Source: Escherichia phage StefiGeyer_Bas88. From it: a stretch of 64,000 nucleotides of DNA. Shown here one piece after another: positions 1 to 64,000 of this stretch (positions are counted from its first letter, which is position 1; each line of letters opens with the position of its first letter). Location: sequence record PQ850628.1, one strand, 5' to 3'. Below the pieces are notes generated by a model. The model was given only the letters and a program-made list of their open reading frames with translations, made no database searches and had not been told where the DNA came from. Made by a program: the position numbers and the translations under genes.

Positions 1-1542
1 ATGTCATTAGATAAAGAAATATATGAAGCACTAACTGGAGACAAGCTATCGGTAGAGGAGAAGAAGGCTCTGCTTGAAATGCTGAAGGATAGAGATCAAT
101 GGAGAAAGTATAATAGGATTCTTTCTTTTAAAGCATACCAGTTTCAGAAAGACTTTTATGCAGCGGGACTGAAGCATCGCTTTAGATTCCTGTGTGCAGC
201 TAACCGTGTCGGTAAATCTTACAGCGAGGCATACGAGTTTGCTTGTCATGTCACAGGTCGCTACCCAACTTGGTGGACAGGATATAGATTTAATCGACCC
301 ATATTGGCTTGGGCAGTAGGGATTACAGGGGACTCTACAAGAAAGGTATTGCAAAAGGAATTATTTGGAACACCTATCGGAAAGGATACAAACTTACTAG
401 GGACAGGTGTTATTCCTCGTGATGCTATCGTCATTGACACGATAGAACGAGATGGAAACAAATTACAGATCGTACAAATCAAGCACCAAAATGCTAGAGG
501 CGAATTTGATGGGCTGAGTACGTTAGAGTTTCGTTCTACCCAACAGGGTGAACACACATTAATGGGTGCTACAGTGGATTACATTTGGCTGGACGAAGAA
601 GATCCTTATGAAAGTATGGCAATCTTCTCTCAGTGCGTAACACGTACACTTACTACTAAAGGTTTAGTTACGATTACAGCTACACCAGAGAACGGATTAA
701 CAGAGCTGGTGGACAAGTTTATGAAAGGTGAAGGGGACGAGAACACAGGTTCTCTGTATTTCCAAAATGCTTCTTGGTGGGATGCTCATGTGGACCTAGG
801 TGGTCACATCTCTGACCAAGATATAAAGGATATGACAGAAGGTATTCCGGCATGGCAGCTAGAGATGCGCTCTAAAGGTATGCCTCTGTTGGGTTCAGGT
901 TTGATTTATGATGTATCTGATGATTCAATTAAGTGTGACCCGTTTGAAATTCCTGATACGTGGAAACGTGTTTGTGCCATTGATATTGGTATTGATCACC
1001 CGACGGCAGCTGTATGGTCAGCTTATGATGCTAACACCGATACAATCTACATTTATGACTGCTATAAAGAAAGTGGCTTTACTCCAGTGTATCATGCACC
1101 AGCTATTAATGGTCGTGGTCAGTGGATTCCAGTCATTCTTCCTCACGATGCTGATAACATTGAGAAGGGAAGTGGTGCTTCTGTAGCACAATTCTATAAA
1201 AATGCAGGAGTAAACGTACAAAATGATACCTTCCATAACAAGATCGGAATGGATGGTAAGAAGAACTTCTTTGTGGAGCCAGGAATTACTGATATTCGTG
1301 AGCGTATGATGTCAGGTCGATTCAAAGTCTTTAATACTACCGCATGTGCTAAGCTCTTTGAAGAGAAAGCACGTTACCATCGAAAAGTTGGTAAGATTAT
1401 TAAAGAACATGATGACCTTATGGACGCAATGCGATATTCAGCTTGTTCTGTTACACACAGAGGTCGGTCTAAGCATGACGCTAGCTATGGTAGCTCGTCG
1501 CTTTATCAAGAAAATATTAACAGATGGAATCAAAGCTACTAA
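1..1542 (+). CDS. terL: terminase large subunit
   Basis: Walker A-like LCAANRVGKS, Walker B-like IWLDEED, C-terminal nuclease-like acidic residues (CAIDIGIDHP, DDLMDAMRY); first gene of the structural module; starts at window position 1 so the true 5' end may lie upstream. Confidence 0.8.
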   Translation: MSLDKEIYEALTGDKLSVEEKKALLEMLKDRDQWRKYNRILSFKAYQFQKDFYAAGLKHRFRFLCAANRVGKSYSEAYEFACHVTGRYPTWWTGYRFNRPILAWAVGITGDSTRKVLQKELFGTPIGKDTNLLGTGVIPRDAIVIDTIERDGNKLQIVQIKHQNARGEFDGLSTLEFRSTQQGEHTLMGATVDYIWLDEEDPYESMAIFSQCVTRTLTTKGLVTITATPENGLTELVDKFMKGEGDENTGSLYFQNASWWDAHVDLGGHISDQDIKDMTEGIPAWQLEMRSKGMPLLGSGLIYDVSDDSIKCDPFEIPDTWKRVCAIDIGIDHPTAAVWSAYDANTDTIYIYDCYKESGFTPVYHAPAINGRGQWIPVILPHDADNIEKGSGASVAQFYKNAGVNVQNDTFHNKIGMDGKKNFFVEPGITDIRERMMSGRFKVFNTTACAKLFEEKARYHRKVGKIIKEHDDLMDAMRYSACSVTHRGRSKHDASYGSSSLYQENINRWNQSY

Positions 1543-1609
1543 ATATAGTGGGGAGGCTAGTCCTCCCTTTAGTAGTTTACTCCAAGCTATCAACCGAGGG
1601 AGAGATTAG

Positions 1610-3853
1610 ATGGCTAAGAAGAAATTTAGTGAAGATATTTTGGATGAATTACGCGTTGACCTTCAACGTCGATTCAATTATGCACAAGGTTATGTAGACC
1701 TCGCTGTAAAAGGTTATTCTCGTGAGGCATGGGAATACTTCTACGGAAACTTACCAGCTCCAGTAACTGCTGGAAGCTCTAGTTGGGTAGACCGTACAGT
1801 ATGGGAGTCTGTTAACGGAACTCTCCAAGATATCATTAACGTATTCTGTTCAGGCGATGAAGCGGTGACGTTTGTTGCGGACAACCAAGCAGATTCGGAT
1901 GCAGCTGATGTAGCAACTAAGCTGGTAAACCAAATCTTGCTTCGTGATAATCCGGGATATAACATCATTTCCTCAGCGGCTCAGGAATGTCTGGTTACAC
2001 GTAACTCTTTTATCAAATACTATTGGGATGAACAAACCTCTACCCAAACAGAAGAGGCTGAGGGCGTACCTCCAGAAGCTTTGGCTGCATACGTACAAGG
2101 TATGGAAGCAGGCGGACTTCAAGATTTAGAAATCTTTACCACTGAAAATGATGATGGAACAGTGGACGTTAAAGTAACTTACAAACAAACAGTAAAACGT
2201 GTTAAAGTAGAATATGTTCCTTCAGAGCAAATCTTTGTTGATGAACATGCTACCTCTTTTGCAGATGCTCAGTATTTCTGTCATCGCACACGTAAATCTA
2301 AAGATGATTTATTAGCAATGGGCTTCCCTAAAGACGAGATCGAAGCGTTTAACGACTGGACTGATACAATGGACACCACTCAGTCTACAGTTGCTTGGTC
2401 ACGTACTGACTGGAGACAGGACATTGATGCAGACATTGGTGTGGACACTGAAGATGTGGCTTGCATGGTTTGGGTTTATGAGCATTACATCCGTACAGGT
2501 GTATTGGATAATAACAAAGAATCTAAACTCTATCAAGTAATCCAAGCAGGTGAGCATATTCTCTCTTGTGAAGAAGTAACTAGCATTCCGTTTGTTACTT
2601 TCTGTCCTTATCCTATTCCGGGCTCCTTCTATGGTCAATCCGTGTATGACATTACTAAAGATATTCAAGACCTACGTACAGCACTTGTCCGTGGTTACAT
2701 TGATAACGTTAACAACGCAAACTATGGTCGATATAAAGCCATTGTAGGAGCCTATGACCGTCGTTCTTTACTAGACAACCGTCCGGGTGGTGTAGTTGAA
2801 ATGGAGCGTCAGGATGCGATTGATCTCTTCCCTTACCACAACCTACCTCAAGGTATTGATGGTCTGTTAGGAATGTCTGAAGAGTTGAAAGAAACTCGTA
2901 CAGGTGTTACTAAACTTGGTATGGGTATTAACCCTGATGTATTTAAGAATGATAACGCATATGCAACCGTAGGTTTAATGATGAATGCTGCACAGAACCG
3001 TCTCCGTATGGTCTGTCGTAACATTGCTCATAATGGTATGGTTGAACTAATGCGCGGTATTTACAACCTTATCAGAGAAAATGGTGAAGTTCCTTTACAG
3101 GTTCAAACCCCTCGTGGTATGGTTGAAGTAAATCCTAAACAATTACCAGCTCGTCATAATTTACAAGTTGTTGTAGCTATCTCTCCTACTGAGAAATCAG
3201 AACGTGCACAGAAACTGATTAGCCTGAAGCAATTGATTGCTGCTGATGCTCAGCTTGCACCTCTCTTTACTCTGGAGCAAGATCGTTATATGACTGCACA
3301 GATCTTTGAGTTGATGGGTATTAAAGACACTCATAAATATCTTATGCCTCTTGAACAGTATCAACCTCCTCAGCCTTCTCCGATGGAAATCCTCCAGCTC
3401 GAGATGACTAAAGCTCAGGTTGAGAACGTACAGGCTTCTTCTCAGAAGATGATTGCTGATGCATTCGACCAGCGTGAACGTACTACGTTTGAACAGCAGA
3501 AAGCTGCGGACGAGTTCAGCTTACGTCAAGAAGAATTGCAATTCAAGCAAGAGAATGCTGCTGATCAGATGACTCTTGAAAACCGTAAGGAAGATAACTC
3601 AGCTACTCTTGAACAAGCTAAACATAAGCTTTCTCTCCTTCAGCAACAGGTTCGTCAATATGAATCTATACTGAAAGAACTCCAGATGACCATGAATCAT
3701 CAGGTTGATCTTGAGAAGGTAGACCAGCAAGCTAAAATTCAAGATAAGACTTTGGAACTCCAAAAGAAAGAAGCAAATGAAACTAAGAAAGAACAACAGA
3801 GTTCTCTCAAAGATTCTAGGATTCCTAATAGAAAGCTTGGTAGTAGAAAATAA
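1610..3853 (+). CDS. portal protein (putative)
   Basis: 747-aa ORF directly downstream of terL, ATG preceded by GAGGGAGAG; size and position typical of portal; long charged coiled-coil C-terminal tail. Confidence 0.65.
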   Translation: MAKKKFSEDILDELRVDLQRRFNYAQGYVDLAVKGYSREAWEYFYGNLPAPVTAGSSSWVDRTVWESVNGTLQDIINVFCSGDEAVTFVADNQADSDAADVATKLVNQILLRDNPGYNIISSAAQECLVTRNSFIKYYWDEQTSTQTEEAEGVPPEALAAYVQGMEAGGLQDLEIFTTENDDGTVDVKVTYKQTVKRVKVEYVPSEQIFVDEHATSFADAQYFCHRTRKSKDDLLAMGFPKDEIEAFNDWTDTMDTTQSTVAWSRTDWRQDIDADIGVDTEDVACMVWVYEHYIRTGVLDNNKESKLYQVIQAGEHILSCEEVTSIPFVTFCPYPIPGSFYGQSVYDITKDIQDLRTALVRGYIDNVNNANYGRYKAIVGAYDRRSLLDNRPGGVVEMERQDAIDLFPYHNLPQGIDGLLGMSEELKETRTGVTKLGMGINPDVFKNDNAYATVGLMMNAAQNRLRMVCRNIAHNGMVELMRGIYNLIRENGEVPLQVQTPRGMVEVNPKQLPARHNLQVVVAISPTEKSERAQKLISLKQLIAADAQLAPLFTLEQDRYMTAQIFELMGIKDTHKYLMPLEQYQPPQPSPMEILQLEMTKAQVENVQASSQKMIADAFDQRERTTFEQQKAADEFSLRQEELQFKQENAADQMTLENRKEDNSATLEQAKHKLSLLQQQVRQYESILKELQMTMNHQVDLEKVDQQAKIQDKTLELQKKEANETKKEQQSSLKDSRIPNRKLGSRK

Positions 3854-3862
3854 GGACACTAA

Positions 3863-4099
3863 ATGAATACTAGACAACAATTCAATAAAGAGCATGCCGC
3901 CGCTTTGGCGGCTCTCAATCATAACGGCATTCTTGACGCAGCATTAGAGGCATTAAAAGAAACCCTCATGAAAGACATAGTTTTAACTGATGTGCATGAG
4001 TCAAAGAAACGCGAAGAGTGTTATCAAAAGTATAAAATGGTTGGTAGCTTAAAAGAGGTCATAAAAGCTGCTATCAATAGTGCAGGAGATAATTCCTAA
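3863..4099 (+). CDS. hypothetical small protein
   Basis: 78-aa ORF between portal and scaffold genes, same strand, tight spacing. Confidence 0.4.
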   Translation: MNTRQQFNKEHAAALAALNHNGILDAALEALKETLMKDIVLTDVHESKKREECYQKYKMVGSLKEVIKAAINSAGDNS

Positions 4100-5178
4100 T
4101 GGCAAATGAATTTTTAGACCCAAACGATTTTAAATCATTCCTCCAACTTGATGACTTGAAAGGATCTTTTAAAGAAGACCTAAGTCGATTAGAATCTGAA
4201 CAAGAACCAGAAGTGGACATTGACAGTGAGTTTCCAGAAGATACTGGAGATAGCTTTGACTTTGATTCCGACCTTCTCGGTAAGGGTGATGAACTCACGT
4301 TCGAAGATGAAGAAGGATGGGATGATTCAGAGGAGGAAGGAGAAGACGATGAAGGTGATTCAGACGACGACTCTGATGAAGTTGTTGAGGATGAAGAACC
4401 AAGTGATGTAGATCACGATGATTCTACTGACAGTGAATACGAAGAAGGTGATGCTTTCGACGTAGATTATGAAACTGTTATCACCCTTCCTGATGGTCGT
4501 GAGATGACTATTGAAGAGTTATCAAATGGCTATGTTACTGGCTCCGATATGACTGAACGGGAAGCTGTTCTTCAGCGTCATGTTGAAGCTTTTGAAGAGC
4601 GTGTAGGTAGTTTAGCGGATGTATTAGAATTGGCGTCCTTAGAAGCAGACCGAGTAATTGAAGATTATAACGGTTTTGATTGGGACAAGCTAGCAGTTGA
4701 AGATCCACAAGCCTATGTTGAAAACAAACGCTTTTTAGAGAAGTACACTGCTCGTCGTCAGCAGCTTGAACAAGCGCAAGTTAAGATCAAGCAAGATGCA
4801 GCAGCAAAAGAACAGCAAGCCTTCCAAGCTAAATGTACCGAATGTGTTAATGTATTGAAACGTGAAATTCCTAATTGGGATGACAATGTTTATCAGAATC
4901 TGATGCAATATGCAATTGATCTCGGTGCTACAGAAGAAGAAGTCTTGAAAGAGAATCGTCCGTCTATTTTCCTAGCTTTGCACAAAGCATACCAATTCGA
5001 TAAAGGTAAGCAACAGGTAATGGCTAAGATTAAACGTCCGGGTTCTCCACGTAAGGTTGTGAAGTCCGACTCTTCTAAGTCTCGTACTTCCAATACGCCA
5101 GACAACGCTAAGGTTGCCAAGGCATTTTCAGAGGGTCGAATTCGTCACGAAGATGCATTTAAGTATCTCGTAGATTAA
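4099..5178 (+). CDS. scaffolding protein (putative)
   Basis: Position between portal and capsid; extremely acidic D/E tract (EDEEGWDDSEEEGEDDEGDSDDDSDEVVEDEE) and helical charged C-terminal half. Confidence 0.55.
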   Translation: MANEFLDPNDFKSFLQLDDLKGSFKEDLSRLESEQEPEVDIDSEFPEDTGDSFDFDSDLLGKGDELTFEDEEGWDDSEEEGEDDEGDSDDDSDEVVEDEEPSDVDHDDSTDSEYEEGDAFDVDYETVITLPDGREMTIEELSNGYVTGSDMTEREAVLQRHVEAFEERVGSLADVLELASLEADRVIEDYNGFDWDKLAVEDPQAYVENKRFLEKYTARRQQLEQAQVKIKQDAAAKEQQAFQAKCTECVNVLKREIPNWDDNVYQNLMQYAIDLGATEEEVLKENRPSIFLALHKAYQFDKGKQQVMAKIKRPGSPRKVVKSDSSKSRTSNTPDNAKVAKAFSEGRIRHEDAFKYLVD

Positions 5179-5218
5179 TCGACAAATTATTTTTAAATAG
5201 TATAGGAGCTAACATAAC

Positions 5219-6277
5219 ATGGCAAATCCAACTTTATTTGTATCTTACGACCAGAACGGTAAAAAACTTTCTTTTGCTAACTGGATTTCTGTCCTCTCTC
5301 CGCAAGATACTCCGTTTGTGTCTATGACTGGTAAAGAGTCTATCAACCAGACTATTTTCAGCTGGCAGACCGATGCACTGGCAAGTGTTGATGCTAACAA
5401 CGCACACGTTGAAGGCTCTCGCGCTGATGACGGTGAAATGCAACCGACTGTTATCAAATCTAACGTAACTCAGATCCTGCGTAAAGTGGTTCGTGTTTCT
5501 GATACTGCTAACACCACCGCTAACTACGGTCGTGGTCGTGAACTGATGTATCAGCTGGAGAAGAAAGGTAAAGAGATTAAACGTGACCTCGAGAAAATCT
5601 TGCTGTCCGGTCAGGCTCGTACCGACGTTCTGGCTGACCAGTACCTGACTAACTCAGCAGCTGATCCTGCTCTGGCTGGTCTGAATGATACTCATGCAGC
5701 TCGCAAGACTGGTGCTTTCCAGTTCCTGTGTGCTCATGGTGGTCTGTCTGGTAGCGTTGTTGATAAGACTAAGAACGGCCCTGCTGACCCGGATACCGGT
5801 GCAGTAACTGTTAAAGTTGCACAGAACGCATCTAACCCTACCACTAACGTAGGCTTTGATGAAGCAGATATCTTTGATATGACTCTTCAGCTGTATACCG
5901 CAGGTTCTGAAGCTGATATCATCATGATTAACCCTGCTCACGCTAGCATTTTTGCTAAGCTTCAGGAAAACTCTGTTGGTTCTCGTCAGCGTATCTTTGA
6001 GAACACTAAACAATTCATCTACGAAGTTAACAGCATCACCGACCCGCTGGGTCAGAGCTATAAAATCATCGTTAACCGTTGGATGCCTACTGATGCAGTT
6101 TACTTCTTCCGTAGCTCTGATTGGACTCAGATGGTTCTTCGTGCACCGAAGCGTACTGAACTGGCTAAAGACGGTTCTTACGAGAAGTGGATGATCGAGA
6201 TGGAAGTTGGTCTGCGTCACCGCAACCCGTATGCTTCCGGTGTACTGTTCACCGCTGCGGGAAAGGCGGGGGCGTAA
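5219..6277 (+). CDS. major capsid protein
   Basis: 352-aa ORF after scaffold gene, RBS AGGAG 10 nt upstream, strongly biased codon usage (ctg/cgt/ggt) typical of a highly expressed structural gene. Confidence 0.75.
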   Translation: MANPTLFVSYDQNGKKLSFANWISVLSPQDTPFVSMTGKESINQTIFSWQTDALASVDANNAHVEGSRADDGEMQPTVIKSNVTQILRKVVRVSDTANTTANYGRGRELMYQLEKKGKEIKRDLEKILLSGQARTDVLADQYLTNSAADPALAGLNDTHAARKTGAFQFLCAHGGLSGSVVDKTKNGPADPDTGAVTVKVAQNASNPTTNVGFDEADIFDMTLQLYTAGSEADIIMINPAHASIFAKLQENSVGSRQRIFENTKQFIYEVNSITDPLGQSYKIIVNRWMPTDAVYFFRSSDWTQMVLRAPKRTELAKDGSYEKWMIEMEVGLRHRNPYASGVLFTAAGKAGA

Positions 6278-7890
6278 CAGTTGACAGCGTAACTGTTAGT
6301 CCCGCGTCAGTGGATAGTCTGCTGACCGGGGCTACCCAACAGTTTACAGCTGAAGCAGAACTAAGCGATGGCTCCACATCTACTACAGGCTTTGATTGGT
6401 CAGTAGCCGGTGGTGGGGCTATTTCTGTTTCTGGACTGTTCACTGCTCCGGGTTCGCCTCAAACCGCTGATATTACAGTGACTACTACTCTTAAAGGTGT
6501 ATCAGGTACTGCCGTTATCTCGGAAATTAAAGCTCCAATCCCTGACCCAGCTTCCATTGCTGTAACTGGAGGTGGTCTAACTGGTGATACTCTCACCATA
6601 ACTGTTCCAGATGCTACCAGCCTGACTGCTTCTGTATCTCCTGCTGGTGCACCTCAAGGTGTTACTTGGGAAATTGCAGATCCGACTAAGGCTACGGTAA
6701 CAACTGCTGGTCGTGTAACTGCTGTTGCAGCAGGTAGCACTACCCTTACAATTAAATCTTCTACTAAACCTTCTGTCACTAAAGTGATTAATGTTGTTGT
6801 CAACCCCCAGCCTCCAACTATCGCGGCTAAAGCTGCTATTACTGGAAAATCTGGTGGAGACAGTGTCGCTTTTACAGACATGTTTACTGTTCAACGCTCA
6901 GCTGCTAGTGACTATAATTTTGTAGTAACTCCATCTGCTGCTGGTACAGTGAATGCTGCTGGTCAGCTCACTTTAGCTGGTACGGCTAGCGGTAACGTAA
7001 CTGTTAAAGCTACTCACAAGACGGTAACCTCTGTTACTGCAACTGCTAGTATTAATGGTGTAACCCCTCTTCCAACTGTCGTAGCTAAAGCTGCTGTTGC
7101 TGGTAAGATAGGCGGTGATACGGTTGCGTTTGCTGACATGTTTACAGTAACCAATTCTGCGGCATCTGAATACAACTTCGTTGTTACTCCGACAGCTGCT
7201 GGTTCCGTTAATACTTCTGGGTTGTTAACTCTGGCTGATACAGCTACCGGTGATGTGAGTGTCAAAGCTACTCATAAAATTAAAACAACTGTCACTGCTA
7301 CGTTCAATTTGACAGGTGTATCGCCAAAAGCTACAATTACAGGCAAGATAGTAGGTGGTAAATCCGCAGGAGGTACAGTAACGTTTGCTGAAATGTTTAC
7401 TGTTACTAACTCCGCAGCTACTAGCTATAATTTCGTAGTAACTCCAACTGCTGCCGGTTCTGTTAATGCTACCTCTGGCTTGTTAACCTTGTCAGATACA
7501 GCGAATGACAATGTAACTGTTAAGGCTACTCATAAAACCCAGACTTCAGTAACTGCAACTTCTACCATAGAAGACGTAATACCTAAACTTACTGGTTTAG
7601 TTGTTTCAGCAGTGTCTGATGGGTCAGTAGCTGGTGATACTTTGACAATCTCAGACCCAAGCCAACCGGGAGTTTTTAACATAGCTTCTGTTCCTCAAGG
7701 TGCTCCACTAGGAACTATCGTATATGATGTAGAAGGCACAGATGCAGACAAATTGAGTATTACCATTTCTGGTGATGCTTTAACAATTACGCTCTCTGGT
7801 GCTATCACTAGTGAAGATACTAAAGTAACCCTGAGAACTGACCCAGGTTCTACAGTGTTCAAAACCTACACCGTTAAATCTGGTGCTTAA
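5219..7890 (+). CDS. major capsid protein long form (capsid fused to C-terminal Ig-like domain extension via -1 frameshift)
   Basis: ORF 6187-7890 has no independent RBS or start separated from the capsid gene and overlaps the capsid 3' end in the -1 frame; extension is Thr/Val/Ala-rich beta-type sequence with three tandem Ig-like repeats. Confidence 0.5.
6259..6265 (+). promoter_or_regulatory. putative -1 programmed ribosomal frameshift slippery heptamer GGGAAAG
   Basis: X_XXY_YYZ heptamer in capsid frame 4 codons before the capsid stop (6275-6277); the -1 frame stays open to 7890; nested hairpin immediately downstream (GCGGG 6266-6270 with CCCGC 6301-6305; ACAGTT 6277-6282 with AACTGT 6291-6296). 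Confidence 0.5.
6826..7575 (+). repeat. three tandem ~250-bp (about 83-aa) Ig-like domain repeats inside the capsid extension
   Basis: Repeated protein unit AKAA(I/V)(T/A)GK.GGD.VAF.DMFTV.NSAAS.YNFVVTP.AAG.VN..G.LTLA.TA.G.V.VKATHK seen three times. Confidence 0.6.
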
Positions 7891-7894
7891 AACT

Positions 7895-7925
7895 AAGGCT
7901 GCCTTCGGGTGGCCTTTTCTCATTT
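7895..7925 (+). terminator. intrinsic terminator-like hairpin after capsid gene
   Basis: AAGGCTGCC-TTCG-GGTGGCCTT imperfect stem with UUCG loop followed by TTTTCTCATTTT. Confidence 0.5.
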
Positions 7926-7990
7926 TAAGACCCTTATAAGGAGATATGTAATGTATTCTCTTTGTCTATACACAACTAGGAGGACAAGTT

Positions 7991-8737
7991 ATGGCAATGC
8001 CTGACGTTCAATATCCCATCAATACCTACGGATGGCTCAAGAAAGCTGTGTCCCTCTGGGCTGACAGGGATGATGATGAATTTGTTAATCAGATTCCAAA
8101 CTTTATTAACTTTGCAGAGAAGGAAATTTATCGTAACTTACGAATCCCTCCTCTGGAGAAGGAAGTATATTTAGATATCAAGGATGGTATTGCTTTTATC
8201 CCTCCTGACTTTTTAGAAGCACAATGGATTATGAGAGCTTCAAACGGGATGATGTTCAGAGTAACCTCTCCTGAAGAACTTGACTGGTTGAAGAGAAATA
8301 ACTCAGTCAACCCATCCAATTGGAATCAAGGGGAAGTTGTTTTTGCTCGTTTAGGTAGTCGGTTTATGTTCTACCCTCTAATTGATGCAGATACTCCTGT
8401 TTACCCTGATGATGGAGCACCTGAAATCCCTGCTGAGAATGCTGTAGTTTTAAGCTATTATGCAGACCCACCGGAGTTCCACTCTGATGAAGATACCAGC
8501 GCTATTCTAACTATTGCTCCTGAGCTGCTTCTATATTTTACGCTGCGTCATGCTTCTTTATTCGTTCAAGACGATAATGGAGTTCAAAAGTGGTCAGCAC
8601 TTGGTAAAGCAATCCTTGACGAGATTGTGGAGCAGAGTAAGAAAGCAGAATACTCAGGTTCCCCTCTAGTAATCCCTAATACTATCAGCCGTCTTAATAG
8701 CTCACGAGAAGTGTACGGCATTCGTAGATACAGATAA
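7991..8737 (+). CDS. hypothetical virion protein (possible head-tail adaptor)
   Basis: 248-aa ORF with RBS TAGGAGGA; position between capsid and tail fibre genes. Confidence 0.45.
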   Translation: MAMPDVQYPINTYGWLKKAVSLWADRDDDEFVNQIPNFINFAEKEIYRNLRIPPLEKEVYLDIKDGIAFIPPDFLEAQWIMRASNGMMFRVTSPEELDWLKRNNSVNPSNWNQGEVVFARLGSRFMFYPLIDADTPVYPDDGAPEIPAENAVVLSYYADPPEFHSDEDTSAILTIAPELLLYFTLRHASLFVQDDNGVQKWSALGKAILDEIVEQSKKAEYSGSPLVIPNTISRLNSSREVYGIRRYR

Positions 8738-8746
8738 GGAGAACAT

Positions 8747-11395
8747 ATGATCGTTTATAACAACCAAGAACCTACTACAGTAAATAATGTAGGCCAATTT
8801 GGTGCAACAGAAGGCTCTATCGGAGCCTATAAACAAGCAGCTGAGTATGCTGCTGATTCTAAATATTGGGCACTTTTAGCTGAGTCTAAGTTTGGTACAG
8901 TTGATGATCTTATTGCTGAAGTAGAGAAACTTTATAAGCAGGGTATTCTGTTACAGCAAGATATTGAAGATCTGAAACAGGACTTTAAAGATCAAGATGC
9001 TCGACTGATGCAATTGATTGCACAGACTAACGCAGCTGTTGCTAATGCTAACAACTCTATTGCTTTGATTAACCAAAAACTGATTGAAGTCGATCAGCAA
9101 CTTGATATCCTGTTGGCTATGAAAGTTACAGTGACCACTCTTCCTCCGGGTTCTGAAGCTACTGGTTCTTTCAATAACCAAACTGGTGAAATCAAGCTAG
9201 GTATTCCTGAAGGTGATCCGGGTCGTGATGGTTCTGTAACTGATCTAACTACAGCACCTTCAGGTACTCCTGTTCTTGGTGACATTGGGTTCTATGTAGA
9301 CTCGGAGGATAATAAAGTCTACAAAACAACCCTAAATAACATTGCTAATTTGATCCCTTCTGTTCGTTCTATCAAAGTTAACGATGGTCCAGAACAAACT
9401 GGAGATGTAGCTCTCACTCTTGATAAGAATACAGTTGGACTAGGTAATGTTTTGAACGTTGCTCAATATAGTCGTCAAGAGATTAATGACAAATTCGATA
9501 AACCTATTAAAATATATCAAACTAAAGCTGATGCTGATGCAAATGCTCAATATCGTCAGACAGGCGAATCTGTTATGGTTTGGGAAGATACTCAATATGT
9601 TTTCTATACTGTCGCAGCTAACAAAACACTAATTCCAGCTAAAACCGAAGGTCGTATTGTTACAGTTAACTCTCGATCTCCTGACTCGTCTGGTAACATT
9701 GATATTACTATCCCTACAGGGAACCCTTCTCTGTATCTTGGTGAGATGGTTATGTTCCCATACGATCCAGCTAAGAGTGTTTCTTATCCGGGTGTACTAC
9801 CTGCTGATGGTCGCTTGGTTTCTAAGGAAAGTGCTTTAGATTTAGGTCCATCTTTGGTCAGTGGTCAATTGCCCGTAGTTTCTGAAACAGAGTGGCAAGC
9901 TGGTGCAAAACAGTATTTCTCTTGGGGTAAATTAGCAGATGGTATAACTGATGCAGATTCCACTAATTTTATTAATATTCGCCTACCAGATTGGACAGGT
10001 GGGGAAGCTATACGTTCTCCAGATTCTGTAAAAGACAGTACATATAAAGGTAGTGTTCAGAGTCAGATCCCTTATGTAGTCACTGTTAATAATCAAGCTC
10101 CTGACGAAATCACAGGTAACGTCAACATCTCCAGATCTATACTTGGGGCTGCTTCTTCTGGTGCAAATTCTGATATAACATCTCTCGAAGGGCTTACAAC
10201 AGCACTCTCTGTTACTCAGGGTGGGACAGGAGCAAAAAATACCAATGATGCTAAAACCAATCTAGGTGTAGATAGAATGGTTCAAGGTTCTGGGGAGACT
10301 AAGATCTTATCTCCGAATAAAGAAACCTACATGTTTGTTGATAACAACGGATGGGGCTGTTACCGTACCACGGCTGGGTTGGTCGGTACTGTAGCTTTGT
10401 CAGTTGAAAGAGGGGGCACTGGAGCAACAGATATTGTTAGTGCAAGAGATAATCTAGGACTTAAATCTCTTTCTACATTAGATACTGTTCCAGTAACAAA
10501 AGGTGGGACAGGTGCTAGTGATGCTGCGGAGGCTCGGTCTAACTTAGGTTTAGGTTCTGTTGCCACTCTTAGTAACGTACCAATCGCTAGCGGTGGTACA
10601 GGTGCTGGTGATGCTGCTGGTGCAAGGTTTAATTTGGGGCTGGGAAGTGTTTCTACTCTTAGTAATGTACCTATTGCTAGCGGTGGGACAGGTGCTAGTG
10701 ATGCTGCTGGTGCCCGAATCAATATTGGAGCGCTGAGTAACGCCCCAGCAAACACAGGTACAGGTGGTACAGGTGCGCGAGTCCAACATGCCACCGGAAG
10801 TGGCCTGTTTACTTTAGACATGTTTAACTGCTACTGGTATATGCAGCCAGAGGATACTAACTTCTGGGTTGCCCACGGTGTGTCATATGCAGGAGCTAAT
10901 GGCGAAGCCTCAGATTATGGTCGTATATCTTACGCAATAAAGATTGCAGATGGAACAACAAAATATGTCCATTGTCTTACAAACAAAAACACCACTATTG
11001 ATACAGGTGGATTTATCAAAGCGGCATCTCCGGTAGTTAACATTTATACCAACGGTCAATATGAAACGAATGATGAATCTGAGGGGGTTAGTGTTATCCG
11101 GCAGGGTATTGGTGAATATCTGATTACCGGTTGCCTCGGTCTTAACTCTGATGCAAGATGGGGTGGGGTGGATGGGGGGTTTGAAATCCCAACAGATCGC
11201 AATAAGCAGCCTAGGATTTGGCTGGACTATGAGGTTAAAGAAGATGGTTCTATTTTAGTTAAAACCTATCACAGAACTCACCCAACCTCTCCAGTTTTTG
11301 CTAGAAATGAGATAGAAGGTTTTGCTGATGGAGACCCTATTGATATTCCAAGTGATGCTTTTATCTCAGTTCGTGTAGAGATGCCATCTAAGTAA
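8747..11395 (+). CDS. tail fibre protein
   Basis: 882 aa; N-terminal coiled coil; repeated GGTGA..DA..AR.NLGLGS..TLS.VP motifs resembling phage tail-fibre repeats. Confidence 0.65.
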   Translation: MIVYNNQEPTTVNNVGQFGATEGSIGAYKQAAEYAADSKYWALLAESKFGTVDDLIAEVEKLYKQGILLQQDIEDLKQDFKDQDARLMQLIAQTNAAVANANNSIALINQKLIEVDQQLDILLAMKVTVTTLPPGSEATGSFNNQTGEIKLGIPEGDPGRDGSVTDLTTAPSGTPVLGDIGFYVDSEDNKVYKTTLNNIANLIPSVRSIKVNDGPEQTGDVALTLDKNTVGLGNVLNVAQYSRQEINDKFDKPIKIYQTKADADANAQYRQTGESVMVWEDTQYVFYTVAANKTLIPAKTEGRIVTVNSRSPDSSGNIDITIPTGNPSLYLGEMVMFPYDPAKSVSYPGVLPADGRLVSKESALDLGPSLVSGQLPVVSETEWQAGAKQYFSWGKLADGITDADSTNFINIRLPDWTGGEAIRSPDSVKDSTYKGSVQSQIPYVVTVNNQAPDEITGNVNISRSILGAASSGANSDITSLEGLTTALSVTQGGTGAKNTNDAKTNLGVDRMVQGSGETKILSPNKETYMFVDNNGWGCYRTTAGLVGTVALSVERGGTGATDIVSARDNLGLKSLSTLDTVPVTKGGTGASDAAEARSNLGLGSVATLSNVPIASGGTGAGDAAGARFNLGLGSVSTLSNVPIASGGTGASDAAGARINIGALSNAPANTGTGGTGARVQHATGSGLFTLDMFNCYWYMQPEDTNFWVAHGVSYAGANGEASDYGRISYAIKIADGTTKYVHCLTNKNTTIDTGGFIKAASPVVNIYTNGQYETNDESEGVSVIRQGIGEYLITGCLGLNSDARWGGVDGGFEIPTDRNKQPRIWLDYEVKEDGSILVKTYHRTHPTSPVFARNEIEGFADGDPIDIPSDAFISVRVEMPSK
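10200..10740 (+). repeat. tandem tail-fibre repeat units (about 90 bp / 30 aa each)
   Basis: Near-identical nucleotide units ggtgggacaggtgctagtgatgctgc... repeated; protein units (I/V)ASGGTGA(S/G)DAAGAR.N.GLGSV.TLSNVP. Confidence 0.5.
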
Positions 11396-11405
11396 AATTA
11401 AGAAT

Positions 11406-11425
11406 GCCCTCTTAGGAGGGCTTTA
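11406..11425 (+). terminator. intrinsic terminator-like hairpin
   Basis: GCCCTC-TTAG-GAGGGC perfect 6-bp stem followed by TTTATGG; also overlaps the RBS region of the next gene. Confidence 0.5.
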
Positions 11426-11438
11426 TGGAGGATTATAA

Positions 11439-13631
11439 ATGTCTAGAGAATTAATGCCCAAATCTGGGATAATGATGCCTCACGTGGTAGTTACTAGAGA
11501 TGCCGCAGTTGTGGGTGTTTCTACAGTTGATGGTAAAGCGGGAGCTATTGATTTAACAGAGAAGTATTTACAGAAGACGGATGCTGAGAGTACTTATTTA
11601 ACTAAAACTGATGGAGCTACTAAGGTTTATGTTGCAGATTCTATTGCCCCTATAATGGAGGGTGCTCTGTTTAAAGCTGACCCTTTTGTAGCTAATGATG
11701 TGCCCTTTCGTGCTGCTGGGGCTAACGGTGTAGAGTCTGTTGATATGATTAAAGTAACACCAGAGAATACTATCAAGATTGGCAGTTATGCTTCTTCTGT
11801 TCAAGGTGTAGAAGTCCACACTGCTGGTCGTCTTCAAGTTGTAGATTTGAATGATGGTGGTGTAGAAACTAAATATCCTATCTACTCTAAACGATATCGT
11901 CCTGAGATTGATGAACTTCCCTTTGCAGCGATTGGTTCTTATGTCAAGGACTCTAAGGGTCGCACCATTGGTGTAAATCGTACTGGTATTAACTCTGATA
12001 TAACTCAAATGACTCAGAAAGTAACCTTTACACAACCGGTAACTGTTGCAGATGCTGTTGGTGACTATGATGCAGTAACTTTAAGACAGCTTCGTAATAG
12101 TGGTGGTGGTTCTGGTGGTCCTACCATGAGTGGTATCTCCAACTTTGGCATTGGTGATTTTCATCTTCGTGATAGCCGAGCTTTCATTCCAGCTTTTGAA
12201 GTTTTTTCTGATGGCCAACTGTTGAGTCGTGCGGAATATCCAGATCTTTGGGCATACGCTCAACTTCTTTCTCCAATTGAAGACTCTCTGTGGCTATCTG
12301 ATAAATTTAAGCGTGGTAGATATAGTACTGGAGATGGTTCTACCACATTCAGGGTTCCTGATAGAAATGGTGTTCAAGAAGGTTCCATTCGTGCTTTGTA
12401 TGCTCGTGGTGATGGTGGTGCTTCTTCTGCTAACGGGGATGTTTTTGAATCAGCAGCACCGAACATCAGCGGTTACGTGACTTCCTATTCTGGAGGTTCT
12501 TATGCTCAGGTATTCGGGGCTAATTATGGATCATTGTACGCAGATAACAGTACTTATCCAGCGGCTGCGGGTGATGCGATTCCCGACACAGGTGCTGTTT
12601 CCCTTGAGGGAAGATATAACACTTTACACATCGACGCATCTCGTTCCAATGCTATATATGGTGCATCAGCTGATGAAATCATGGGTCGTAACTTTGTTGG
12701 TGTTTGGACTATCCGTGCTCATGGTGGATTCACTGCTGCTAATACTTCTTGGTCTGTTATTAACAGTGATGCCTCAGAACCTCCTAGTGGTACACCGATT
12801 ACTGGTGGTTTGGTTTCTTCTAAATACCTAGTGGGTGGTGTAGATAAGTACCGTTCTTCCCTTCAACTACAAGGTGCTAACGAAGTCGATCTATCTACAA
12901 GACTTACAACAATAAACGATAGGTATGCAATTGGGGCAGCTACTTGGGATTTTAAACTGGATGGTAAACTACTTTTTAATAAATCACTTACCCCCAATGG
13001 GATAGGCTATTCTCCAGGGAATACATACCTAACCCTAGCTAATACATGGATGACCTCTCCTTACAGTGGATATGTTGGTTTCGTTGGTGGTGGTGTTGGG
13101 GTTTCTGCTGGCGGTTGGAGAAACTTTATTTCTTTAGGGTCTTTGATTTTCCCTGATACAAGTCATCCTACTGCTGTTATTTCTCAGGTTTATGATTATG
13201 ACCTTTCTACAGGAAACCAACCTAATGGAGATATTGTCAGAAATACCTATTTCATTGCTGAGAGCTATGATATCACTTTTGGAAACAACAGTGGGACTAC
13301 CAATTACATCTTCAGTAAGTCTCCAGTCTCTGACGAACGGCTAAAACATAGCATTAAGGAAGAAGGGACAGCCACAGCTCTTTCTAACTTAAATAAGATG
13401 GAGTATAAAACCTTTATCTATAATTATGATGAGAAAGCAACTACAAGGCGTGGATTTATTGCCCAGCAACTTGAAGCTATTGACCCTCAATATGTTAGGA
13501 AGTATAAAACCTTCAAAGGTACTGATACCCTAGCTTTAGATGAGAATGTGTTGCTTTTAGATGCAATTGCTGCTATTCAAGAGCTTACCAAAAAGGTTGA
13601 GGCTTTAGAAGCAAAATTGGCAGAGAAGTAA
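11439..13631 (+). CDS. tail fibre/spike protein with C-terminal self-cleaving intramolecular chaperone domain
   Basis: 730 aa; Gly-rich segment; C-terminal SDERLKHSIKEE...GFIAQQLEAIDPQYV...LDAIAAIQELTKKVEALEAKL matches the S-D-x-R-x-K autoproteolysis motif and helical chaperone domain of endosialidase/T5 pb1-type fibres. Confidence 0.65.
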   Translation: MSRELMPKSGIMMPHVVVTRDAAVVGVSTVDGKAGAIDLTEKYLQKTDAESTYLTKTDGATKVYVADSIAPIMEGALFKADPFVANDVPFRAAGANGVESVDMIKVTPENTIKIGSYASSVQGVEVHTAGRLQVVDLNDGGVETKYPIYSKRYRPEIDELPFAAIGSYVKDSKGRTIGVNRTGINSDITQMTQKVTFTQPVTVADAVGDYDAVTLRQLRNSGGGSGGPTMSGISNFGIGDFHLRDSRAFIPAFEVFSDGQLLSRAEYPDLWAYAQLLSPIEDSLWLSDKFKRGRYSTGDGSTTFRVPDRNGVQEGSIRALYARGDGGASSANGDVFESAAPNISGYVTSYSGGSYAQVFGANYGSLYADNSTYPAAAGDAIPDTGAVSLEGRYNTLHIDASRSNAIYGASADEIMGRNFVGVWTIRAHGGFTAANTSWSVINSDASEPPSGTPITGGLVSSKYLVGGVDKYRSSLQLQGANEVDLSTRLTTINDRYAIGAATWDFKLDGKLLFNKSLTPNGIGYSPGNTYLTLANTWMTSPYSGYVGFVGGGVGVSAGGWRNFISLGSLIFPDTSHPTAVISQVYDYDLSTGNQPNGDIVRNTYFIAESYDITFGNNSGTTNYIFSKSPVSDERLKHSIKEEGTATALSNLNKMEYKTFIYNYDEKATTRRGFIAQQLEAIDPQYVRKYKTFKGTDTLALDENVLLLDAIAAIQELTKKVEALEAKLAEK

Positions 13632-13634
13632 TAT

Positions 13635-13655
13635 AAGCCCCTTCGGGGGCTTTAG
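13635..13655 (+). terminator. terminator-like hairpin
   Basis: AAGCCCC-TTCG-GGGGCTT perfect stem with UUCG tetraloop right after the stop codon; weak U-tract. Confidence 0.45.
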
Positions 13656-13723
13656 TAGTAAGTCTGTTCAAGAAGTAATGAAACTACTATATCACAAAAG
13701 GAATACACATAGGAGATACGAAG

Positions 13724-13942
13724 ATGAAAATGATGAAACAAATCAGTTATGGGTTAGCTTGTGTTGCTACCGGTTTTGCTGTGTCAGTGGCTGTTCCTGT
13801 TAACGCTGTGCATCCTCTGGTAACACAACCTGCACCAGTTGAGAAATTGAGTGCATCATGCAAGCAGCGTACAATTCAAAATAATCTTGTGGTTATTTGT
13901 CCGGACTCTGATTCTAGTGCTCTGAGAAATATGCTTCAGTAA
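13724..13942 (+). CDS. small secreted/membrane protein (possible lysis accessory)
   Basis: 72 aa with N-terminal hydrophobic signal-like segment MKMMKQISYGLACVATGFAVSVAVPVNA; RBS AGGAG; immediately upstream of lysozyme gene. Confidence 0.35.
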   Translation: MKMMKQISYGLACVATGFAVSVAVPVNAVHPLVTQPAPVEKLSASCKQRTIQNNLVVICPDSDSSALRNMLQ

Positions 13943-13972
13943 TTTAGGGCTGACTAGAAAGGGAGGTGAAAA

Positions 13973-14464
13973 ATGGATAATGTCGCATTGCCACCGATAC
14001 AACTGAGCTTAAGCCCAGAAGGGATGGAATTCATCATGAAGCATGAAGGTATGAGAACTCGTGCTTACCAAGATTCCGCAGGTATCTGGACGATATGTGT
14101 TGGGGCTACGCGCGATATGAATGGGTATCCAGTTAGACAGGGATTAACGTATTCTATAGAGGATTGTCTAGCTCTGCTAGATAGAGACACACAAGACTCT
14201 GTTCGTGCTACTCAGAAAAATATAAGGGTTCCTTTGTTTACTAATGAGTTTGATGCTTTAACCTCTTTCAACTTTAATGTTGGCGGTACAGCTCTCGCTA
14301 CTTCTAAACTAAGGAAAGTGATCAACGGAGATGTTAGAGGTGATGTTTACTCTGAGTTTTTGCGTTGGGATAAAATAACAGTCAGAGGTGTAAAACAACA
14401 GAGTCCGGGACTTCACAACCGAAGGGTTGCAGAAGCAGACCTATACACCACAGGTAAATACTAA
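13973..14464 (+). CDS. endolysin, T4-type lysozyme (GH24-like)
   Basis: Catalytic triad spacing E-x8-D-x5-T in HEGMRTRAYQDSAGIWTICVGAT matches T4 lysozyme E11/D20/T26; RBS GGGAGGTG. Confidence 0.75.
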   Translation: MDNVALPPIQLSLSPEGMEFIMKHEGMRTRAYQDSAGIWTICVGATRDMNGYPVRQGLTYSIEDCLALLDRDTQDSVRATQKNIRVPLFTNEFDALTSFNFNVGGTALATSKLRKVINGDVRGDVYSEFLRWDKITVRGVKQQSPGLHNRRVAEADLYTTGKY

Positions 14465-14476
14465 TGGAGGTGCCTT

Positions 14477-15280
14477 TTGGCTATTGAAACTACAGCGGTA
14501 GTCACTACCGATTTAAACCCCCTGTACCCTCGTGACAGGGATTATATTTATGAAGGGGCGGCTCAACTCCGCCTTATCAAACAAGTCTTGATTAACACAT
14601 TCCCTAACATCACTGAACCAGTGAACCTTTCTTCTGAATCCTTTAAGGCTTTGTCAGAGAAAATCACCTTTACTGGCGATGCTATGGATGTTGGTAATCT
14701 GATGATTAAAAACCTGACTCCGGGCACTGGTGATAAAGATGCTGTAACCAAAGGTCAGATGGAAGCTTTCATGTTGAATTGGATGCAGAACAAACTGTAT
14801 CGTATTGGTGCTTACTACATCACTGAAGAAGATATCAACCCCGGTGATTCTAGTTCTCTCGGTTTTGGCTCTTGGGCTAAAGTTACTGGTGTTGTTATGG
14901 GTACTGGTGTTGTCAACCCCGATGGGTCTGTTCCTAACGCCCAACGTGTTGAGTTCCAAGCAGGCGGTACAGGTGGTCGTGTGTTTAATACAGTTCGTAC
15001 TGAGAATATGCCTCTAACTACAATCAATGGTTCTAGTTTCCAAGTTAGCTCCTACTCTCACGCACACAACATTACGATGGGCCGAGGGGATGCTAGTGGT
15101 CATAACAGCAGCCCTAACTGGTATAGTCCGGGTGGTGGTTATACTCAAGTAACTGACACAAACACTCACTCACACTCAATCTCAGGTTCTGTTAGTTTTG
15201 GTTATGATGATATTTCTCGTCAACCTATCAACACATTACCGCCATTCCGAGCAGCACATATTTGGAGACGTATTAGCTAA
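14477..15280 (+). CDS. hypothetical virion protein
   Basis: 267-aa ORF; apparent TTG start 6 nt after GGAGGTG; no in-frame ATG near the 5' end. Confidence 0.45.
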   Translation: MAIETTAVVTTDLNPLYPRDRDYIYEGAAQLRLIKQVLINTFPNITEPVNLSSESFKALSEKITFTGDAMDVGNLMIKNLTPGTGDKDAVTKGQMEAFMLNWMQNKLYRIGAYYITEEDINPGDSSSLGFGSWAKVTGVVMGTGVVNPDGSVPNAQRVEFQAGGTGGRVFNTVRTENMPLTTINGSSFQVSSYSHAHNITMGRGDASGHNSSPNWYSPGGGYTQVTDTNTHSHSISGSVSFGYDDISRQPINTLPPFRAAHIWRRIS

Positions 15281-15289
15281 GGAGGTAGC

Positions 15290-18200
15290 ATGGCTCTCTA
15301 TCCAATTAAATCACTAGGCGCAGTTGGGGTTATCGCTGACCAAGCACCTACTGACTTAGCACCAAATGCTTTTACTAACGCTATTAATGCTCGGTTTGTT
15401 GAGCAGAGAGTCTTTAAGACGGGGGGCAATGCCCCTCTTTCTTATGTAGACGAAGATAAAGATCTGACTCCTCTCTCATTCCTTTCAATGCCTTTCGACT
15501 ATTATAGCGCAGGTAATAGCTTTCTTGTGGTAGGTACAGATAAGAAACTGTATAAACTTACCGACGAGAGTTTAACTGATATCAGCCGTAAGGTTGCTAC
15601 AGCGACAAAGAAAGCATCAGCGACAATTAAGATTTATCCAGTAGTCTCAAATATTGTTCCTAAAGAGACTTCTGTATCTATGAATTTTAACCAGACCAAG
15701 ATTCTCGAAGTTGAAGTCACCCCTACAGATGCTCAAAATGCTAATCTAGTTTGGGAAGTAAGCAACTCTTCTTATGGTAGTATTGAAGTTGACCCTACTG
15801 ACTCCAAGAAGGCTACCCTAACTTCTAAGTCTGTTGAAGGTAATTTAGTTGTGACAGTGAGCACATCTGATGAATCTATCTCAGCTCAGATTGCAGTTAA
15901 TATCATTGATGGTGATTCAGGTATCTATTTGAGCCAAGACACTTTGACTATGCGTAAAGGTGGTACATCAACCCTTACAGCAATTACAGGCAAACCATCT
16001 GTAACTTGGTCTTCCTCTAACCCATCCTTAGTTTCTGTTTCTCCTAATGCTAATACAAAGACAGTTGTTCTTACAGCTCTTGGAGAAGGACAGGTAACTA
16101 TAACTGCTGATAATGGAACAAAGACTGCATCTTGTACAGTAACAGCAATACCTCAAATTGATAGCATCACATTAAGTCAGACAGACATTCAAATGAGTCG
16201 TGGTACTCAGTACATCTTAACTGCAACAGTTAGTCCAGCTAACGCACCCAACCAAACAATCACTTGGACTTCTTCTAATACCAACATTGCTACAGTAAGT
16301 GGTACAGGTACAGAAGCTACAATAACTGGATTGCTTGCGGGGTATACAGAGATTACAGCAGTTACAGCGGAAGGAGGTCGTTCAGCAGTTTGTACTGTAC
16401 GTGTTGATTTATCTTCTCGTCTGGCAAGTAGGGCTATGTCAGCAATGACTATCACTACAGAAGATCCTGTAGAAGAACCAGTGGTTGGCTCAGAAGAAGT
16501 TACTTATTTTGACGCTGATACAATTGGCATTGATACAACAGGGATGGCGGAAGGAAACAACTTCTACGACTACTCTAACGTCATGGACTTGGAAGGTTTT
16601 GGTAGAGCAGCAATGCTTGCTAATGATCCACCTTTGACTGGAGTTACTCTTGATGTTATTGATGCCTCTCTTGATGTAGGTGAAGAGATTGTTATCACAG
16701 CTACAGCATCTCCTACTGGAAGCTATACTTACAAGTGGACAGTTGATAAGAGTGGTTATGTTTCTACTACTTCTACAACTGACTCAACTTTGAAACTTAC
16801 TGCTATTCGTAAGGGTGAGGTTAAAGTGACTTGTACTGTAAGCCAGATGGTTCAGAAAGACTATGATGCGTTTGAAGATTATCCTTGGTATCATGCGATC
16901 ATCTCTAACTGTGCAGTAGCAACTACTCACTACGAAACTCCTCAGGTTAAGGAATTCGATTCTGAATACTTCACTGATCTTCCGGGATGGGGCGAGCAGA
17001 CGGTTGTTGATGCAGATGGTAATCCTTCTGTTAAGAAGTATAACTGGAAATGTGAACGAGTGAGAGCTTTTAACAATAGATTGTTTGCTCTGAATATGAG
17101 AGAGTCTAATGCCTCTGGTGTTACTACTCACTACCCTCTTCGTTTGCGTTGGTCTAACTTTGCAGAGGAAAACAAAGCCCCTCAGCTTTGGGATGATTAT
17201 GCATATGACCGAGCAGTGAGTTCTGACCTAGCAGCTAACATCGTAGGACAGACAGAAGCTCTTGAGAACGGTTATGCAGGATATATTGATTTGGCTGACT
17301 CTAATGGTAGTTTGTTAGATGTTCTTCCTCTGAAAGATTATCTGTTCGTTTACACTGAGTTTGAAACTTATATCGGCTCTCCTACCAACAACACCTATCA
17401 GCCTTTGATGTTTAAAAAGCTGTTTAACGATTCAGGGATACTTGCTCCTGAGTGTGTGGTGGAAGTTGAAGGTGGTCACTTTGTGGTAACTCAGAACGAC
17501 GTCATTCTACACAATGGTGCTTCTAAGAAATCTATTGCTTCTAACCGAGTGAAGAATATGATCATTAATGAGATTTGTCTGGTGAACCCAATTGCTACAC
17601 GAGTTCATCTTCATCAGGATAAGAAAGAAGTATGGGTTCTTTATGTAGGTCCGGGTGAGCCTAAGGAAAGTTTTGCCTGTACTAAAGCAGCAGTATGGAA
17701 TTATGAGTTCGATACTTGGTCTTTCCGTACGATTCCTTACTCTTACTGTATTGGTCTGGTTGATCCTCCGGTTCTGGAACGTGGTCCTATCTGGGCTGAT
17801 TTCCAAGAGATCACTTGGGATGACCCTTCGATTGACAAACTAGTGTGGAGAAAAGATGCAACTAACTTCCGTCAGCGAGTTACAATCATAGGTTCTTTCT
17901 TGAAAGGATTTTACCAAGTTGATATAGGAGCTTTGGATTATATCTATGACAGAACAAATGATGTGGTTATAGAGAAGCCTCTGGAAATGAGACTAGAGAG
18001 AACGGGGATTGATTTTGATAACGTCACTAATGAATGGAATCAGAAACACATTAACCGATTTAGACCTCAAGTAACAGGAACAGGGACTTATACTTTTGAA
18101 GCAGGTGGTAGTCAATTCTCTAATGAGTATGGACACAACCACTCTACTAAAGAGTTTAGGGTTGGTGTAGATCGTCACGTAGCAGTCAGACTGAACCATC

Positions 18201-18295
18201 CATACCTATTCTATAATGTTATAGATAATGATGTTAACAGTAATGCGTCTATGAATGGTTTAACCATAGAGTTTGCTGTTGGCGGTCGAAGATAA
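15290..18295 (+). CDS. large virion protein with tandem bacterial Ig-like domains (tail/adhesin candidate)
   Basis: 1001 aa; RBS AAGGAGG; three Ig-like segments (e.g. ITWTSSNTNIATVSGTGTEATITGLLAGYTEITAVTAEGGRSAVCTVRV). Confidence 0.6.
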   Translation: MALYPIKSLGAVGVIADQAPTDLAPNAFTNAINARFVEQRVFKTGGNAPLSYVDEDKDLTPLSFLSMPFDYYSAGNSFLVVGTDKKLYKLTDESLTDISRKVATATKKASATIKIYPVVSNIVPKETSVSMNFNQTKILEVEVTPTDAQNANLVWEVSNSSYGSIEVDPTDSKKATLTSKSVEGNLVVTVSTSDESISAQIAVNIIDGDSGIYLSQDTLTMRKGGTSTLTAITGKPSVTWSSSNPSLVSVSPNANTKTVVLTALGEGQVTITADNGTKTASCTVTAIPQIDSITLSQTDIQMSRGTQYILTATVSPANAPNQTITWTSSNTNIATVSGTGTEATITGLLAGYTEITAVTAEGGRSAVCTVRVDLSSRLASRAMSAMTITTEDPVEEPVVGSEEVTYFDADTIGIDTTGMAEGNNFYDYSNVMDLEGFGRAAMLANDPPLTGVTLDVIDASLDVGEEIVITATASPTGSYTYKWTVDKSGYVSTTSTTDSTLKLTAIRKGEVKVTCTVSQMVQKDYDAFEDYPWYHAIISNCAVATTHYETPQVKEFDSEYFTDLPGWGEQTVVDADGNPSVKKYNWKCERVRAFNNRLFALNMRESNASGVTTHYPLRLRWSNFAEENKAPQLWDDYAYDRAVSSDLAANIVGQTEALENGYAGYIDLADSNGSLLDVLPLKDYLFVYTEFETYIGSPTNNTYQPLMFKKLFNDSGILAPECVVEVEGGHFVVTQNDVILHNGASKKSIASNRVKNMIINEICLVNPIATRVHLHQDKKEVWVLYVGPGEPKESFACTKAAVWNYEFDTWSFRTIPYSYCIGLVDPPVLERGPIWADFQEITWDDPSIDKLVWRKDATNFRQRVTIIGSFLKGFYQVDIGALDYIYDRTNDVVIEKPLEMRLERTGIDFDNVTNEWNQKHINRFRPQVTGTGTYTFEAGGSQFSNEYGHNHSTKEFRVGVDRHVAVRLNHPYLFYNVIDNDVNSNASMNGLTIEFAVGGRR

Positions 18296-18301
18296 CAACT
18301 A

Positions 18302-18325
18302 GGGAGCTTCGGCTCCCTTTTATTG
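18302..18325 (+). terminator. intrinsic terminator
   Basis: GGGAGC-TTCG-GCTCCC perfect stem, UUCG tetraloop, followed by TTTTATTGTTTAT. Confidence 0.65.
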
Positions 18326-18344
18326 TTTATAATTGGAGGTACTT

Positions 18345-19355
18345 ATGGGTGCTGGAGGTTTTCGTAAGAATACTGGAAGAAACAACACCACACTTCCCTA
18401 CAACGTTGGGTTTCTAAACAATGTAGAGGATACGGATAAATACAACGTTGCAGTTTATGATGAATTGCAGAAAGTCAGTACAGCAACTAACCAGATGTTC
18501 CAAGCAATCGACGAGATTCATGAAGAGATAGATGTTCGTATTAAAGCTCTTAATGCAATGAACCTACAGTTTGATGAACTTGAGAACCGAATTACTACAG
18601 AGATTGAAACAGCTATTGCTGATATTCAAACACAGATGGGTAATCTTTCTACTGAAGACATTTGGGATAGAAGCACTAACCCTCCGACTAAACTAGATGG
18701 TACAGTTGCAGGTTTCAAAACTTCTATTGAAGGCAATGATTTAAAGATTCAGACAGTACAAGGTATTGTGAATGAACAAGGACAAGAGATTGCTTTAGTT
18801 CAGACAGAACTTACTGCTCAAGGTACTCAGATTGCCGAAGTGGATGGTAAGGTTACTACTGTACAGAACTCTCTTTCTCAATACATGAGACTAGATAGTT
18901 ACGAAGCTACATGGGGTGTCAACTCTTCTGTTAATGGTCAGTATGCTGGTGTTAAACTAACTAACAACGGTACGAACAGCCAATTCCAAGTAACGGCTAA
19001 TAAGTTTATTGTTGGTGATGGCAACTCTGGTAACACTCCTTTTGTTTTTGAAGGTGGTAGAGCTAGAATGGAATTCGCTGATATCAAGAATGTCAACATT
19101 ACAACTGCTCAGATTGCTAATGCTCGAATCCAATTTGCTCAGATTGATAACGTATGGATTCAAGATGGACAGATTGCTAACCTTACTGCTAACAAAATTA
19201 CTGCTGGTTCTATGAGCGGTTCTAACTGGAGACTTACAGTTGGTGGAGATTTTGTTATGGGCGGTACAGGTGGGGCACAGCTGTGGATGAATGGTAACAG
19301 GATTGATTTCTATGATGGTGGTGGTGCTTTGAGAATTAGAATAGGGAGTTGGTAA
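18345..19355 (+). CDS. hypothetical tail-associated protein
   Basis: ATG at 18345 preceded by GGAGG (track start 18333 is a TTG inside the RBS region); N-terminal coiled coil, Gly-rich C-terminus. Confidence 0.5.
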   Translation: MGAGGFRKNTGRNNTTLPYNVGFLNNVEDTDKYNVAVYDELQKVSTATNQMFQAIDEIHEEIDVRIKALNAMNLQFDELENRITTEIETAIADIQTQMGNLSTEDIWDRSTNPPTKLDGTVAGFKTSIEGNDLKIQTVQGIVNEQGQEIALVQTELTAQGTQIAEVDGKVTTVQNSLSQYMRLDSYEATWGVNSSVNGQYAGVKLTNNGTNSQFQVTANKFIVGDGNSGNTPFVFEGGRARMEFADIKNVNITTAQIANARIQFAQIDNVWIQDGQIANLTANKITAGSMSGSNWRLTVGGDFVMGGTGGAQLWMNGNRIDFYDGGGALRIRIGSW

Positions 19356-19356
19356 T

Positions 19357-20388
19357 ATGGCATATGGAATATGGTGTCAACCTGTAGGACCGGGGCCAGC
19401 CTCTCCGGCTCCTTTGTTTATCGACAGTGGGAGTACATTCCCTCAGATTAAGAACTCTATTAGTGGGAGTTTCAACTTTAATGGGGGTGGGAGATCTTTC
19501 CCTATTAATGGTTGGGATGGTAGCGGTCAGATAATTATCGTCCCTACTGGATCTCTGTGCTGGCAGTGGGAAGTTCCTCCTAACTTGGTTCCTGATGTTT
19601 ATTGTGTTAATAACATTTATGTAGAGAATAACTCCTCTTTCAGAGTTAACTTAAACCAGAATCCCGGAAGTAACCCCCTGTTTGATTGTGGGTTTAACGT
19701 TTACCAAATCTACCCAAGAGCTGACAGAAATTACGGTATTACCTTCTCTAATACAGCTGATTACTTCTCTATCTCTGATGCTGGTGTTGTTGGTCAGTGT
19801 ATTTGGGCTTGGCAAGGGACTATAAACGGCGCTTTACAGATTCCTGACATTGGTGGGTTTTATATGCCTAATGCTGTAGTCTTTGCTAACTGGTCTGACG
19901 GAGGGATTGGCCTTTCTTATACATCTGGAGATAGAGTAATCCGTGTATATCAGAACAGATCTTATAATAACGGAAACTCTAACGAAGGCGGTTCTGTATT
20001 TGCTAGGGTCGCAGTATTCTGTAATGGAGCAGGAGTTCCTGAGCACAATGGTGGATTAAATATTTATTCTCCCGGAACAACTCAGTGTGTGTTCTCTACT
20101 AATAGAACACCTTTTACTGTTGATAATTTTGTAGGTTCTGCTGGAGGTGATACTGGTATGGCATACCCAATGATACCCCTCTCCTCTGGTGTAGGTGCTA
20201 TTCGGGGTAGTGGTAGTGGTTGGTACTATCAGCAAATGAGATCTCATGTAATGACAGGATCTTCTATAGGGACTGGCTATGGTAGGTACATGTTCCAGTG
20301 GTCTACCAATTATGACCTAGGTTCTAACTCTGCCATTAACATATCAATTCCGGTAATAAATGCGGCTAAAGTTTTTGCGGGTCTATAA
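19357..20388 (+). CDS. hypothetical virion protein
   Basis: 343-aa ORF, start 2 nt after previous stop, RBS GGGAG. Confidence 0.5.
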   Translation: MAYGIWCQPVGPGPASPAPLFIDSGSTFPQIKNSISGSFNFNGGGRSFPINGWDGSGQIIIVPTGSLCWQWEVPPNLVPDVYCVNNIYVENNSSFRVNLNQNPGSNPLFDCGFNVYQIYPRADRNYGITFSNTADYFSISDAGVVGQCIWAWQGTINGALQIPDIGGFYMPNAVVFANWSDGGIGLSYTSGDRVIRVYQNRSYNNGNSNEGGSVFARVAVFCNGAGVPEHNGGLNIYSPGTTQCVFSTNRTPFTVDNFVGSAGGDTGMAYPMIPLSSGVGAIRGSGSGWYYQQMRSHVMTGSSIGTGYGRYMFQWSTNYDLGSNSAINISIPVINAAKVFAGL

Positions 20389-20401
20389 TAAGGAGGATTT
20401 T

Positions 20402-21196
20402 ATGACAATTCGCATGGGAGTGTCTGAGCTTGACCCTATGGTCCAGCAAGCTTCTAAGAAGTACGGCATTCCTGCTGCTCTTATCCATGCAGTCATTCAG
20501 AGGGAGTCTAGTGGTAGACCTTCTGTTGCATCAGGTACAGGGCCAGTAGGTTTAATGCAAATCAGTAAAGGGTTGGCTAAAGACTATGGATACAAACTAG
20601 AAGATCGTTTAGACCCAGCCAAAAATATTGACATGGGTGCTAGATATATTCGTGATAATTTGAAAGCTTTTAATGGTGATGTGAAGAAAGCTATGGTGGG
20701 TTATTCTGAAGGGACTGGTGGAGCAAAACAAATGTTCGCTGGTAAGAAGGGGTTTACACCTCAAGCCTTGGATTCTATGAACAACAAAAACTTCCTCCCT
20801 TTCTATACAGCCAATGATGCTGCTGGTCAGGTGGCTAATCCGGTTGGGGCTTTACAATCAGCACAGCCAGTGAACCAATTCTCTCCTGAGTTGGTTACTA
20901 AAGAAGGTGCTGCTAATGCTCCTACTCAAGCTGAGATTGCTGCTGCTAAGACAGGAGCTCTAGGCGGTTCTCCTGCTGAGTTCTATTCTGACGATGCAGA
21001 AGAGGCTGGGGAAGATCAGAAACCACAACAGAACTTCGGTAATGCTGCACTAGCTGCTGCTGCGATGTTAGCAGGAAAGGCTCCTAAGTCTCAAACAGTT
21101 CAGAGAGCACATGCACCAACTCAAGCAGGTTCTCAATACAGCCCACAGACACAAGCCGTTCTTAGACGTTTGGCAAGTGTTGGTGTTATTAAATAA
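20402..21196 (+). CDS. virion protein with lytic transglycosylase (SLT) domain
   Basis: ATG at 20402 after AGGAGG; motif QRESSGRPSVASGTGPVGLMQI matches SLT catalytic E-S...G-L-M-Q signature. Confidence 0.65.
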   Translation: MTIRMGVSELDPMVQQASKKYGIPAALIHAVIQRESSGRPSVASGTGPVGLMQISKGLAKDYGYKLEDRLDPAKNIDMGARYIRDNLKAFNGDVKKAMVGYSEGTGGAKQMFAGKKGFTPQALDSMNNKNFLPFYTANDAAGQVANPVGALQSAQPVNQFSPELVTKEGAANAPTQAEIAAAKTGALGGSPAEFYSDDAEEAGEDQKPQQNFGNAALAAAAMLAGKAPKSQTVQRAHAPTQAGSQYSPQTQAVLRRLASVGVIK

Positions 21197-21208
21197 TAAG
21201 GAGGACGT

Positions 21209-22258
21209 ATGTCTTTATTCGGGTCTGCTTCTAAGACTAAAACTACAGTGGCTCCATCCTCTCAGGTTGATGCTCTGTTAAAACAGATTGTGGCTAATGC
21301 TCAGAATATGAACAGCAATGATGCTGGATTTATTTCTCAGCAACTAGCTGGCCTTAACCCTAACCAACAAGCTGCTCTATCTAACTTAGCTAACTCTTCC
21401 ACCTTGAATCAACTGAGTAATATGTACACTCCTCGGACACAACAAGGTCTGGATCAGATGAACACTTTGGCTCAGAGATATCAAGACTTGGCTAATAGTT
21501 CAATCAGTGCTAGTGATGTTAACAAGTTCAGTTCTGGTCTAAACAGTTCTGCACTGGCTCAGGCAACAGGAAAGGCTGCATCTAACGTATCTCTTGGTAA
21601 TGGTTCTGATTCAGGATCTCTTCGTAGGGCTGCTGCTCAGGGTGCTGCTTTGAATTCTGCTAATACCAACCTGTCTCGTACTATCTCTGGTAAGAACTTA
21701 GGTGTTGACGCTTTAAGATCTAACAGTTCCTTCCAGCAAGGCCTTCTGAACGCACAAACAGGGTTGGCTGGACAAAACCTTAACCTCGGCTCTCAAGGCA
21801 CTCAGGCAGCTCAACAGGCTATCCAGAATCAACTTACTGCTGGTAACTTACAACAGCAGCAAGATCAGACTCAAGCTGACCTTAATTGGCAGAATGCTAT
21901 TGGCAGTCAACAGTATGGATGGAATCAACTCAACAACCAATTAAATGTATTAAACTCAGTAAGTCCTGTGGCTGGTTATACAATTACTAATAAAGGAGCC
22001 TCTCCTAACACATCCCAGCAAATTCTTGGTGCTGGAGTGACTGGTCTAGGTATTGCTGGTAGATTGGGTGCTTTCACTCCTAGTCAACAAACTCAGAATG
22101 CTTGGAACTCTTATAATGCTTCGGGTGGTCAATCTGGTATGGCTGGTCCTATGATCGGTGGGTCTAACCTGTCCAATCAGAGTAATCAGAATAACTGGTT
22201 GTCTACAGCTGGGAGTAATATTTTGGGTGGTGTTCTAGGTGCCTTCGGGGCAAACTAA
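21209..22258 (+). CDS. Q/N/S-rich hypothetical virion protein
   Basis: 349 aa, low-complexity Gln/Asn/Ser/Gly-rich; RBS AAGGAGG. Confidence 0.5.
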   Translation: MSLFGSASKTKTTVAPSSQVDALLKQIVANAQNMNSNDAGFISQQLAGLNPNQQAALSNLANSSTLNQLSNMYTPRTQQGLDQMNTLAQRYQDLANSSISASDVNKFSSGLNSSALAQATGKAASNVSLGNGSDSGSLRRAAAQGAALNSANTNLSRTISGKNLGVDALRSNSSFQQGLLNAQTGLAGQNLNLGSQGTQAAQQAIQNQLTAGNLQQQQDQTQADLNWQNAIGSQQYGWNQLNNQLNVLNSVSPVAGYTITNKGASPNTSQQILGAGVTGLGIAGRLGAFTPSQQTQNAWNSYNASGGQSGMAGPMIGGSNLSNQSNQNNWLSTAGSNILGGVLGAFGAN

Positions 22259-22269
22259 GGAGGTAAATA

Positions 22270-23241
22270 ATGGCAGGTTTATTCGGTGGAGGGGGTAGCT
22301 CTTCTACTTCCAAAATGACAAGACCTGAATATATTCAATCCTATATTGACCAACTGGTTAATCAGGTGAATAACACAAGTTCAGGCGATTATGTTTATAG
22401 AGATAATGTAGGTTTCAATCAGAACCAAACTGAGGCTCTGAATAACCTTTCTCAATCAGGAGCACTTGGTGCTCTGTCTTCTCAATATATGGATGCTGCT
22501 CAATCTGGTCTGGGATATCTCGACCAAGCCAATTCAGGCTATAACAACCTATCTAACTCTGGTCAAATTACTGGTGAACAGATTGGTGCCTTGGCTGGTC
22601 AGCTCTATGACGATGAAGCTGTTCAGTCTGCTATTACAGCTAACAATGAACAGACACAACAGGATTTGGCTCGTAATGCTCTACCTCAGTTGGCTCAGCA
22701 ATATGCTGGACAGCAAGGTTCAGGTGCTAGAATGGCTAAATCTTTTGCTCAAGGTGATGCTCTTAATCAGATGCAGAACACAGCAACCAATATTACCAAC
22801 AGTGCTTATGATTCAGCTCTTAATCAAGCTCAAAGCATTCTGTCAGGTAATAGACAATCTCAAGCTTCTGCTCTAAGTGGACTCTCTGGAATTGGTAGTT
22901 CTTTATCTAATCTAGGAACCCAAGCAGGTCAACTATCCCAGCAGCAGATGAAGAATCAGTGGGCAGCAGGTTTGCAGCAACAGCAACAGCAACAAGCTGG
23001 TCTGGATAATGCTTATACAAATGCTCAGAATGCAGCCAATTGGGGCTGGCAAGACATTAACAATCAACTCGGTGCAGCTGGTGTTCTCAACGGTGCTTTA
23101 GGTACTACAACTACTAATAAGGTTTCAGGTGGTGGGAGTGGTTTCTTAGGCGGTGCTATGAGTGGCGCAGCAGCAGGCTCTTCCTTCGGACCTTGGGGTG
23201 CGTTAGCAGGTGGGGTTATCGGTGGGTTGGCTAGTTCTTAA
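22270..23241 (+). CDS. Q/N/S-rich hypothetical virion protein (paralog-like of 21209-22258)
   Basis: 323 aa, similar composition and Gly-rich C-terminus; RBS AAGGAGG. Confidence 0.5.
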   Translation: MAGLFGGGGSSSTSKMTRPEYIQSYIDQLVNQVNNTSSGDYVYRDNVGFNQNQTEALNNLSQSGALGALSSQYMDAAQSGLGYLDQANSGYNNLSNSGQITGEQIGALAGQLYDDEAVQSAITANNEQTQQDLARNALPQLAQQYAGQQGSGARMAKSFAQGDALNQMQNTATNITNSAYDSALNQAQSILSGNRQSQASALSGLSGIGSSLSNLGTQAGQLSQQQMKNQWAAGLQQQQQQQAGLDNAYTNAQNAANWGWQDINNQLGAAGVLNGALGTTTTNKVSGGGSGFLGGAMSGAAAGSSFGPWGALAGGVIGGLASS

Positions 23242-23255
23242 TTAGGAGATTAATT

Positions 23256-24887
23256 ATGCAACAAACATCTTACGCGTATCTTCGTAGTCAAGACCCGCGA
23301 AATCAGATTTATGGTGATCGTCAGAGAGGGGTTACGGCCTCTCCTTACATGTCCAGACCTGCTGGTCCAGCAGCTGACTTATCTATGTATCAGCGTCCAG
23401 CTCTTCCTGCTGTCTTAGGAGCTACAGTTGAACAAGCACAGGCTGACCAAGAAGCTATGATGAATCCGGGATTCAAGCAACGTCTTTATGAACAGCAGGG
23501 TATTTCCACTCCTACTAGTTTGGCTGGTATTGATGCTGGCATTAATCCGGGTGATGAAGGCTCTATGATTCCTGCTGATGTAGCTCCTGCTTCTAGCCCT
23601 CTTCCGGTTACAGCTCCTGCTAAACCAATTGAAGAGTCAGATAAAGAGTTTGCCCCTGAACAAGTACAACAGGCACAAGGTGTCATGAATACTATCGCTT
23701 CTGGTGTTCCTCAGGGTGAAGGTATGAGCGGTGCTACTCGTGCTGCTGATCAGGAACGTGTGAATCAGGATATTCTTAAAGTTGCACAATCTAAGAACCC
23801 AGCAGATGCGTGGAAGACTATGCAGAAACAGCCTTTCTATCAAAACTCTAGTTTCTATACAGGATTGATGGGTGTGGGTCTTTCTATTATGTCTGGTAAA
23901 TCTCCGATTGAGGCATTCCAGATTGGCTCTGGTATGGCATCTCAGGATGAAGCTAAACAACAATTAGAACTGAACCGTGATAACCTGATCGAACAAGGTT
24001 ACTCTCAGGATTCTGTAGCTGCTGCTGTAGCTGCTGGTGATCCTTCTCTTCTGAAGATGCGTCAGATTAGTCCTCAAGAGAAGATGGCTCTAGCCGCTCA
24101 AGACGAAGCTCGTGCTAATCAAGAGTGGGACAGACGTCAACAGATTCAAGAGAATTCGATGCGGGAACGTGCTGCTGAAACTCGACGTGCTGCTGAACAA
24201 CGTGCTGATGCTCAGTTTGAGAAACAGAAAGAGTTGATTGGTTATCGTGATCAAGTTAAGGCAGACCGTGCAGAACAAGCTGCTCAAAGTTTTAACTTTA
24301 ACCCGAAAGAAGTTCGTCTTGCTCAGAACACTGCTGAAGGTACGGTTGCTAAACAGTGGGCAGAGAAGGCAGGACTGTTTAACCAGTCTCATAAAGACTT
24401 GGATTTGGCAGACAAAGCAGTTAAGGATGGTGATTATCAGACTGCTCGTTCTGCTTACATGCAGGCTATTATGAACTCCGCAAGAGCTGAGATTGGTGCT
24501 AACCGTTCTCTGCAAGCTGATGACTTATCACACTTCGCAGAAGACCCATCCATTCTTGTTAAGGTAGGTAACACTTGGTCTCTTAAAGCTGGTTATCGTC
24601 CATCTGATGCTGCTCTGTCTTATGCTCGTAAACAAGCGACGGTCGGTGCTACTTCTGCTGAGAAAGGTGTTAAAGATTCTAAGAAAGCAACTATTGAAGC
24701 TTATGTTGGTTCTGGTATGGACAAGAAACGTGCAACTGCTCTTGTTAACCGAGCTATTCCTTCTGCTGGTTTCTATGACCCTCTCGGTGTATTCGAAGCA
24801 GAGTCTGAAGCAGCTGTTGGTGGTTCAGCAACCAATCCTAAACTTAACGGTGCTTTGTCTTCTAACACTGATTGGATGACTCAGTAA
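23256..24887 (+). CDS. hypothetical virion protein
   Basis: 543-aa ORF with RBS AGGAG; charged helical regions. Confidence 0.5.
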   Translation: MQQTSYAYLRSQDPRNQIYGDRQRGVTASPYMSRPAGPAADLSMYQRPALPAVLGATVEQAQADQEAMMNPGFKQRLYEQQGISTPTSLAGIDAGINPGDEGSMIPADVAPASSPLPVTAPAKPIEESDKEFAPEQVQQAQGVMNTIASGVPQGEGMSGATRAADQERVNQDILKVAQSKNPADAWKTMQKQPFYQNSSFYTGLMGVGLSIMSGKSPIEAFQIGSGMASQDEAKQQLELNRDNLIEQGYSQDSVAAAVAAGDPSLLKMRQISPQEKMALAAQDEARANQEWDRRQQIQENSMRERAAETRRAAEQRADAQFEKQKELIGYRDQVKADRAEQAAQSFNFNPKEVRLAQNTAEGTVAKQWAEKAGLFNQSHKDLDLADKAVKDGDYQTARSAYMQAIMNSARAEIGANRSLQADDLSHFAEDPSILVKVGNTWSLKAGYRPSDAALSYARKQATVGATSAEKGVKDSKKATIEAYVGSGMDKKRATALVNRAIPSAGFYDPLGVFEAESEAAVGGSATNPKLNGALSSNTDWMTQ

Positions 24888-24952
24888 GACCTAAGTCCTA
24901 TCTCTTATAATGTATATAGGAGGTAGGACATTTTTATTTATAAGGAGAAATT

Positions 24953-27900
24953 ATGGCTAACTTAAAACCGTGGGAAGAAGCTTCTAAAAGCCCTGCGTAT
25001 TTGAATGCCTCCCCTGAGCAACAGTCTCAGATGCGAGAACAGTATAAAGCAGCGGGTGGAACGATTCCTGAGGCTGCTCCAGCTCCTAAACAAGAAGAGC
25101 AACCGGGGTTGGTTGGTGATTTTGCCCAAGGTGTGTCCAACGCTATTCAATCAGGTGGTGCAAACATTGCAGCTAGTGCTGCTAGAGGTATTGGTGGATT
25201 AGTTGAGATTGGAGAAAATCTAGCTGGTACACAGACAAGTTACGGTAAGCGTATTCAAGACAACTCTAAAAACTTACTAGAAGAACGTCTCTCTCAAATC
25301 GAAGATGGTGTAGGTAAATCTGTAGGTCAGTATGCTGGCGTTGCCGCTGATATTGGTCTTACGGTTGCTAACCCAGCTGTAGCTGCTGCTGTTATTGCAG
25401 CTCGTGAAACAGGTAGAGCTTATGCAGACCAAACTCCAGAAGAGGGTGAAGAGAAGTCTGTTCTTGATGCTGGTTTAGTTGGTGGTGCTAACTTTGCAGC
25501 TCAGAAGATTCTTCCGGGGATGACAGGCACTGCTTCTACTACTCTAGGTCGTGTTGGTCAGAGTGTAGCATCTAACGCAGTGGCTGGTGCTAAAGGTGGT
25601 GCTCTTGTAGGTGCTGCTGAAGCACAGAACAAATATGGTGATGACACTACTCTTGCTAATATTATTGAAGGTGCTGTAGAAGAAGGTGCGATGGGTGCTG
25701 CTTACGGTGGGGCTATTGGTGGGGTTCATGGATTGATAAGTCGTCCTAGTCCTCAAGTCTTTGACCGTACTCCAGAACACGTTAAGACTGACATTGCCGC
25801 TGAAGATGAAGCTATTCGCTCAGCTAAAAATGCAGACGAACTAAGAGAGGCTTACTCTAAAGCTGATAATGCTAACACAGCTTCTGCTCTTAATCTCCTC
25901 GATGAGAACGGTTTCCGTGTTACTGATGCTGTGGCTATGGACTCTCCTGCTGCTCAGCGTATCCTTAATACTGATCAAAGTCGTGCTGAGAAGGCTGCTA
26001 CTATTCTGGAAGATCGTTCTAATGTTCCTGGTTTAAATCCTCTTGCTGCTCCTAATAAGAAGCAAGGTAAAGCTAACGCAGACAACGAACATAACCAGAA
26101 ACAAGCTGTGGCAATGAAAGATGCAATGGCTGATTATACAAAAGACAACACTAAATCTTTGTCTGATGTTCTGGATAATCTTGATCGTGAATTAACAGCT
26201 GCTCGTGCCAGTGGTGATTTTACTGGTAGTGCTATGGACATTAAGAATCGTACCCAAGCAGATCGTGATTTTATTGATGCTTATAAGACTTTCTATAACG
26301 AAGCTAATCGATTCAAAGCTCGTGATGGTGAAGACTTTAATAACTTCATAGAGAAAGCTACAGAGCTTCAGAAACTAGCTGATAATGTATCCCCAGAAAT
26401 GAAAACTGCTATTGGTGGTTTGAAGAAACTTAAAGGAATGCCTGAAGGTTTCAACCCAATCCAAGATGCTTTCACTCTGAATAACACAGCTAAGTTGATG
26501 AGTAATCAAGACCGTGGTTGGACTTCTCTGACTGCTGATGGTTTTAAAGAAGCTGCTCCTCCAGTTCTGATTAAGAATCCTCTTGGTGCTGCTAAGCATG
26601 TTCTTAACCGTTTCCGTTCTGACCGTGCTCGCTCTCAACGTGAAAGCCAGCAGGCTGCTAACAGTGAAGCTATTCGTTCTCTTGCTCGTAGTGATATGGA
26701 AGTAACTCGTGCTCGTGCTCAGGCTGATGAAGCCCGTGCTGCGATGGAGAAAGAACCTGAAGTTGATGACATTAAATTTAAGACTCAAAATGACATGGAA
26801 ATCGAACCGGTTCGGGAGCCTTCTGCTACTACTGTGACGGAAGAAATTTCCTCTCCAGAAACCTCTCCTTTAACTGCTCGTGATTTGGTCGCACAGAGAC
26901 GTGCTTTGAAGGAAGCTGAAGCTAGACGTCAAGAAGCCGAAGCTAACAAGGTTCAGGAAGAACCAACTCCAGAGCCAGTTCCACAAGAACCAGTTACTAC
27001 CGCAAGGGATTTAGTTGCCCAGCGTCGTGCTGTTGCAGAAGCTCGTAAACGTCAAGAAGCAGAAGAGGCTAGCAAGGCTGCTGAGAGCGTTCCTGAGGAG
27101 CCTATCGTTCAAGCCGAGCCATTACCTACCCGTGCTCCTAAAGCTCCTGAGGTTGAGCCTGAGCCTGTTAAACCAGCTACTGGAATAGAGCGTCTGGCTG
27201 CTATGTCAAGTGCTGCCCGTCAAGCTACTAAAGATCGTGCAGATCGCTTTGCTCGTTCTCTGTATACGGCAGGTGCTAAGGCTAAAGCCACAGCTGAGAA
27301 CTTCCTTTCTTATAAAGGTGACCCGAAAGAGTTGATGCGTCGTATCCGTCAGGAAGACCAAGCCAACAATGCTGAACGTCATGCTGAGATGGCTCGTAAT
27401 CAACTTGCTTCTCAACAGGGTATTGCTGCTGCTAAGTCACAACGTGTTCGTTCTTCGTTTGCTGATTGGGTTAAGGAACGTGGTCTACCTTCTGATATTG
27501 CTACCAAGGCATTACGTGCTGAGGAGAAAGGTATTGGTGGGAACGTGACTAGTCTAGACTCACTGAAGCGTAGGTCTGAACGTCTGTATCAGAAACAACG
27601 TGATGATGAATTTAATAGGATGTATGAAGAAGCTCTTGCAGAGAATAAGAAGCTTGATAAAGCTGATGCTCCTAAGCTGGTTGACCAGAAGAAAGAGTTA
27701 CACAGCGAAATCAATTTACTTCTTGATGCAGAGCCATTACGTCCAGCTCAAAAAGATGCTATGCGTAAGTTGATGGAAGACTTTGTAGATGGGAAGTTTA
27801 AAGCTTCAGAGAAGGCTGGAAGGGAAGATGCTTTGGAAGTGGGACAGATGAAGGATATATGGGATGGCTTCATTAACACATATAACCGTGAAGTTAACAT

Positions 27901-29371
27901 GTTCAACAAAGCTAATAAGAACTCTCAGTACGAAGCAGCAGCTAAACATTTGCAAGCACGTCAAGAACGTCTTGAGACGCTCCGTAACAGGGCTAAAGCT
28001 CGTAGTGATGCCAAGGCAGCAATAGAGACAGAAAGACAGTCTCTCGAGGCTATAGCGGCTCAGAAATCGGAGATGGAGAACCTGTTGAAAGATTTACCAG
28101 AGTCGGTACGTGAGTCTCAGGAAGGTCGTACACTGAAACAGTTAGCAGCTCACCACGATAAGAACTCTCCTGTACCACCGGAGCGTTTCCGTAGTATTAT
28201 CGAACGTATCCACAACGCAGAAAGTGATTACATTGACCGTAAGCGTCGTCTCACTGAAGCGGAAGAAGATGCTCGAGAAGCTAAGTGGAATAAGATGTAC
28301 GAACAGGCGGAAGAGATGAACCGTAAATACGACATTGATTCCCGTGTACAACGTGACAAGAAGCTCAAAGAAGCTCAGGAAGCAGAGAACGATCGCATGG
28401 CAATACAACGCCAACGTGATGACATTCATAAGCGCCTGATGCGTTCTATGGAGGATAAAGGGATTCCTAAAGAAGATGCAGAAGTCTTTGCAGGTTCTTA
28501 TATGGATAACCGTTACTCTCTTCTGGAGAAACCTATGACTCCTACTGAGCACCAGAATGCTCGTTCTCGTATTGAATCTGATATTTCAAAGTTTGCTAAG
28601 GATTTTGAGAAGATGACACCTATCGAGAAAGATATTGCTAAGGCAACTGGTGACATGGATGGTAAGGTAGAGGTGGATGCAGATACTTCGAAAGCTATCG
28701 AAGATGCGAAGAAGGTAGATTCTGAGTTGAAGAAACTTCAGGATGAAGAGTTGGAAATGGAGAAAGTTCGTTCGGCATTGCCAGAAGATGAAAGATCTCA
28801 AGCCTCCTCTGATATACTGGAAAGCATTAAGAAGCAGGAAGATGACTTTGCTAACAAAGCAGAGAAAGCTTTTATCGAAGGGAAAGACTTGCAGGAGCTG
28901 GCTAGTGTAGCAGAGGTTCTAGATAGAGTTCATGGTGCTGACAAGGCTGGTAACAATCGTCGCTTTGTACGTGCATTACAAACTGCTGCGGAGAACAAGA
29001 AACAATATGGAGATAATCCAGTGGCTTGGTTTAGTGCTGATGATTACTCTGCTATTGCGAAACTTGGTGCTGCTTCAGCGGGTGGTAACAAATCTAGAGC
29101 ACTGGAGAAAATCTTTGGTTCTACTGCTGAACAAGCTAAAGGGAAACTTTTAGGGCGGGATGATGTAGCGAAGATTAGACGTGTGATTGAAGAGAATCCT
29201 GATGTTAAGATTCCTTCTTACAAGACAACTACTCGACAAGAGTATTTACAGTTCTTGGAGAAGTATAATGACGAGGGAGAATTGAAAGTCAAACGTGGTT
29301 CTCTGTCTGACAAGTTGGAGAGGAGTAAGCGTCAAGCTAAACTCCGTGTTAGAGTTCGAGCTAAGGAGTAA
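24953..29371 (+). CDS. large internal virion / DNA-ejection protein (putative)
   Basis: 1472 aa, highly charged coiled-coil-rich; last gene of the structural operon; internal duplicated motif TARDLVAQRRA. Confidence 0.55.
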   Translation: MANLKPWEEASKSPAYLNASPEQQSQMREQYKAAGGTIPEAAPAPKQEEQPGLVGDFAQGVSNAIQSGGANIAASAARGIGGLVEIGENLAGTQTSYGKRIQDNSKNLLEERLSQIEDGVGKSVGQYAGVAADIGLTVANPAVAAAVIAARETGRAYADQTPEEGEEKSVLDAGLVGGANFAAQKILPGMTGTASTTLGRVGQSVASNAVAGAKGGALVGAAEAQNKYGDDTTLANIIEGAVEEGAMGAAYGGAIGGVHGLISRPSPQVFDRTPEHVKTDIAAEDEAIRSAKNADELREAYSKADNANTASALNLLDENGFRVTDAVAMDSPAAQRILNTDQSRAEKAATILEDRSNVPGLNPLAAPNKKQGKANADNEHNQKQAVAMKDAMADYTKDNTKSLSDVLDNLDRELTAARASGDFTGSAMDIKNRTQADRDFIDAYKTFYNEANRFKARDGEDFNNFIEKATELQKLADNVSPEMKTAIGGLKKLKGMPEGFNPIQDAFTLNNTAKLMSNQDRGWTSLTADGFKEAAPPVLIKNPLGAAKHVLNRFRSDRARSQRESQQAANSEAIRSLARSDMEVTRARAQADEARAAMEKEPEVDDIKFKTQNDMEIEPVREPSATTVTEEISSPETSPLTARDLVAQRRALKEAEARRQEAEANKVQEEPTPEPVPQEPVTTARDLVAQRRAVAEARKRQEAEEASKAAESVPEEPIVQAEPLPTRAPKAPEVEPEPVKPATGIERLAAMSSAARQATKDRADRFARSLYTAGAKAKATAENFLSYKGDPKELMRRIRQEDQANNAERHAEMARNQLASQQGIAAAKSQRVRSSFADWVKERGLPSDIATKALRAEEKGIGGNVTSLDSLKRRSERLYQKQRDDEFNRMYEEALAENKKLDKADAPKLVDQKKELHSEINLLLDAEPLRPAQKDAMRKLMEDFVDGKFKASEKAGREDALEVGQMKDIWDGFINTYNREVNMFNKANKNSQYEAAAKHLQARQERLETLRNRAKARSDAKAAIETERQSLEAIAAQKSEMENLLKDLPESVRESQEGRTLKQLAAHHDKNSPVPPERFRSIIERIHNAESDYIDRKRRLTEAEEDAREAKWNKMYEQAEEMNRKYDIDSRVQRDKKLKEAQEAENDRMAIQRQRDDIHKRLMRSMEDKGIPKEDAEVFAGSYMDNRYSLLEKPMTPTEHQNARSRIESDISKFAKDFEKMTPIEKDIAKATGDMDGKVEVDADTSKAIEDAKKVDSELKKLQDEELEMEKVRSALPEDERSQASSDILESIKKQEDDFANKAEKAFIEGKDLQELASVAEVLDRVHGADKAGNNRRFVRALQTAAENKKQYGDNPVAWFSADDYSAIAKLGAASAGGNKSRALEKIFGSTAEQAKGKLLGRDDVAKIRRVIEENPDVKIPSYKTTTRQEYLQFLEKYNDEGELKVKRGSLSDKLERSKRQAKLRVRVRAKE

Positions 29372-29376
29372 ACGAG

Positions 29377-29415
29377 AAAAGCCCCCAACCTGAAAAGGAA
29401 GGGGGCTTCTTTATT
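29377..29415. terminator. bidirectional terminator at the convergence of plus- and minus-strand modules
   Basis: AAGCCCCC ... GGGGGCTT stem flanked by T-rich runs on both strands (CTTTATTTCT on plus; TTTTCTCG on minus). Confidence 0.55.
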
Positions 29416-29509
29416 TCTAGCTGCACTTAAAGGTAGCAAATCACCTAAATTTTAAATATTAGAATCCATCGAACTCATCATACATCCCAGTTTTCTTCTT
29501 CGAAATCAA

Positions 29510-29776
29510 TCATAAGATCTCCCAATCATCTGCAAATAAATCACCTTGAGATGGAACCCATCCGGGCTGTATAATACCTTGAGCATTCTTTAAAACTAAA
29601 TGAGGGGCAATATAGAACTGACCTATAATATCAGCTTTTTCATAAAGAGAACCCGGTAGAGCTTCTTCTACTTCATACCCACCTGCTTTAAAGACAAACT
29701 GGTTTGCACCGTTCCATCCAGAGCGGGTGATCTTTTTCCCTTCTTTTACTTTAATAAGCGCTGAACTAAAATCCAT
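29510..29776 (-). CDS. hypothetical protein
   Basis: 88-aa ORF, first minus-strand gene after the convergence point. Confidence 0.4.
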   Translation of the reverse strand: MDFSSALIKVKEGKKITRSGWNGANQFVFKAGGYEVEEALPGSLYEKADIIGQFYIAPHLVLKNAQGIIQPGWVPSQGDLFADDWEIL

Positions 29777-29784
29777 TTGTTCTC

Positions 29785-30144
29785 CTAGATTAAATCATAA
29801 TACTTAATAATATCGGAGAGCTTAAACTCTCGAATGTCATTCTTGTCGTTGTCCCAAGCGGTCATTATCCAACAAGGTTTGCCCCCATTATGATAACGGG
29901 AAGAAGCAACTGAGGTTCGTATAGGAATAACGGAGCGGTCTGCAACTTCGCCTCTCCAATTACGATAGCTAAAGCGAAGAGTTTGTGTCGTAGATACTTG
30001 ATCATTTGTATTTTCCTTGTTCATAGATTCAAAGACTTCCTTCTCTTCAGGAGTCTCTAGATTTTTTAAATTCGCGTCTTGCATCATTCTCTTCCTTAGT
30101 TTTAATCTTATGGCAAGGTTCTTTACACAAGACTTGAAAGCCAT
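29785..30144 (-). CDS. hypothetical protein (true start probably internal)
   Basis: 119-aa ORF; 5' part overlaps the HNH gene, so a downstream Met is likely the real start. Confidence 0.3.
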   Translation of the reverse strand: MAFKSCVKNLAIRLKLRKRMMQDANLKNLETPEEKEVFESMNKENTNDQVSTTQTLRFSYRNWRGEVADRSVIPIRTSVASSRYHNGGKPCWIMTAWDNDKNDIREFKLSDIIKYYDLI

Positions 30145-30619
30145 CTACCTCAACCAAAGCTCTCTCAATGATTTCATCCCAAGATGCTTCATGGTCCACT
30201 GGAACAATAGGATTAATGTGGTCAACAGCTACTTCCTTAAGAGGAGAGTCATTACCACACATGGCACACTTGTAGTGCATTGCCAGCTTGCCAGTCTTAG
30301 GGTTGATCTTACGTTCTGTCTGAGCTTCTTTGAGAGCATCAAACATAGGCTTCCACTTTCTAGTCAGAGAACGAATCCCTGACTTGATGAAGGAATTGTA
30401 ACGTGCTTCAGTCCACTGGTTTGAACATCTTGTTTTCTCAGCCTTCGCCATAACCAACATCCATCTCAGCGTCTTCCCAAATACGTTTGTTAATACGATG
30501 TGATTCTTTTTCAGCACGAGGGATACGTCCAGTACGACGATCAAATGCTTGATGTTTAATCTTCTGGTCTTTGCGAGACTCACGATTAGAGGAATTTTCA
30601 TCATACGAACGATAGTCAA
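30047..30619 (-). CDS. HNH endonuclease
   Basis: CAMCGN...VDHINPIVPVDHEASWDEIIERALVEVDGFQVLCKEPCHKIK: Cys pairs flanking the H-N-H core. Confidence 0.55.
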   Translation of the reverse strand: MTIVRMMKIPLIVSLAKTRRLNIKHLIVVLDVSLVLKKNHIVLTNVFGKTLRWMLVMAKAEKTRCSNQWTEARYNSFIKSGIRSLTRKWKPMFDALKEAQTERKINPKTGKLAMHYKCAMCGNDSPLKEVAVDHINPIVPVDHEASWDEIIERALVEVDGFQVLCKEPCHKIKTKEENDARREFKKSRDS

Positions 30620-30642
30620 ATTTACCCATTATAATATCCTTA

Positions 30643-31485
30643 TTACCAAGTTTTATCTAACCATGACCATTCAAAGAGGTCACCTTCAGCTTGTCCGACG
30701 AAGAGCAATCGAGCATTTTCTAACATCTTAGCTTCTGCTTCTTCCTCGAACCTCTTATAGTATTCCATTCGTATAATATGATAAAGAGTCCACTTATCGA
30801 ATACCTTCTCAATAAGTTTGATAGCAGCTTTGCTACCAATACCCTTACGACGCATAACTAAGTTACCGCCCCACATCATTTCAACTTTCTCACCACATCC
30901 GGGGATGTTGTCTGTACTGTCCCCAATCAACATCTGATAGAAGAAGTTCTGCCATGCTACTTCCTCTGGTACATAATGAGGGGGTACTTCTTTCTGTCGT
31001 TCACCACAAGCCCAGCGATAATGCCATCCGGGAGTGATTAACAAATCCTTATCACGAGTACAGATGATTGTGTTCTTTTCTATACGCTGTCGTTCAGCGA
31101 GTGCATCATCTGCTTCTCTGCCAAACACTTCAACATACTGGTAATGTTCTTTGATATAATCACTAACGTTCTGCCAGTGATGTGGCCTTTCTCCCGGAGG
31201 TCGGTTAGCTTTATAACCTTGCTGCTTGGCAACATCGAAGCGGAAGTTTCCACCTTCGCTGAAATAAAAGATTGTTCTTTCACAACCAGCTCTTGAGATG
31301 ATTACATCAATCTTATGTTGGAGACGTTCAATCAAGAATCCATAATCAACTGGAACACGACCTGTGTCTAGGAAAGGATGCTCTTGTGTAAGAGCACCAA
31401 CCTCATACCGTAGAACATCTGCATCCACAATTGCTACTTCAGGATAGATTACATCAGACATAGAGACCTCTCCGTGTCCCTTCAA
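30643..31485 (-). CDS. 5'-3' exonuclease / flap endonuclease
   Basis: Motifs IVDADVL, GREADDALA, TRDKDL and H3TH-like LIGDSTDNIPG typical of Pol I 5'-exo / T4 RNase H family. Confidence 0.75.
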   Translation of the reverse strand: MKGHGEVSMSDVIYPEVAIVDADVLRYEVGALTQEHPFLDTGRVPVDYGFLIERLQHKIDVIISRAGCERTIFYFSEGGNFRFDVAKQQGYKANRPPGERPHHWQNVSDYIKEHYQYVEVFGREADDALAERQRIEKNTIICTRDKDLLITPGWHYRWACGERQKEVPPHYVPEEVAWQNFFYQMLIGDSTDNIPGCGEKVEMMWGGNLVMRRKGIGSKAAIKLIEKVFDKWTLYHIIRMEYYKRFEEEAEAKMLENARLLFVGQAEGDLFEWSWLDKTW

Positions 31486-32050
31486 TAATCCACTCCAAAT
31501 CCTCCACTGCCTCTTCTACAGAACGGTCATTAAAGAGGAGGTAGGTTGGTAGGTTTGTTCCTTCAATATAAGAACGGGAGTCCCCTTCAAAGGAGCATCC
31601 ATCTCGGAGAATCTGAACTACTCGAACATGGAAACGTTTTTCCAGTTCTTCAACTTCTGCTTTAAACCCACCATCAGAGAATACAATAACATCATTCTGT
31701 GTTGGGATGCGTTGTTGAATACTGCTAACAGCAAGTTTACCCATGCAGGTATCACCAAACATTGGTTTCAGGTAGTTCTCACTAGTCGCAATCATTAAAT
31801 CTCGAACTGTCTTACCGCCCCATTCAGGACGGCTATATTCTTTCCACTCACGGTCGTTGTATAGCTCCATGAACTCATAAAGAGGAAGTCCTAATGCAGC
31901 AGCAGCCACTCGATACATAGGCTCCTTAAAAGCCTTTACATGCGGTCTAAACTCAGTGTTACCGACGGTCTTCTCTAACCAAGCATTAGCGATTGTATCT
32001 TTACCACAACCCGGTGGTCCATTCAGAATTACTACTAATGGTTTACTCAT
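31454..32050 (-). CDS. P-loop nucleotide kinase (dNMP kinase-like)
   Basis: Walker A GPPGCGKDT at N-terminus, 198 aa. Confidence 0.55.
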   Translation of the reverse strand: MSKPLVVILNGPPGCGKDTIANAWLEKTVGNTEFRPHVKAFKEPMYRVAAAALGLPLYEFMELYNDREWKEYSRPEWGGKTVRDLMIATSENYLKPMFGDTCMGKLAVSSIQQRIPTQNDVIVFSDGGFKAEVEELEKRFHVRVVQILRDGCSFEGDSRSYIEGTNLPTYLLFNDRSVEEAVEDLEWIIEGTRRGLYV

Positions 32051-32700
32051 TATTGAATCATCCCTTGAAGATCTTCTTTATCAAAGTGCTTCTCTACTAC
32101 AGCTTCATACAGATCACGATTCTCTGCATATCGGCGATAGAAGGTTCCGTGTGAAATTCCTAACTGCTGCTGAATATGATCATGAGGTATTCCAAGGAAG
32201 AGCATAGAGAACATGCTTGCCATTTTCTTGGTATCCATAATATCACTTAAGTCTTGGAAGAAGAAAAAGATTCTAGATTCCAAGAATGGGTCTCCAGTAG
32301 AGTCATGCTTATCCATCGCAATCTCTAAAGGACTTTCCCATGAGTTCATCTCAGGGGGTCTAAACATATCAGCCTCTGGAATAGAGTAGATACGTCGGTC
32401 TCCAACTGTCTGACGGTTAGAACGAATTGACCAGATGATATTCTTAACACGATAAGTCATGTGTTCAATATCTTTTTCATCAGTGAGCAGAAGTTCTTCT
32501 TGCTTTGCAAACACAAAACGCCAAGCGTTCAGTAACACTTCCTGAGCAACATCCTCTGCTTCGTGATAATCTTTAATGTCATACATAAAATAGCGATGCA
32601 CAACTTTCCAATTCTCTCGATAGAATTCATCGAAGGTTGGATAATATTTAATAGGAATGCCATGAATACGATAGCGTGTGGGTGTTGTCTTCTTCTTCAT
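32050..32700 (-). CDS. phage-encoded sigma-70 family factor
   Basis: Region-2-like [16 protein letters not shown] and C-terminal HTH-like [22 protein letters not shown], resembling ECF-type sigma factors. Confidence 0.55.
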
Positions 32701-32724
32701 AAGTCGTCCTTAACTTACTTTATA

Positions 32725-32949
32725 TTAAACTACACAGAACAAATACATTGCTGTGTCAGGACAAGGGATGGCTGTCTGAATACCACTTACCTTAATCCAC
32801 ATATCTTCTTCAGGGTCGTAATAGGCCCAATAGGATTGATCTCCATCTACAAAGAATTTAAAAGTTCGTCCCCAAACCTGATTATTATATTCCCATACTG
32901 CATGAAGTTGAGTAACACCTTCTGGTATTGTAAGTTCCGCTCTGATCAT
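32725..32949 (-). CDS. hypothetical protein
   Basis: 74-aa ORF in operon context. Confidence 0.35.
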   Translation of the reverse strand: MIRAELTIPEGVTQLHAVWEYNNQVWGRTFKFFVDGDQSYWAYYDPEEDMWIKVSGIQTAIPCPDTAMYLFCVV

Positions 32950-33206
32950 TGTATTCCTCTCTCCTTGAGAGCTTTCAGTAAACCATTATGGTTAGCAGCA
33001 CAGGTTGTGTAGTTGTCCTGATACCACTCTAATGTTGTTGCAAATGCCACTCCCTGTGCACTCTGAAGCAAAGGGAGATCAACATCACACTCAGCTTTTA
33101 GGTTTGTTGGTAAGGGTATTAGCTGCCTGCTGTTGTCGCTCATTGAACAAGCTGACATACTCATCGCTAGCGCACACATTGTAAAAAACTGGCTTAGTCT
33201 TCTCAT
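32946..33206 (-). CDS. o-spanin candidate (outer-membrane lipoprotein)
   Basis: Signal peptide ending in lipobox-like MSAC; Pro-containing body; start embedded in the 3' part of the upstream TM/coiled-coil gene in another frame. Confidence 0.4.
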   Translation of the reverse strand: MRRLSQFFTMCALAMSMSACSMSDNSRQLIPLPTNLKAECDVDLPLLQSAQGVAFATTLEWYQDNYTTCAANHNGLLKALKERGIQ

Positions 33207-33438
33207 AATGCATCTCTTTGTAAACAGTTTCCGTGTTCTTCTTCCAGTTAGTTAAACTAGTTAGAACTTTCTGAGCTACTTCATCAGCAGCCTTAGCTCT
33301 CTCAATCTCAATCTCTTGTTGTTTCTTCTCTTGGTCAAGAGTGTTACTATCATTTCGATATTGTTCAAACTTCATTCCACCAAAGAATACAAGAGCTGTA
33401 AAGATTAAGAAGCCGATATTGTTTTGAAGCTTTTCCAT
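33091..33438 (-). CDS. i-spanin candidate
   Basis: ATG at 33438 preceded by GGAG; N-terminal TM helix IGFLIFTALVFFGG followed by charged coiled coil; overlaps the lipoprotein gene. Confidence 0.4.
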   Translation of the reverse strand: MEKLQNNIGFLIFTALVFFGGMKFEQYRNDSNTLDQEKKQQEIEIERAKAADEVAQKVLTSLTNWKKNTETVYKEMHYEKTKPVFYNVCASDEYVSLFNERQQQAANTLTNKPKS

Positions 33439-33450
33439 TTTAACTCCAAC

Positions 33451-33474
33451 GAAAAAAGCCACCCGAAGGTGGCT
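33451..33474 (-). terminator. intrinsic terminator (minus strand)
   Basis: Minus-strand RNA AGCCACC-UUCG-GGUGGCU followed by UUUUUUC. Confidence 0.6.
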
Positions 33475-33497
33475 AAGCTATTACAAGGAGAGATTCA

Positions 33498-34238
33498 TTA
33501 GAAAGGGCTGTCATCTTCTTCAAAGGTAGATTGCGGCTCTTCATTAATAGTAGGGATACTTGGAGTCGCGTCTTTCTGTTCAGTGTCAGAAGCGCGAGTA
33601 ACTTCACGACCAGCCAGAGGAATGTTTTTAGCATCATTAGCTTGGGTCAGGAGGTTACGTTGGAATGGGAACATAGCTTGATAAGCAGCCAAGTTAGCGT
33701 CAGTTTCAGCATACGGTTCGAAGAAGATCAACTCACTACGAGGAGCACCTACAGCATCACGATACTTAGTTGGGATGGGGGTGATGCTCTTGATAGAGTT
33801 TTTCTTCTCACCAGCTTTGTTGGTGTAAGAATTAACCAGAATGTTGACAGGCTGACCAAGCAGCATATCTTTGAACCAACCCAAATCACCTTTCAGTGCT
33901 TGAACACTTGGGTCGATCATTTTAATTAGGTTCAGAATACCAGAGTTCTTAGCTCGTGGGTTTACATCGAAGGATTTAAACTGACAAGCAGGACGTGGGT
34001 CCAATGCCTTACCATCATTATCTGTACCAGTCGCGTCAACACCAATCAGTTCAAATGCCAAGTCCATACGGAAAGCGGGGTTCTTAGGAGTAACTGCTTT
34101 GGTCTTAGGGTCAATCCAAGGGTCACGATTGTGAACACCTAAACCTACTACACGAACAATGCGTGCTTCGTACTCGCCATCAGGGATTACATCGTAGTTG
34201 GATTTACGGGATACAGACAGTTCAGGGATCATAGACAT
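33498..34238 (-). CDS. single-stranded DNA-binding protein (putative)
   Basis: 246 aa ending in acidic tail FEEDDSPF resembling the SSB C-terminal DDDIPF tip; replication-module context. Confidence 0.5.
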   Translation of the reverse strand: MSMIPELSVSRKSNYDVIPDGEYEARIVRVVGLGVHNRDPWIDPKTKAVTPKNPAFRMDLAFELIGVDATGTDNDGKALDPRPACQFKSFDVNPRAKNSGILNLIKMIDPSVQALKGDLGWFKDMLLGQPVNILVNSYTNKAGEKKNSIKSITPIPTKYRDAVGAPRSELIFFEPYAETDANLAAYQAMFPFQRNLLTQANDAKNIPLAGREVTRASDTEQKDATPSIPTINEEPQSTFEEDDSPF

Positions 34239-34580
34239 ATTAATATTTCCTTATATAAATTTAAGATTGTTGCTCTCTTTGAGCGGTTGGTATACTATAT
34301 ACATTACACCTATACAGATAAGGTTCTATTATACTATAACCTTTTTGGTAGTAGATAACAGTAAGTAGTAATGTATATATGGTATAGCTAGTAAAGCTAT
34401 TGCAGGCTTGTATATTGGGCAATCATCGTAACCCTTGCAAGTACCGAAGGGCAGGAGACACCTGCGAGATAAAAATAGAGAATTAAGGAAACCCTTGATT
34501 TAGGTTGAGGACTCCTAGGACTTTGATTCTCTATTAAAATCAAAAGAAAACTAATTAACTTAACTTAAAAACAATAACTT
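34239..34580. promoter_or_regulatory. 342-bp AT-rich intergenic region with promoter-like elements
   Basis: Minus-strand TATAAT (complement of 34328-34333) with weak -35; palindromic CCCTTGCAAG...CGAAGGG segment; largest non-coding gap in the replication module. Confidence 0.3.
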
Positions 34581-35201
34581 CTACCATTCTAAAAGACCTT
34601 TAAAGCTAGTTTGTTCTACTGTTCTCTGAAAAGGTGAGTTAGATTCAGCTTGTTTACTTAACATCTCTTGTACTTCGCTGGTAATTGGATAATCTTTTTG
34701 TAATAAAGAAGCTACCCACTCTTTCCTACTTTCTAGTTCTTTTCTAATCTCTTGCAGAGATACAGCTCTATAATCAATTTGTTCCATAGAAGTACAAAAG
34801 TATCTCCAATCTTTAATAGTAGAATTATGAGTATGAGCATAGATATTATACTTCCCTCTCATTTCATCAGAGTGAATAGGAATATGAGTTACCCAAAACT
34901 CTTTGTACTTATAATCACCACTGATGTGTCTAAAGACTTTCATCATATCAGGGAGAAGTTCTAATCTGTCATGGTTTCCTAGGACAAGATGTTTCTCTCC
35001 TTTTACTTCAGCGATAATATCAAGTGCATATTTCTCAAACACCCAATCACCTGTAAAGAAAGTTTTATCACGTTTAGTAACATGGTCAAAAGCTGCTAGG
35101 ATAGCTTTGTCATGTTCTTCAATACTACTAAACTTCTTCCTAAAGTTACAGATGTTACGATGGCCTAGGTGACCATCACCTGCAAAATAAACTTCAGCCA
35201 T
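34581..35201 (-). CDS. calcineurin-like metallophosphoesterase
   Basis: Motifs AGDGHLGH, TGDWV, LGNHD, THIPIH, AHTHN. Confidence 0.7.
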   Translation of the reverse strand: MAEVYFAGDGHLGHRNICNFRKKFSSIEEHDKAILAAFDHVTKRDKTFFTGDWVFEKYALDIIAEVKGEKHLVLGNHDRLELLPDMMKVFRHISGDYKYKEFWVTHIPIHSDEMRGKYNIYAHTHNSTIKDWRYFCTSMEQIDYRAVSLQEIRKELESRKEWVASLLQKDYPITSEVQEMLSKQAESNSPFQRTVEQTSFKGLLEW

Positions 35202-35430
35202 TCTCGTACGTGTCCTCGTAATATGAGTAGTTGAAGGATTCGGCTTTCGTTTCAGCCTCCTCCCTATCGTCTGTTTCCAGAATCACTCTCCAGCCAAAAC
35301 CTTCAGGATATTCAGCCCCTTCGTCTAGCCAGACTTTAAACCTTTTAGATAGTACAGCCATCGCAGATATAATCTCCGCTGAGAGACTCTTGTAAGAGTC
35401 GGGATTGTTCATCTGACACCAGCTTATCAA
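35194..35430 (-). CDS. hypothetical protein
   Basis: 78-aa acidic ORF; start may be an internal Met. Confidence 0.35.
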   Translation of the reverse strand: MISWCQMNNPDSYKSLSAEIISAMAVLSKRFKVWLDEGAEYPEGFGWRVILETDDREEAETKAESFNYSYYEDTYENG

Positions 35431-35548
35431 CCTCTTCTTTCAGAGCCATAAGGTCAACAAAAGTCAGTAGTTCATGCCGATCAGCAATCACTTGGTATTT
35501 GTAATCACTGATATGTCCTACAGTTTGTGTGACGTAAATATTAGACAT
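35345..35548 (-). CDS. hypothetical protein
   Basis: 67-aa ORF. Confidence 0.3.
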   Translation of the reverse strand: MSNIYVTQTVGHISDYKYQVIADRHELLTFVDLMALKEEVDKLVSDEQSRLLQESLSGDYICDGCTI

Positions 35549-35772
35549 TACAACAACTCACTCTGTTTATTATTGATGATAGTCATCGCTGTGACTGGAT
35601 TATTTGTTCCGAGATACTCTAGAACAGGTGGACTACTAGCTGGTTTACCAGCCTCTACATAATTTTTAACCTTGCCACCAAGAATCGCTAGAGAAGCCTG
35701 AGCTTCGGATTCATCAGTATGAACTCGGTCAACTGTCTTCTTTCCAATCTTATAAGTGTGAACGTAAATCAT
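35548..35772 (-). CDS. hypothetical protein
   Basis: 74-aa ORF, tight coupling with neighbours. Confidence 0.4.
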   Translation of the reverse strand: MIYVHTYKIGKKTVDRVHTDESEAQASLAILGGKVKNYVEAGKPASSPPVLEYLGTNNPVTAMTIINNKQSELL

Positions 35773-35780
35773 TTTAATCC

Positions 35781-35963
35781 TTAGTAACGGGTGTTAGTAC
35801 GACTCCAACCCTCAACGTAACAGCGACCACCTACAAACTTAGTAGGTGCATTAAACTCTTTTGAGATTCGAGTCTCGCAATCTTCTTTACTATAGTCTCC
35901 AAGAGCATCCATCACCCAAAGAAATAGAGCAATAATAATAGACCAGATTAGGAACTTCTTCAT
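35781..35963 (-). CDS. small secreted/membrane protein
   Basis: 60 aa, N-terminal hydrophobic segment MKKFLIWSIIIALFLWVMDALG. Confidence 0.4.
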   Translation of the reverse strand: MKKFLIWSIIIALFLWVMDALGDYSKEDCETRISKEFNAPTKFVGGRCYVEGWSRTNTRY

Positions 35964-36352
35964 CGTATCACCAGAGGCTCTTCAGAGTACACAGGAGAAG
36001 CTATTTCTACTGGAGGTGCTGCTCTAAGGTCGTTAAGTCTTACGCCCTTCAGCATCCCTTCTAGGTGGTCCATTTTAGGAATACCAACAGGGAAGTCATC
36101 AATCCAAACATCCACAAAGAAACCTAAGCTCTGAGTAACAGAATCCTTCTGAACACCATTGCAAAAGATAACCGGGATATCTAGACTAGCAGCATCTGCC
36201 AGTAGTTCTTCATTTGTATACCCATTAGGTTCAGCGAATCGGTAAGTCACGATACGAACATCATGACCACGGGACTTCATAAGTCCTACGATATGTGTCC
36301 ACATCTCTTTGTCCGCTGTAAAAGTGTCGTCATAATCTAAGCCAATCTTCAT
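35960..36352 (-). CDS. HAD-family phosphatase-like protein
   Basis: N-terminal DxDxT motif (KIGLDYDDT) and C-terminal VWIDD. Confidence 0.5.
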   Translation of the reverse strand: MKIGLDYDDTFTADKEMWTHIVGLMKSRGHDVRIVTYRFAEPNGYTNEELLADAASLDIPVIFCNGVQKDSVTQSLGFFVDVWIDDFPVGIPKMDHLEGMLKGVRLNDLRAAPPVEIASPVYSEEPLVIR

Positions 36353-36365
36353 ACCAGCCCCTTAG

Positions 36366-36395
36366 ACAAGAAAAGCCACCCGAAGGTAGCTTATT
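36366..36395 (-). terminator. intrinsic terminator-like hairpin (minus strand)
   Basis: Minus-strand RNA AAGCUACC-UUCG-GGUGGCUU (one G-U pair) followed by UUCUUGUC. Confidence 0.5.
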
Positions 36396-36633
36396 TATTT
36401 TGTGTTTCCAGCTCGATAATACGAACCTTCAATCCATTGATCTCTGCATCAGCAGCTTCTAGCTTAATCAAACTTTCTTCAGCGTTAGCTTCAATCTGGA
36501 TAACAGCAGTAGTCAGTTCATACAAAGCTTGACGTAAGGTATCCTTACCCATAGAGTGAATCTGTGCAAGGAGATGTTGTTTACCTTCGGTTGTTTCCAG
36601 AGTTTCTTTTAATTCTTTAGAGGTTAGAGTCAC
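36391..36633 (-). CDS. hypothetical coiled-coil protein
   Basis: 80-aa helical ORF. Confidence 0.4.
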   Translation of the reverse strand: MTLTSKELKETLETTEGKQHLLAQIHSMGKDTLRQALYELTTAVIQIEANAEESLIKLEAADAEINGLKVRIIELETQNK

Positions 36634-36636
36634 TAT

Positions 36637-36803
36637 TAATTCCTTTCGTAGATTTTGAGAACTGTACCACCATCTGCTTCAATCTGAGCAACGACTTCAT
36701 CGCACTCTTCATCAGTATAAACCAGTTGGTTATGAAATTTACCAGTGGAATCTTGGTAATAGATGTTCCACTTTGGGGCGGGTTTACGAATCAGGTCCAT
36801 CAT
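36637..36803 (-). CDS. hypothetical small protein (55 aa, below ORF-track cutoff)
   Basis: ATG at 36803 preceded by AGGAG; translation MMDLIRKPAPKWNIYYQDSTGKFHNQLVYTDEECDEVVAQIEADGGTVLKIYERN; fills an otherwise empty gap. Confidence 0.4.
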
Positions 36804-36934
36804 TTAGCTTTCTCCTCTCGTTCTACCCATGTTTGAAATAATTCACCATAAGCTTTAGCGTCTTCAAAACGACCTTCATCCTGTGCGAGCTTTTGTTGCT
36901 TCAAGCACCATTCAGAACTTTTTACTTCTTCCAC
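36800..36934 (-). CDS. hypothetical small protein (44 aa, GTG start)
   Basis: GTG at 36934 preceded by AAGGAG; stop overlaps the next ATG (ATGA-type coupling). Confidence 0.3.
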   Translation of the reverse strand: MEEVKSSEWCLKQQKLAQDEGRFEDAKAYGELFQTWVEREEKAK

Positions 36935-37015
36935 TTCCTTGTCTCCTTAAAAAGAACTAATCAATAAGACTAGTTCATTTCGTAATACCATTCAACTCTT
37001 CCACTGAACTAATCA

Positions 37016-37327
37016 CTACTTCTCCACCACAAAGAGGTTAACTTCAATGAAAGTTTCGTATTGTGTTGACTCCTGCTTACGGGTGTAGTAGAAATGACGA
37101 CCTTCTAATGCACCTCCGTACTGAGTGGCACATCTTTTAACCATCTCTTTTATCACATCTACAACTGATACGCCTTTCCACGGACGTAACCCATGAGTAG
37201 GAATTTCTGCTGTGCAGGTTACTTGTGTGTAACCCACATCTTGGAGAGGTATATCAAGAATCAGTTTTGCCCAAGCATCAAAATTGAGCTTGGGATTATA
37301 TTTAACTTCAGTTTTGATATCAATCAT
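37016..37327 (-). CDS. hypothetical protein
   Basis: 103-aa ORF immediately downstream of DNA polymerase. Confidence 0.4.
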   Translation of the reverse strand: MIDIKTEVKYNPKLNFDAWAKLILDIPLQDVGYTQVTCTAEIPTHGLRPWKGVSVVDVIKEMVKRCATQYGGALEGRHFYYTRKQESTQYETFIEVNLFVVEK

Positions 37328-39174
37328 TAGTGAGTATGATTCCAGTTAAGCCCAATCTTACAATCTGATGCAAGAGGGCATTCCATCTTGAGGTATTCAC
37401 CCGCTTTACGAACACACTCCTCAGTGAGAGTGCGAAGTTTGTTAACATCGTCACGATGTACAGTGAACTGACCTTCATCATGCATGTCGATAACCTTCGC
37501 ACAACGAACACCATCACGCTCAATCCATTTATTGAGGAATAGCATTGCATACTTCATAACAATCGCCCCAGCGCTCTGTAAGAGCGTATTTAAGGCTTTG
37601 TGTGTCATGACCTTTCCTGTACCGTCACGTCTCATTGTAATACGACGACCGTCAACACCGTAGATGTATCCACTTTGTGCTTTCTCTGTCATACGTTCAA
37701 TAAGGATTGCAATACAAGGGTTCTCTGCTAAGAATCTAGCTCTCATTATAGAACCTTCATCAGCCCCACCACCAACAATACTACCTAGCTTAGCATCACC
37801 AGCTCCGTAGTTGAATGCGTAGATAAACGTCTTAGCATTATCACGGGTAGGCAAGCCAGCAAGTTTCTGGTTATGGGAGTGAATATCACCCTGTAAGAGA
37901 ATATCTCTGTACAATACGGCAGATGCTAAACCGCGTTCAGCTTCTCGTTTCTTAGCTGGGTTATTCTCTTGTTCTGCCTCTGCCAACATCTCACGACACT
38001 CTTTAATAAGGTAGTGAGCCAGCATACGCAGTTCTAACCCTGAACCATCATAACCAAGAAATACTTCATGACCAGAAGGTATGTAATATTTCAGAGCACC
38101 TATCGGTTTGTCTTTCTTGCCCGGTTTTCCCACTTCGTAGATAGTGTTTGTACCTTTTCGTACGTAACACCCATCAGGGATATGGTTGGTAATGATGATA
38201 GGATTGTGATTACTATCACTTGAGGTACAGTCAGACTGAAATAGACTGCGGCACTCGTGACCAAACAAACCGCGAGAAGGAATATTAACAACAATACGGT
38301 GTTTAAAACGAAATGTCGGAGTAGCGCAGCTATTAGCTTCGGCGGACAACTTACCATCTTCTCGTTCCTTGTCTATAAGACCATTAATCAAGCCAAGCCT
38401 ATGAGCCGCTACAACACGTCTCTTAAGCAAACTTCCCACACCCCCTAGCTCACCCCCAAGACCTTCTTCAAGCGTCTCCTCGAGGTTTGTAGGAGCTGTA
38501 GGCCATTTGTTTGACATGGCTAGAGCTTTCTTAATTTCATCAAAGGTTACAGGCTTCTTCCTGTTCGGATTCAAACCTAAACCGCTAACGTACGCTTTCA
38601 TGTAATTGACAGTGTGATAACGGAAGTGTTTATCCAAGAACCGACGAATGTCAGCGTCAATCATCTCAGCTGTCTGTTTTTCTTTAGCGTTTCCTCGCAT
38701 CCAAGCAGAATACCAAGCAGCATATGTGCCATACTTCTTCATCGCTTTACGGATTTCGTAAGTATTCCAAGGTTTCTTGGATGTGTTCCACTCTGGAGGA
38801 ATAAAGCCTTCGTCCATCAAGGCTTCTTTGATACGTGCATCTTTCGATGGGTCGAAGTCTACATACTCAACGCAAGTAAACGCCCCACCGATATCTTCTC
38901 TTTTAAGACCAACTCTGTCACAATAGAGCTGAGGCCACTTCTGTAAAGCACCTGACTTCTTAAAAGGTTTCGAATAAGTTGAACCATCCACCCGCATTTT
39001 GGGGAGGAGAGGAATCAGTTCTTTATCAATATTGACAATAATCTCTTTGAGAAGGTGAACAAACCACCGAGCGTTTCTTCTGTGGAAGTTGACGCCATGC
39101 TTCGCCTGCTTTGAGATTATATCAGCGACTGTCATCTCCGTTATGAAAGGTAACTTATCAGGGTTATCCATCAC
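37327..39174 (-). CDS. DNA polymerase, family A (polymerase domain only)
   Basis: Motif A YDGSGLELRMLAH, motif B RDNAKTFIYAFNYGAG, motif C VIDMHDEGQF; no 3'-5' exonuclease motifs in its N-terminal region. Confidence 0.85.
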   Translation of the reverse strand: MMDNPDKLPFITEMTVADIISKQAKHGVNFHRRNARWFVHLLKEIIVNIDKELIPLLPKMRVDGSTYSKPFKKSGALQKWPQLYCDRVGLKREDIGGAFTCVEYVDFDPSKDARIKEALMDEGFIPPEWNTSKKPWNTYEIRKAMKKYGTYAAWYSAWMRGNAKEKQTAEMIDADIRRFLDKHFRYHTVNYMKAYVSGLGLNPNRKKPVTFDEIKKALAMSNKWPTAPTNLEETLEEGLGGELGGVGSLLKRRVVAAHRLGLINGLIDKEREDGKLSAEANSCATPTFRFKHRIVVNIPSRGLFGHECRSLFQSDCTSSDSNHNPIIITNHIPDGCYVRKGTNTIYEVGKPGKKDKPIGALKYYIPSGHEVFLGYDGSGLELRMLAHYLIKECREMLAEAEQENNPAKKREAERGLASAVLYRDILLQGDIHSHNQKLAGLPTRDNAKTFIYAFNYGAGDAKLGSIVGGGADEGSIMRARFLAENPCIAILIERMTEKAQSGYIYGVDGRRITMRRDGTGKVMTHKALNTLLQSAGAIVMKYAMLFLNKWIERDGVRCAKVIDMHDEGQFTVHRDDVNKLRTLTEECVRKAGEYLKMECPLASDCKIGLNWNHTH

Positions 39175-39187
39175 CCACTCCTTATAA

Positions 39188-39541
39188 TTATTGGTATATT
39201 AAATCAGTGAACGCTTGGTTATCCTCGACAATATCTAACTGTTCATAGGATTCCGTTAATTCATCCACATAAAAGACTGCTGGAATATCTTCTGCTCGCT
39301 GTCTACGAGTTTCTCTTTGTTCATTGCTGTTTCTCTGAACCTGTGCAAGTTTCATACCCCACACCTGCTCATACAACTCAGGATACTTATCACTAACCAC
39401 TACAAAGTTTCGAGCTGGTTGGTTTCGGTTAATCTTCGCTGTTAATTCAATAAACTGACGAAACTCTTGAATGGAGAGGTTGTCATGAATATTGTCCCAT
39501 TTGAGAACGCAGTGACGTTCTAGGCGTTGAGGTACTGGCAT
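39188..39541 (-). CDS. hypothetical protein
   Basis: 117-aa ORF upstream of DNA polymerase. Confidence 0.4.
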   Translation of the reverse strand: MPVPQRLERHCVLKWDNIHDNLSIQEFRQFIELTAKINRNQPARNFVVVSDKYPELYEQVWGMKLAQVQRNSNEQRETRRQRAEDIPAVFYVDELTESYEQLDIVEDNQAFTDLIYQ

Positions 39542-39544
39542 AAC

Positions 39545-39814
39545 TTACTCCACTGTCGGGAAAGGTTTCAGATTGTTCATAGCTGTACGAACATCAGCAC
39601 AGATTTCAAGATCACGATAAGAAAGGAATTTTCCATCCTTACCACGAATCATTACATTAGTTCGTGCTGTTTTATTAGGCAATAAAGAAATCCCTCCAAT
39701 CAGATGGTTGGTAGGGTGTTGTCCTTGATTAACCTTGTAATCATGAGTCTGAGCATCACCATTAAAGAGATGATCACGGATTTGGATTAAGCTGATCTTC
39801 ATATTATGCACCAA
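39545..39814 (-). CDS. hypothetical protein (tandem paralog 1)
   Basis: Shares TARTNV.(I/L)RG.DGKF(L/I)S(Y/F)RD...NLKPFP with the adjacent ORF. Confidence 0.4.
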   Translation of the reverse strand: MVHNMKISLIQIRDHLFNGDAQTHDYKVNQGQHPTNHLIGGISLLPNKTARTNVMIRGKDGKFLSYRDLEICADVRTAMNNLKPFPTVE

Positions 39815-40055
39815 AGTTAGGGAAAGGTTTCAGGTTTTCAATAGACTTAGCAATACGCTTAGGAACACTCTTATCACGGAAGGAGATGAACTTGCCATCA
39901 GGACCACGAAGAGCCACGTTAGTACGAGCTGTTGTTGGGTTAAATTGAATCATCTCAACAGAGCTTGTAACATTGCTCACGGGGAAGGTGTAGCTTTCAG
40001 TTACATCCAGAAAAGGAAAGAAATCAGTTACAGTGATATAAGTTACTTTAGACAT
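39804..40055 (-). CDS. hypothetical protein (tandem paralog 2)
   Basis: Same motif as 39545-39814; overlaps it by 11 nt. Confidence 0.4.
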   Translation of the reverse strand: MSKVTYITVTDFFPFLDVTESYTFPVSNVTSSVEMIQFNPTTARTNVALRGPDGKFISFRDKSVPKRIAKSIENLKPFPNFGA

Positions 40056-40081
40056 ATTTATTACCTTAGGTTATATAAAAG

Positions 40082-40110
40082 AAAAGGCCACCCGAAATGG
40101 GTAGCCTTAT
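40082..40110 (-). terminator. terminator-like hairpin (minus strand)
   Basis: Minus-strand RNA AAGGCUACCC-AUUUC-GGGUGGCCUU, about 10-bp stem, short U-tract. Confidence 0.45.
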
Positions 40111-40111
40111 A

Positions 40112-40429
40112 TTAACTTGAGCTTAAAGCTCCTTTGCGACCGCCTGCTGATTTTCCAGCACGATCTCCACTTTTGCCGCCGTTCGAGCGATTTCCAGAGA
40201 CTGATTCAACACGTAAGTTACTTGACGCATTAGAACCTCCCGACTTGATTGATCGTTTATGTCCAACATCTTTACCTCGGACAGCAGCTTTTCCATCGCG
40301 CTTTTCAACGATGCGACGTGCACGGTGGCGCTGAGCATCTCCGCTCTTGCTACCAACGCCGGTTTCACCCCTTGCGATTGCAGTTCTTCGTTCTTGTGCA
40401 TAATCACGTTTTGCCTTATCAGTCATCAT
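40112..40429 (-). CDS. basic Gly/Ser/Arg/Lys-rich low-complexity protein
   Basis: ATG at 40429 preceded by AAGGAG; 105 aa, e.g. GGKSGDRAGKSAGGRKG. Confidence 0.45.
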   Translation of the reverse strand: MMTDKAKRDYAQERRTAIARGETGVGSKSGDAQRHRARRIVEKRDGKAAVRGKDVGHKRSIKSGGSNASSNLRVESVSGNRSNGGKSGDRAGKSAGGRKGALSSS

Positions 40430-40473
40430 AACTCCTTAATATATCAGTGTACACTAAGGAGTATACATTATGT

Positions 40474-41211
40474 TTAGGATTTTTCAGATTCCATTGCTTT
40501 AACAATAGCTTTACAGAAACCTGAACGAACAATATCATCTGACTCACCATCAACCAAAGCAGCAAACTCAAACAGGTTGTGCTTGTCAATGAAGTCAGTA
40601 GCCCATTCCAAACCACTCTCACCACGCATGTCGTGCTGGTTAGTGTCACCCATACAGAACATCTGAGAGGTTTCACCAAGACGAGTCATAATAGAATATG
40701 CTTCATCAGGAGTGGTGTTCTGAAACTCGTCAACAATCACAATAGCATCATTGAACGAACGACCACGGAGGTATTCCAGAGGTACGAACTCAATGTTACC
40801 ATTACCAATTTGACACTCGTAGAAACCTTTACCGTAACGCTGAGTAATAACATCAACGATTGGCATCAGGTATGGTTCGAACTTCTCACGCAACCCACCG
40901 GGGAGTAATCCAAGCGAGTTACCCATACCAACAGCAGGTCGGCTTAGGATAATCTTTTGAATCTTCCCACTTTTCAGAGCATCAATAACTGTTGTTGTGA
41001 TAACATAGGTCTTACCACAGCCAGCAGGAGCATCCGTAAAGACTACTTGTTTAGTCTTGATAGCATTGAGCAGTTCGGATTGAAACTGATTCTGAGGGAC
41101 TACAGGCTTAGCAAGAACAACTTCTTGATACTCACGTTTACCTTTATTAGTCACCTGTTCACCACGACGAGCTGCTTTCCGTGCTTCTCTACGAGTTTCT
41201 CTGCGATTCAT
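40474..41211 (-). CDS. phoH: PhoH-like ATPase
   Basis: Walker A APAGCGKTY, Walker B IVIVDEFQN; RBS GGAGGT. Confidence 0.8.
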   Translation of the reverse strand: MNRRETRREARKAARRGEQVTNKGKREYQEVVLAKPVVPQNQFQSELLNAIKTKQVVFTDAPAGCGKTYVITTTVIDALKSGKIQKIILSRPAVGMGNSLGLLPGGLREKFEPYLMPIVDVITQRYGKGFYECQIGNGNIEFVPLEYLRGRSFNDAIVIVDEFQNTTPDEAYSIMTRLGETSQMFCMGDTNQHDMRGESGLEWATDFIDKHNLFEFAALVDGESDDIVRSGFCKAIVKAMESEKS

Positions 41212-41389
41212 TTTCTACCTCCAAGTTCTTCATACGTGTAGCTACAGGATTTACACTCTGAACAATGAGTACCTATAACCTTAACTTCGACAAATTTCTT
41301 ATTCTTCCCTTTCGTCGGAGAGCCTTTAGCAAGCTCTCGTATTACTTTCGAGTCCAGATGGAGAAGAGTGGATTCACATTTAAAACATT

Positions 41390-41710
41390 TCAGATAGATT
41401 TGTCCTTATGTAAACGATATACTTCAGTAGCCATACAAGCAATACGCTCGTCATGAGGGAGATGCATACCAGTAGAGCCATTCCACCCATTGAACTCTGA
41501 ATCAAAGAATCCAATAGGCTCAGGATACATCTCTTGCAAAGTGGTTAAGTCATCAGCCACTTGTTGCCATTTATCATCAGACCAGATTGGGTCATCCAAC
41601 CAATAATACAAATAGGAGTGGATAAGCATCTGCGTTCTGTGTCGTTTAATCACTTCAGCAGGACTAATCTCGTTTCCGTTACCAGTCCTAAATGTATTAT
41701 CATTAATCAT
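41390..41710 (-). CDS. hypothetical protein resembling NAD-dependent DNA ligase domain Ia
   Basis: HSYLYYWLDDPIWSDDKWQQVADDLTTLQEMYPEP resembles LigA N-terminal [35 protein letters not shown]. Confidence 0.35.
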   Translation of the reverse strand: MINDNTFRTGNGNEISPAEVIKRHRTQMLIHSYLYYWLDDPIWSDDKWQQVADDLTTLQEMYPEPIGFFDSEFNGWNGSTGMHLPHDERIACMATEVYRLHKDKSI

Positions 41711-41711
41711 T

Positions 41712-41924
41712 TTAAACCTTTTCGATTTTAATTAAATCAACATCAGCCCAAATACCAACAGGTATCAGCTTCTTCTTGGATTTAAGGGCAACATCATAGA
41801 TGCTTTGCCAAGGCCAGATAAACACTTCAGAGATAATCTCATAAGGTTCAATCTTGGTGGGGTATGGATTCCTGTCTGAGATACGGAAAGTAAATCGATG
41901 TTTTCCTAATACTAAACCTTTCAT
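41712..41924 (-). CDS. hypothetical protein
   Basis: 70-aa ORF. Confidence 0.35.
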   Translation of the reverse strand: MKGLVLGKHRFTFRISDRNPYPTKIEPYEIISEVFIWPWQSIYDVALKSKKKLIPVGIWADVDLIKIEKV

Positions 41925-42134
41925 TTACTTAACCTCAATAATCCCAAGTTTCCAAACATATCCGGGAGAAGAGTCCTGAACAGCTCCGTATTGAAGAACA
42001 ACATCACAAGCATCACTACCCATACCATCTAGCATCAGCTGACCACGAGTAGGACGGTCTTTGTAATAAGTTGCTTTTACTTCTGTGTCGTGAGTCCATT
42101 CACTAAAGCATAGACTTAATTTGTAGATTCTCAT
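41925..42134 (-). CDS. hypothetical protein
   Basis: 69-aa ORF. Confidence 0.35.
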   Translation of the reverse strand: MRIYKLSLCFSEWTHDTEVKATYYKDRPTRGQLMLDGMGSDACDVVLQYGAVQDSSPGYVWKLGIIEVK

Positions 42135-42610
42135 TCCAAAACCCTTTCTTCTAAATCATAAAAGATTTGATTTGTCCCATTATTCTCAACAAGCACTGTA
42201 CCATTATCTAACAGAGTAGCAACTTGTGAATAAGGAATGTTCTTTAACATCAGAGCGTTGATGGTTGGCTTATTTTTGAAGTAAGCGACCGGTTCAACAT
42301 AGAAGGAAATCCCACGACTCCCTTTGATTGGGGTACTCGAAGATAAAACCCAAATCGTTTCTGGCTTGTCTATTTCCTTTTCAACACCAACCTCAACAAG
42401 TGAGTCAGCAGCGAAACCTACAGGACGACTAGAAGAGCCAAGTGCCCGAATAAATCCTGGCAATTTTGACATGTTAGACCAACTACCAGTGTTTTCATTA
42501 AACACAGGTCTTACGTCTCCATATGCCCAAACCAGATTATCATAGTCACGGGCTATGTATTTAACCCAATCAGGAACATCATACTCCCTTCCTTCAAAAA
42601 TAGCTTTCAT
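42131..42610 (-). CDS. hypothetical protein
   Basis: 159-aa ORF, ATGA-type overlap with the downstream gene. Confidence 0.45.
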   Translation of the reverse strand: MKAIFEGREYDVPDWVKYIARDYDNLVWAYGDVRPVFNENTGSWSNMSKLPGFIRALGSSSRPVGFAADSLVEVGVEKEIDKPETIWVLSSSTPIKGSRGISFYVEPVAYFKNKPTINALMLKNIPYSQVATLLDNGTVLVENNGTNQIFYDLEERVLE

Positions 42611-42841
42611 TTAGATAACCTTGTGCTTATAGATGTTAGGGTTGTAGTAATGCAACCAGTTTATGTATTGTTTCTGTTCGAGGTAGTGCCTGCAATCATG
42701 ACAAAAAGCATGACCCAAACCTGTTTCCTCATTCAGTTTGAAATTGATAAGAAGCTTCTGCTTTCGACAGAAGCTACATGCTTTAGTGGGCTTCACGTAA
42801 TGCATCCCAAGAGATTGGATATATTTTACGAAGCTCTTCAT
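42611..42841 (-). CDS. Cys/His-rich putative zinc-binding protein
   Basis: CSFCRKQ...HAFCHDCRH; track start 42919 overlaps thyX, so an internal Met (42841 or 42805) is more likely. Confidence 0.35.
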   Translation of the reverse strand: MKSFVKYIQSLGMHYVKPTKACSFCRKQKLLINFKLNEETGLGHAFCHDCRHYLEQKQYINWLHYYNPNIYKHKVI

Positions 42842-43433
42842 CAATTGTTGATGCGAACACTCGTACTTCGTACTGAGCATGGTCTGACAGTCGCTGACGA
42901 CACAACTCTGACCAACCATATAGAGAACCAGTCCATACCCACTCAGTGATCATACCCTGAGGTAATACGAATCGAGCTTGTTCTGGAGCAATGAACTTAA
43001 TCAATTCATCGTACGACTCAAGAGCTGTTTCATATGCTCGGTTAATCAGAACTAGTGCAGAGTTTTGTGCTCCTGTGGTGAGGAGATTCCCTGCACCTGC
43101 ATGGAGGTCCGAAGGTCTTTCAAAAATCTCTTTAGGGATGAAGAGTTCAACTGCTCCATCTTTATACCGCCGGGACATTTCGTTCCACGAGAATCCAACT
43201 TGATGCTTGCCCAACTGTCTCGCAATTGCGATTGGCGCTTTGCATCGGAAGCTAATTGTCGGATGACGGAATGGTGTGACATGCTTTTCTCTGGCAAGGA
43301 ACTTGATAAGGCGTTCATCTCGTTCATTTAACTCTCCTTCACGAGTAACCCCAAAGGAAACTCGAGCTGCATTAACAACAGATTTATCAGAACCCATTGC
43401 TTCGATTAGTGTTGCTTGTAATTGTTCATTCAT
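42783..43433 (-). CDS. thyX: flavin-dependent thymidylate synthase ThyX-like
   Basis: DKSVVNAARVSFGV, KAPIAIARQ and LSDHAQYEV resemble ThyX; the canonical RHR-x7-S signature reads KHQVGFSWNEMS. Confidence 0.7.
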   Translation of the reverse strand: MNEQLQATLIEAMGSDKSVVNAARVSFGVTREGELNERDERLIKFLAREKHVTPFRHPTISFRCKAPIAIARQLGKHQVGFSWNEMSRRYKDGAVELFIPKEIFERPSDLHAGAGNLLTTGAQNSALVLINRAYETALESYDELIKFIAPEQARFVLPQGMITEWVWTGSLYGWSELCRQRLSDHAQYEVRVFASTIDEELRKIYPISWDALREAH

Positions 43434-43447
43434 CCTTGAACTCTTCC

Positions 43448-43663
43448 TTAATAATGAATCTTTTTATAAATCATGTTGCTTCCACTTTCTGTTTCAATCC
43501 CTTTCTGAATTGTAATCTTAGAAGCGCCAGTGTTAGCAATTTTTAAAGCTCGCTTAAAGCGGCGAGCCTCTCTCCGTGTTGTATATGAGGAGAAACTAGG
43601 GATTGTGCTATCAAAATTAAACCACTTAACTGCCCAAAAAGTAATCCAAGGTTTCTTTTCCAT
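43448..43663 (-). CDS. small protein, K(V/I)HY-tail paralog family member
   Basis: 71 aa; shares W.V.(V/I)(K/R)W, TR.EAR..KK and C-terminal K(I/V)HY with 45528-45734 and 45734-45946. Confidence 0.4.
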   Translation of the reverse strand: MEKKPWITFWAVKWFNFDSTIPSFSSYTTRREARRFKRALKIANTGASKITIQKGIETESGSNMIYKKIHY

Positions 43664-43664
43664 A

Positions 43665-43940
43665 TTAAATACCTTTCAGAGCCGTGTCTAAAAATGCACG
43701 GAGATTAGATTCAGTTTGCATACCTGATAAGCTGTAATGAGCACCACTGTTCTTATCAGGGATGACAAAGGCTGGGATACTGCGAACACCATATTCAATG
43801 GCTCGCTCTCGACCATCACCTTCAGAGATATTTACTTCTTCAACTTCTACACTGTAGTCAGCCACAACCTTCTTAAACACAGGAGCCATAGCTGCACACG
43901 GAGCACATGAATTACTATAAAACTTAATTACTTTACTCAT
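43665..43940 (-). CDS. thioredoxin/glutaredoxin-like protein
   Basis: ATG at 43940; CxxC active site in KFYSNSCAPCAAMAPVF. Confidence 0.6.
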   Translation of the reverse strand: MSKVIKFYSNSCAPCAAMAPVFKKVVADYSVEVEEVNISEGDGRERAIEYGVRSIPAFVIPDKNSGAHYSLSGMQTESNLRAFLDTALKGI

Positions 43941-43941
43941 T

Positions 43942-44118
43942 CTATTCCTTGTTAATAAACAGGTTGATATGACGCTGGGTAGCAGGAACAACAATAAAAG
44001 ATTTATACTGACCTTTTGCTAAGTCATGAGCAATCTTCTTTGTCTGACCAAGACCCATCACACAGCCACTAACGATAATGGCATGTGCTTGTAATTCTTC
44101 AGGTAGGTTTAGTTTCAC
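43942..44118 (-). CDS. hypothetical small protein (58 aa, GTG start)
   Basis: GTG at 44118 preceded by AAGGAA; stop one nt before the thioredoxin ATG; fills gap between annotated ORFs. Confidence 0.3.
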   Translation of the reverse strand: MKLNLPEELQAHAIIVSGCVMGLGQTKKIAHDLAKGQYKSFIVVPATQRHINLFINKE

Positions 44119-44130
44119 TCTTTAGATTCC

Positions 44131-44316
44131 TTATAGCATACAAAGAATAATAACAAGAGGTAGTGTTATAGCAAAATGTACCAGAACAACACTACCTAGC
44201 TTGATAGCTTTAACATCCTCTTCTGCTGGGTTTTCTTTAATTGCTAAATTTCGAGCTTTATATATAACAGTACCAACTATTAACGACCACACGGCCCACA
44301 CAATCAGTGAAATCAT
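44131..44316 (-). CDS. small membrane protein (paralog 1)
   Basis: 61 aa, two hydrophobic helices; shares ENP...K.IK.GS..LV.F with 44326-44547. Confidence 0.4.
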   Translation of the reverse strand: MISLIVWAVWSLIVGTVIYKARNLAIKENPAEEDVKAIKLGSVVLVHFAITLPLVIILCML

Positions 44317-44325
44317 ATCAAACCC

Positions 44326-44547
44326 TTATGCAGTCAACAGGTGGAGAAGGAAAGGAATGACAACAGAGAAAATTACCAGAGCAATGCTGCCATGTTTAAT
44401 GGGTTTAGCATCATTCGGATTTTCTTTAAGCATCTGTTTCTGAGCCAGATAAACGATACCACCAACAAGAATTGCCCACACAGACCATACGATTGCTGAA
44501 AACATATTCACATCCTTATAAAGAAGTTCGCCCCACCTCTTAAACAA
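44326..44547 (-). CDS. small membrane protein (paralog 2)
   Basis: 73 aa, two hydrophobic helices, same motif as 44131-44316. Confidence 0.4.
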   Translation of the reverse strand: MFKRWGELLYKDVNMFSAIVWSVWAILVGGIVYLAQKQMLKENPNDAKPIKHGSIALVIFSVVIPFLLHLLTA

Positions 44548-44568
44548 AGAGACAGGGCGGAGGTTTGA

Positions 44569-45135
44569 TTAGTAAGACACGTCACCACTAGAGTGGGACA
44601 TGTTGCTCTTGACGAAGTAACAGAACTTGCCAAGACCTTCATTAATTTCTTGAAGCATACTCTGGTCTACTGGATAGGTGCACAAGTCTGAATCAAACTC
44701 GTCCATCTTTTCAATGATACACATCAGAGTCATGCACATGTCGGAAAGCATACCGTCCATGTCGAGATCAGCACTACCTTCTCTGAACCAAGCACAACTA
44801 AGATAGCTACTAGCTGTTGCATCCACTTTGATACAGTGATAACGCATTCGCTCAGCTACTCGGTCTCCTGTTTCACGAGCATAGTCTTCTAATTCATCGA
44901 ACATACCATGAACACCTTGGAAACCAGCTCCAGAGACGTTCCAGTGGTAATTCTTTGCTTTGATGTGTAGAAGCTCAAGGTTAGCCTGCACACCGCATAG
45001 GATGTGCTCTAGACTGTTACCGCTGATCAGTTTATTCATTCCCTCAAGACGAGAGATAGAGGAGTCAGTTGTAGAGAATGGGTTACTAGAACCCACTCGT
45101 GTTAGTTCAGGTAAGTCGAAGACATTATTATGCAT
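44569..45135 (-). CDS. Dps/ferritin-like protein
   Basis: ANLELLHIKAKNYHWNVSGAGFQGVHGMFDELEDYARETGDRVAERM matches the Dps pattern (N.HWNV.G..F...H..F.E.Y). Confidence 0.5.
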   Translation of the reverse strand: MHNNVFDLPELTRVGSSNPFSTTDSSISRLEGMNKLISGNSLEHILCGVQANLELLHIKAKNYHWNVSGAGFQGVHGMFDELEDYARETGDRVAERMRYHCIKVDATASSYLSCAWFREGSADLDMDGMLSDMCMTLMCIIEKMDEFDSDLCTYPVDQSMLQEINEGLGKFCYFVKSNMSHSSGDVSY

Positions 45136-45475
45136 TAGGAGTCTCTCCTTCTAAGTTAGTTGAATTAGCCACATTACGAGCAATGTTATCCATGACCTGC
45201 TGTGTAATAACAATGCAATTCTGAGGGTCTACTGATTTAGAACGCCCCATTTCAGGGTCATAGACTTTGACTCGCTTGGCTGTTGAGCCAGTAACTTGCA
45301 ACACTTTGAGAAGATAACCTTGATTTCCAATAGACCATGCAACAACATCACGATTCTTGATATAACGACCAAGCATATCACGATGATAGAACTGCTGCAT
45401 AACTTTAGCTTTGCTAATCTCTTCAGATGGCGGGGCCACTTTACTCAAATCTAACATAACTCTCTCCTGTTTCAT
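45128..45475 (-). CDS. hypothetical protein
   Basis: 115-aa ORF. Confidence 0.4.
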   Translation of the reverse strand: MKQERVMLDLSKVAPPSEEISKAKVMQQFYHRDMLGRYIKNRDVVAWSIGNQGYLLKVLQVTGSTAKRVKVYDPEMGRSKSVDPQNCIVITQQVMDNIARNVANSTNLEGETPNA

Positions 45476-45527
45476 ACAATATTCTTATACTGTATATACA
45501 TTTGAGAGTTATCATATCTACTACCAA

Positions 45528-45734
45528 CTAGTAATGAACCTTGCTAGTCAAGGATCCTGCACTGTTATTGTCACTTTGAAACCAACGATGAATCTCTACT
45601 TTTTCAGCGAGACCTAAAGCTTTTGTAGCTTTCTTAGCAAGACGAGCTTCTTGTCGAGTGTCGAATAATTTAAGACAATCACCACCAAGGTCTTTGTTAG
45701 CCCATTTAACGCGAACTGCCCATAATTTAGTCAT
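45528..45734 (-). CDS. small protein, K(V/I)HY-tail paralog family member
   Basis: 68 aa; WAVRVKW...TRQEARLAKKA...SKVHY. Confidence 0.4.
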   Translation of the reverse strand: MTKLWAVRVKWANKDLGGDCLKLFDTRQEARLAKKATKALGLAEKVEIHRWFQSDNNSAGSLTSKVHY

Positions 45735-45946
45735 TAGTAATGTACCTTTCCACTGATATAGAAACGACCTGATTTAAAGTCTTGAGCTTTGTGAATAGTG
45801 ACCTTATCAATTGTACTTTCACAGCTTAATAAGAATTTCTTATGAGCGCGAGCCTCTTGACGAGTATTCCTGATGCCCATTGATTCCGTACCACTACTCC
45901 AGCGGATACGAACGACCCAACGTCTTTTCATTGTTCCAAACTCCAT
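45734..45946 (-). CDS. small protein, K(V/I)HY-tail paralog family member
   Basis: 70 aa; WVVRIRW...TRQEARAHKKF...GKVHY. Confidence 0.4.
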   Translation of the reverse strand: MEFGTMKRRWVVRIRWSSGTESMGIRNTRQEARAHKKFLLSCESTIDKVTIHKAQDFKSGRFYISGKVHY

Positions 45947-46146
45947 TATCTGTCAACCGATTCAGGGACAAACTGCATTACACATACCTGATTACGAGGG
46001 AGATTTATTTCACAAGCAGCTTTTCTATCAGCAACCTTTGCTGATGAGTTAGGGCCTATTTGAGCCATCATTATTCCCATAGCAAACATGCCGATGATTA
46101 TGCCAATTGATAGAGATGCTACGGTTTCTTGTTTCATCTTAATCAC
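45946..46146 (-). CDS. small membrane protein
   Basis: 66 aa with hydrophobic segment SLSIGIIIGMFAMGIMMA. Confidence 0.35.
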   Translation of the reverse strand: MIKMKQETVASLSIGIIIGMFAMGIMMAQIGPNSSAKVADRKAACEINLPRNQVCVMQFVPESVDR

Positions 46147-46676
46147 ACCCCTTTAGATGCAACTACACTATTGCTACCATTGTAGCGACCCTTCACTGCA
46201 TATGAATCGTCGCCAGCGTGAGAGTGTTCAAACATAACCATCTGACCAACACGCATTCCAGCACGAACTCGTAAGCTGTGATTGTGGGTAACATTATGGA
46301 ACTCAAAGGTCAGCTTACTGTTGTTAAACCCTGCATCAGCCCAACCAGCATGGAGATGGTTTAAACCACAACGAGCCATTGAGGAGCGGAGTACAAACAG
46401 ACTTGAAATATTATCTGGAAGGTTAAACTCTTCCATTGAGTGAGCTAAGAAGAACTGTCCCGGAGTGATAACGATACCATCTTCAGGGATTTTTACTTCT
46501 TTCCACTTGAGGTTTTCTTTAGCATCAATGTCAACAATACCATCAGCCTGCTCTTCAACAAGGATAGTATCACCAATACGGATATCCACACTAGCAGCGT
46601 TAACATACTTATGCTCCGCATCTAAAAAGCCATTATCAATAACGCTGTGTAATTCTTGAGAACCTAAAAGACTCAT
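46143..46676 (-). CDS. dcd: dCTP deaminase
   Basis: dUTPase-fold motifs ASVDIRIGD, SSMARCGL, AGWADAGF; 177 aa. Confidence 0.75.
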   Translation of the reverse strand: MSLLGSQELHSVIDNGFLDAEHKYVNAASVDIRIGDTILVEEQADGIVDIDAKENLKWKEVKIPEDGIVITPGQFFLAHSMEEFNLPDNISSLFVLRSSMARCGLNHLHAGWADAGFNNSKLTFEFHNVTHNHSLRVRAGMRVGQMVMFEHSHAGDDSYAVKGRYNGSNSVVASKGV

Positions 46677-48109
46677 GAGTTTCTGTTTCCTTGTACAGAT
46701 GATGCCAAATTGTTAATCATATTACGAGCTGTTTCACGAGTTAGTGTAACACCTGCTAAGTTGTTATGAAGTTCACCAGAGAGTTCACGAGCAGTAGCCC
46801 GAAGCTCTTCACCAAGTGAAGTGTTAGAGTGAGCCAAACCATTACGACGACCAACAGGTCGAGGAGTTTCGTTAGCGTCATTAGCTAAAGATGCAAAACC
46901 AATACGAGCAGCTTCACGAGCGGCTATAGCTGCTACCCGATCTTCCGTAGGGGTTGGCAAATCACCAACCCCTACACGTTCAATATCACTAGCACGTAGA
47001 CCCTGAGTAACAGATCTTACTGTTTCCCATGAACGACGAGAGCGCTGCAAATCATCCATTGATGGAGAAGAAACAGGACGAGCAGTTCCTCCTGAGACAT
47101 GCCATGTATGGTTATGCATTCCAGAAGATCGTGCACTACCAAAACTACCGGTGAAAGTATCACGAGGTGCCATTGTACTAGGGGCTGCGAATCTTGCCTG
47201 TTGCCAAGAGTCACGTCTGTCAGTTCCCGGAGTCCAAGGCTGCGTAATTGCTTCAACACCAATAGTGGTTAACTCACTAGACCAATCTGTCTGTAGGTTA
47301 ACTTCTTCATCCAGATAGATACGACCCGCTTCCTGAGGAATATTTAATACAGTTTCCATCATCTTCAAGGTGTAGTGGCGACGTTGATTCTGATACAAGT
47401 TTACACCAGCCATAGGCCCAACTAAATCACTGATCAGATGAACTTCTGGTTCACCAAAAGCTCCCATTGCAAGGTGCATATACTCAGTAGAACTGCTGTA
47501 AACTGCAACTGTTGCTTCAGGCCACTTTTTGTGGACATACTTCATGTCACGACTTGTCACCACAGGGATATCATTAGTATATGCCATTGCAAACATACCT
47601 TCGTTCGACACATACATATCATCGAGAGTCATAAACCCTTGACAGATCATAGGGAAGCGACCGCTCAGAGTATCCATATCCAGAGGAAGGTTAATCATCA
47701 TCTGAATCTTCACTTCATCAATCTCAATTTCCAGAATCTCTTGGAAAGTGAAAAGTGCGTCAGCATAAGTTGTCCCACTAACAGGCTGGACTAAACGAGA
47801 TGTAACTTGAAGTCCCTTACTCTCTGTCCAAGACAAGAAGTTGTCAAGGAACAGTGCAGCATTACCCACGTTAGCAGGGCTGTTTTCCTGACGAGTGTTC
47901 CAACGAAACCCTCCTTGAACTAGGAAGATATCAACATCATTCGGAGTTCGGTTCTGGAAGAACGTATCACGGATAGCACCACCTGCAATAACAGGATAAA
48001 TACCATCAGGGACTACGTTATCTCTGATCAAATTACGAATCAGGTCAAGCCCTACGCTGAGGGCTTCTCCTTCTTGAAGGTTCAATTCAGACAATGGAAT
48101 CTTAATCAT
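46673..48109 (-). CDS. nucleotidyltransferase (CCA-adding enzyme / poly(A) polymerase-like head domain) with low-complexity C-terminal region
   Basis: AGGAIRDTFFQNRTPNDVDIFLV matches the class II tRNA nucleotidyltransferase GGAVRD...DxD motif; C-terminal 200 aa Ser/Arg/Thr-rich. Confidence 0.5.
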   Translation of the reverse strand: MIKIPLSELNLQEGEALSVGLDLIRNLIRDNVVPDGIYPVIAGGAIRDTFFQNRTPNDVDIFLVQGGFRWNTRQENSPANVGNAALFLDNFLSWTESKGLQVTSRLVQPVSGTTYADALFTFQEILEIEIDEVKIQMMINLPLDMDTLSGRFPMICQGFMTLDDMYVSNEGMFAMAYTNDIPVVTSRDMKYVHKKWPEATVAVYSSSTEYMHLAMGAFGEPEVHLISDLVGPMAGVNLYQNQRRHYTLKMMETVLNIPQEAGRIYLDEEVNLQTDWSSELTTIGVEAITQPWTPGTDRRDSWQQARFAAPSTMAPRDTFTGSFGSARSSGMHNHTWHVSGGTARPVSSPSMDDLQRSRRSWETVRSVTQGLRASDIERVGVGDLPTPTEDRVAAIAAREAARIGFASLANDANETPRPVGRRNGLAHSNTSLGEELRATARELSGELHNNLAGVTLTRETARNMINNLASSVQGNRNS

Positions 48110-48111
48110 TT

Positions 48112-48660
48112 CTACATTTTCCAGTTGAGAGATGGGGGATTCTTATAATCAAATCCAGCCATTTGGCAAAGACACATGTAAACCTTAACTGTCAAGTTAA
48201 CGTCTTGCTCACAATACGTGAACATGTCTTCAGTGAAAGCATCCCATGCTTCTTCCTGCTCACCATAATCACCCTTTAGCTCACCCAGAAATTCGCCCCA
48301 TTGCTTGAGGCCATGACCACGAGGGCCATGTCTTGGGTCGCCTTTGGGATATTCTGGATTGTCTCCAATACGGTCAGGCTTGAGATAACGACTCAGGCAA
48401 AGTGTATCGAAAACATTGAAACGGAAGGGTGTTACATGAGAGTAGAATTTAAAGAGAGCTGGTAGGTCAAAATCTATGATATTGTGTCCTACAACTACAT
48501 CAGCTTCCTTCAGTTTGTGAAGAGCTTCTTCAATTTGGTGAGGGCGATACCCCCACCGCTCTCCTGAGAGAATATCAAATATCCAGATACACCAGACATT
48601 TTGGATACCCTCATAAAGATTATCACCCTCAATATCGAAGGCGAATATTTTCTTTACCAA
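48112..48660 (-). CDS. DEDD-type 3'-5' exonuclease (probable proofreading subunit)
   Basis: Exo [10 protein letters not shown], Exo [13 protein letters not shown], Exo [11 protein letters not shown]; immediately downstream of primase-helicase. Confidence 0.7.
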
Positions 48661-50444
48661 GGTCGTGCCTCCCCGTCTTGTGTTAGAAGGGAAGCTGCAT
48701 CTTCACCATTGGTTAAGACAAACGGATTAGCTTCATCAACTTCATGATCTTCTCGTTCTACAAGACGACCTGTTTCGTTGATGTATTTGGTGTAGCAAAC
48801 ACCTGTCTGACCATAGTTACGCTCCTTAAGGAGACGTATGATTGACAAATTCTTGCCTAACCCATCTGCTTGCTTATCTCGTTCAAAACCGATGATACAC
48901 TGACACCAACGCATCAGTGAACGTGAACCAGTGAACTGAACCTCTTTCACCTGTCCACCTTCTTCGTGAGGAGCACCACCTGCCGGAGCATTCAAGTGAG
49001 ATAATACAAAAGCAGTGAAGTCTAATTCCTTACACATACCAGCAAGCTCTGAGGCAATCTTACTGATTTCTGTATTCACTTCAGAAGGAGTTAGGTGAGA
49101 TACCAATGCAGTGATGTTATCAAGAATGATAAACTTACATTGATTCTCAACTACCCAAAAGCGAATACACTGCTTAATATCATCCCACTCATTCTGACCG
49201 AAGTTATCATACAAGAAGAATTTATCAGCATAACGAAGTGCTTCATCACGTAGCTGAGATTCCTCATATTCAACATCAGGTCGGTGGAAAGGTACAGATG
49301 CTGACTTACCTGCAATGTTTTTAACAGACATGCCTACCTTCTCTTCCAAGAAGAAGCCACCACCATTAAACCCATGTTCAAGGCAAAGCCATGCTACCAG
49401 TTCGTGTGCTATCAGGGTTTTACCTGAACCAACACCACCACCGATTGCAACCATCTCTCCCCAACGAATGCCGAAGGTCATTTCATTCAGAGTTTTCCAC
49501 GGATAAGGAATACCCCACTCTGCTTTCTTCAGAGCATCTTCTAAACAATCAAAGACAGTAACAGCACCAGCAGGTGATTCCCGCTTCGCTGAATACTTCA
49601 GATTGTTGAATAACTCTTGACCTCGACCAGCGAGTAACATGTCATTTGCATCTTTGATTTCCTTCTCTTGACCATTGTAAGCGAAGGTTCCTTTCGGAAT
49701 ACGAGCAAATTTAACATGGGGATATAATGCACGACCTTTAGTTAATGCAATCTCACCTGCATCATCATTATCCATGCAGAGCACAATCTCCTCAAAACCA
49801 TTCAAGAAGTCACGGTTACGTGAGAGAACGGAAGAGATTGAACCTGCACCAAACGGTAGAGATACACACGCAGGTTTGATGTTTGTAGCGTTCGTGAACG
49901 CAGTGAGCACATGGAAGCCAGACATACAAGAGAGTGGGTCTTCAAAGATGAAGAGTTTCTTGTTGTACACGTCACCACGTTGTGCTTGAGCCATACCGAA
50001 TAGGTCAGCTTCTTTAACACTGCCGATGTAATAGAATTTCTTGCTGTCTAGAAGCTTAACTTCATAGCCAACAATGTTTCCATCACGTTCACGAGGGAAG
50101 AAGTAACTATCAGGAGTTTGCCCATCTGTCTGACTCAAACCGATACGACATTCATATCGTTCAGAGACAGCTTTAGGAATCAAACGACGAGTAAGCTCAC
50201 CCTGAGGTAGCTCTAAGCAATCGTCTAAGATCTCTCGGAGTTCTTCAGGGGATAGTTCTTTCTTCTCATTCGGTGTAGGAGTTGTTCCCTTTTCGAAAAC
50301 TTCATAACTACCACAGCGATTACAACTGCCCCACTCTTCACCGGACTCTTCATTTCGGAAGAGAATCATGTGATTGTGGGTCTTATCACGACCATGAGAG
50401 ATACATTCTTTACAACCTGTATCCCCTAAAATGATCTTTGACAT
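48654..50444 (-). CDS. DNA primase-helicase (T7 gp4-like)
   Basis: N-terminal zinc finger CKEC...CNRCGS, TOPRIM-like MDNDDAG, Walker [10 protein letters not shown], Walker B FIILDNI. Confidence 0.85.
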
Positions 50445-50480
50445 GCTCTATCCTCCTTGGAATTCCTTGAGCAGACTTCT

Positions 50481-50687
50481 TCAATAAAACGAACGTATTT
50501 CTTCCCACACATCATCTTGAAGATTTTTAAAACCCTGTAAAGCTGATTGGGTTCTCATGATAAAGTCTTCAGAATGTTTATTGCGGTCAAGCATACTGAC
50601 AAACTTGTCATAGCGGTTAATCTTCCACCGTAACTTTAAGTAGTCAGACTCGAGCTTTCTCAGCTTCTGTCGCTCAGTTACTGTCAT
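50481..50687 (-). CDS. hypothetical protein
   Basis: Start taken as internal ATG at 50687 (track start 50786 overlaps the upstream gene by about 110 nt). Confidence 0.35.
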   Translation of the reverse strand: MTVTERQKLRKLESDYLKLRWKINRYDKFVSMLDRNKHSEDFIMRTQSALQGFKNLQDDVWEEIRSFY

Positions 50688-51105
50688 CCTGATCACCTGC
50701 CAGATACGCTGTCCAGTCGCCAGATTCAACCAAAACATCTTGTTCTTCGTCGATATGATAAATCCATGCTTCCACAGTCTCGCCATTATCCAGCACCACT
50801 GGAATCAGTGTACGATTGTAGAAAGTGTATGGATTGTCTTTACCACGATAACCTTCCAGACCGTCATACGGACCTTCCAGACCAGCTTGGGTTGTTTCAA
50901 AGACTTCTACACGAACAGGCTTGCCATTGCTGTCATGCACCAGAGATACACTTGGGAAGTATGCTGTGCAATACTGATACAGGTTACAGTTGTTCACTGT
51001 CCAACCTTCACCAATAGACACACCACCTGCACGAGCATTGATAGCGTGGTTGTGTTGACCTTTACGAAGAGAACCATACGTTGCAACTAATACTTTATCA
51101 GACAT
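50674..51105 (-). CDS. gamma-glutamyl cyclotransferase-like (AIG2/GGACT fold) protein
   Basis: N-terminal YGSL motif (VLVATYGSLRKG), about 143 aa, downstream acidic residues consistent with GGCT-like fold. Confidence 0.55.
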   Translation of the reverse strand: MSDKVLVATYGSLRKGQHNHAINARAGGVSIGEGWTVNNCNLYQYCTAYFPSVSLVHDSNGKPVRVEVFETTQAGLEGPYDGLEGYRGKDNPYTFYNRTLIPVVLDNGETVEAWIYHIDEEQDVLVESGDWTAYLAGDQDDSN

Positions 51106-51140
51106 TATATTACCTTTTGTGTTTCAGTTAAATTCGAACT

Positions 51141-51162
51141 AGCCTCCTCTTTCGAAGAGGCT
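51141..51162 (-). other. stable RNA hairpin with GNRA tetraloop, no U-tract
   Basis: Minus-strand RNA AGCCUCUUC-GAAA-GAGGAGGCU (9-bp stem, one G-U) in the intergenic gap between 51171-51356 and the GGCT-like gene. Confidence 0.35.
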
Positions 51163-51170
51163 AAAGCAAA

Positions 51171-51356
51171 TTATTCTACTTCGAAGTGTTTGATCACACC
51201 AGTCAATACATCAGATTGGAACGTACCTACTAACTCTGCGCCTCGGAAGAAATTGACATTTGTTCCAAGTGTTTCAAAGCGTTCTGCTTGAATGTCCAGA
51301 GATTGAATATTCCCTTCTGAGTTTACTGTACGAAACATGATTGTGTATTTATTCAC
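51171..51356 (-). CDS. hypothetical protein
   Basis: 61-aa ORF, ATGA coupling with the upstream gene. Confidence 0.35.
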   Translation of the reverse strand: MNKYTIMFRTVNSEGNIQSLDIQAERFETLGTNVNFFRGAELVGTFQSDVLTGVIKHFEVE

Positions 51357-51595
51357 AGAGTTGTTACTCCCTTATCTTCTTGTGCAATTGCGATGATACG
51401 CTCAACACATTCCATTGAATATTTATCACCTCGTTTAAGGAAGGTGACAATTGCAGAGAACTGATTACCAATCATTCTCTTGTTTGTGATTCCAAACTCT
51501 TCACAGAGTTGGTTAATAGCTTTACGAGAACCAACAATCAGAGGTTCTTTTTGTTCGGTCATTCCACGACTGATCAAATCTTCGATAGACAACAT
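51353..51595 (-). CDS. hypothetical protein
   Basis: 80-aa ORF. Confidence 0.4.
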   Translation of the reverse strand: MLSIEDLISRGMTEQKEPLIVGSRKAINQLCEEFGITNKRMIGNQFSAIVTFLKRGDKYSMECVERIIAIAQEDKGVTTL

Positions 51596-51615
51596 TACAA
51601 ATTCCTTTTGTTTAA

Positions 51616-52863
51616 TTACAGAGTTACTGCTACTTCACTACCTTCAACAGTTACAGACTCTAACTTACGAGGGTTGTGGACTTGTTGCGGATGAACCGGA
51701 ACGTTCCAGCCACTGCGGTAGAAGTTACGACCATCGCAGAACAGAATGACATTGGCAGACATTGCATTAGGTTGCAGGTTGTTATGAACATGACGAATAT
51801 CTGCAATCCAGTAACCACGAGACAACACATAACCAGTAGGTGCATTACGGATTGTCTGAGTATTCATCTGACCTTCCAGTTGCATTTCTTCAGGAACTAC
51901 ATCCACTGAATCAACCGGCTGTGCGACTTGGCCTTCCAGTGCGAAGTTTTCATCATCAGCACTTTCACTGTCAGCAACCAATTCACCATCTCCATCTTCA
52001 ATTGGAGCTTCAACAGGTGTTGCATAAACCACTTTATACTGAGGAGTATAGAGAGGGTTTTGAGCTTTAACAAACTCAAGGATATTGTGACGGTAGATAT
52101 CCAGAGTTGTGCCAGTTAGGCCCGGTGCTGTATTAACTTCCAGTACCCATGCTTCTTGACCTTTGGTGATGATATCAACTGCACCGAAATCTAGACCCAT
52201 TGATTCAACAGCTTTCACTGCGTTGATCAGAGAGGCATCGTTCGGAACGTCTGTGAAGGAACTTGAGTAAACCCAACCAGTGTGATGGTTACGAACATCT
52301 TCACGATAGTTAGGGTCTTCACGATAACCGTTACGACGAATCTTTTTCTGAACATAGGTGATAGCACCTTTGAACACATGGACACGCCATTCACGACGTG
52401 GGCCTAGAATACCTTTGGTGTACAGTTCAGCTTGACCAACTGAATCACGAGGCTCTACAACAATGATACCTGAACCAGAGTGACCAGTCAGTTCATGACG
52501 TTCATACACAATGTTGCCAGAGTTTGACCACTCCTGAGCAGTTGATTGAACATCTGTATACTCAACAGTTTTAACACCTGCTTGGTCCATTACACTGAAA
52601 GCGCGACGTTTGTTCGCTGCCATATGTAAGGCTGCGGTACGGTTAAGAACAGTTGCAGAACCAAAGAAGGATTCAGGATAGCGACGGTTCCCGTAGTTCA
52701 CAACCACATCACCCTCACGAGAACGCCAGCGACTGTTCTCTGAAAGAAGACCCATTACGTTAGCGTTGATACGTTCATCACGGATAGTATCGTTAATGGC
52801 AGTTACCAGAGCGTTAACAGAATCAGAAGGGCCATACGGAAGAACACGGATACGAGTAGTCAT
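51616..52863 (-). CDS. ATP-grasp family ligase with C-terminal extension
   Basis: RimK/glutathione-synthetase-like core incl. AWVLEVNTAPGL; about 150-aa acidic C-terminal extension. Confidence 0.6.
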   Translation of the reverse strand: MTTRIRVLPYGPSDSVNALVTAINDTIRDERINANVMGLLSENSRWRSREGDVVVNYGNRRYPESFFGSATVLNRTAALHMAANKRRAFSVMDQAGVKTVEYTDVQSTAQEWSNSGNIVYERHELTGHSGSGIIVVEPRDSVGQAELYTKGILGPRREWRVHVFKGAITYVQKKIRRNGYREDPNYREDVRNHHTGWVYSSSFTDVPNDASLINAVKAVESMGLDFGAVDIITKGQEAWVLEVNTAPGLTGTTLDIYRHNILEFVKAQNPLYTPQYKVVYATPVEAPIEDGDGELVADSESADDENFALEGQVAQPVDSVDVVPEEMQLEGQMNTQTIRNAPTGYVLSRGYWIADIRHVHNNLQPNAMSANVILFCDGRNFYRSGWNVPVHPQQVHNPRKLESVTVEGSEVAVTL

Positions 52864-52865
52864 TT

Positions 52866-53096
52866 TTAGATACCTTTTAGTTTAAGAATTTCGTTACGAC
52901 AGGATTGAATTTTAACTTCGATTTCCCAATACTTGGCGAACATCTCGTCTTCTTGGTCATCGCTTGGTGAATCAATTAGGTTAAAAGCAAACGGATACAG
53001 CTTTCGCTGCTCCGTTACCAGTTGTTGAAGTCGGAGTTGTTGATACTCCAGCATTGTCAGGTGAGGCTTAGCTCCCTTGCTTGACATGAGGCTCAA
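52866..53096 (-). CDS. hypothetical protein
   Basis: 76-aa ORF within cassette. Confidence 0.35.
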   Translation of the reverse strand: MSLMSSKGAKPHLTMLEYQQLRLQQLVTEQRKLYPFAFNLIDSPSDDQEDEMFAKYWEIEVKIQSCRNEILKLKGI

Positions 53097-53301
53097 CTTT
53101 AATCCCCTTCAATTTCACATAGTCAGCCAACACGTTGTTGATAACGGTTGGGAAAGGGATTTCAACTGGAGAGTTAACCAGTCCCCCAATACCTTCTTGC
53201 ATCCATTTCTGAATAGCTCGAAGGTTATCACATCCTGTGCTTGTCATTGGGATACGTCGAGTGGTTACAACGTTATCCAACATCAATTTACGAACTTCCA
53301 T
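53068..53301 (-). CDS. hypothetical protein
   Basis: 77-aa ORF within cassette. Confidence 0.35.
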   Translation of the reverse strand: MEVRKLMLDNVVTTRRIPMTSTGCDNLRAIQKWMQEGIGGLVNSPVEIPFPTVINNVLADYVKLKGIKVEPHVKQGS

Positions 53302-53312
53302 AACTTCACCTC

Positions 53313-55346
53313 TTAATGTTTACCTTTACAGTAATCTGAATTACAGATCACCCTGTTTTCTTTGTTTAGTGAGCAAATTTCTGCATCACGCCACGGAATT
53401 TGTTTATAACAGACCGCACAAAACCCAATTGAAGTCCAGAGGGCTTTTGTGAACTCAGCTGTTCGTTGTCCGTCGTAACTGACAACTGTTTTTCGGAGAG
53501 TTGTTTGCTTTTCTGGAAATGTTTCCGCTTTCTCAGCGGGCACCTCCTTTGGGGCATTCTTTGGACCATAAACAGAGATGGCATAGGTATCGCCACCACG
53601 TTTTTCCAAATAAGAGTTTGGAACATCAGACAGCTCAATATCACCAGAACGTTTAGCTGAACTAGCCATTACAGTCATTCGGCTAAGCATACGCTGATCA
53701 ACACGAACTGCTACTTCAGGGCGACGTGGGTTAGTTGTGTCGACTGCTTTAGTCCAAATGTAACCTTCAGACAATGTAGTGTTAGTCACTTTGTCTTTGA
53801 TTTCTTTGGCACAGACATAACAAATATCTTCACCACGAAGTTTACTCATTTCGTTATCAAACTCGAAATCAGTTTTAACATTGCCACATACAGCACAGAC
53901 ACCTAAAGGAATGTCTTCATCTTCTTCAGACGGTTTGGACAACGCTTCGAAACAGGCCGGATGCCAATATGCTTGGTAAGCGAACACAGCTTTCTTAGCA
54001 TCTTTCCATTCAATGTGCTTGTCACAACCGCCACAATCACCATGAGAATGTGATTCCCAGAACTTACGGGTGACTTCCACACCATTCTTAGTGATGAAGG
54101 AGTCTTCTAAATCAAAAGGGATATCATCATCAAAATCAGCGGTGGTGCTTTGAGGCTCCTTATCGGTAGCATCAACAAACAGCCCTGAAGTGAGTACGAG
54201 GCGAATCATACTGTCCACTTCGGAGATACAAGCAACCGTCCCGCGATACACCACCTTTGGGTTTTCGAGAGCCTTCAAGTATTCACTCTTGGCTACATTA
54301 TGAACATCACCCTCAACATACTCTTGAGCAGCATCATCATAAATATAACCAACCATCTTACCACGGTCAGTGTTGTTGTAAGCGTGGAACTCGTGAGGGA
54401 TGATATCCACACGACCGTCACGACGATACGGAAGACCACGATCGGCAGCCAGTTTATTCTGATCTTCAATCGCTTTACGACGACGAATGTCTCCGCTTGT
54501 CACGCCGGGCTTGTCGTCTTTGTTTCCGTAAATGTCGCTTGTGCTGCTGCTTGACTTGTTTGTCTGTTGGTTCTGATATAGAGAGGAGTTCGAGTAATAG
54601 CCGCCCCAGCGACTCGTTACCGTAAAAACCGGAAGCTTGTGCTCCACCTCTTGAGTCAGAGTCATACGGTTGCCAGACAAATCAAAGATGTATTCAGTTC
54701 CCACTTTACACTCAAAGTGATCATTGATACGGTTCTTGTGTGACTTGGAACGATTAAGAATCCACATCAACATATCTTCTTCAGAAGCACCAAACCAATC
54801 CAGACCACAACGGGCCAGATGGAAAGGACGTTCATCGTTACGAATGATATGCAGAGTATTGTCTTTGGCGTCATGCCAGATTAAAGTGAACGCACCATCC
54901 AACTTCTGGATAGTCTCTGCTGCGCCGATGGTGTTGATTGAATGACAGATGTTTTCGCTATCAACTTCGAAATTCTTATGATCTGGTAACAGTTCCTGAT
55001 CTAACAGTGTACCATTATGAACCAGAGTAATGTCACCATGAGAGAATGGGTGAGCATTTCGAGCATTGACAGCACCACGTGTGGCATGTCGGCTATGACC
55101 AACAATCCACGATGGAGGAACTACATAGTTCGTAAGCCCCTTAGTAAGATTCGTGTACCCTGTCTGGAGCATGAAGGCATAGGAAGGAAGTGCTTCTTTA
55201 TAAGAAAATACTTTTTCATCACCTTTACGCTGACCGAACACACCAGTTGAGTGCTGACCACGGAAGACTCCAGCATACAGAAGCTGGTTGAATACGTCTA
55301 AGTCTGTGGAGGTCATGTTGCCCCCAGCTAATACGATACCACAAAT
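53313..55346 (-). CDS. class-II (Ntn-type) glutamine amidotransferase with C-terminal zinc-ribbon region; probable non-AUG start
   Basis: HSRHATRGAVNARNAHPF...HNGTL GATase-II motifs; the conserved catalytic N-terminus CGIVLAGGN lies upstream of the first in-frame ATG (55316), reached only via ATT at 55346-55344, itself preceded by AGGTGG; C-terminal Cys clusters CGGC...CAVCGN...CYVC...CAVC...CNSDYC. Confidence 0.65.
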   Translation of the reverse strand: MCGIVLAGGNMTSTDLDVFNQLLYAGVFRGQHSTGVFGQRKGDEKVFSYKEALPSYAFMLQTGYTNLTKGLTNYVVPPSWIVGHSRHATRGAVNARNAHPFSHGDITLVHNGTLLDQELLPDHKNFEVDSENICHSINTIGAAETIQKLDGAFTLIWHDAKDNTLHIIRNDERPFHLARCGLDWFGASEEDMLMWILNRSKSHKNRINDHFECKVGTEYIFDLSGNRMTLTQEVEHKLPVFTVTSRWGGYYSNSSLYQNQQTNKSSSSTSDIYGNKDDKPGVTSGDIRRRKAIEDQNKLAADRGLPYRRDGRVDIIPHEFHAYNNTDRGKMVGYIYDDAAQEYVEGDVHNVAKSEYLKALENPKVVYRGTVACISEVDSMIRLVLTSGLFVDATDKEPQSTTADFDDDIPFDLEDSFITKNGVEVTRKFWESHSHGDCGGCDKHIEWKDAKKAVFAYQAYWHPACFEALSKPSEEDEDIPLGVCAVCGNVKTDFEFDNEMSKLRGEDICYVCAKEIKDKVTNTTLSEGYIWTKAVDTTNPRRPEVAVRVDQRMLSRMTVMASSAKRSGDIELSDVPNSYLEKRGGDTYAISVYGPKNAPKEVPAEKAETFPEKQTTLRKTVVSYDGQRTAEFTKALWTSIGFCAVCYKQIPWRDAEICSLNKENRVICNSDYCKGKH

Positions 55347-55423
55347 TTTCTAATCCACCTGAAGGGTAAACCCTTTCATCTAATTAACCTTTAAATGCGC
55401 CCTTTATCAGAGCGCCCATTGTG

Positions 55424-56524
55424 TTACAGCAGTCGTTCTAATTGCATTTCCAGATGGTCTGGAATGTAATCGGTGATGTTATTATCACTGCTACCTGATT
55501 CACGCATCAGAGCAAACATGTGACGAATTTCACGAACCGTTGCGATTCGAGTGTTTTCAATCTGAGGGGTGTAATAGGTCATGATCTCTTCATAAACAGA
55601 GTTAGCATTACCTCGTACATATCCCAAGAAACCGTAGAAGTCACCCATGTCACGCAAGTTGATAAGGATTTCACCATCAGGTCCAGTCTGCTGTACACGA
55701 ACACGACCAACCAGAGTAACAGAATGTTCACGACAGAACAGAATATCACGAGCCAAACGATAACCGCCAGTCAGGTCATCATCATTAGGTGTGTAGTCCA
55801 GAGGCAGATACTGAATCATAGGAGCGAAGCGTAGCTCATTCAGTTTCTCAACATATGCTTCATTGTCCAAATCTGCATACTCAACAGCTAGTTTCTTGAG
55901 AACCAAGAAGCGGTTGACCAGATTAAGGAGTTGGCTTTTCTTCCACTTTGGCTCTGAGATACGAAATTCAACAGAACCAAACTGAGCCAGAGGTAATAGG
56001 TTAAGGGAGGTGTACTTGTCCCAGCTATTAACAAGAGTATTGAAGAAGGCTTCACCATCTCGGTTGAACGCTGCGGAAGCATTCATTACCTGTGCTTGAA
56101 CAACAGCAAAGGCAGGACAGAAGTTGCTACGATAGCGATGGTATCCAGAACATTTGAACATCATCTTTTCATAGAACGTCCATCCAAGAATTACTTTCTT
56201 CAGGATGTTACTATCAGCGTCACGCATATCCATATGAACGTGAGTAGAGCAGCGCCAAGTCCCTTCAGCTTCAGAGTCTTGTACTGCTTCACTCAGATTG
56301 TTAATAGCACTAAGCAATTCTACACCGTTATAAGGCCGTGCACAAACCATCTCACAGCCATCACGAAGTGAACCATCTTCAGTACAAACCCAAAGGTCTG
56401 CATCAATTTCAGAGGTTCCTTCAACTTCCAGCTCGATGCCAATACCACACTGAAAAGCGATGCTTGGGTGCGGCTCAGCCAGACGAGCATTACGGTATCC
56501 AAAAACTTGTGCTACGGTTGTCAT
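55424..56524 (-). CDS. glutamine-synthetase-like carboxylate-amine ligase (amidoligase)
   Basis: GIGIELEVEG and RCSTHVHMD resemble GCS2/YbdK-type amidoligase motifs. Confidence 0.5.
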   Translation of the reverse strand: MTTVAQVFGYRNARLAEPHPSIAFQCGIGIELEVEGTSEIDADLWVCTEDGSLRDGCEMVCARPYNGVELLSAINNLSEAVQDSEAEGTWRCSTHVHMDMRDADSNILKKVILGWTFYEKMMFKCSGYHRYRSNFCPAFAVVQAQVMNASAAFNRDGEAFFNTLVNSWDKYTSLNLLPLAQFGSVEFRISEPKWKKSQLLNLVNRFLVLKKLAVEYADLDNEAYVEKLNELRFAPMIQYLPLDYTPNDDDLTGGYRLARDILFCREHSVTLVGRVRVQQTGPDGEILINLRDMGDFYGFLGYVRGNANSVYEEIMTYYTPQIENTRIATVREIRHMFALMRESGSSDNNITDYIPDHLEMQLERLL

Positions 56525-57147
56525 AACGTTTCCACCAACTCTACATTATATGATGACAGATCTGAAGAAATATGCTTGAACTTCTCCAGAAGATTTAAAG
56601 ATTGACGACCATTGTCGCCGTAACCAGCAGAAAGATCAACTTGACCTACAAGTGCCCCTTTGTAATAAACTTTACCATCGACAGGGTTGATGTAGATGAA
56701 GCGAGTAACCAGACCTTCGAAGTCAGGATTAAACAGATTATACACCAGCTCTCCCGGAATCGAACGACCCATTGAAGGAGGTGCGCCACGTAATTTGTTC
56801 CCCATCAGACCTTTAGCTCGCTGACGAACAGGGTTGATATGAGTCCAGCTTACCATGTTGTTGCCGTGTTGTAAGTATCCCACATCTGGAGATTCCAGAA
56901 TAAGGCTTTGATCAAACACAGGAATGCCCTGAACAACCTGTCGTTCAAACTGCCCTTCGGCGTTCTTAGACCAGCGTTCAACTTCAAAAGTTAAGGCCAT
57001 TTCTGCTTCGTGAGAGAAGTCATCTTCTCCAAAGCGGTTTGCTTGGTTCACGTTGAGTACATAAAGAGGTAAGTTAATTCCTCGTTCTGCACGTTGGGCA
57101 ATCCATGTTCCGCAATAATAATGCTGAAAATCTCTTAACAGGCTCAC
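56521..57147 (-). CDS. hypothetical protein (cassette member)
   Basis: 208-aa ORF, ATGA coupling. Confidence 0.45.
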   Translation of the reverse strand: MSLLRDFQHYYCGTWIAQRAERGINLPLYVLNVNQANRFGEDDFSHEAEMALTFEVERWSKNAEGQFERQVVQGIPVFDQSLILESPDVGYLQHGNNMVSWTHINPVRQRAKGLMGNKLRGAPPSMGRSIPGELVYNLFNPDFEGLVTRFIYINPVDGKVYYKGALVGQVDLSAGYGDNGRQSLNLLEKFKHISSDLSSYNVELVETL

Positions 57148-57156
57148 GATAACACC

Positions 57157-57963
57157 TTAGATAATCTGGAGTTTAGAGGAGAACTTATCCGCTTCTTTAA
57201 CATCGTTGCTATTGATGATGTTGTGAAGCTTTTCGATAGGCAGACGGGAGTGCAGAGACATGAGAATTTCCATATCACAGCCCTGAATAACCTTATCAAC
57301 TTGATCGTAAACAAACTTACGAGTGGACTGTTCACCAATCCAGAAGTTCGACAGAGAACGGTATTCAATACCATAATCTTTATAACGAATAGCAGATGCC
57401 TTGCCGTAAAGCTCTTTACGACGAGTGTCCTTATCCATAATTACCGCTGGAAGTGACAAGAAGTAATCACACAGAACACCCAGCATCATCTGAGTCTGTC
57501 GAGTTACTTCCAAAGACCCTGCAACACCGAGGTGTACGTGACCGCCAGCAGTACGAAGACCTTTGTCTGTCGCTACCGGAGATGGGTTTTTCTGACCAGT
57601 GAAGGCGTTGAAATCAGGAGTACAGCCAAACACAAAGGCTGATGGATGGAATGATTGCAGCTCTTCAGAAGTGTACACATGAGAACTAATCCCAAGTGCA
57701 GCTTCCATACCACGTTCATTAAGAACTTTGTTGGTCAGATCAATACCACGCTGGATGTTATCATCAAACGCTTCGAACCCTTTCTGTGGGTTAATATCGA
57801 ATTCAGCCAGAACGTTGTCTTCTTGAAGACGAACATCAGGGGCCAGATCAATTTTGTTATCTTTAGAACAGCCCAGCTTACCAGCCACAGAGGTGATAAT
57901 ACCAGAAGCAGTACGAACAAACATTTCAGGGTCAGAACCAATAAGGAAAGCACGCTTAGTCAT
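57157..57963 (-). CDS. second carboxylate-amine ligase-like protein (COOH-NH2 ligase type)
   Basis: ATG at 57963 (overlaps upstream stop); FLIGSDPEMF and GGHVHLGV motifs. Confidence 0.45.
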   Translation of the reverse strand: MTKRAFLIGSDPEMFVRTASGIITSVAGKLGCSKDNKIDLAPDVRLQEDNVLAEFDINPQKGFEAFDDNIQRGIDLTNKVLNERGMEAALGISSHVYTSEELQSFHPSAFVFGCTPDFNAFTGQKNPSPVATDKGLRTAGGHVHLGVAGSLEVTRQTQMMLGVLCDYFLSLPAVIMDKDTRRKELYGKASAIRYKDYGIEYRSLSNFWIGEQSTRKFVYDQVDKVIQGCDMEILMSLHSRLPIEKLHNIINSNDVKEADKFSSKLQII

Positions 57964-58906
57964 TGTAATACTCCACAAGTTCATCAAAAAGGGAAACAAC
58001 ACGGGCACCAGCTTCTTCTGGTGTCATTGAGGAAGGTACTGCTTGCATCAAGCGTTCAATAAAACTGCGAACAGTAATTCTGTCCATACGCTGATCTAAT
58101 ACTTCACGTTTATGGCCTGCACACATTGACCAGAGACGCAACCACTCACTCATACTTTCGTAATAGTCAGGGTCTTGGTCACGACGACGAGCCATACTAC
58201 GAAGAACTCCGTCATTATGGTTTCGTACATAACCATCTCTGTTATCACCAACACCGAACACGTTCTGAACCCATACGTTTTCAGAAAATTCGTCAGTGGT
58301 ACAGACCAGTGGCAAGAATGCAATTGCACTCATTTCGCCAGTAAAATAGGTCGCTGCTGATTCATCATCAGTATCCACATCATGTGAATAATCCCAACGA
58401 CCAAAGAAGTTACGACTTAAACCAGCTAAGCGTAAAGCTAAGCCGATTCGTTGTCGCTTGAGTAACTCTTCCTTGTCTTGAACGCCTTCCTGAAGGAACT
58501 CCATTCCCATAAAATCCCCATCCAGATAACTACGGAGGGTCATTAATCCAGTAAACACCTTGTCTGCTGGGTGGTCTCGAAGGTTCACGGCAACTGAGTT
58601 CACCGAAGTGACAGAGAACATGTTTTTATAGCAAGACATTGAGTTAAAAATGTCTGTTGCTTCAACTAAAGCTCTTTCGATATCTTTAGCTGGTACGCCA
58701 TAAAAATTGTGAGGCCAGAAGTTGATAACTCCAACTTCTGAAGTTCTATCACGAAGGCTTGAGAGATTGATACTGTCGCCATTAATGTCTGTAACAGCAT
58801 ACATATGCTGACAGTTGAAAGTACCAAAACAAGCTCGCCCTCTGAACACTGACTCACCAAAGTTCTCTGATGGTGTTACCGGAGCAGTCGATGCGGAGAT
58901 TGACAT
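57956..58906 (-). CDS. hypothetical protein (cassette member)
   Basis: 316-aa ORF, no recognisable motif. Confidence 0.45.
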   Translation of the reverse strand: MSISASTAPVTPSENFGESVFRGRACFGTFNCQHMYAVTDINGDSINLSSLRDRTSEVGVINFWPHNFYGVPAKDIERALVEATDIFNSMSCYKNMFSVTSVNSVAVNLRDHPADKVFTGLMTLRSYLDGDFMGMEFLQEGVQDKEELLKRQRIGLALRLAGLSRNFFGRWDYSHDVDTDDESAATYFTGEMSAIAFLPLVCTTDEFSENVWVQNVFGVGDNRDGYVRNHNDGVLRSMARRRDQDPDYYESMSEWLRLWSMCAGHKREVLDQRMDRITVRSFIERLMQAVPSSMTPEEAGARVVSLFDELVEYYND

Positions 58907-58914
58907 ATTCGCCT

Positions 58915-60132
58915 CTATTTATTGAAGAATAATTTTTCCAAAATGTTTTCCCACTCTTCTGAGGGACGTACTGTATAATTACTACCTGTCAGTCCATTGG
59001 ACATACTACTGATAATGTTATACATGTTGTAGCTTCGAGCTGAAGCTGTTTCATTGTTCCAGTTATAACCGAACACAATTTTAGCAAAAGATGTTTCAGA
59101 TTCAGCCACCTCTCGGATAAATTCAACCAAGAGTGACTTTTCTGTGATGATTGGGCGGGTATCTTCCGACAGATGGCAATATTGAGGCAAAAGGATTGGC
59201 AAGAACATCGAGTTGTTCACTCGACAATCACGAACACCTTCACTGCGATAGATCAGACTGGAGAAGTCTTCATCACGAAGATGACCTTCACCTCCAGTGT
59301 ATTCACACTGTCGCCATTTGGTCTGGCGAGGCTCAACCATTGTACTACCAACACCCACTGTATACAGAGATGCTTGGAAGATACAGGAATCGTAATCATT
59401 CCCTGTTAAAGCAACACGTTCGTTACCGAACACATCCACTGAAGAGTTGATCAGTCGGCTGAATGCAAGAGAGGCTAAAGGAGACCAGCCCTTCTTATAC
59501 ATCTTGTTCAACATTTCATACACAGCAGATTTTTCATCATCTGTATAGAATGTGCGATTCAACATCAGATAGAACAGAGCACGATCAGCGGGACAGCCAT
59601 CAGTGCAAACACCCATGAACCCTACTTCATGCCATACCAGACATGAGTCAGAGTCTTTGTCCATGAATGCTGCAAAGGTTTCCATAACAACACGATCAGT
59701 GATGTCAGGACGGTTGTTTTCTTCTGCCCACGTTTCCACATGAGAAGGAGGACGAGGGTCTTCATTTTCTAACCCTTCACGGAAATACTGAGTAGCGATA
59801 TATTCAGTATCACCATAACGTCTTACACCGTGAGCTGGAAGATGTGTTCCGGAGTTCCAGATATACTTGATTTCAGACATAGGCAACATATTCTCAAGAA
59901 CGTTCTCTTCAGCAGTGCCTTGACGAACCATCATATTTCCACTCCACACCTTGATGCGGATATTCCAGCCGAAATTACTATCGTATGTATTATAGTAATC
60001 AGGATCACCATCTTCATCATCGTCATAATCACCACCCTGATAGTAACCTGCTTTCAGGAAACCATAACAAGGGGGCCAGACGGTTACAACGTCTTCTGAT
60101 TCTTTCCAGCTTTGAAGTGTTACAGGGAACAT
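58915..60132 (-). CDS. hypothetical protein (cassette member)
   Basis: 405-aa ORF, RBS GAGGT; acidic N-terminal tract DYDDDEDGDPDYY. Confidence 0.45.
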   Translation of the reverse strand: MFPVTLQSWKESEDVVTVWPPCYGFLKAGYYQGGDYDDDEDGDPDYYNTYDSNFGWNIRIKVWSGNMMVRQGTAEENVLENMLPMSEIKYIWNSGTHLPAHGVRRYGDTEYIATQYFREGLENEDPRPPSHVETWAEENNRPDITDRVVMETFAAFMDKDSDSCLVWHEVGFMGVCTDGCPADRALFYLMLNRTFYTDDEKSAVYEMLNKMYKKGWSPLASLAFSRLINSSVDVFGNERVALTGNDYDSCIFQASLYTVGVGSTMVEPRQTKWRQCEYTGGEGHLRDEDFSSLIYRSEGVRDCRVNNSMFLPILLPQYCHLSEDTRPIITEKSLLVEFIREVAESETSFAKIVFGYNWNNETASARSYNMYNIISSMSNGLTGSNYTVRPSEEWENILEKLFFNK

Positions 60133-60143
60133 CTTTTACCTCT

Positions 60144-60506
60144 TTACTCTGCTACCAAAAGGCTCAGAGATTTACGAATGTAGGCAATGCTACGGAAGTT
60201 TCGATAGTTCTCTTGGAAGCGCATCTTTTCAAATTCTGCTTCCTGAAGTTCTACCTCTGCTGCATTGTATCCTGCCACAGCCAAACTCACCACATCCTGA
60301 GGTAAGATATTACGACGACGAATAAGATATTTATTCGCCTTTAGTTTGCTTTGTGCACGAGCCATTTTGGCCTTTGCCGCCTTAATGCCATGAGCAATCC
60401 AGAGCAGTTGCTGCTCCAAATCATTCTCGTCCATGCCACCCAAATCATTTGCTACTTTATGCAGCGTAGACAGGTTCACATGGCCTTTGATGGGGCGTAG
60501 GTTCAT
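60144..60506 (-). CDS. hypothetical protein
   Basis: 120-aa basic ORF. Confidence 0.4.
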   Translation of the reverse strand: MNLRPIKGHVNLSTLHKVANDLGGMDENDLEQQLLWIAHGIKAAKAKMARAQSKLKANKYLIRRRNILPQDVVSLAVAGYNAAEVELQEAEFEKMRFQENYRNFRSIAYIRKSLSLLVAE

Positions 60507-60670
60507 AACTTCTCCTGTTTATCACATTGATTGGTCAGCCAGTTGTAAGCCCCTCTGTTGTTCTTGCTTAACTCACAAGATGCAAAAGAATAGGTTCTGA
60601 CAAACCCCACGGTGGCTAAGCAAATAAAGATTGCTGCCAATAAGAACTTAACTTTCAACTTATTATCCAT
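60505..60670 (-). CDS. small lipoprotein-like protein (54 aa, below ORF-track cutoff)
   Basis: ATG at 60670; MDNKLKVKFLLAAIFICLATVGFVRTYSFASC signal/lipobox-like; stop overlaps next ATG. Confidence 0.3.
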
Positions 60671-60688
60671 ACAACCTCTTCTTTGAAC

Positions 60689-60716
60689 TTAAAAAAGGAC
60701 TCTCCTAAGAGAGCCA
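60689..60716 (-). terminator. intrinsic terminator (minus strand)
   Basis: Minus-strand RNA GGCUCUC-UUAG-GAGAGUCC followed by UUUUUU. Confidence 0.6.
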
Positions 60717-60911
60717 AGCTTTAAGGCCAATTAAATAGATATCACCCAATATCTGTGGATAACCTGCTCTTAAAATATTCTATCCGACGGATGTTCGAGG
60801 ACTATTCCTCTCCCTAGCATCGGCCCCATACGGGTAAGATTAAATTAAGTTTAGGTTAGTTGAGCCAGAATAGCTCACATAGCCCTCTGATACTCACAAG
60901 GGCTATAGATG

Positions 60912-61163
60912 TTACTCTGTGGCTCCGTCAAAGCGAAGGATTGCTGTTGGAACAGGGATTACAACCATGTCAATCTCTAAACGGAAAAGATGTCCTGTAC
61001 TTAGCTGAACTGCTGTTACAGGTTTAGCGATACCACCAACAGATGCTGAGGGGATTCGAATAAAGAAATCCCCCGGATATTCCGTTGCACGAAATACATC
61101 TCCCGGTGACATATCCTTTACTTGGATAATTGATTCAGGAGGGGTTTTATTAGCAATTTGCAT
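60912..61163 (-). CDS. hypothetical protein, PGD-motif paralog family
   Basis: 83 aa; SIIQVKDMSPGDVF...GDFFIRI...VVIPVPTAI shared pattern with 62284-62550 and 62554-62808. Confidence 0.4.
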   Translation of the reverse strand: MQIANKTPPESIIQVKDMSPGDVFRATEYPGDFFIRIPSASVGGIAKPVTAVQLSTGHLFRLEIDMVVIPVPTAILRFDGATE

Positions 61164-61396
61164 TACAGACCTTTCTTAGCACGATCTTTGGCAGTTTTAC
61201 CAGTGCGGATACGATGGGAAACATTAACCAGCTCACCACCTTCGACGATGGTCACGCTTTTATTTTTCGCAATATCAAACACAGATTTCTCTGTGCCGCC
61301 CAGACGAATCTGGCGAGGTTCGCTGAAGGTTTGGGTTGATTTGGACTGGAACTGGAACGGCTGGCGGATGGCATCAATTGCGCTAACTTTAGACAT
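61163..61396 (-). CDS. hypothetical protein
   Basis: 77-aa basic ORF. Confidence 0.4.
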   Translation of the reverse strand: MSKVSAIDAIRQPFQFQSKSTQTFSEPRQIRLGGTEKSVFDIAKNKSVTIVEGGELVNVSHRIRTGKTAKDRAKKGL

Positions 61397-61424
61397 GTTT
61401 CTATTACCTTATATTAAAGAGAGA

Positions 61425-61838
61425 TTAAACAACGAATTGGAACGCTTCGTATCCAAACTTATAAGAGAAGTCGTGCTTAAACTTCACTACACGACCACGA
61501 TCACGGAAAGATTTCAGACGGCTGCTGAACCCAGCCATTGGCTCAGGGTCAATAGGACTACGAATCTTCATAGCTACAGAATGCAGCTTGAAGCGTTTAC
61601 CAGTGCTACAGGCCATCATCACATACTCCATACGAGTAGTCCAGATGTTGAGCACCATGCTTGTTTTCTCCGCTGACCAACCAGTCTTACGGGCGATTTC
61701 CTTATGGATGTTAAGCTCCAAAGGAAGAGGGAATTGCTTGTTGAATGAAGCCGGATAAAGCTTGACCAGAAGATCAATGTTTTCTTTATACGTGAGGTAG
61801 GCCAATTTCTTGCTTACGTTGGGGAATTTCCCAGACAT
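61425..61838 (-). CDS. ProQ/FinO-domain-like RNA-binding protein (putative)
   Basis: YPASFNKQFPLPLELNIHKEIARKTGWSAEKTSMVLNIWTTRMEY resembles ProQ N-terminal FPHCF...PLKIGIFQDL...LRSALRLYTSSWRYL. Confidence 0.45.
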   Translation of the reverse strand: MSGKFPNVSKKLAYLTYKENIDLLVKLYPASFNKQFPLPLELNIHKEIARKTGWSAEKTSMVLNIWTTRMEYVMMACSTGKRFKLHSVAMKIRSPIDPEPMAGFSSRLKSFRDRGRVVKFKHDFSYKFGYEAFQFVV

Positions 61839-62036
61839 TTTTGAAGCTCCAAAACAGCGCCGAAAAGAGAGGCGTCATAGTAGCTAAAGGGAGGAGAGAA
61901 GAGGGCTTATTTACTTGCCTTTTTCTGTCCGTTAATGTACCAGATAACTGAGCCATCAGGCTGTCGTTGACCGAAGCCTTTCAAGTTAACCATTTCTTCT
62001 TCAGAGTAGGCACGTTTTCTCACTGATTTTCTCCTG

Positions 62037-62294
62037 TCAATAGAAGGTGTGTGTAGAGTCGTCGTTCATAGATAACCAAACAAAGAAGACAATCACACAG
62101 AAAGCAATAATACCGAGAATTGCAAGGATTATAGTGTTAGCTAATGTGATATCTAACACGCTTTGCAGATACATAAAGAACTGTACGACACCACATATCA
62201 TTAGCACGACACCAACAACAATGAGGAGCCAATATGTGCAGAGAAGGGCTGCATCCAATAGTGACACATATTTTGGATGATCTTTACGTTTCAC
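62037..62294 (-). CDS. small membrane protein
   Basis: 85 aa with two hydrophobic helices. Confidence 0.4.
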   Translation of the reverse strand: MKRKDHPKYVSLLDAALLCTYWLLIVVGVVLMICGVVQFFMYLQSVLDITLANTIILAILGIIAFCVIVFFVWLSMNDDSTHTFY

Positions 62295-62550
62295 TAACCT
62301 TCTCCACTAAATCCAGAGTTGCTGATTCAAATACAACACCAACTGGCATATTAGGTGCCATATTACGAACGTACCCACTCTGCATAGACACGGCTCGAGA
62401 GTATTCAGAACCGTTAGAGCTTTTGTTTACCTTCATGTAAAGGGTTTGTTCTTTATCTTCTTTAAGGGTAAAGAAAGAGCCGGGAAGAATCCCCTGAACA
62501 GTCAGAGGGATATCTGCAACATGAGTCTTATTGATAGTAAGAACTGTCAT
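62284..62550 (-). CDS. hypothetical protein, PGD-motif paralog family
   Basis: 88 aa; DIPLTVQGILPGSFF... Confidence 0.4.
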   Translation of the reverse strand: MTVLTINKTHVADIPLTVQGILPGSFFTLKEDKEQTLYMKVNKSSNGSEYSRAVSMQSGYVRNMAPNMPVGVVFESATLDLVEKVSET

Positions 62551-62553
62551 TGC

Positions 62554-62808
62554 TTATTCCTTAATAATTGCTTCAGCTTTAATAGGAATAACAGCAACAT
62601 CTTTACGAGGCGCTGTCGCTCGGCCTGTGTTAAGACAGGCTACAAGTCTATGCTCGTCCGCACCCTTAATGCACAAGCGAGTGGAGAACTCTGTAGAGAG
62701 TAAGATGTATAAATCACCATCTTCACTGTTAGGGTACATGAAGCAATCCCCAAGTCGCAAAGCACTGAGAGGTATTGAATTTTTACCTGCTGGCATGTTA
62801 ACTTTCAT
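62554..62808 (-). CDS. hypothetical protein, PGD-motif paralog family
   Basis: 84 aa; SIPLSALRLGDCF...GDLYILL...VAVIPIKAEAI. Confidence 0.4.
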   Translation of the reverse strand: MKVNMPAGKNSIPLSALRLGDCFMYPNSEDGDLYILLSTEFSTRLCIKGADEHRLVACLNTGRATAPRKDVAVIPIKAEAIIKE

Positions 62809-63084
62809 TTAACCACCTTTAGTTATGGACCAATTTATGAGAGAACTCTCGGAAGAATGCTTTCATAAATAGGGGGAGGGGACGAATCCTCCCATATCCT
62901 ATTAATTAATGTTGCATGTAAGACCTAACAATCCGATGCTGTAGTGGATAGCGTAAAATGCTTACCGGCATTAAACCCAGCCCATGAGGGGCTTATGTGA
63001 TTAAAATGCTCAACATTGAGCGGTTAGTTGATAGGAGATCTGAAGTCCTATCTCAAAGGACTCTCGTAAGAATCCTTCACGATA

Positions 63085-63339
63085 TTACTTAGTAACAAAG
63101 ATTGTCACCTTATCCATTACCCAGCCTATCAACATAAGGAAAGGTAAGAAGAGGATAAAGATCAGCATAAAAGGCCAGAAGAATATCACCGTCCAAATAG
63201 AATATTCATCAGGCTTACCACTCCATGAGGAATGGAAGAAGTTGTAGAGTGTATTGGTTTTGAAGCACCATTTAACTACAATGGCTGCTAACCACCAACC
63301 AATAACATAAATCAGGAGGACATACGCTGCTGTAACCAT
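63085..63339 (-). CDS. small membrane protein
   Basis: 84 aa, two hydrophobic helices, Trp-rich. Confidence 0.4.
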   Translation of the reverse strand: MVTAAYVLLIYVIGWWLAAIVVKWCFKTNTLYNFFHSSWSGKPDEYSIWTVIFFWPFMLIFILFLPFLMLIGWVMDKVTIFVTK

Positions 63340-63566
63340 TCACCGTTCCATTGATAGTTGCGAGTTACCACGTTTCCGTGGATAAGGAAGTGCTGGCGGC
63401 GAAGGATATCTTTAACGTTGTAATAGGCAGCGTTTCCGATATGACCTTCTTTGATAAGCCAGCGCAGATTACGAATATCAACCAACAACATCTTTACTTG
63501 CTGTTGGCATGAAGTTTGAGCCGCTGTTTCAAGTAGAGCTTTCGTATCAGAATAATGACCAGACAT
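63312..63566 (-). CDS. hypothetical protein
   Basis: 84-aa ORF. Confidence 0.4.
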   Translation of the reverse strand: MSGHYSDTKALLETAAQTSCQQQVKMLLVDIRNLRWLIKEGHIGNAAYYNVKDILRRQHFLIHGNVVTRNYQWNGEWLQQRMSS

Positions 63567-63567
63567 A

Positions 63568-63894
63568 TCACCACTCCTTACCTGTTGTTGTCACAGAGCC
63601 ACCACACAGCTCACCACGAGAGATGAAGTCATAACGTGACCAATCACCTTGCGTCTCCATGTCACGCTCTGCATAAGCCTTCTCGTCAACAGCACCGCCA
63701 TTGGAACAAGAAGCACCAGCATAACGCATATCAATTTCTCCACTAGGAATCTTCTCTCCGCTATGCCAACGGGAAACACAGACACCTTCTACAGATAATG
63801 CACACCACCCATCAGGACGATGCTGTACGCAGCCTGTAAGAGCTACACAGGTGATAAAGATACAGGTTAAGGTAATTACACCACCCCAGCTCAT
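63568..63894 (-). CDS. lipoprotein (Cys-rich), superinfection-exclusion candidate
   Basis: Signal peptide with canonical lipobox LTGC (ITLTCIFITCVALTGC); RBS GGAGGG; 108 aa. Confidence 0.45.
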   Translation of the reverse strand: MSWGGVITLTCIFITCVALTGCVQHRPDGWCALSVEGVCVSRWHSGEKIPSGEIDMRYAGASCSNGGAVDEKAYAERDMETQGDWSRYDFISRGELCGGSVTTTGKEW

Positions 63895-64000
63895 GATCCC
63901 TCCTGAAGCGCCTTACGGCGGCTATCTCGCCAAGCCATCCATAGGTAGGTTTTAAGTTCTTCTCTTTCTTCTTCGCTGAACAGAGGAGAAGTAAAGATAT
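63893..64000 (-). CDS. partial CDS (3' end only; gene continues beyond the window)
   Basis: Open frame to the window edge; stop overlaps the downstream ATG (ATGA). Confidence 0.3.

Follow-up and report, generated by a model that had tools for sequence, protein, structure and literature searches.

The question raised by this locus is where translation begins in a gene whose catalytic residue is encoded upstream of its first ATG. The locus was found in a 64,000 nucleotide stretch of DNA (the window) from Escherichia phage StefiGeyer_Bas88 (PQ850628.1), a phiEco32-like coliphage belonging to Suseptimavirus. Open reading frame listing gives a canonical ORF of 667 amino acids here (53313..55316), and a protein that starts at 55316 lacks the amidotransferase cysteine, Cys1. 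The first-pass annotation had noted that the cysteine codon lies 5' of the first ATG and can be translated only if initiation occurs at an ATT codon, and these coordinates were confirmed, on the minus strand. The features discussed below are collected in Table 1.

Table 1. Features of the amidotransferase gene and its leader (positions in the window)
Feature	Position	Strand	Basis or comment
Amidotransferase coding sequence, full length	53313..55346	(-)	ATT start; 677 codons + stop
N-terminal Ntn glutaminase (GAT-II) domain, residues 1 to ~241	54620..55343	(-)	Pfam, invariant residues, profile matches
First ATG, codon 11 of the full-length ORF, very probably not a functional start	55314..55316	(-)	CTG (Leu) in Kuravirus
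55-nt block, 100% invariant: TTAAAGGTTAATTAG, mini-ORF, hairpin, SD, TAG-AAA-ATT-TGTGG	55339..55393	(-)	9-sequence alignment
TGT, codon of the catalytic nucleophile Cys1	55341..55343	(-)	PurF 1ecb alignment; invariant in the amidotransferase alignment
ATT, putative initiation codon (AUU)	55344..55346	(-)	Sole candidate between in-frame TAG and Cys1; conserved
In-frame 9-codon mini-ORF MKGFTLQVD, then TAG	55350..55379	(-)	Contains hairpin and SD
Shine-Dalgarno (SD) sequence AGGTGG	55355..55360	(-)	Exactly 8 nt before ATT
Hairpin AAGGG-UUUA-CCCUU, 5 bp	55362..55375	(-)	Centroid fold; ends 1 nt before SD
Stem-loop GCGCUCU-GAUAA-AGGGCGC	55397..55415	(-)	MFE and centroid folds; just past stop codon of upstream amidoligase gene

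The gene product and its N-terminal domain

The gene product is a class-II (Ntn) glutamine amidotransferase, a homologue of phi32_83 of phage phiEco32. Its N-terminal part matches the Pfam families GATase_6 (55.2 bits, cut-off 27) and GATase_7 (25.3, cut-off 25); the C-terminal ~430 residues match no Pfam family and contain CxxC pairs. In an alignment of eight amidotransferase sequences with identity down to 39%, residues C1, G2 and V4 are invariant, as are R28-G29, H109-N110-G111 and D128-S129. A profile built from this alignment matches the glutaminase domains of PurF and GlmS (E ~1e-8), with H-N-G aligned to AHNG of PurF and D-S-E to ETDTE of GlmS, and it places the phage cysteine on residue 1 of mature E. 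coli PurF (CGIVGIAG; chains 1ecb and 6czf). When phage records were searched by tblastn (327 matching records), this cysteine was the first aligned residue in nearly all of the matches listed. The tblastn, alignment and PurF profile evidence together show that the CGIV segment is more than a chance extension of the frame. Homologues that start at the downstream Met and lack CGIV, which the first-pass annotation had named as the counter-case, are not what tblastn returned; the homologues keep CGIV, and the downstream Met codon is CTG in Kuravirus. Judged from these comparisons Cys1 belongs to the protein, and it would be N-terminal in the mature amidotransferase. The homologue in phage SU10 has been seen by mass spectrometry (nine peptides; PMC4281155), and its N-terminal peptide was not found in the SU10 proteomics supplement.

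Position of the translation start

An in-frame TAG lies two codons 5' of the cysteine codon, and no canonical start is able to give the conserved N-terminus. The interval between them holds only AAA (55349-55347) and ATT (55346-55344), after which the minus strand reads TGT (55343-55341) and then GGT ATC GTA TTA GCT GGG GGC AAC. Homologues have ATG, ATT, ATC, TTG or GTG at the start position, and in the closest canonical relatives (L027-L029, 62-65% identity) the corresponding sequence is ATG-TGT-GGA-ATx-GTx. Initiation at ATT is strongly supported by the TAG-AAA-ATT arrangement, the SD at 8 nt, the lack of conservation of the downstream ATG and the invariance of the leader. It is thus quite likely, with a probability of about 0.8 on this comparative evidence, that the true translation start of the amidotransferase is the AUU at 55346-55344, and that AUU is the codon really decoded. 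The 30S subunit would dock on the AGGUGG SD 8 nt 5' of the AUU, and the near-cognate AUU would be paired by initiator fMet-tRNA, giving a primary product fMet-Cys-Gly-Ile-Val...; deformylase and methionine aminopeptidase would then take off the Met to expose Cys1 as the nucleophile.

Conservation of the leader

The invariant 55-nt block was delimited in an alignment of nine diverse phiEco32-like sequences, in which the 20-nt windows flanking it have only 35-85% invariant columns. When a 66-nt leader query was used, 96 records were found to be 97-100% identical to it, and the leader is invariant across two genera although the coding DNA drops to ~75% identity. Whether the ATT and TAG arrangement is conserved, a check that the first-pass annotation had proposed, can therefore be answered for phiEco32-like phages: the ATT and the leader are invariant in ~96 records, and an error at the TAG or the ATT is excluded by their identity across ~96 independent genomes. 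Aeromonas phage BUCT695 keeps the same leader at only 54% protein identity, and the ATT is also kept in BUCT695 and in the leaders L190 and L130. Since the leader is invariant within the phiEco32-like phages, conservation among them separates neither a constraint on the RNA from one on the peptide of the mini-ORF (uORF), nor de novo initiation from reinitiation.

The stem-loop farther upstream shows compensatory changes across the phiEco32-like phages; GUGCC/GGCAC in Kuravirus is one case. An Rfam scan of 55200-55500 at permissive E-values gave chance-level matches only, and a promoter and terminator scan of 55000-55800 found none. The phage sigma factor gp36 has the promoter consensus tAATGTAtA, with known sites 5' of genes 6, 13, 26, 40, 58 and 68, not 83 (PMC8948821, PMC4331800). 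The invariant TTTAAAGGTTAATTAG was considered as such a promoter; it matches ~6 of the 9 consensus positions, and the motif is not repeated within the window.

Start codons and leader architecture across the family

A survey of 153 distinct leaders of the phage Ntn-amidotransferase family found that the codon before the cysteine is ATG in 118, ATT in 20, TTG in eight, ATC in four and GTG in three; neither ATA nor CTG was seen at this position among the 153. The 24 ATT/ATC leaders, roughly 16% of the set, fall in 11 clusters at 55% identity. Their proteins retain the catalytic motifs (H-N-G in all, R-G in all but one), and in 22 of the 24 leaders the SD spans 5 nt or more, the commonest spacer length being 8 nt. 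By the criterion that we defined for it, a hairpin adjacent to the SD is present in 20/24 ATT/ATC leaders versus 9/118 ATG leaders, where the expectation from shuffles is ~0.10. The excess persists when lineages are counted as clusters at 55% identity (9/11 versus 5/68, p = 5e-7, counts that vary with the clustering threshold) and when the comparison is confined to leaders whose intergenic gap is 30 nt or longer (19/21 versus 5/36, p = 1e-8). Homologues with an ATG start have a median gap to the upstream gene of 3 nt. Stem sequences differ among the ATT/ATC lineages and the hairpin covaries; the hairpin of the source phage is retained in BUCT695, where the change is confined to the loop, and that of L190 is one pair longer. 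Thus, a hairpin together with a strong SD co-occurs with ATT or ATC starts throughout the family.

Structure prediction from single sequences is less informative, as the short leaders fold with energies no better than those of shuffles (z -1.9 to +0.6). The MFE structure of the source-phage leader is an alternative helix, GGUUUACC/GGUGGAUU, that sequesters the SD; the two substitutions in BUCT695 both disrupt its pairing, and for that reason it was not accepted as conserved. RNAalifold was uninformative for four leaders because the hairpins are register-shifted in the ungapped alignment. A propeptide made from an upstream canonical start was also considered for the family as a whole. In 20 of the 24 ATT/ATC leaders, the frame followed upstream from the ATT/ATC reaches a stop before any canonical start codon, and in the four where such a propeptide is possible it is inconsistent between sister sequences, so this candidate was rejected.

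The hairpin and the strong SD may compensate for, or tune, the weak start codon. The hairpin might hold the SD in single-stranded form, stack on the SD:anti-SD helix or shield the mRNA 5' end. It may be that the ATT/ATC lineages do not have independent origins and all inherited one ancient leader.

Alternative readings of the start region

Three other accounts of this region had to be weighed. The uORF consists of ATG (55379-55377), AAA GGG TTT ACC CTT CAG GTG GAT and TAG (55352-55350), and it is in frame with the amidotransferase. The first-pass annotation had raised an amber-suppressed propeptide, in which translation starts at the uORF ATG, the TAG is read through and a 12-residue propeptide (MKGFTLQVD-X-KI) is autocleaved to bare Cys1. 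Ntn amidotransferases with an autocleaved propeptide do exist, B. subtilis PurF being the established example; ordinary E. coli hosts, however, have no efficient amber suppression. The comparisons contradict the idea directly, as L190 has tandem in-frame TAG TAA codons ahead of its ATT, while in L130 TAG-AAA-ATT is intact but nothing upstream of the TAG could serve as a start codon. In the remaining ATT/ATC lineages the stop triplet that follows the SD lies in another frame or is missing, and the uORF of BUCT695 has accumulated non-synonymous changes only. A single leaky in-frame stop after a translated in-frame ORF is therefore not a property of all members, and read-through, the least credible of these accounts, was rejected. 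Scarcely more probable is a start at the first ATG, 55316, which would leave the protein without Cys1, its amidotransferase domain inactive or repurposed and CGIV a relic. In Suseptimavirus this ATG does have a G-rich sequence, GGGGG, 5 nt upstream, and several GenBank records, for example those of ECBP2 and SU7, begin there. The codon is nevertheless CTG in the Kuravirus homologues, in which no further ATG occurs for over 100 codons; moreover, the residues encoded by the ten upstream codons are conserved family-wide, C1, G2 and V4 among them invariantly, and the remaining catalytic residues, which a Cys-less relic would not need, are all kept.

Termination-reinitiation as the main route, in which the uORF is read, the terminating ribosome is held by the internal AGGUGG and restarts at an AUU that is otherwise nearly silent, is a more serious alternative, but it too is unlikely. 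The arrangement of a stop, 3 nt and an AUU, the SD being internal to the upstream ORF, has the geometry of the E. coli thrS-infC junction (UAA GGU AUU), where the shares of reinitiation and of de novo initiation are about equal (PMC3592434). The uORF ATG and TAG are conserved in the ~96 phiEco32-like genomes and in BUCT695, an AAGG sits 8 nt 5' of the uORF ATG, and the uORF could stand in as the upstream cistron for a gene whose ATG-start homologues are normally translationally coupled. On the other hand, CTG replaces the uORF ATG in L190, which has the same leader type at 57% amino acid identity, and L130 has an identical GG-ATTAGAAA-ATT-TGTGG yet lacks any start codon from the upstream TAA to the TAG. 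Nine other ATT/ATC lineages lack a comparable uORF, so it is not conserved wherever the arrangement is. In BUCT695 there is no SD-like G run before the uORF ATG, and its two uORF changes (F to L and V to A) are both non-synonymous, one lying in the hairpin loop and the other in the SD. Finally, the hairpin starts 2 nt past the uORF ATG and so would impede 30S binding to the uORF. The uORF appears to be dispensable, since it is missing in relatives with the same leader. Of the first-pass suggestion of reinitiation after a 9-codon uORF, what survives is that in phiEco32-like phages it may contribute some expression, as at thrS-infC; a conserved requirement for it is not compatible with L190 and L130.

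Initiation directly at the AUU therefore remains the preferred account of where the protein begins. More tentatively, and with somewhat less than even confidence, this AUU can be seen as one instance of a selectively maintained module (hairpin, 0-2 nt, strong SD, ~8 nt A/U-rich spacer, AUU/AUC, Cys1) that replaces coupling to the upstream gene and would place synthesis of the glutaminase under IF3 discrimination, as a dosage limiter or infection-stage timer, with the hairpin aiding near-cognate initiation. In the source phage AUU, a weak start codon, is set in a dedicated initiation region made up of the hairpin, the strong SD and the A/U-rich 8-nt spacer, all of it unchanged in sequence among the phiEco32-like phages; its purpose would be limited or IF3-sensitive expression, as in infC. 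No description of a module of hairpin, SD and AUU/AUC was found in the literature searched, and neither the literature searched for ATT/AUU starts in phages nor the BASEL paper yielded anything on this gene.

Annotation of the gene in deposited genomes

The ATT start of the gene is not new: it is already annotated in GenBank for phiEco32 (EU330206, phi32_83), SU10 (RefSeq, gp085) and Bas87 (Bas87_0079). Many other deposited phage genomes start the gene at a downstream ATG or GTG, thereby deleting the catalytic cysteine. The ECBP2 and SU7 records lose 10 residues and the Paul record more than 100, and N-terminal truncations are also present in the records of Vibrio phage VPp1 (53 residues), Pseudomonas phage O4 (36) and Klebsiella phage KpnP_VR7901 (16). 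Expression constructs and function predictions based on such truncated models would yield a dead enzyme.

Very few natural AUU or AUC starts are well supported: E. coli has only two known cases, and such codons account for 0.004-0.024% of annotated starts (PMC5499595). Because Ntn chemistry fixes the start at Cys1, the present family supplies 24 distinct natural AUU/AUC initiation regions, and if the module described above is real, the family would be a natural and unambiguous collection of such sites, Cys1 setting the start position in each. These 24 regions could be used for testing near-cognate initiation and IF3 discrimination by phages over an early enzyme.

Comparison with known systems

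The closest parallel is infC, for which AUU/AUC initiation with IF3 control is established (pcnB is the other gene, with AUU; PMC5499595, PMC3592434). Like infC, the phage gene has an AUU start with an SD upstream and a start codon conserved over long evolutionary distances; AUU and AUC are interchangeable within the phage family as they are in infC across bacteria (PMC5499595), and in both cases an upstream ORF stops 3 nt before the AUU (PMC3592434). The phage gene differs from infC in that a mini-ORF of nine codons, missing in related leaders, takes the place of a real gene upstream, and in that its product is unrelated to translation. To our knowledge, no hairpin abutting the SD has been described for infC. 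The poly(A) polymerase gene pcnB shares the AUU start and the enterobacterial setting, and its AUU has been read as keeping expression low, according to the passages that cite that work in PMC3592434 and PMC5499595. The phage gene differs in having a strong SD and a structured leader, and for it a limitation of dosage would be by analogy.

The design of synthetic bicistronic cassettes and of natural translational coupling is similar in that the leader ORF contains the downstream SD and stops a few nt from the next start; in the phage leader, however, 3 nt lie between the stop and the start, which do not overlap, ribosomes would restart at an AUU and translation of the leader ORF is putative. 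At the protein level, the glutaminase domain resembles those of PurF, GlmS and AsnB in having Cys1, R-G, H-N-G and D-S-E, whereas the phage protein has a C-terminus with CxxC pairs in place of a known synthase domain and its gene starts with AUU rather than AUG. Unlike B. subtilis PurF, the phage amidotransferase appears to have no propeptide of that kind; its Cys1 would instead be bared once the initiator Met is taken off, as happens in the E. coli enzymes PurF and GlmS.

The amidotransferase and its N-terminal cysteine

The protein matches Pfam GATase_6 with 55 bits (cut-off 27), and an alignment of eight homologues with identities down to 39% leaves C1, G2, V4, R28-G29, H109-N110-G111 and D128-S129 invariant. 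The profile of these eight hits PDB entries for the glutaminase domains of PurF and GlmS (E ~1e-8), placing query residue 1 opposite the first residue of mature E. coli PurF (CGIVGIAG). A tblastn search of 50,697 phage records gave 327 matching records, and query residue 1 starts nearly every alignment among the matches listed. By these comparisons the gene encodes a class-II amidotransferase that includes the Cys. One homologue (L034/L122) opens with ATG-TGC-TGT-GGA (Met-Cys-Cys-Gly), an additional Cys ahead of the conserved Cys-Gly, and loci L077 and L194 have Cys-Arg (CRLVG) at the otherwise invariant Cys-Gly positions 1-2. The C-terminal ~430 residues have no Pfam match and contain several CxxC pairs resembling zinc ribbons.

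At 99.6% identity the region matches Escherichia virus TH43, and at 96% phage ECBP2; both are phiEco32-like podophages (Gordonclarkvirinae, genus Suseptimavirus). The gene sits within a cluster annotated in these phages as COOH-NH2 ligase, amidoligase, amidotransferase, ATP-grasp and gamma-glutamyl cyclotransferase. The stem-loop directly 3' of the amidoligase stop codon shows compensatory changes (Suseptimavirus GCGCUC/GGGCGC versus Kuravirus GUGCC/GGCAC); it has no U-tract and so is not a canonical terminator. A TTTAAA(T/G)GT(A/T)AA element 5' of the amidotransferase start recurs at homologous positions in L020, L027, L029-L032 and L103, spanning phiEco32-like, Grimontviridae-like and Pseudomonas Lyrsu03 phages independently of the start codon; it is similar to the phiEco32 gp36 promoter consensus tAATGTAtA but does not match it.

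Features of the amidotransferase start region and other parts of the window
Feature	Position	Strand	Basis or remark
Mini-ORF (uORF) ATG AAA GGG TTT ACC CTT CAG GTG GAT TAG	55379 to TAG 55352-55350	minus	sequence
AGGTGG (Shine-Dalgarno, SD)	55360-55355	minus	8 nt 5' of ATT
AAA, then ATT, then TGT (Cys1)	ATT 55346-55344; TGT 55343-55341	minus	sequence; directly after TAG
GGT ATC GTA TTA GCT GGG GGC AAC	between TGT and first ATG (55316)	minus	sequence
Invariant 55-nt block	55393-55339	minus	nine diverse phiEco32-like members
TTTAAA(T/G)GT(A/T)AA element	55380-55393	minus	5' of start
Stem-loop	55397-55415	minus	3' of amidoligase stop
C-terminal ~430 residues	53313-54600	minus
Tetraloop hairpin, SD and ATG	22230-22270	plus

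The gene very probably starts at AUU

Mechanical ORF listing begins a 667-aa ORF at the first ATG, which leaves out Cys1. The first-pass annotation had instead described a mini-ORF, TAG, ATT, TGT, first ATG and AGGTGG in a layout that matches the minus-strand sequence exactly, and its leading interpretation, initiation at the ATT ahead of the Cys, is right: homologues share the Cys-first N-terminus. The finding is real; AUU is very probably the start codon, and taking off the Met would then expose Cys1.

Across 96 phiEco32-like records, a 66-nt stretch spanning the start keeps 97-100% identity, even though coding DNA between phiEco32-like genera drops to ~75%. The 20-nt windows flanking the invariant block contain 35-85% invariant columns in the same nine members. 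Kuravirus members have CTG in place of the Suseptimavirus first ATG, and the annotation of the Kuravirus phage Paul chose an ATG >100 codons downstream. Aeromonas phage BUCT695, of a different family (protein identity 54%), shares the phiEco32-like leader apart from five differences; still present are the uORF, TAG-AAA-ATT-TGT, the SD as AGGCGG, and the hairpin, whose loop has A in place of U. In the closest outgroups (L027-L029, 62-65% identity) an SD is followed by ATG and then TGT-GGA-ATx-GTx.

Taken alone, the ATT start is already known from reference annotation, as the CDS begins at this codon in GenBank EU330206 (phiEco32 phi32_83), RefSeq NC_027395 (SU10) and PQ850594 (Bas87); no discussion of it was found in the searched literature. 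The ECBP2 (L001) and SU7 (L002) records take the downstream ATG. These two CDS models, that of Paul (L003), and those of three cultured examples from the wider family, Vibrio phage VPp1 (L102, ATT), Pseudomonas phage O4 (L104, ATC) and Klebsiella phage KpnP_VR7901 (L105, ATT), lack the catalytic Cys: they open at an ATG or GTG further downstream, which shortens them by 10 to >100 residues (53, 36 and 16 in the last three GenBank records, respectively). Their real starts are the ATT or ATC immediately 5' of TGY.

AUU and AUC starts recur in the family

Beyond the original finding, AUU/AUC starts are recurrent in this phage enzyme family. Among 153 distinct leaders (the DNA just 5' of the Cys1 codon) pooled from IMG/VR, metagenomes, genome assemblies and GenBank phages, the codon preceding Cys1 is ATG in 118, ATT in 20, ATC in four, TTG in eight and GTG in three. 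ATT or ATC is spread over 11 clusters (55% protein identity), which fall at no fewer than five separate positions in a neighbour-joining tree. In 20 of the 24 ATT/ATC leaders, the stretch from the preceding in-frame stop to that codon offers no canonical start in frame. The reading frames of these genes are all open, with H-N-G kept in all and R-G in all but one. Of annotated bacterial start codons, AUU, AUC, AUA and CUG jointly account for 0.004-0.024%, and the two AUU genes of E. coli are infC and pcnB (PMC5499595). The apparent enrichment is partly ascertainment, because Cys1 pins the start and a near-cognate codon cannot be masked by another ATG. The gene is one more well-supported case among the few that start at AUU.

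Four Herbiconiux daphne CPCC 203386 scaffolds (L187-L190, 560-924 bp) each contain a different fragment of a phage-type amidotransferase, at 48-57% identity to that of the window; three of the four include the gene start, with TTG, GTG and ATT. In this actinobacterial assembly they look like phage contamination, not host genes.

A hairpin and strong SD accompany AUU and AUC

Also beyond the original finding, a hairpin and strong-SD initiation region accompanies AUU/AUC, replacing translational coupling. ATG-start homologues are mostly coupled to the upstream gene, many by TAATG overlaps; the median gap is 3 nt for them and 67 nt for ATT/ATC (loci L022-L214). ATT/ATC leaders share a strong SD (at least 5 nt in 22/24), an A/U-rich spacer (mode 8 nt) and a hairpin of 4-7 bp (loop 3-5 nt) ending 0-2 nt 5' of the SD. 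The hairpin stem varies by lineage (AAGGG/CCCTT, CCCAG/CTGGG, AACCTC/GAGGTT, AAAGCC/GGCTTT, GACTC/GAGTC, CCTGA/TCAGG, GCTAC/GTAGC). By a fixed criterion of our own (at least four contiguous pairs, at least two of them G-C, 3' end ≤6 nt from the SD) the hairpin occurs in 20/24 ATT/ATC, 3/11 TTG/GTG and 9/118 ATG leaders; by lineage (55% identity clusters) in 9/11, 3/10 and 5/68 (p = 5e-7); and where the intergenic gap is at least 30 nt, in 19/21 ATT/ATC and 5/36 ATG leaders (p = 1e-8). Shuffles give an expected frequency of ~0.10. Folding energies of the short leaders were no better than those of shuffles, and the MFE structure of the window leader is an alternative that sequesters the SD and is broken by both BUCT695 substitutions.

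No ORF in the 64-kb window other than the amidotransferase gene is headed by this module. Elsewhere in the window, the tetraloop hairpin TGCC-TTCG-GGCA precedes a very strong SD (TAAGGAGGT) and ATG; a highly expressed gene probably has its initiation region here. A TTAGAAAATA(A/G)TTT-like motif recurs ~10-15 nt 5' of the SD-adjacent hairpin in the ATT/ATC leaders L042, L043, L070, L146, L105 and L147, and might be a promoter that sets the hairpin at the mRNA 5' end. A weak second hairpin of small energy is predicted in the O4 (L104), KpnP (L105), L053 and BUCT695 (L020) leaders. In it, GGAUA or GGAUU from the SD 3' end and spacer pairs with UAUYU or AAUUU around the start codon, and such pairing could leave AUU/AUC partly hidden.

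SD-plus-spacer sequences (GGAGGATAG..., GGTGGATTAG...) appear related between lineages, which makes one old leader origin as likely as repeated evolution. Under either, the weak codon has been long maintained, though one T-to-G change gives ATG. We infer that the module may serve compensation, IF3-sensitive control or mRNA stabilisation.

The uORF and its TAG

Two further routes to Cys1 had been proposed, reinitiation after the uORF and amber read-through with a cleaved propeptide, and both depend on an upstream reading frame. The uORF is conserved in the phiEco32-like records and BUCT695; the remaining ATT/ATC lineages have no comparable one. L190, with the same leader type (57% identity), has CTG where the uORF would begin with ATG, and a double in-frame stop (TAG TAA) immediately 5' of ATT; L130 (41% identity) carries the identical GG-ATTAGAAA-ATT-TGTGG with no start codon from the upstream TAA to the TAG. 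Because these loci and the other lineages lack the layout it needs, read-through is out as a general mechanism, and on the same comparisons the uORF is not part of the conserved solution. The start region nevertheless has the layout of the thrS-infC junction (UAA GGU AUU), with a stop, 3 nt, AUU and an SD within the upstream ORF. At thrS-infC, de novo initiation and reinitiation have about equal shares (PMC3592434), so some termination-reinitiation at the AUU of phiEco32-like phages is plausible by analogy.

What the first reader, a model, noticed from the sequence alone, without database searches (positions are those of the whole stretch)
61425..61838. Phage-encoded ProQ/FinO-domain-like RNA chaperone candidate
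The central segment resembles the ProQ/FinO N-terminal domain that binds structured sRNA 3' ends. A phage copy in the early region could manipulate host or phage RNA stability.
Basis: partly seen in the sequence, partly recalled or inferred. Interest (0 to 1): 0.5.

Follow-up and report, generated by a model that had tools for sequence, protein, structure and literature searches.

The report
Phage FinO/ProQ-domain RNA-binding protein gene
The flagged gene really does encode a small FinO/ProQ-type RNA-binding domain protein in a phiEco32-related coliphage, but protein databases already label near-identical copies this way and its role in infection is untested.

Summary
Window 61425..61838 (minus strand) is a real 137-aa gene. 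It has a GGAG ribosome-binding site and dN/dS of about 0.08 across nine orthologues.

**Family assignment.** It is a genuine single-domain FinO/ProQ-family protein:
- Pfam ProQ just passes its cut-off (27.2 vs 27 bits).
- All 40 aligned relatives hit that model.
- The family profile finds only solved FinO-domain structures (ProQ 2.6e-15, RocC, FinO, Lpp1663, NMB1681).
- An AlphaFold model (pLDDT 91) matches only those folds.

**Conserved and lost residues.** The Tyr/Arg pocket that binds an RNA 3' end (Y72, R82) and the helix N-cap serine (S55) are conserved. The arginine stripe that contacts the RNA duplex in ProQ and RocC is absent (A56, S60, N64).

**Genomic setting.** The gene is an accessory cassette of about 460 nt. 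It lies between homologues of phi32_93 and phi32_94 in the leftward "early" block of ECBP2/SU7-like phages. phiEco32 and 4E8 lack it.

**Likely function.** It probably clamps the 3' hairpin-tail ends of RNAs and changes their stability. This is inferred, not shown.

**Novelty.** UniProt already calls the 98%-identical SU7 orthologue a "ProQ/FinO domain-containing protein", and a review notes phage-borne family members.

The parts
61425..61838 (-). CDS (137 aa plus stop) encoding a minimal FinO/ProQ-domain protein; pI 10.0, 16 kDa
   Evidence: ORF list and translation; Pfam ProQ; PHROG 18901 at 1.7e-62; dN/dS about 0.08
61847..61850 (-). Shine-Dalgarno GGAG, 8 nt upstream of the ATG
   Evidence: Read from the sequence; SU7 record annotates an RBS at the same place
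61509..61811 (-). FinO domain core, residues about 10-110: helices 10-27, 44-52, 56-66 and 70-79, beta-hairpin 81-95, helix 98-110
   Evidence: AlphaFold2 model with pLDDT 91.1 and pTM 0.85; Foldseek PDB hits; profile alignment to ProQ and RocC
61623..61625 (-). Tyr72 codon, equivalent to ProQ Y70 / RocC Y87 in the pocket that binds the RNA 3' nucleotide
   Evidence: Invariant in 40/40 family members; role taken from PMC9674577 and PMC10168233
61593..61595 (-). [quoted passage not shown]
   Evidence: Invariant in 40/40; role taken from PMC9674577 and PMC10168233
61674..61676 (-). Ser55 codon, equivalent to the RocC S70 / ProQ S53 N-cap of the duplex-binding helix; it sits 17 residues before the Tyr, as in ProQ and RocC
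   Evidence: Column holds S/T/D in 33/40 members; role taken from PMC9674577
61647..61673 (-). Helix H3 face, residues 56-64. A56, S60 and N64 replace ProQ K54/R58/R62 (S60 aligns with RocC R75, A56 with RocC K71), so the basic stripe is lost
   Evidence: Alignment columns; only 6/40 family members keep Arg at the R58 position
61710..61712 (-). Asn43 codon at the beta-turn position that is Gly in ProQ (G37), RocC (G52) and 35/40 family members
61560..61568 (-). Three-residue basic insertion (K91-I92-R93) in the beta-hairpin, seen only in the two kuravirus-type rows of the alignment (the query and P0001)
   Evidence: Alignment A1; pLDDT dips to about 80-87 here
61428..61508 (-). C-terminal extension, residues 111-137, including an extra basic helix 114-128 with the motif F..F..FG..AF shared by about 25/40 relatives
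61397..61857 (.). Cassette-sized indel relative to phiEco32 and 4E8, which carry only 59-67 nt here (a strong hairpin)
   Evidence: blastn breakpoints; alignments; hairpin fold in phiEco32 of -17.8 kcal/mol, z = -3.0
61163..61396 (-). Downstream neighbour: phi32_93 homologue (92% aa identity), function unknown
61907..62023 (-). Upstream neighbour: phi32_94 homologue (66% aa identity), function unknown

Best explanation
The ORF encodes a minimal, highly basic, single-domain member of the FinO/ProQ family of RNA-binding proteins. It is carried as an accessory gene in the leftward, presumably sigma70-transcribed, early block of an ECBP2/SU7-like (Gordonclarkvirinae, Suseptimavirus-type) virulent coliphage. 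Shown here: family membership by sequence profile and by predicted fold; conservation of the Tyr72/Arg82 pocket and the Ser55 helix N-cap; purifying selection; and cassette-like presence or absence among related phages. Inferred: like RocC, FinO and ProQ, it docks the 3'-hydroxyl end of an RNA that ends in a hairpin plus a short pyrimidine tail (an intrinsic terminator) into the Tyr/Arg pocket. That would shield the RNA from 3' exonucleases and polyadenylation-dependent decay, and/or help it pair with an antisense partner. This lineage encodes a gp79 homologue, which in phiEco32 shuts off host and early-phage sigma70 transcription. The most economical biological role is therefore to prolong or tune the life of phage early or middle transcripts, or of a phage or host small RNA, after shut-off. 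Because the basic stripe on helix H3 is missing, duplex recognition probably differs from that of ProQ and RocC. It may rely instead on the invariant Arg69, the basic beta-hairpin insertion and the basic C-terminal helices.
For: Sequence family: Pfam ProQ 27.2 bits vs 27. 45 representative homologues were found in 1.8 billion proteins, and all 40 aligned ones hit PF04352. The family profile hits only the FinO-domain structures 5nb9, 7rgu/t/s, 1dvo, 6s10 and 3mw6, at E from 2.6e-15 to 1.2e-06.
Fold: AlphaFold2 pLDDT 91.1, pTM 0.85. The Foldseek PDB top 26 hits are all FinO-domain structures, after which E jumps to above 0.6. In BFVD the hits include the SU7 orthologue and 7-11 G0X555, both named 'ProQ/FinO domain-containing protein'.
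Residues: Y72, R82, R69 and W66 are invariant, and S55 sits at the N-cap. Y70 and R80 are essential for all ProQ-RNA binding (PMC10168233), and Y87/R97 bind the 3' nucleotide in the RocC-RNA crystal structure (PMC9674577).
Gene properties: pI 10.0 with 24 K+R against 11 D+E. dN/dS is about 0.08.
Context: the gene lies between phi32_93 and phi32_94 homologues, and a gp79 homologue sits at 51356-51595. The early block is assigned by position (PMC4281155, PMC9965538). gp79-mediated shut-off is described in PMC12276001.
Annotation elsewhere: homologues in Erwinia, Hafnia, Aeromonas and Shewanella phages are already annotated as proQ, RNA chaperone or sRNA-binding protein.
Against: The three H3 residues that contact the RNA duplex in ProQ (K54, R58, R62; R58A abolishes binding of all seven RNAs tested, PMC10168233) are A56, S60 and N64 here. 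Only 6/40 relatives keep Arg at the R58 position.
The near-universal beta-turn Gly is Asn43.
Alone, the query only just reaches the Pfam threshold, and a single-sequence PDB search finds nothing.
No partner RNA was found. Rfam gave no hit in the window. The hairpins next to the gene fold no better than shuffled sequence.
No RNA-binding, expression or phenotype data exist for this protein or, in the literature searched, for any virulent-phage FinO-domain protein.
Confidence: 0.6

Rival explanations
1. Host-ProQ competitor or decoy. The phage protein keeps the 3'-end pocket and occupies the terminators of host ProQ ligands (sRNAs, type I antitoxin RNAs, mRNA 3' UTRs). That would displace ProQ and rewire host post-transcriptional control, or keep labile antitoxin RNAs alive after host transcription shut-off. 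Its main job would not be to serve phage transcripts.
For: It has the same conserved pocket as ProQ. The host is E. coli, which has ProQ. ProQ binds many RNAs from toxin-antitoxin loci and prophages (PMC9977716). The phage encodes a gp79 shut-off factor homologue (PMC12276001).
Against: No data support it. The loss of the H3 basic stripe argues that its specificity or affinity differs from ProQ's. The gene is absent from most kuravirus-like phages that infect the same host: 21 of 93 records cover the region, and 20 Escherichia records carry the protein. It is therefore not needed for infecting ProQ-containing E. coli.
Confidence: 0.15
2. Repurposed FinO fold. The domain is retained as a scaffold but no longer binds terminator RNA. 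Instead it binds another ligand (protein, DNA or a different RNA feature) through its basic C-terminal helices and beta-hairpin insertion.
For: The positions equivalent to R58, K54 and R62 are uncharged, and the Gly37-equivalent is Asn. There is an extra conserved C-terminal helix and a clade-specific insertion.
Against: The pocket Tyr and Arg are invariant across 40 divergent relatives, as are the W66 and R69 that line it. Such conservation is hard to explain without the 3'-end-binding function. In RocC the N-cap uses backbone amides, so phosphate contacts do not strictly need the Arg (PMC9674577).
Confidence: 0.15
3. Dedicated co-factor of one antisense or small RNA (FinO/FinP, FopA/Inc or RocC/RocR style) encoded elsewhere in the phage genome, controlling one specific phage gene.
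For: Small single-domain FinO proteins on mobile elements typically have one or two RNA partners (PMC9977716, PMC9674577). Structured intergenic regions with terminator-like hairpins lie nearby, at 60665-60920 and 62805-63090.
Against: No conserved antisense promoter-terminator unit was identified. The plus-strand hairpin at 61819-61834 and the promoter-like site at 61388-61415 are at chance level. Rfam found nothing. The window ends at 64000, so the rest of the early region was not examined.
Confidence: 0.1

Closest known systems
Legionella pneumophila RocC FinO domain (PDB 7RGT/7RGU)
   Same: It is the best structural match (Foldseek E = 1.7e-04, probability 1.0, target-normalised TM up to 0.71). 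The profile E-value is 2e-12. It shares the Tyr87/Arg97 pocket (Y72/R82), the Ser70 N-cap (S55) and an Arg in the 'TRR' stretch before the Tyr (R69).
   Different: RocC has Arg75, Lys71 and Lys73 on the N-cap helix, and R75D costs more than 100-fold in affinity; here the residues are S60, A56 and K58. RocC is a 230-aa chromosomal protein with a long C-terminal region and a known partner, RocR. This protein is 137 aa, phage-borne and has no known partner.
E. coli ProQ N-terminal FinO domain (PDB 5NB9)
   Same: It is the best sequence-profile match (E = 2.6e-15, covering ProQ residues about 4-113). It has the same FP..F / PL.IG / W(Y)T...Y / R.DL.G signature.
   Different: ProQ has a linker and a Tudor-like C-terminal domain, which are absent here. 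ProQ K54/R58/R62 are not conserved, and G37 is replaced by N43. This protein is not a ProQ orthologue.
Neisseria meningitidis minimal ProQ (NMB1681, PDB 3MW6) and plasmid FinO/FopA
   Same: They share the 'FinO domain only' architecture with short N- and C-terminal helices. They are carried on, or derived from, mobile elements (PMC9977716, PMC7272453). They are structural hits.
   Different: Sequence similarity is low (15-25% identity in the structural alignments). Only one weak plasmid hit was found by tblastn, so at BLAST level this is a phage-specific clade.
Phage FinO-like proteins: Salmonella phage 7-11 gp122, Erwinia phiEa21-4 gp115 (annotated proQ in phage Pistou), Aeromonas LAh phages, Shewanella KASIA_p031
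   Same: They are direct homologues at 31-41% identity and belong to the same Pfam family. KASIA_p031 was likewise noted in an early region with no FinP-like partner (PMC8541194).
   Different: Several relatives sit beside NAD-salvage genes (Prs, NAMPT), which the window lacks. 7-11 gp122 has an extra C-terminal domain of about 100 aa. None has been characterised experimentally in the literature searched.

Membership tests
FinO/ProQ domain family (Pfam PF04352) | Sequence-profile match above the curated threshold | tested here: met
   27.2 bits against a gathering score of 27, which is marginal on its own. All 40 relatives match, best 1.7e-20. The family profile against the PDB hits only FinO-domain chains, at E from 2.6e-15 to 1.2e-06.
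FinO/ProQ domain family (Pfam PF04352) | FinO-domain fold (helical core plus beta-hairpin) | tested here: met
   AlphaFold2 pLDDT 91.1. The Foldseek PDB top 26 hits are all RocC, NMB1681, FinO or Lpp1663 at probability 1.00. This is a predicted structure, not an experimental one.
FinO/ProQ domain family (Pfam PF04352) | Conserved Tyr and Arg forming the 3'-nucleotide pocket (ProQ Y70/R80; RocC Y87/R97) | tested here: met
   Y72 and R82 are invariant in 40/40 members.
FinO/ProQ domain family (Pfam PF04352) | N-cap Ser/Thr at the start of the duplex-binding helix (RocC S70) | tested here: met
   S55 lies 17 residues before the Tyr, as in ProQ and RocC. The column holds S/T/D in 33/40 members.
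FinO/ProQ domain family (Pfam PF04352) | Conserved Arg/Lys on that helix (RocC R75 / ProQ R58; about 80% Arg in the family per PMC9674577) | tested here: not met
   It is S60 in the query, and only 6/40 relatives have Arg. The positions equivalent to ProQ K54 and R62 are A56 and N64.
FinO/ProQ domain family (Pfam PF04352) | Near-invariant beta-turn Gly (RocC G52 / ProQ G37) | tested here: not met
   It is N43 in the query and its close orthologues, and Gly in 35/40 relatives. From general knowledge, Asn is the commonest non-Gly residue in such turns, so the turn may be preserved.
FinO/ProQ domain family (Pfam PF04352) | Binds hairpin plus 3'-OH single-stranded tail RNAs (intrinsic terminators) | not testable with these tools
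   Needs EMSA, ITC or CLIP.
Enterobacterial ProQ (orthologue) | Linker plus Tudor-like C-terminal domain after the FinO domain | tested here: not met
   The protein is only 137 aa. After the FinO core there is one extra helix, and no further Pfam domain is found.
FinO/FinP-type dedicated pair | A cognate cis-antisense or small RNA partner | tested here: inconclusive
   Rfam found no family. Local hairpins and promoter-like sites are at chance level. The remainder of the early region lies outside the window.

The most novel reading that the evidence does not exclude
Virulent phages of Gammaproteobacteria carry their own clade of FinO-domain proteins. The clade has kept the RNA 3'-end pocket but discarded the duplex-gripping arginine stripe. 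Such a protein would act as a generic '3'-end cap' during host takeover. It could protect phage transcripts after sigma70 shut-off, or block host ProQ, poly(A) polymerase or 3' exonucleases. In many relatives the gene is linked to NAD-salvage (Prs-NAMPT) genes, and the protein might take part in a counter-defence programme.
Probability: 0.15. Interest if true: 0.6.

Novelty: new member of a known kind. Interest (0 to 1): 0.3.

Why it matters
FinO/ProQ proteins are one of the three major sRNA-associated RNA-binding protein families in Gram-negative bacteria. In the literature searched, none encoded by a virulent phage has been studied experimentally. This one sits in E. coli phages that are easy to handle: BASEL phages Bas86 and Bas87 carry copies more than 98% identical. 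Its natural presence and absence among otherwise collinear relatives (ECBP2/SU7 type versus phiEco32 type) offers a ready-made comparison. If it binds RNA 3' ends, it would be a tractable model for how a lytic phage manipulates RNA stability after shutting off host transcription. It would also be a natural variant for asking how much of the FinO domain's duplex-binding surface is dispensable. As an identification, however, it is a routine domain assignment that automated databases already carry.

Tried and rejected
**Searches that returned little or nothing**
- A single-sequence phmmer search against the PDB found nothing relevant. Only the family profile worked.
- The word-indexed homologue search returned one cluster only. 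The exhaustive representative search was needed.
- The search for related loci with the alignment failed because no stretch was conserved enough. With the single protein it found only the ECBP2 contig in IMG/VR.
- NCBIfam gave only sub-threshold L31 noise.
- Rfam at gathering threshold gave no RNA family in the whole window.

**Ideas tested and dropped**
- Cis-antisense RNA covering the gene (plus-strand promoter-like site 61388-61415 and hairpin 61819-61834): rejected as unsupported. Promoter-like sites are fewer than in shuffles (5 vs 11.8). The hairpin folds no better than shuffled sequence (z = -0.28).
- Terminator or attenuator directly upstream of the gene (61845-61885): no better than shuffles (z = -0.39).
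- A phage-sigma (gp36) promoter tAATGTAtA near the gene: none. The nearest one-mismatch site is at 63111-63119, and overall counts are at chance.
- NAD-salvage linkage in this phage: the window has no prs, NAMPT or terC.
- A second FinO-like gene in the window, or one in phiEco32 (40-77.5 kb) or the fetched 4E8 stretch: none at E <= 10 with the family HMM.
- Neighbouring ORFs as functional clues: all are PHROGs of unknown function with no Pfam hit.

Full report
**1. Observation**

The coordinates 61425..61838 correspond exactly to a minus-strand ORF of 137 codons plus stop. A GGAG Shine-Dalgarno lies at 61847-61850, 8 nt from the ATG. The window is a phiEco32-related coliphage. The 1.8-kb neighbourhood is 98.7% identical to Escherichia virus TH43 and 90-95% identical to NC-B, ECBP2, Bas87, SU7 and EK010, which are Gordonclarkvirinae of the Kuravirus/Suseptimavirus type. 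GenBank records annotate the same ORF as 'hypothetical protein'. Across nine orthologues, mean dN is 0.017 and mean dS is 0.216, a ratio of about 0.08. Residues 3-87 vary at only one position. It is therefore a real, constrained protein-coding gene.

**2. What it is**

Sequence evidence:
- On its own, the protein just reaches the Pfam ProQ/FINO threshold (27.2 vs 27 bits, residues 18-87). It belongs to PHROG 18901, of unknown function.
- An exhaustive HMMER scan of 1.84 billion representative proteins found 45 relatives.
- An alignment of 40 of them (A1) shows the classical signature P..F...(P)PL.IG(I)...(S/T)......W(T).R.EY......R.DL.G.
- All 40 match PF04352.
- The A1 profile finds every solved FinO-domain structure at E <= 1.2e-06 (the only other listed chain scores E = 0.98). 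These are E. coli ProQ NTD (2.6e-15), RocC (about 2e-12), FinO (9.3e-11), Lpp1663 (1e-09) and NMB1681 (1.2e-06).

Structural evidence:
- An AlphaFold2 model built on A1 is confident (pLDDT 91.1, pTM 0.85).
- Foldseek against the PDB returns 26 FinO-domain chains at probability 1.00 (target-normalised TM 0.48-0.71). After these, the E-value jumps to above 0.6.
- In the viral structure library, the top hits are the SU7 orthologue and phage 7-11 G0X555. UniProt already names both 'ProQ/FinO domain-containing protein'.

**3. Anatomy relative to characterised members**

I used the gap-free register between the N-cap Ser and the pocket Tyr, which is 17 residues in ProQ, RocC and the query.

| Query residue | Equivalent in ProQ / RocC | Conservation in the 40-member family |
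|---|---|---|
| Y72 | Y70 / Y87 | invariant |
| R82 | R80 / R97 | invariant |
| W66 | Y64 / F81 | invariant |
| R69 | S67 / R84 | invariant |
| S55 | N-cap S53 / S70 | S/T/D in 33/40 |
| A56, S60, N64 | ProQ K54, R58, R62 (S60 = RocC R75; A56 = RocC K71) | Arg at the R58 position in only 6/40 |
| N43 | G37 / G52 | Gly in 35/40 |

In the RocC-RNA crystal structure, the Tyr and Arg hold the phosphate of the 3'-terminal nucleotide, and binding requires a 3'-OH (PMC9674577). In ProQ, Y70, R80 and R58 are essential for binding all seven RNAs tested (PMC10168233).

The differences are clear. The basic stripe on helix H3 that faces the RNA duplex is absent in the query. The beta-turn Gly is replaced by Asn43. 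The beta-hairpin carries a three-residue insertion (K91-I92-R93). An additional conserved C-terminal helix spans residues 114-128. The protein is nevertheless very basic: pI 10.0, with 24 K+R against 11 D+E. There is no ProQ-type linker or Tudor-like domain. It is a 'minimal' FinO-domain protein of the NMB1681/FopA type, not a ProQ orthologue.

**4. Genomic setting**

All genes from about 48.6 kb to the end of the window run leftward. The FinO-like gene lies between homologues of phi32_93 (92% aa identity) and phi32_94 (66%). A homologue of the shut-off factor gp79 is at 51356-51595.

Published descriptions place this right-hand, leftward-transcribed block in the early class, transcribed by host sigma70 holoenzyme. 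gp79 shuts that transcription off in the middle phase (PMC4281155, PMC9965538, PMC12276001). 'Early' is thus an inference from position. No gp36-type promoter lies near the gene, and no above-chance sigma70 site does either.

The gene is a cassette. blastn breakpoints at 61396 and 61858 show that phiEco32 and 4E8 have only 59-67 nt there. In phiEco32 those bases form a strong hairpin (-17.8 kcal/mol, z = -3.0), and 4E8 has an annotated terminator. Only 21 of 93 related records cover the region. Only 20 Escherichia phage records encode the protein. The family HMM finds no other copy in the window, in phiEco32 40-77.5 kb or in the fetched 4E8 stretch. All neighbouring ORFs are of unknown function.

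**5. Relatives**

tblastn finds homologues at 31-41% identity in several phage groups:
- Salmonella phage 7-11 and its relatives;
- Erwinia, Salmonella, Hafnia and Enterobacter phages of the phiEa21-4 type (Ounavirinae);
- Aeromonas LAh-type phages;
- Shewanella phage KASIA.

Some of these are already annotated 'proQ: RNA chaperone', 'sRNA-binding protein' or 'ProQ/FINO family protein'. Only one weak plasmid hit exists.

The literature already states that FinO/ProQ homologues occur on bacteriophages (PMC9977716). It also noted KASIA_p031 as an early-region FinO-like gene without a FinP-like partner (PMC8541194). I found no experimental study of a virulent-phage FinO protein.

**6. Mechanism**

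Shown: the fold, the pocket and the selective constraint.

Inferred: the protein binds RNA 3' ends that terminate in a hairpin plus a short tail. It thereby alters their stability (protection from 3' exonucleases or poly(A)-dependent decay, as reported for ProQ in PMC12086684) or their pairing. In a phage that turns off sigma70 transcription, stabilising already-made early transcripts or a regulatory RNA is the most economical role.

The missing H3 arginines mean that duplex recognition must differ or be weaker than in ProQ and RocC. This lowers my confidence in canonical binding to about 0.6.

The rival explanations are:
- a competitor for host ProQ ligands;
- a repurposed fold that no longer binds terminator RNA;
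- a dedicated chaperone for one antisense or small RNA.

No partner RNA could be identified.

**7. Verdict**

The functional suggestion is reasonable but untested. Novelty is low to moderate. This is another member of a well-known family, in a phage clade that automated resources already label, although GenBank phage records call it hypothetical. The points that add some interest:
- the clade-wide loss of the duplex-binding arginine;
- the clean presence/absence polymorphism among collinear E. coli phages;
- the recurrent linkage of relatives to NAD-salvage genes.

Noticed in passing
L005 205-1518; L014/L015 8001-11197; L016 976-3963; L003 1-2962; L002 2983-6351: Outside the kuravirus group, FinO-like homologues repeatedly sit next to NAD-salvage genes (PRPP synthetase and NAMPT/NadV), sometimes with TerC/TerD. 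I saw this in 5 of the 6 contexts examined, including 98-kb phage-like contigs, Erwinia phage Pistou and Salmonella phage 7-11. The window phage has none of these genes. Whether this reflects inherited synteny or a functional link is unknown.
   Followed up: partly
window 61397-61857 vs L006 22989-23047 and L004 4093-4159: phiEco32 and 4E8 carry a strong hairpin (GCGTAGGGAATTCCCTCTACGC; -17.8 kcal/mol, z = -3.0) in the slot where the window has the FinO-like gene. The first roughly 12 codons of the gene (…TCTGGGAAATTCCCCAACGTAAGC…) align with that hairpin. The gene's 5' end may therefore overlie a relic of it, or the hairpin may be what a deletion left behind.
   Followed up: partly
window 62805-63090 (minus strand) and 60665-60920: These are two long intergenic spacers in the leftward gene block. 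Each holds several stable hairpins and terminator-like sites (62945-63090: -41.8 kcal/mol, z = -3.1; 62805-62950: z = -2.0; terminator-like sites at 60698-60715 and 62874-62893). They could be transcription-unit boundaries or small RNAs, and they are candidate ligands for a 3'-end-binding protein.
   Followed up: partly
L002 2983-3687 (7-11 gp122) and P0012, P0014, P0018, P0027, P0030: A subset of relatives (227-250 aa) carries an extra conserved C-terminal domain of about 100 aa (motif …GN-HPFRDG…HTS.VV…) with no Pfam match. By fold, phage 7-11 also appears to encode a second FinO-like protein (G0X575), and phage GAP52 encodes one too (K4F7Y7).
   Followed up: no
window 62037-62294 (minus strand): This 85-aa ORF has two predicted hydrophobic stretches. 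It is annotated 'holin' in phage E20-1 but 'hypothetical' elsewhere. It has only a weak DUF7847 hit and no PHROG.
   Followed up: no
window 51356-51595 (minus strand): This is a homologue (80% identity) of phiEco32 gp79, the factor that displaces sigma70 region 4 and shuts off host and early transcription (PMC12276001).
   Followed up: partly
window 24908, 34298, 34369, 40462: These are exact matches to the phiEco32 gp36-sigma promoter element TAATGTATA. They are plausibly the middle and late promoters of this phage. None lies in the 58-64 kb region.
   Followed up: no

Follow-up and report, generated by a model that had tools for sequence, protein, structure and literature searches.

The window analysed here, a 64,000-nucleotide stretch of DNA from Escherichia phage StefiGeyer_Bas88 (PQ850628.1), carries near its 3' end an ORF on the minus strand that is predicted to encode a small lipoprotein. 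The gene and its translation signal are located as follows.

63568-63894, minus strand: coding sequence of a 108-aa prolipoprotein, stop codon included, with an ATG start; recognized from the ORF list, the translation, Pfam family PF24052, phrog_4281 and orthologues
63899-63904, minus strand: Shine-Dalgarno sequence AGGAGG, 4 nt 5' of the lipoprotein ATG; an RBS is annotated at the equivalent site in SU7

An earlier reading made from the letters alone (hereafter the sequence-only reading) had proposed a lipoprotein gene at this interval, and its boundaries proved exact: the ORF lies on the minus strand, encodes 108 amino acids and is preceded by a strong Shine-Dalgarno sequence, and its product matches PF24052 (Phage_lipoprotein) with 122.2 bits (cut-off 27) across positions 1-80 of the 80-position model (E=8.7e-36). 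The protein also matches phrog_4281. No other Pfam family matched it at E<=1, and NCBIfam yielded no match either for this protein or for the 60503-60670 mini-ORF described below. The lipoprotein ATG overlaps the stop codon of the preceding small ORF as ATGA, both in our reading of the sequence and in the SU7 annotation. The orthologous ORFs SU7_97 and Bas87_0096 are both labelled 'hypothetical protein'.

Codon changes relative to SU7 and Bas87 gave synonymous to non-synonymous counts of 14:7, 13:6 and 19:2; judged from sequence comparison, the gene is under purifying selection. The PF24052 match and the synonymous excess together establish that the ORF is real, far beyond chance. It is kept in approximately 100 Gordonclarkvirinae genomes. 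Of the neighbouring genes, one encodes a soluble protein of 84 aa and the other a product with two transmembrane segments.

Between positions 62000 and 64000, the window is 90-98% identical to E. coli podophages of the Gordonclarkvirinae, including ECBP2, SU7, Bas87, TH42/43 and EK010, and the SU7 record is classified as Suseptimavirus. The window phage is evidently a Suseptimavirus-like E. coli podophage of this subfamily. Gordonclarkvirinae are prolate C3 podophages of ~77 kb that are related to phiEco32 and SU10. In SU10, CDS69-125 have been termed early via homology to phiEco32 (PMC4281155), and by synteny with SU10 and phiEco32 the lipoprotein gene would likewise belong to the early region. 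A promoter scan near the lipoprotein gene gave nothing better than shuffled sequence, and the real upstream promoter lies past the end of the window.

Signal peptide, lipobox and cysteines

The N-terminal portion of the protein contains two features.

63832-63894, minus strand: signal peptide, residues 1-21 (MSWGGVITLTCIFITCVALTG), with a hydrophobic core and an n-region without Lys or Arg, as judged by hydropathy and pattern tests
63829-63840, minus strand: lipobox L19-T20-G21-C22, matched by the strict and PROSITE lipobox patterns

Residues 5-19 form a strongly hydrophobic stretch (Kyte-Doolittle 2.44), and the lipobox LTGC that the sequence-only reading had reported after a signal peptide is indeed present at residues 19-22, where it fits both patterns. 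Cys22 is the predicted lipidated N-terminus. A lipobox scan of the 64-kb window, which took in every start/ORF combination from 35 aa upwards (1834 in total), left 63568-63894 as the sole credible lipobox ORF, the two other matches being TTG-start ORFs in poor context. The protein contains seven cysteines, at positions 11, 16, 22, 31, 39, 63 and 97, the first two of which fall within the signal peptide. The same reading had counted eight further cysteines beyond the lipobox, which is too many, as only four follow Cys22.

The signal peptide is not fully canonical because its n-region, MSWGG, lacks Lys and Arg. With respect to the PROSITE PS51257-type rule, the protein shows the pattern and has its Cys within positions 15-35 (Cys22), and Lys or Arg is absent from the first seven residues. 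It fails this auxiliary rule as well as the G+LPP pattern, whereas Rtp45, the relative discussed below, passes both. MSWGG is invariant among Gordonclarkvirinae orthologues, and all siphophage members of the family begin MK(K). Export of the lipoprotein may be less efficient with such an uncharged n-region.

The unusual n-region is also the starting point for a different view of the protein, namely that it is not processed as a lipoprotein at all and is instead signal-anchored in the inner membrane or poorly exported, acting for example against DNA entry like T4 Imm-type factors. The uncharged MSWGG segment, with its failure of rules that Rtp45 passes, would be explained in this way, as would the fact that all family members outside the Gordonclarkvirinae begin MK(K). 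However, the lipobox and the lipid Cys are invariant in all orthologues and family-wide, the hydrophobic core equals that of Rtp45 in strength, and the conserved Cys pairs of the mature part are typical of periplasmic oxidation. Furthermore, neutral n-regions slow export without abolishing it. We consider an unprocessed product quite improbable.

As for the destination of a lipidated product, Cys22 is followed by Val at +2 and Gln at +3, with no Asp. Under the established Lol sorting rule of E. coli, lipoproteins without an Asp at +2 go to the outer membrane, and this destination is expected for the window lipoprotein.

A second ORF in the region had also been called lipoprotein-like in the sequence-only reading, which placed it at 60505-60670.

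60503-60670, minus strand: 55-aa mini-ORF with an N-terminal hydrophobic segment, two later Cys residues and no lipobox

The ORF itself stands, with its limit at 60503. It matches phrog_13048 (E=8e-7), is conserved relative to Bas87 (8 synonymous and 3 non-synonymous changes), and is annotated in Bas87 and intact yet unannotated in SU7. Its designation as a lipoprotein does not stand, as no lipobox is found by either the strict or the PROSITE rule. The candidate sites are 'IFIC', with Ile at -1, and 'FASC', which follows an Arg and lies outside the hydrophobic core. To judge from these features, the product is a small membrane or secreted protein outside the lipoprotein system. A terminator-like hairpin is located at 60698-60715, just upstream of the mini-ORF.

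A phage lipoprotein family that includes Rtp45

A word-indexed search with the lipoprotein returned 9 clusters at 90% identity, and when 1.84 billion representatives were searched exhaustively with a profile, 18 clusters at 50% identity were recovered. The PF24052 lipoprotein family is therefore small and phage-restricted. Three long proteins occur among the 18 clusters (P0013, P0025 and P0026): P0025 and P0026 give several weak repeated matches to the lipoprotein profile, and P0013 matches strongly (E=6.6e-17) over 11 stretches. P0011 is a long-form relative with a different signal peptide, and the contigs encoding it are only ~640 bp.

The sole PDB relative is chain D of entry 9RPS, named 'Phage lipoprotein', which was matched with E=4e-16 by the profile and E=4.5e-15 by the single sequence (phmmer). 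This chain is Rtp45 bound to LptDE-LptM, and Rtp45 itself matches PF24052 with 128 bits (E=1.3e-37). Rtp45 has been described as the superinfection-exclusion lipoprotein of siphophage Rtp, and its structure with LptDE has been reported (PMC12685063). In that structure, Rtp45 is bound to closed LptDE from the periplasm and is flanked by LptE and LptM, its residues 30-35 pair in a beta-sheet with LptD residues 318-323, and Cys30 and Cys38 form a disulfide (PMC12685063). A long hairpin rises through the lumen of LptD and moves extracellular loop 4 by as much as 20 Å, and RBP binding is then blocked; in the sections consulted, the exclusion phenotype is argued from the structure, and no plating assay was found (PMC12685063).

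When aligned with Rtp45, the window lipoprotein can be divided into two parts downstream of the lipobox.

63715-63819, minus strand: Rtp45-like core, residues 26-60 (RPDGWCALSVEGVCVSRWHSGEKIPSGEIDMRYAG), from the phmmer alignment to 9RPS_D
63571-63714, minus strand: C-terminal extension, residues 61-108, with a second Cys pair (C63/C97) and a variable loop, from family alignments

Within the core, 20 of the 35 residues are identical to Rtp45 (57%), and conservation is highest in the hairpin region. In the alignment, Cys31 and Cys39 fall opposite Cys30 and Cys38 of Rtp45, such that a putative Cys31-Cys39 disulfide corresponds to that of the solved protein. Likewise, the hairpin that follows Cys39 appears to be the equivalent of the Rtp45 segment that projects into the lumen of LptD. 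In 21 diverse members of the family, the lipid Cys, Gly29, Cys31, Cys39 and Gly60 do not vary, and the C-terminus of the window protein carries the family-wide G-x-KEW motif.

The window protein is longer than Rtp45 by a C-terminal extension of ~30 residues, which has no counterpart there. The C63/C97 pair of this extension is invariant in Gordonclarkvirinae and encloses the variable loop, and from this invariance a second disulfide is probably formed. Compared with the Kuravirus forms, which are 93 aa long, proteins of the Suseptimavirus type carry an insert of 15 residues. An AF2 model of the lipoprotein, built from a 10-sequence alignment, had a mean pLDDT of 41 and a pTM of 0.20, values too low for use; AF3 also mispredicts Rtp45 (PMC12685063).

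Homology to Rtp45 also bears on whether the protein might be an outer-membrane spanin or another lysis lipoprotein, in a phage group without an annotated spanin pair. In favour of this idea, the 64-kb window offers no other credible lipobox ORF, the holin and endolysin genes at 13.7-14.5 kb have no recognizable canonical i-/o-spanin pair beside them, and conserved cysteines are typical of o-spanins too. Nevertheless, the protein is homologous to Rtp45 and to no spanin family, and its gene is located in the early region, ~50 kb from the lysis genes. There is no adjacent or embedding i-spanin, as the neighbouring genes lack i-spanin features, and the mature part is not rich in proline and lacks the C-terminal transmembrane segment expected of a u-spanin. 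On the strength of the homology, the early location, the missing i-spanin partner and the composition, we rejected a spanin identity, which we regard as very improbable.

A DUF6453 protein and a tail needle with a tail-tip domain

In the Rtp genome, rtp45 adjoins rtp44, which encodes the LptD-binding RBP and is next to the J-like gene rtp43, and rtp45 is downstream of rtp43. Relatives of Rtp44 and of the C-terminal domain of Rtp43 are encoded in the window at some distance from the lipoprotein gene.

19357-20388, plus strand: 343-aa DUF6453 protein, homologous to Rtp44 and RBP-Oekolampad, both of which bind LptD
18333-19355, plus strand: tail needle, orthologue of SU10 gp18, directly 5' of the DUF6453 gene; annotated as such in YF01 and Bas87

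A tblastn search with Rtp44 against the window matched 19456-20355 (E=3e-12), with nearly all of Rtp44 aligned. The protein encoded at 19357-20388 matches Pfam PF20051 (DUF6453) with 88.4 bits (cut-off 25), the same family as Rtp44 (E=1e-113), and matches the Oekolampad RBP 9RPT_C with E=1.6e-12 (phmmer). Both Rtp44 and the window protein start MA-x-GI-(Y/W). Its AF2 model, based on 31 homologues, reached a pLDDT of 85 and a pTM of 0.86, and a Foldseek search of the PDB with this model gave 9RPT_C as the sole significant match (E=1.3e-12, probability 1.00, target-normalised TM-score 0.81). The second-best match had E=0.06 and a TM-score of 0.08.

The tail needle carries a C-terminal Phage_Tail_Tip domain (PF09327) at residues 178-322 (E=1.6e-25). 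Residues 971-1099 of Rtp43, at its C-terminal end, belong to the same family (E=7e-35), and a BLASTP comparison of the needle with Rtp43 gave E=4e-5. In relatives, the start of the tail needle is annotated ~54 nt further in. From these matches, the window phage has a tip domain, a DUF6453 RBP and a PF24052 lipoprotein, and thus every part of the three-part LptD module of siphophages. We propose the DUF6453 protein as the functional partner whose binding the lipoprotein would block.

Two observations weigh on this pairing. First, the lipoprotein and DUF6453 genes are 43 kb apart and on opposite strands, and because of this distance the classical argument from adjacency to the RBP gene is inapplicable. 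Second, shotgun MS of SU10 identified 34 proteins, with CDS16-18 and CDS20-24 detected and CDS19, the DUF6453 orthologue, absent (PMC4281155). The CDS numbering of SU10 was confirmed by predicted masses, and the absence of CDS19 is real evidence against a virion role for the DUF6453 protein. A monomeric tip protein present in a single copy might escape detection in a PEG preparation, and C3 symmetrisation could average it out of a needle map at 15 Å. In the structural study of SU10, which covers how the needle is released and how the nozzle forms, gp19, the DUF6453 orthologue, is nowhere mentioned (PMC9509320).

Co-occurrence of the two families

The distribution of both families was examined by tblastn searches with the window lipoprotein and with Rtp44 against 50,697 phage records.

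Window lipoprotein: 383 records; Escherichia 271, Klebsiella 52, Shigella 25, Campylobacter 7, Dhillonvirus 4, Veterinaerplatzvirus 4
Rtp44: 431 records; Escherichia 276, Klebsiella 64, Shigella 30, Campylobacter 7, Dhillonvirus 4, Veterinaerplatzvirus 4

The genus profiles of the two proteins across these records are near-identical, and practically every Gordonclarkvirinae record contains both genes. Where both coordinates are listed, the lipoprotein and RBP genes lie side by side in Dhillonvirus and Rtp-like phages (for example AV129, 011D5, 101114BS4, SA30RD and 2725-N35). A gap of ~10 kb separates them in the Klebsiella siphophages Domnhall, ZX2 and TAH8, and the separation of lipoprotein and RBP genes in the window phage therefore has a precedent. 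Adjacency of the lipoprotein gene to an RBP gene is typical and not universal. Among small siphophages, this type of RBP locus matches LptD dependence without exception (Maffei et al., PMC8594841).

Receptor data on these podophages come from a few sources. All Gordonclarkvirinae isolates of the BASEL collection require O-antigen, and LptD is named only for Dhillonvirus (PMC11990801). Known resistance to Gordonclarkvirinae maps to O-antigen loss and not to lptD, which is essential, and whose mutants were outside the test set (PMC11990801). A 2023 review describes the SU10 receptors as unidentified and the needle as probably contacting the outer membrane (PMC10743462). Our literature searches on PF24052, on DUF6453, on Gordonclarkvirinae with LptD and on Kuravirus with LptD returned no earlier statement of an LptD link, and the paper on the T1-like OzMSK does not mention podophages.

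A candidate superinfection-exclusion lipoprotein

The sequence-only reading had suggested that the product is a superinfection-exclusion lipoprotein that blocks the phage receptor, and homology to PF24052 and Rtp45, along with a DUF6453 partner in the same genome, lends support to this suggestion. We favour, with moderate confidence, the interpretation that 63568-63894 encodes a superinfection-exclusion lipoprotein of the Rtp45 type. The likely target can be named as LptDE because Rtp45 is the only solved relative and the genome encodes a DUF6453 RBP of the LptD type. The timing implied by the early location of the gene fits an exclusion factor.

A true PF24052 lipoprotein could, however, act on LptDE or another outer-membrane protein with a main role other than exclusion. 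It might reprogram the envelope, for example by throttling the export of LPS or O-antigen, or might have diverged to a different target via its C-terminal disulfide loop. The C-terminal 48 residues, with the second invariant Cys pair and the 15-aa insert, are indeed without a counterpart in Rtp45, and the gene is unlinked from the RBP-like gene. An effect on LPS transport is conceivable because Rtp45 fills the LptD lumen beside LptM (PMC12685063), and the absence of the DUF6453 orthologue from the SU10 virion would also be accommodated. Against such a role, the best conserved part of the protein is the Rtp45-like core with its lumen hairpin, and the family co-occurs across genomes with DUF6453 RBPs. 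Moreover, Llp and Cor set the classical pattern of receptor blockers that are expressed early. We regard a main function other than exclusion as unlikely.

Returning to an Rtp45-type exclusion lipoprotein, its action can be envisaged as a series of steps. The gene would be transcribed with the early genes, and the precursor would leave the cytoplasm through Sec, receive its lipid at Cys22 and lose its signal peptide to signal peptidase II. Having no Asp at +2, the lipoprotein would be carried via Lol to the inner leaflet of the outer membrane. It would be oxidised to form the Cys31-Cys39 disulfide and probably the Cys63-Cys97 disulfide too. It would then dock on periplasmic LptDE in the manner of Rtp45, and its beta-hairpin (approximately residues 39-58) would be pushed into the LptD lumen, displacing extracellular loop 4. 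LptD would thereby be barred from the open shape required by DUF6453-type RBPs. As an outcome, this phage and other LptD-dependent phages would be excluded from infected cells, and progeny would be protected from sticking to debris. The phage's own DUF6453 protein, probably located on the tip of the tail needle, would use LptD as its terminal receptor after the long fibres have bound O-antigen. From the homology, the conserved motifs and the co-occurrence of the genes in genomes, we infer the processing of the precursor, its binding to LptDE and the exclusion phenotype.

The presence in one genome of a relative of Rtp45 and a relative of an LptD-binding tail protein suggests that Gordonclarkvirinae probably enter via LptD. 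We extend this to a broader proposal, whose chances we judge to be about even. Across the Gordonclarkvirinae (Kuravirus, Suseptimavirus and relatives, including SU10, phiEco32, ES17 and Bas86-94), LptDE would be the terminal receptor and would be reached through a complete host-recognition module that small siphophages also possess and that is dispersed here. This module would consist of a J-type Phage_Tail_Tip domain fused to a P22-like needle, a DUF6453 RBP docked on it, and an Rtp45-type exclusion lipoprotein relocated to the early operon. Engagement of open LptD by the protein at the needle tip would trigger the release of the needle and the formation of the nozzle.

Taken by itself, the lipoprotein is ordinary, because the mechanism of its family was solved in 2025. 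In combination with the DUF6453 RBP homologue and the J-type tip domain on the needle, it yields a concrete and cheaply testable receptor prediction. Gordonclarkvirinae are used in phage therapy work, and the cryo-EM model of SU10 left open what the needle contacts on the host (PMC9509320), a question on which the LptD prediction bears. If the prediction is true, LptD would be a receptor common to the siphophage and podophage morphotypes, and cross-exclusion and cross-resistance between these groups of phages would be expected, which is relevant to cocktail design. The early lipoprotein would then also be ready for use as a probe of an essential outer-membrane machine, or as a scaffold for inhibitors of it.

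Comparison with known systems

The Cor lipoproteins of T1, phi80, N15 and HK022 are small proteins encoded near host-specificity genes, and they inactivate the receptor FhuA. The window protein resembles them as a small phage lipoprotein, but its only Pfam match at E<=1 is PF24052.

The sequence-only reading had compared the protein with Llp of phage T5. As an analogue the comparison holds, because the logic is the same: an early, small outer-membrane lipoprotein on the periplasmic face of the phage's own terminal receptor blocks the RBP (PMC12685063; annotation of the T5 record). As a statement of homology it fails. In an hhalign comparison using the 21-member family alignment, only 27 columns aligned, comprising the signal peptide and the first residues, and the mature parts are non-homologous. 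A search of Pfam with T5 Llp matched no family. Llp also differs in its target, FhuA, and in an allosteric mechanism that does not involve steric loop displacement (PMC12685063).

SE-Oeko (bas18_0026) and the other lipoproteins of the LptD modules of Dhillonvirus and Drexlerviridae are members of the same family and were found by tblastn with the window protein. LptD dependence of the phages that carry them has been shown genetically (PMC8594841; PMC12685063). These lipoproteins are 73-80 aa in length, lack the second Cys pair, and are always encoded beside the RBP gene, downstream of gpJ.

Rtp45 itself (UniProt Q333D9; 9RPS chain D) is 76 aa compared with the 108 aa of the window lipoprotein, and overall identity over the alignable region is ~42%. 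The window protein differs in the extra C-terminal loop closed by its second Cys pair and in its uncharged n-region. It is encoded 43 kb away from the RBP-like gene, within the early region of a podophage genome, whereas rtp45 is directly beside the RBP gene of a siphophage. Binding to LptDE has been demonstrated for Rtp45 alone and, by homology, would extend to the window lipoprotein. The two proteins share a lipobox precursor, the disulfide motif RPDGWCA...GVC, the hairpin motif W-x-x-G-x-x-VP-x-GE-x-D-x-RY-x-G and a terminal (S/G)KEW, and in both cases the same genome encodes a DUF6453 protein and a Phage_Tail_Tip domain.

Mosaicism of receptor-binding and lipoprotein genes

The gene for the tail needle is followed directly by the DUF6453 gene:

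18333-19355 (+): tail needle, with a lambda-J-type Phage_Tail_Tip domain as its C-terminus
19357-20388 (+): DUF6453 homologue of Rtp44 and the Oekolampad RBP, which are LptD-binding siphophage receptor-binding proteins

Annotations of relatives label the DUF6453 gene either 'hypothetical' or 'membrane protein'. Its orthologue in the related podophage SU10, CDS19, is absent from the published SU10 proteome, in which the neighbouring structural and ejection proteins were all detected. The only Cys-rich proteins encoded in the SU10 block around this gene are CDS19 itself (seven cysteines) and the nozzle protein (nine cysteines), while the other six contain none.

The early region carrying the PF24052 lipoprotein (window 62000-64000) shares ~97% identity with phage TH42 (MT446413.1), whereas the DUF6453 proteins of the two phages, encoded in the other region compared (window 17000-21500), are only 64% identical. 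SU10-type phages exhibit the opposite pattern across these same two regions. These identities indicate that the two parts of the genome are mosaic relative to each other. Because TH42 and the SU10-type phages differ in opposite directions, the receptor-binding and lipoprotein variants are not strictly co-varying.

Other genes of the early region

The early region has several further features:

63085-63339 (-): small ORF with two predicted transmembrane segments
62037-62294 (-): small ORF with two predicted transmembrane segments
60503-60670 (-): conserved ORF (55 aa) whose product has a hydrophobic segment at the N-terminus and two cysteines beyond it
about 55000-60132 (-): early-region cluster, including a 405-aa ORF (58915-60132)

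The first two ORFs (84-85 aa) share an early operon with the lipoprotein and have no informative family match, and one relative carries a 'holin' annotation somewhere within this stretch. The 55-aa ORF lies just downstream of a terminator-like hairpin (60698-60715), lacks a lipobox, and is intact in the related phage SU7 even though it is not annotated there. In the cluster, the upstream genes are annotated in relatives as encoding an amidoligase, a COOH-NH2 ligase, an ATP-grasp protein and a glutamine amidotransferase, and several of their products were detected by SU10 proteomics.

Lysis genes

Two adjoining genes are assigned to lysis:

13724-13942 (+): 72-aa gene, 'holin' according to the annotation of relatives
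13973-14464: endolysin

The 'holin' contains one hydrophobic segment, at its N-terminus, and then a proline-rich tail that includes cysteine. No canonical i-/o-spanin pair is visible near these genes, and the 64 kb window holds no credible lipobox ORF beyond the lipoprotein (63568-63894).

Lipoprotein relatives in other phages

P0011, a 109-aa relative of the window lipoprotein found on metagenome contigs of ~640 bp (loci L006 and L007), has the long C-terminal insert of the window protein, but its signal peptide is a conventional one of the MK type, so the long form is not confined to the lineage with the MSWGG N-terminus.

Seven records named as Campylobacter jejuni phages (including A118, A121, A123 and A127; MG0656xx) encode both the lipoprotein and a DUF6453 protein, which are typical of enterobacterial siphophages. 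This pair is odd for such a host, and mislabelling or contamination may lie behind the records.

In Klebsiella siphophages of ~50 kb, such as Domnhall (NC_049835/MN013075), ZX2 (MW722081) and TAH8, a PF24052 lipoprotein occurs together with a DUF6453 protein, the two genes lying ~10 kb apart. The presence of both genes suggests that LptD-type recognition is also used by Klebsiella phages.
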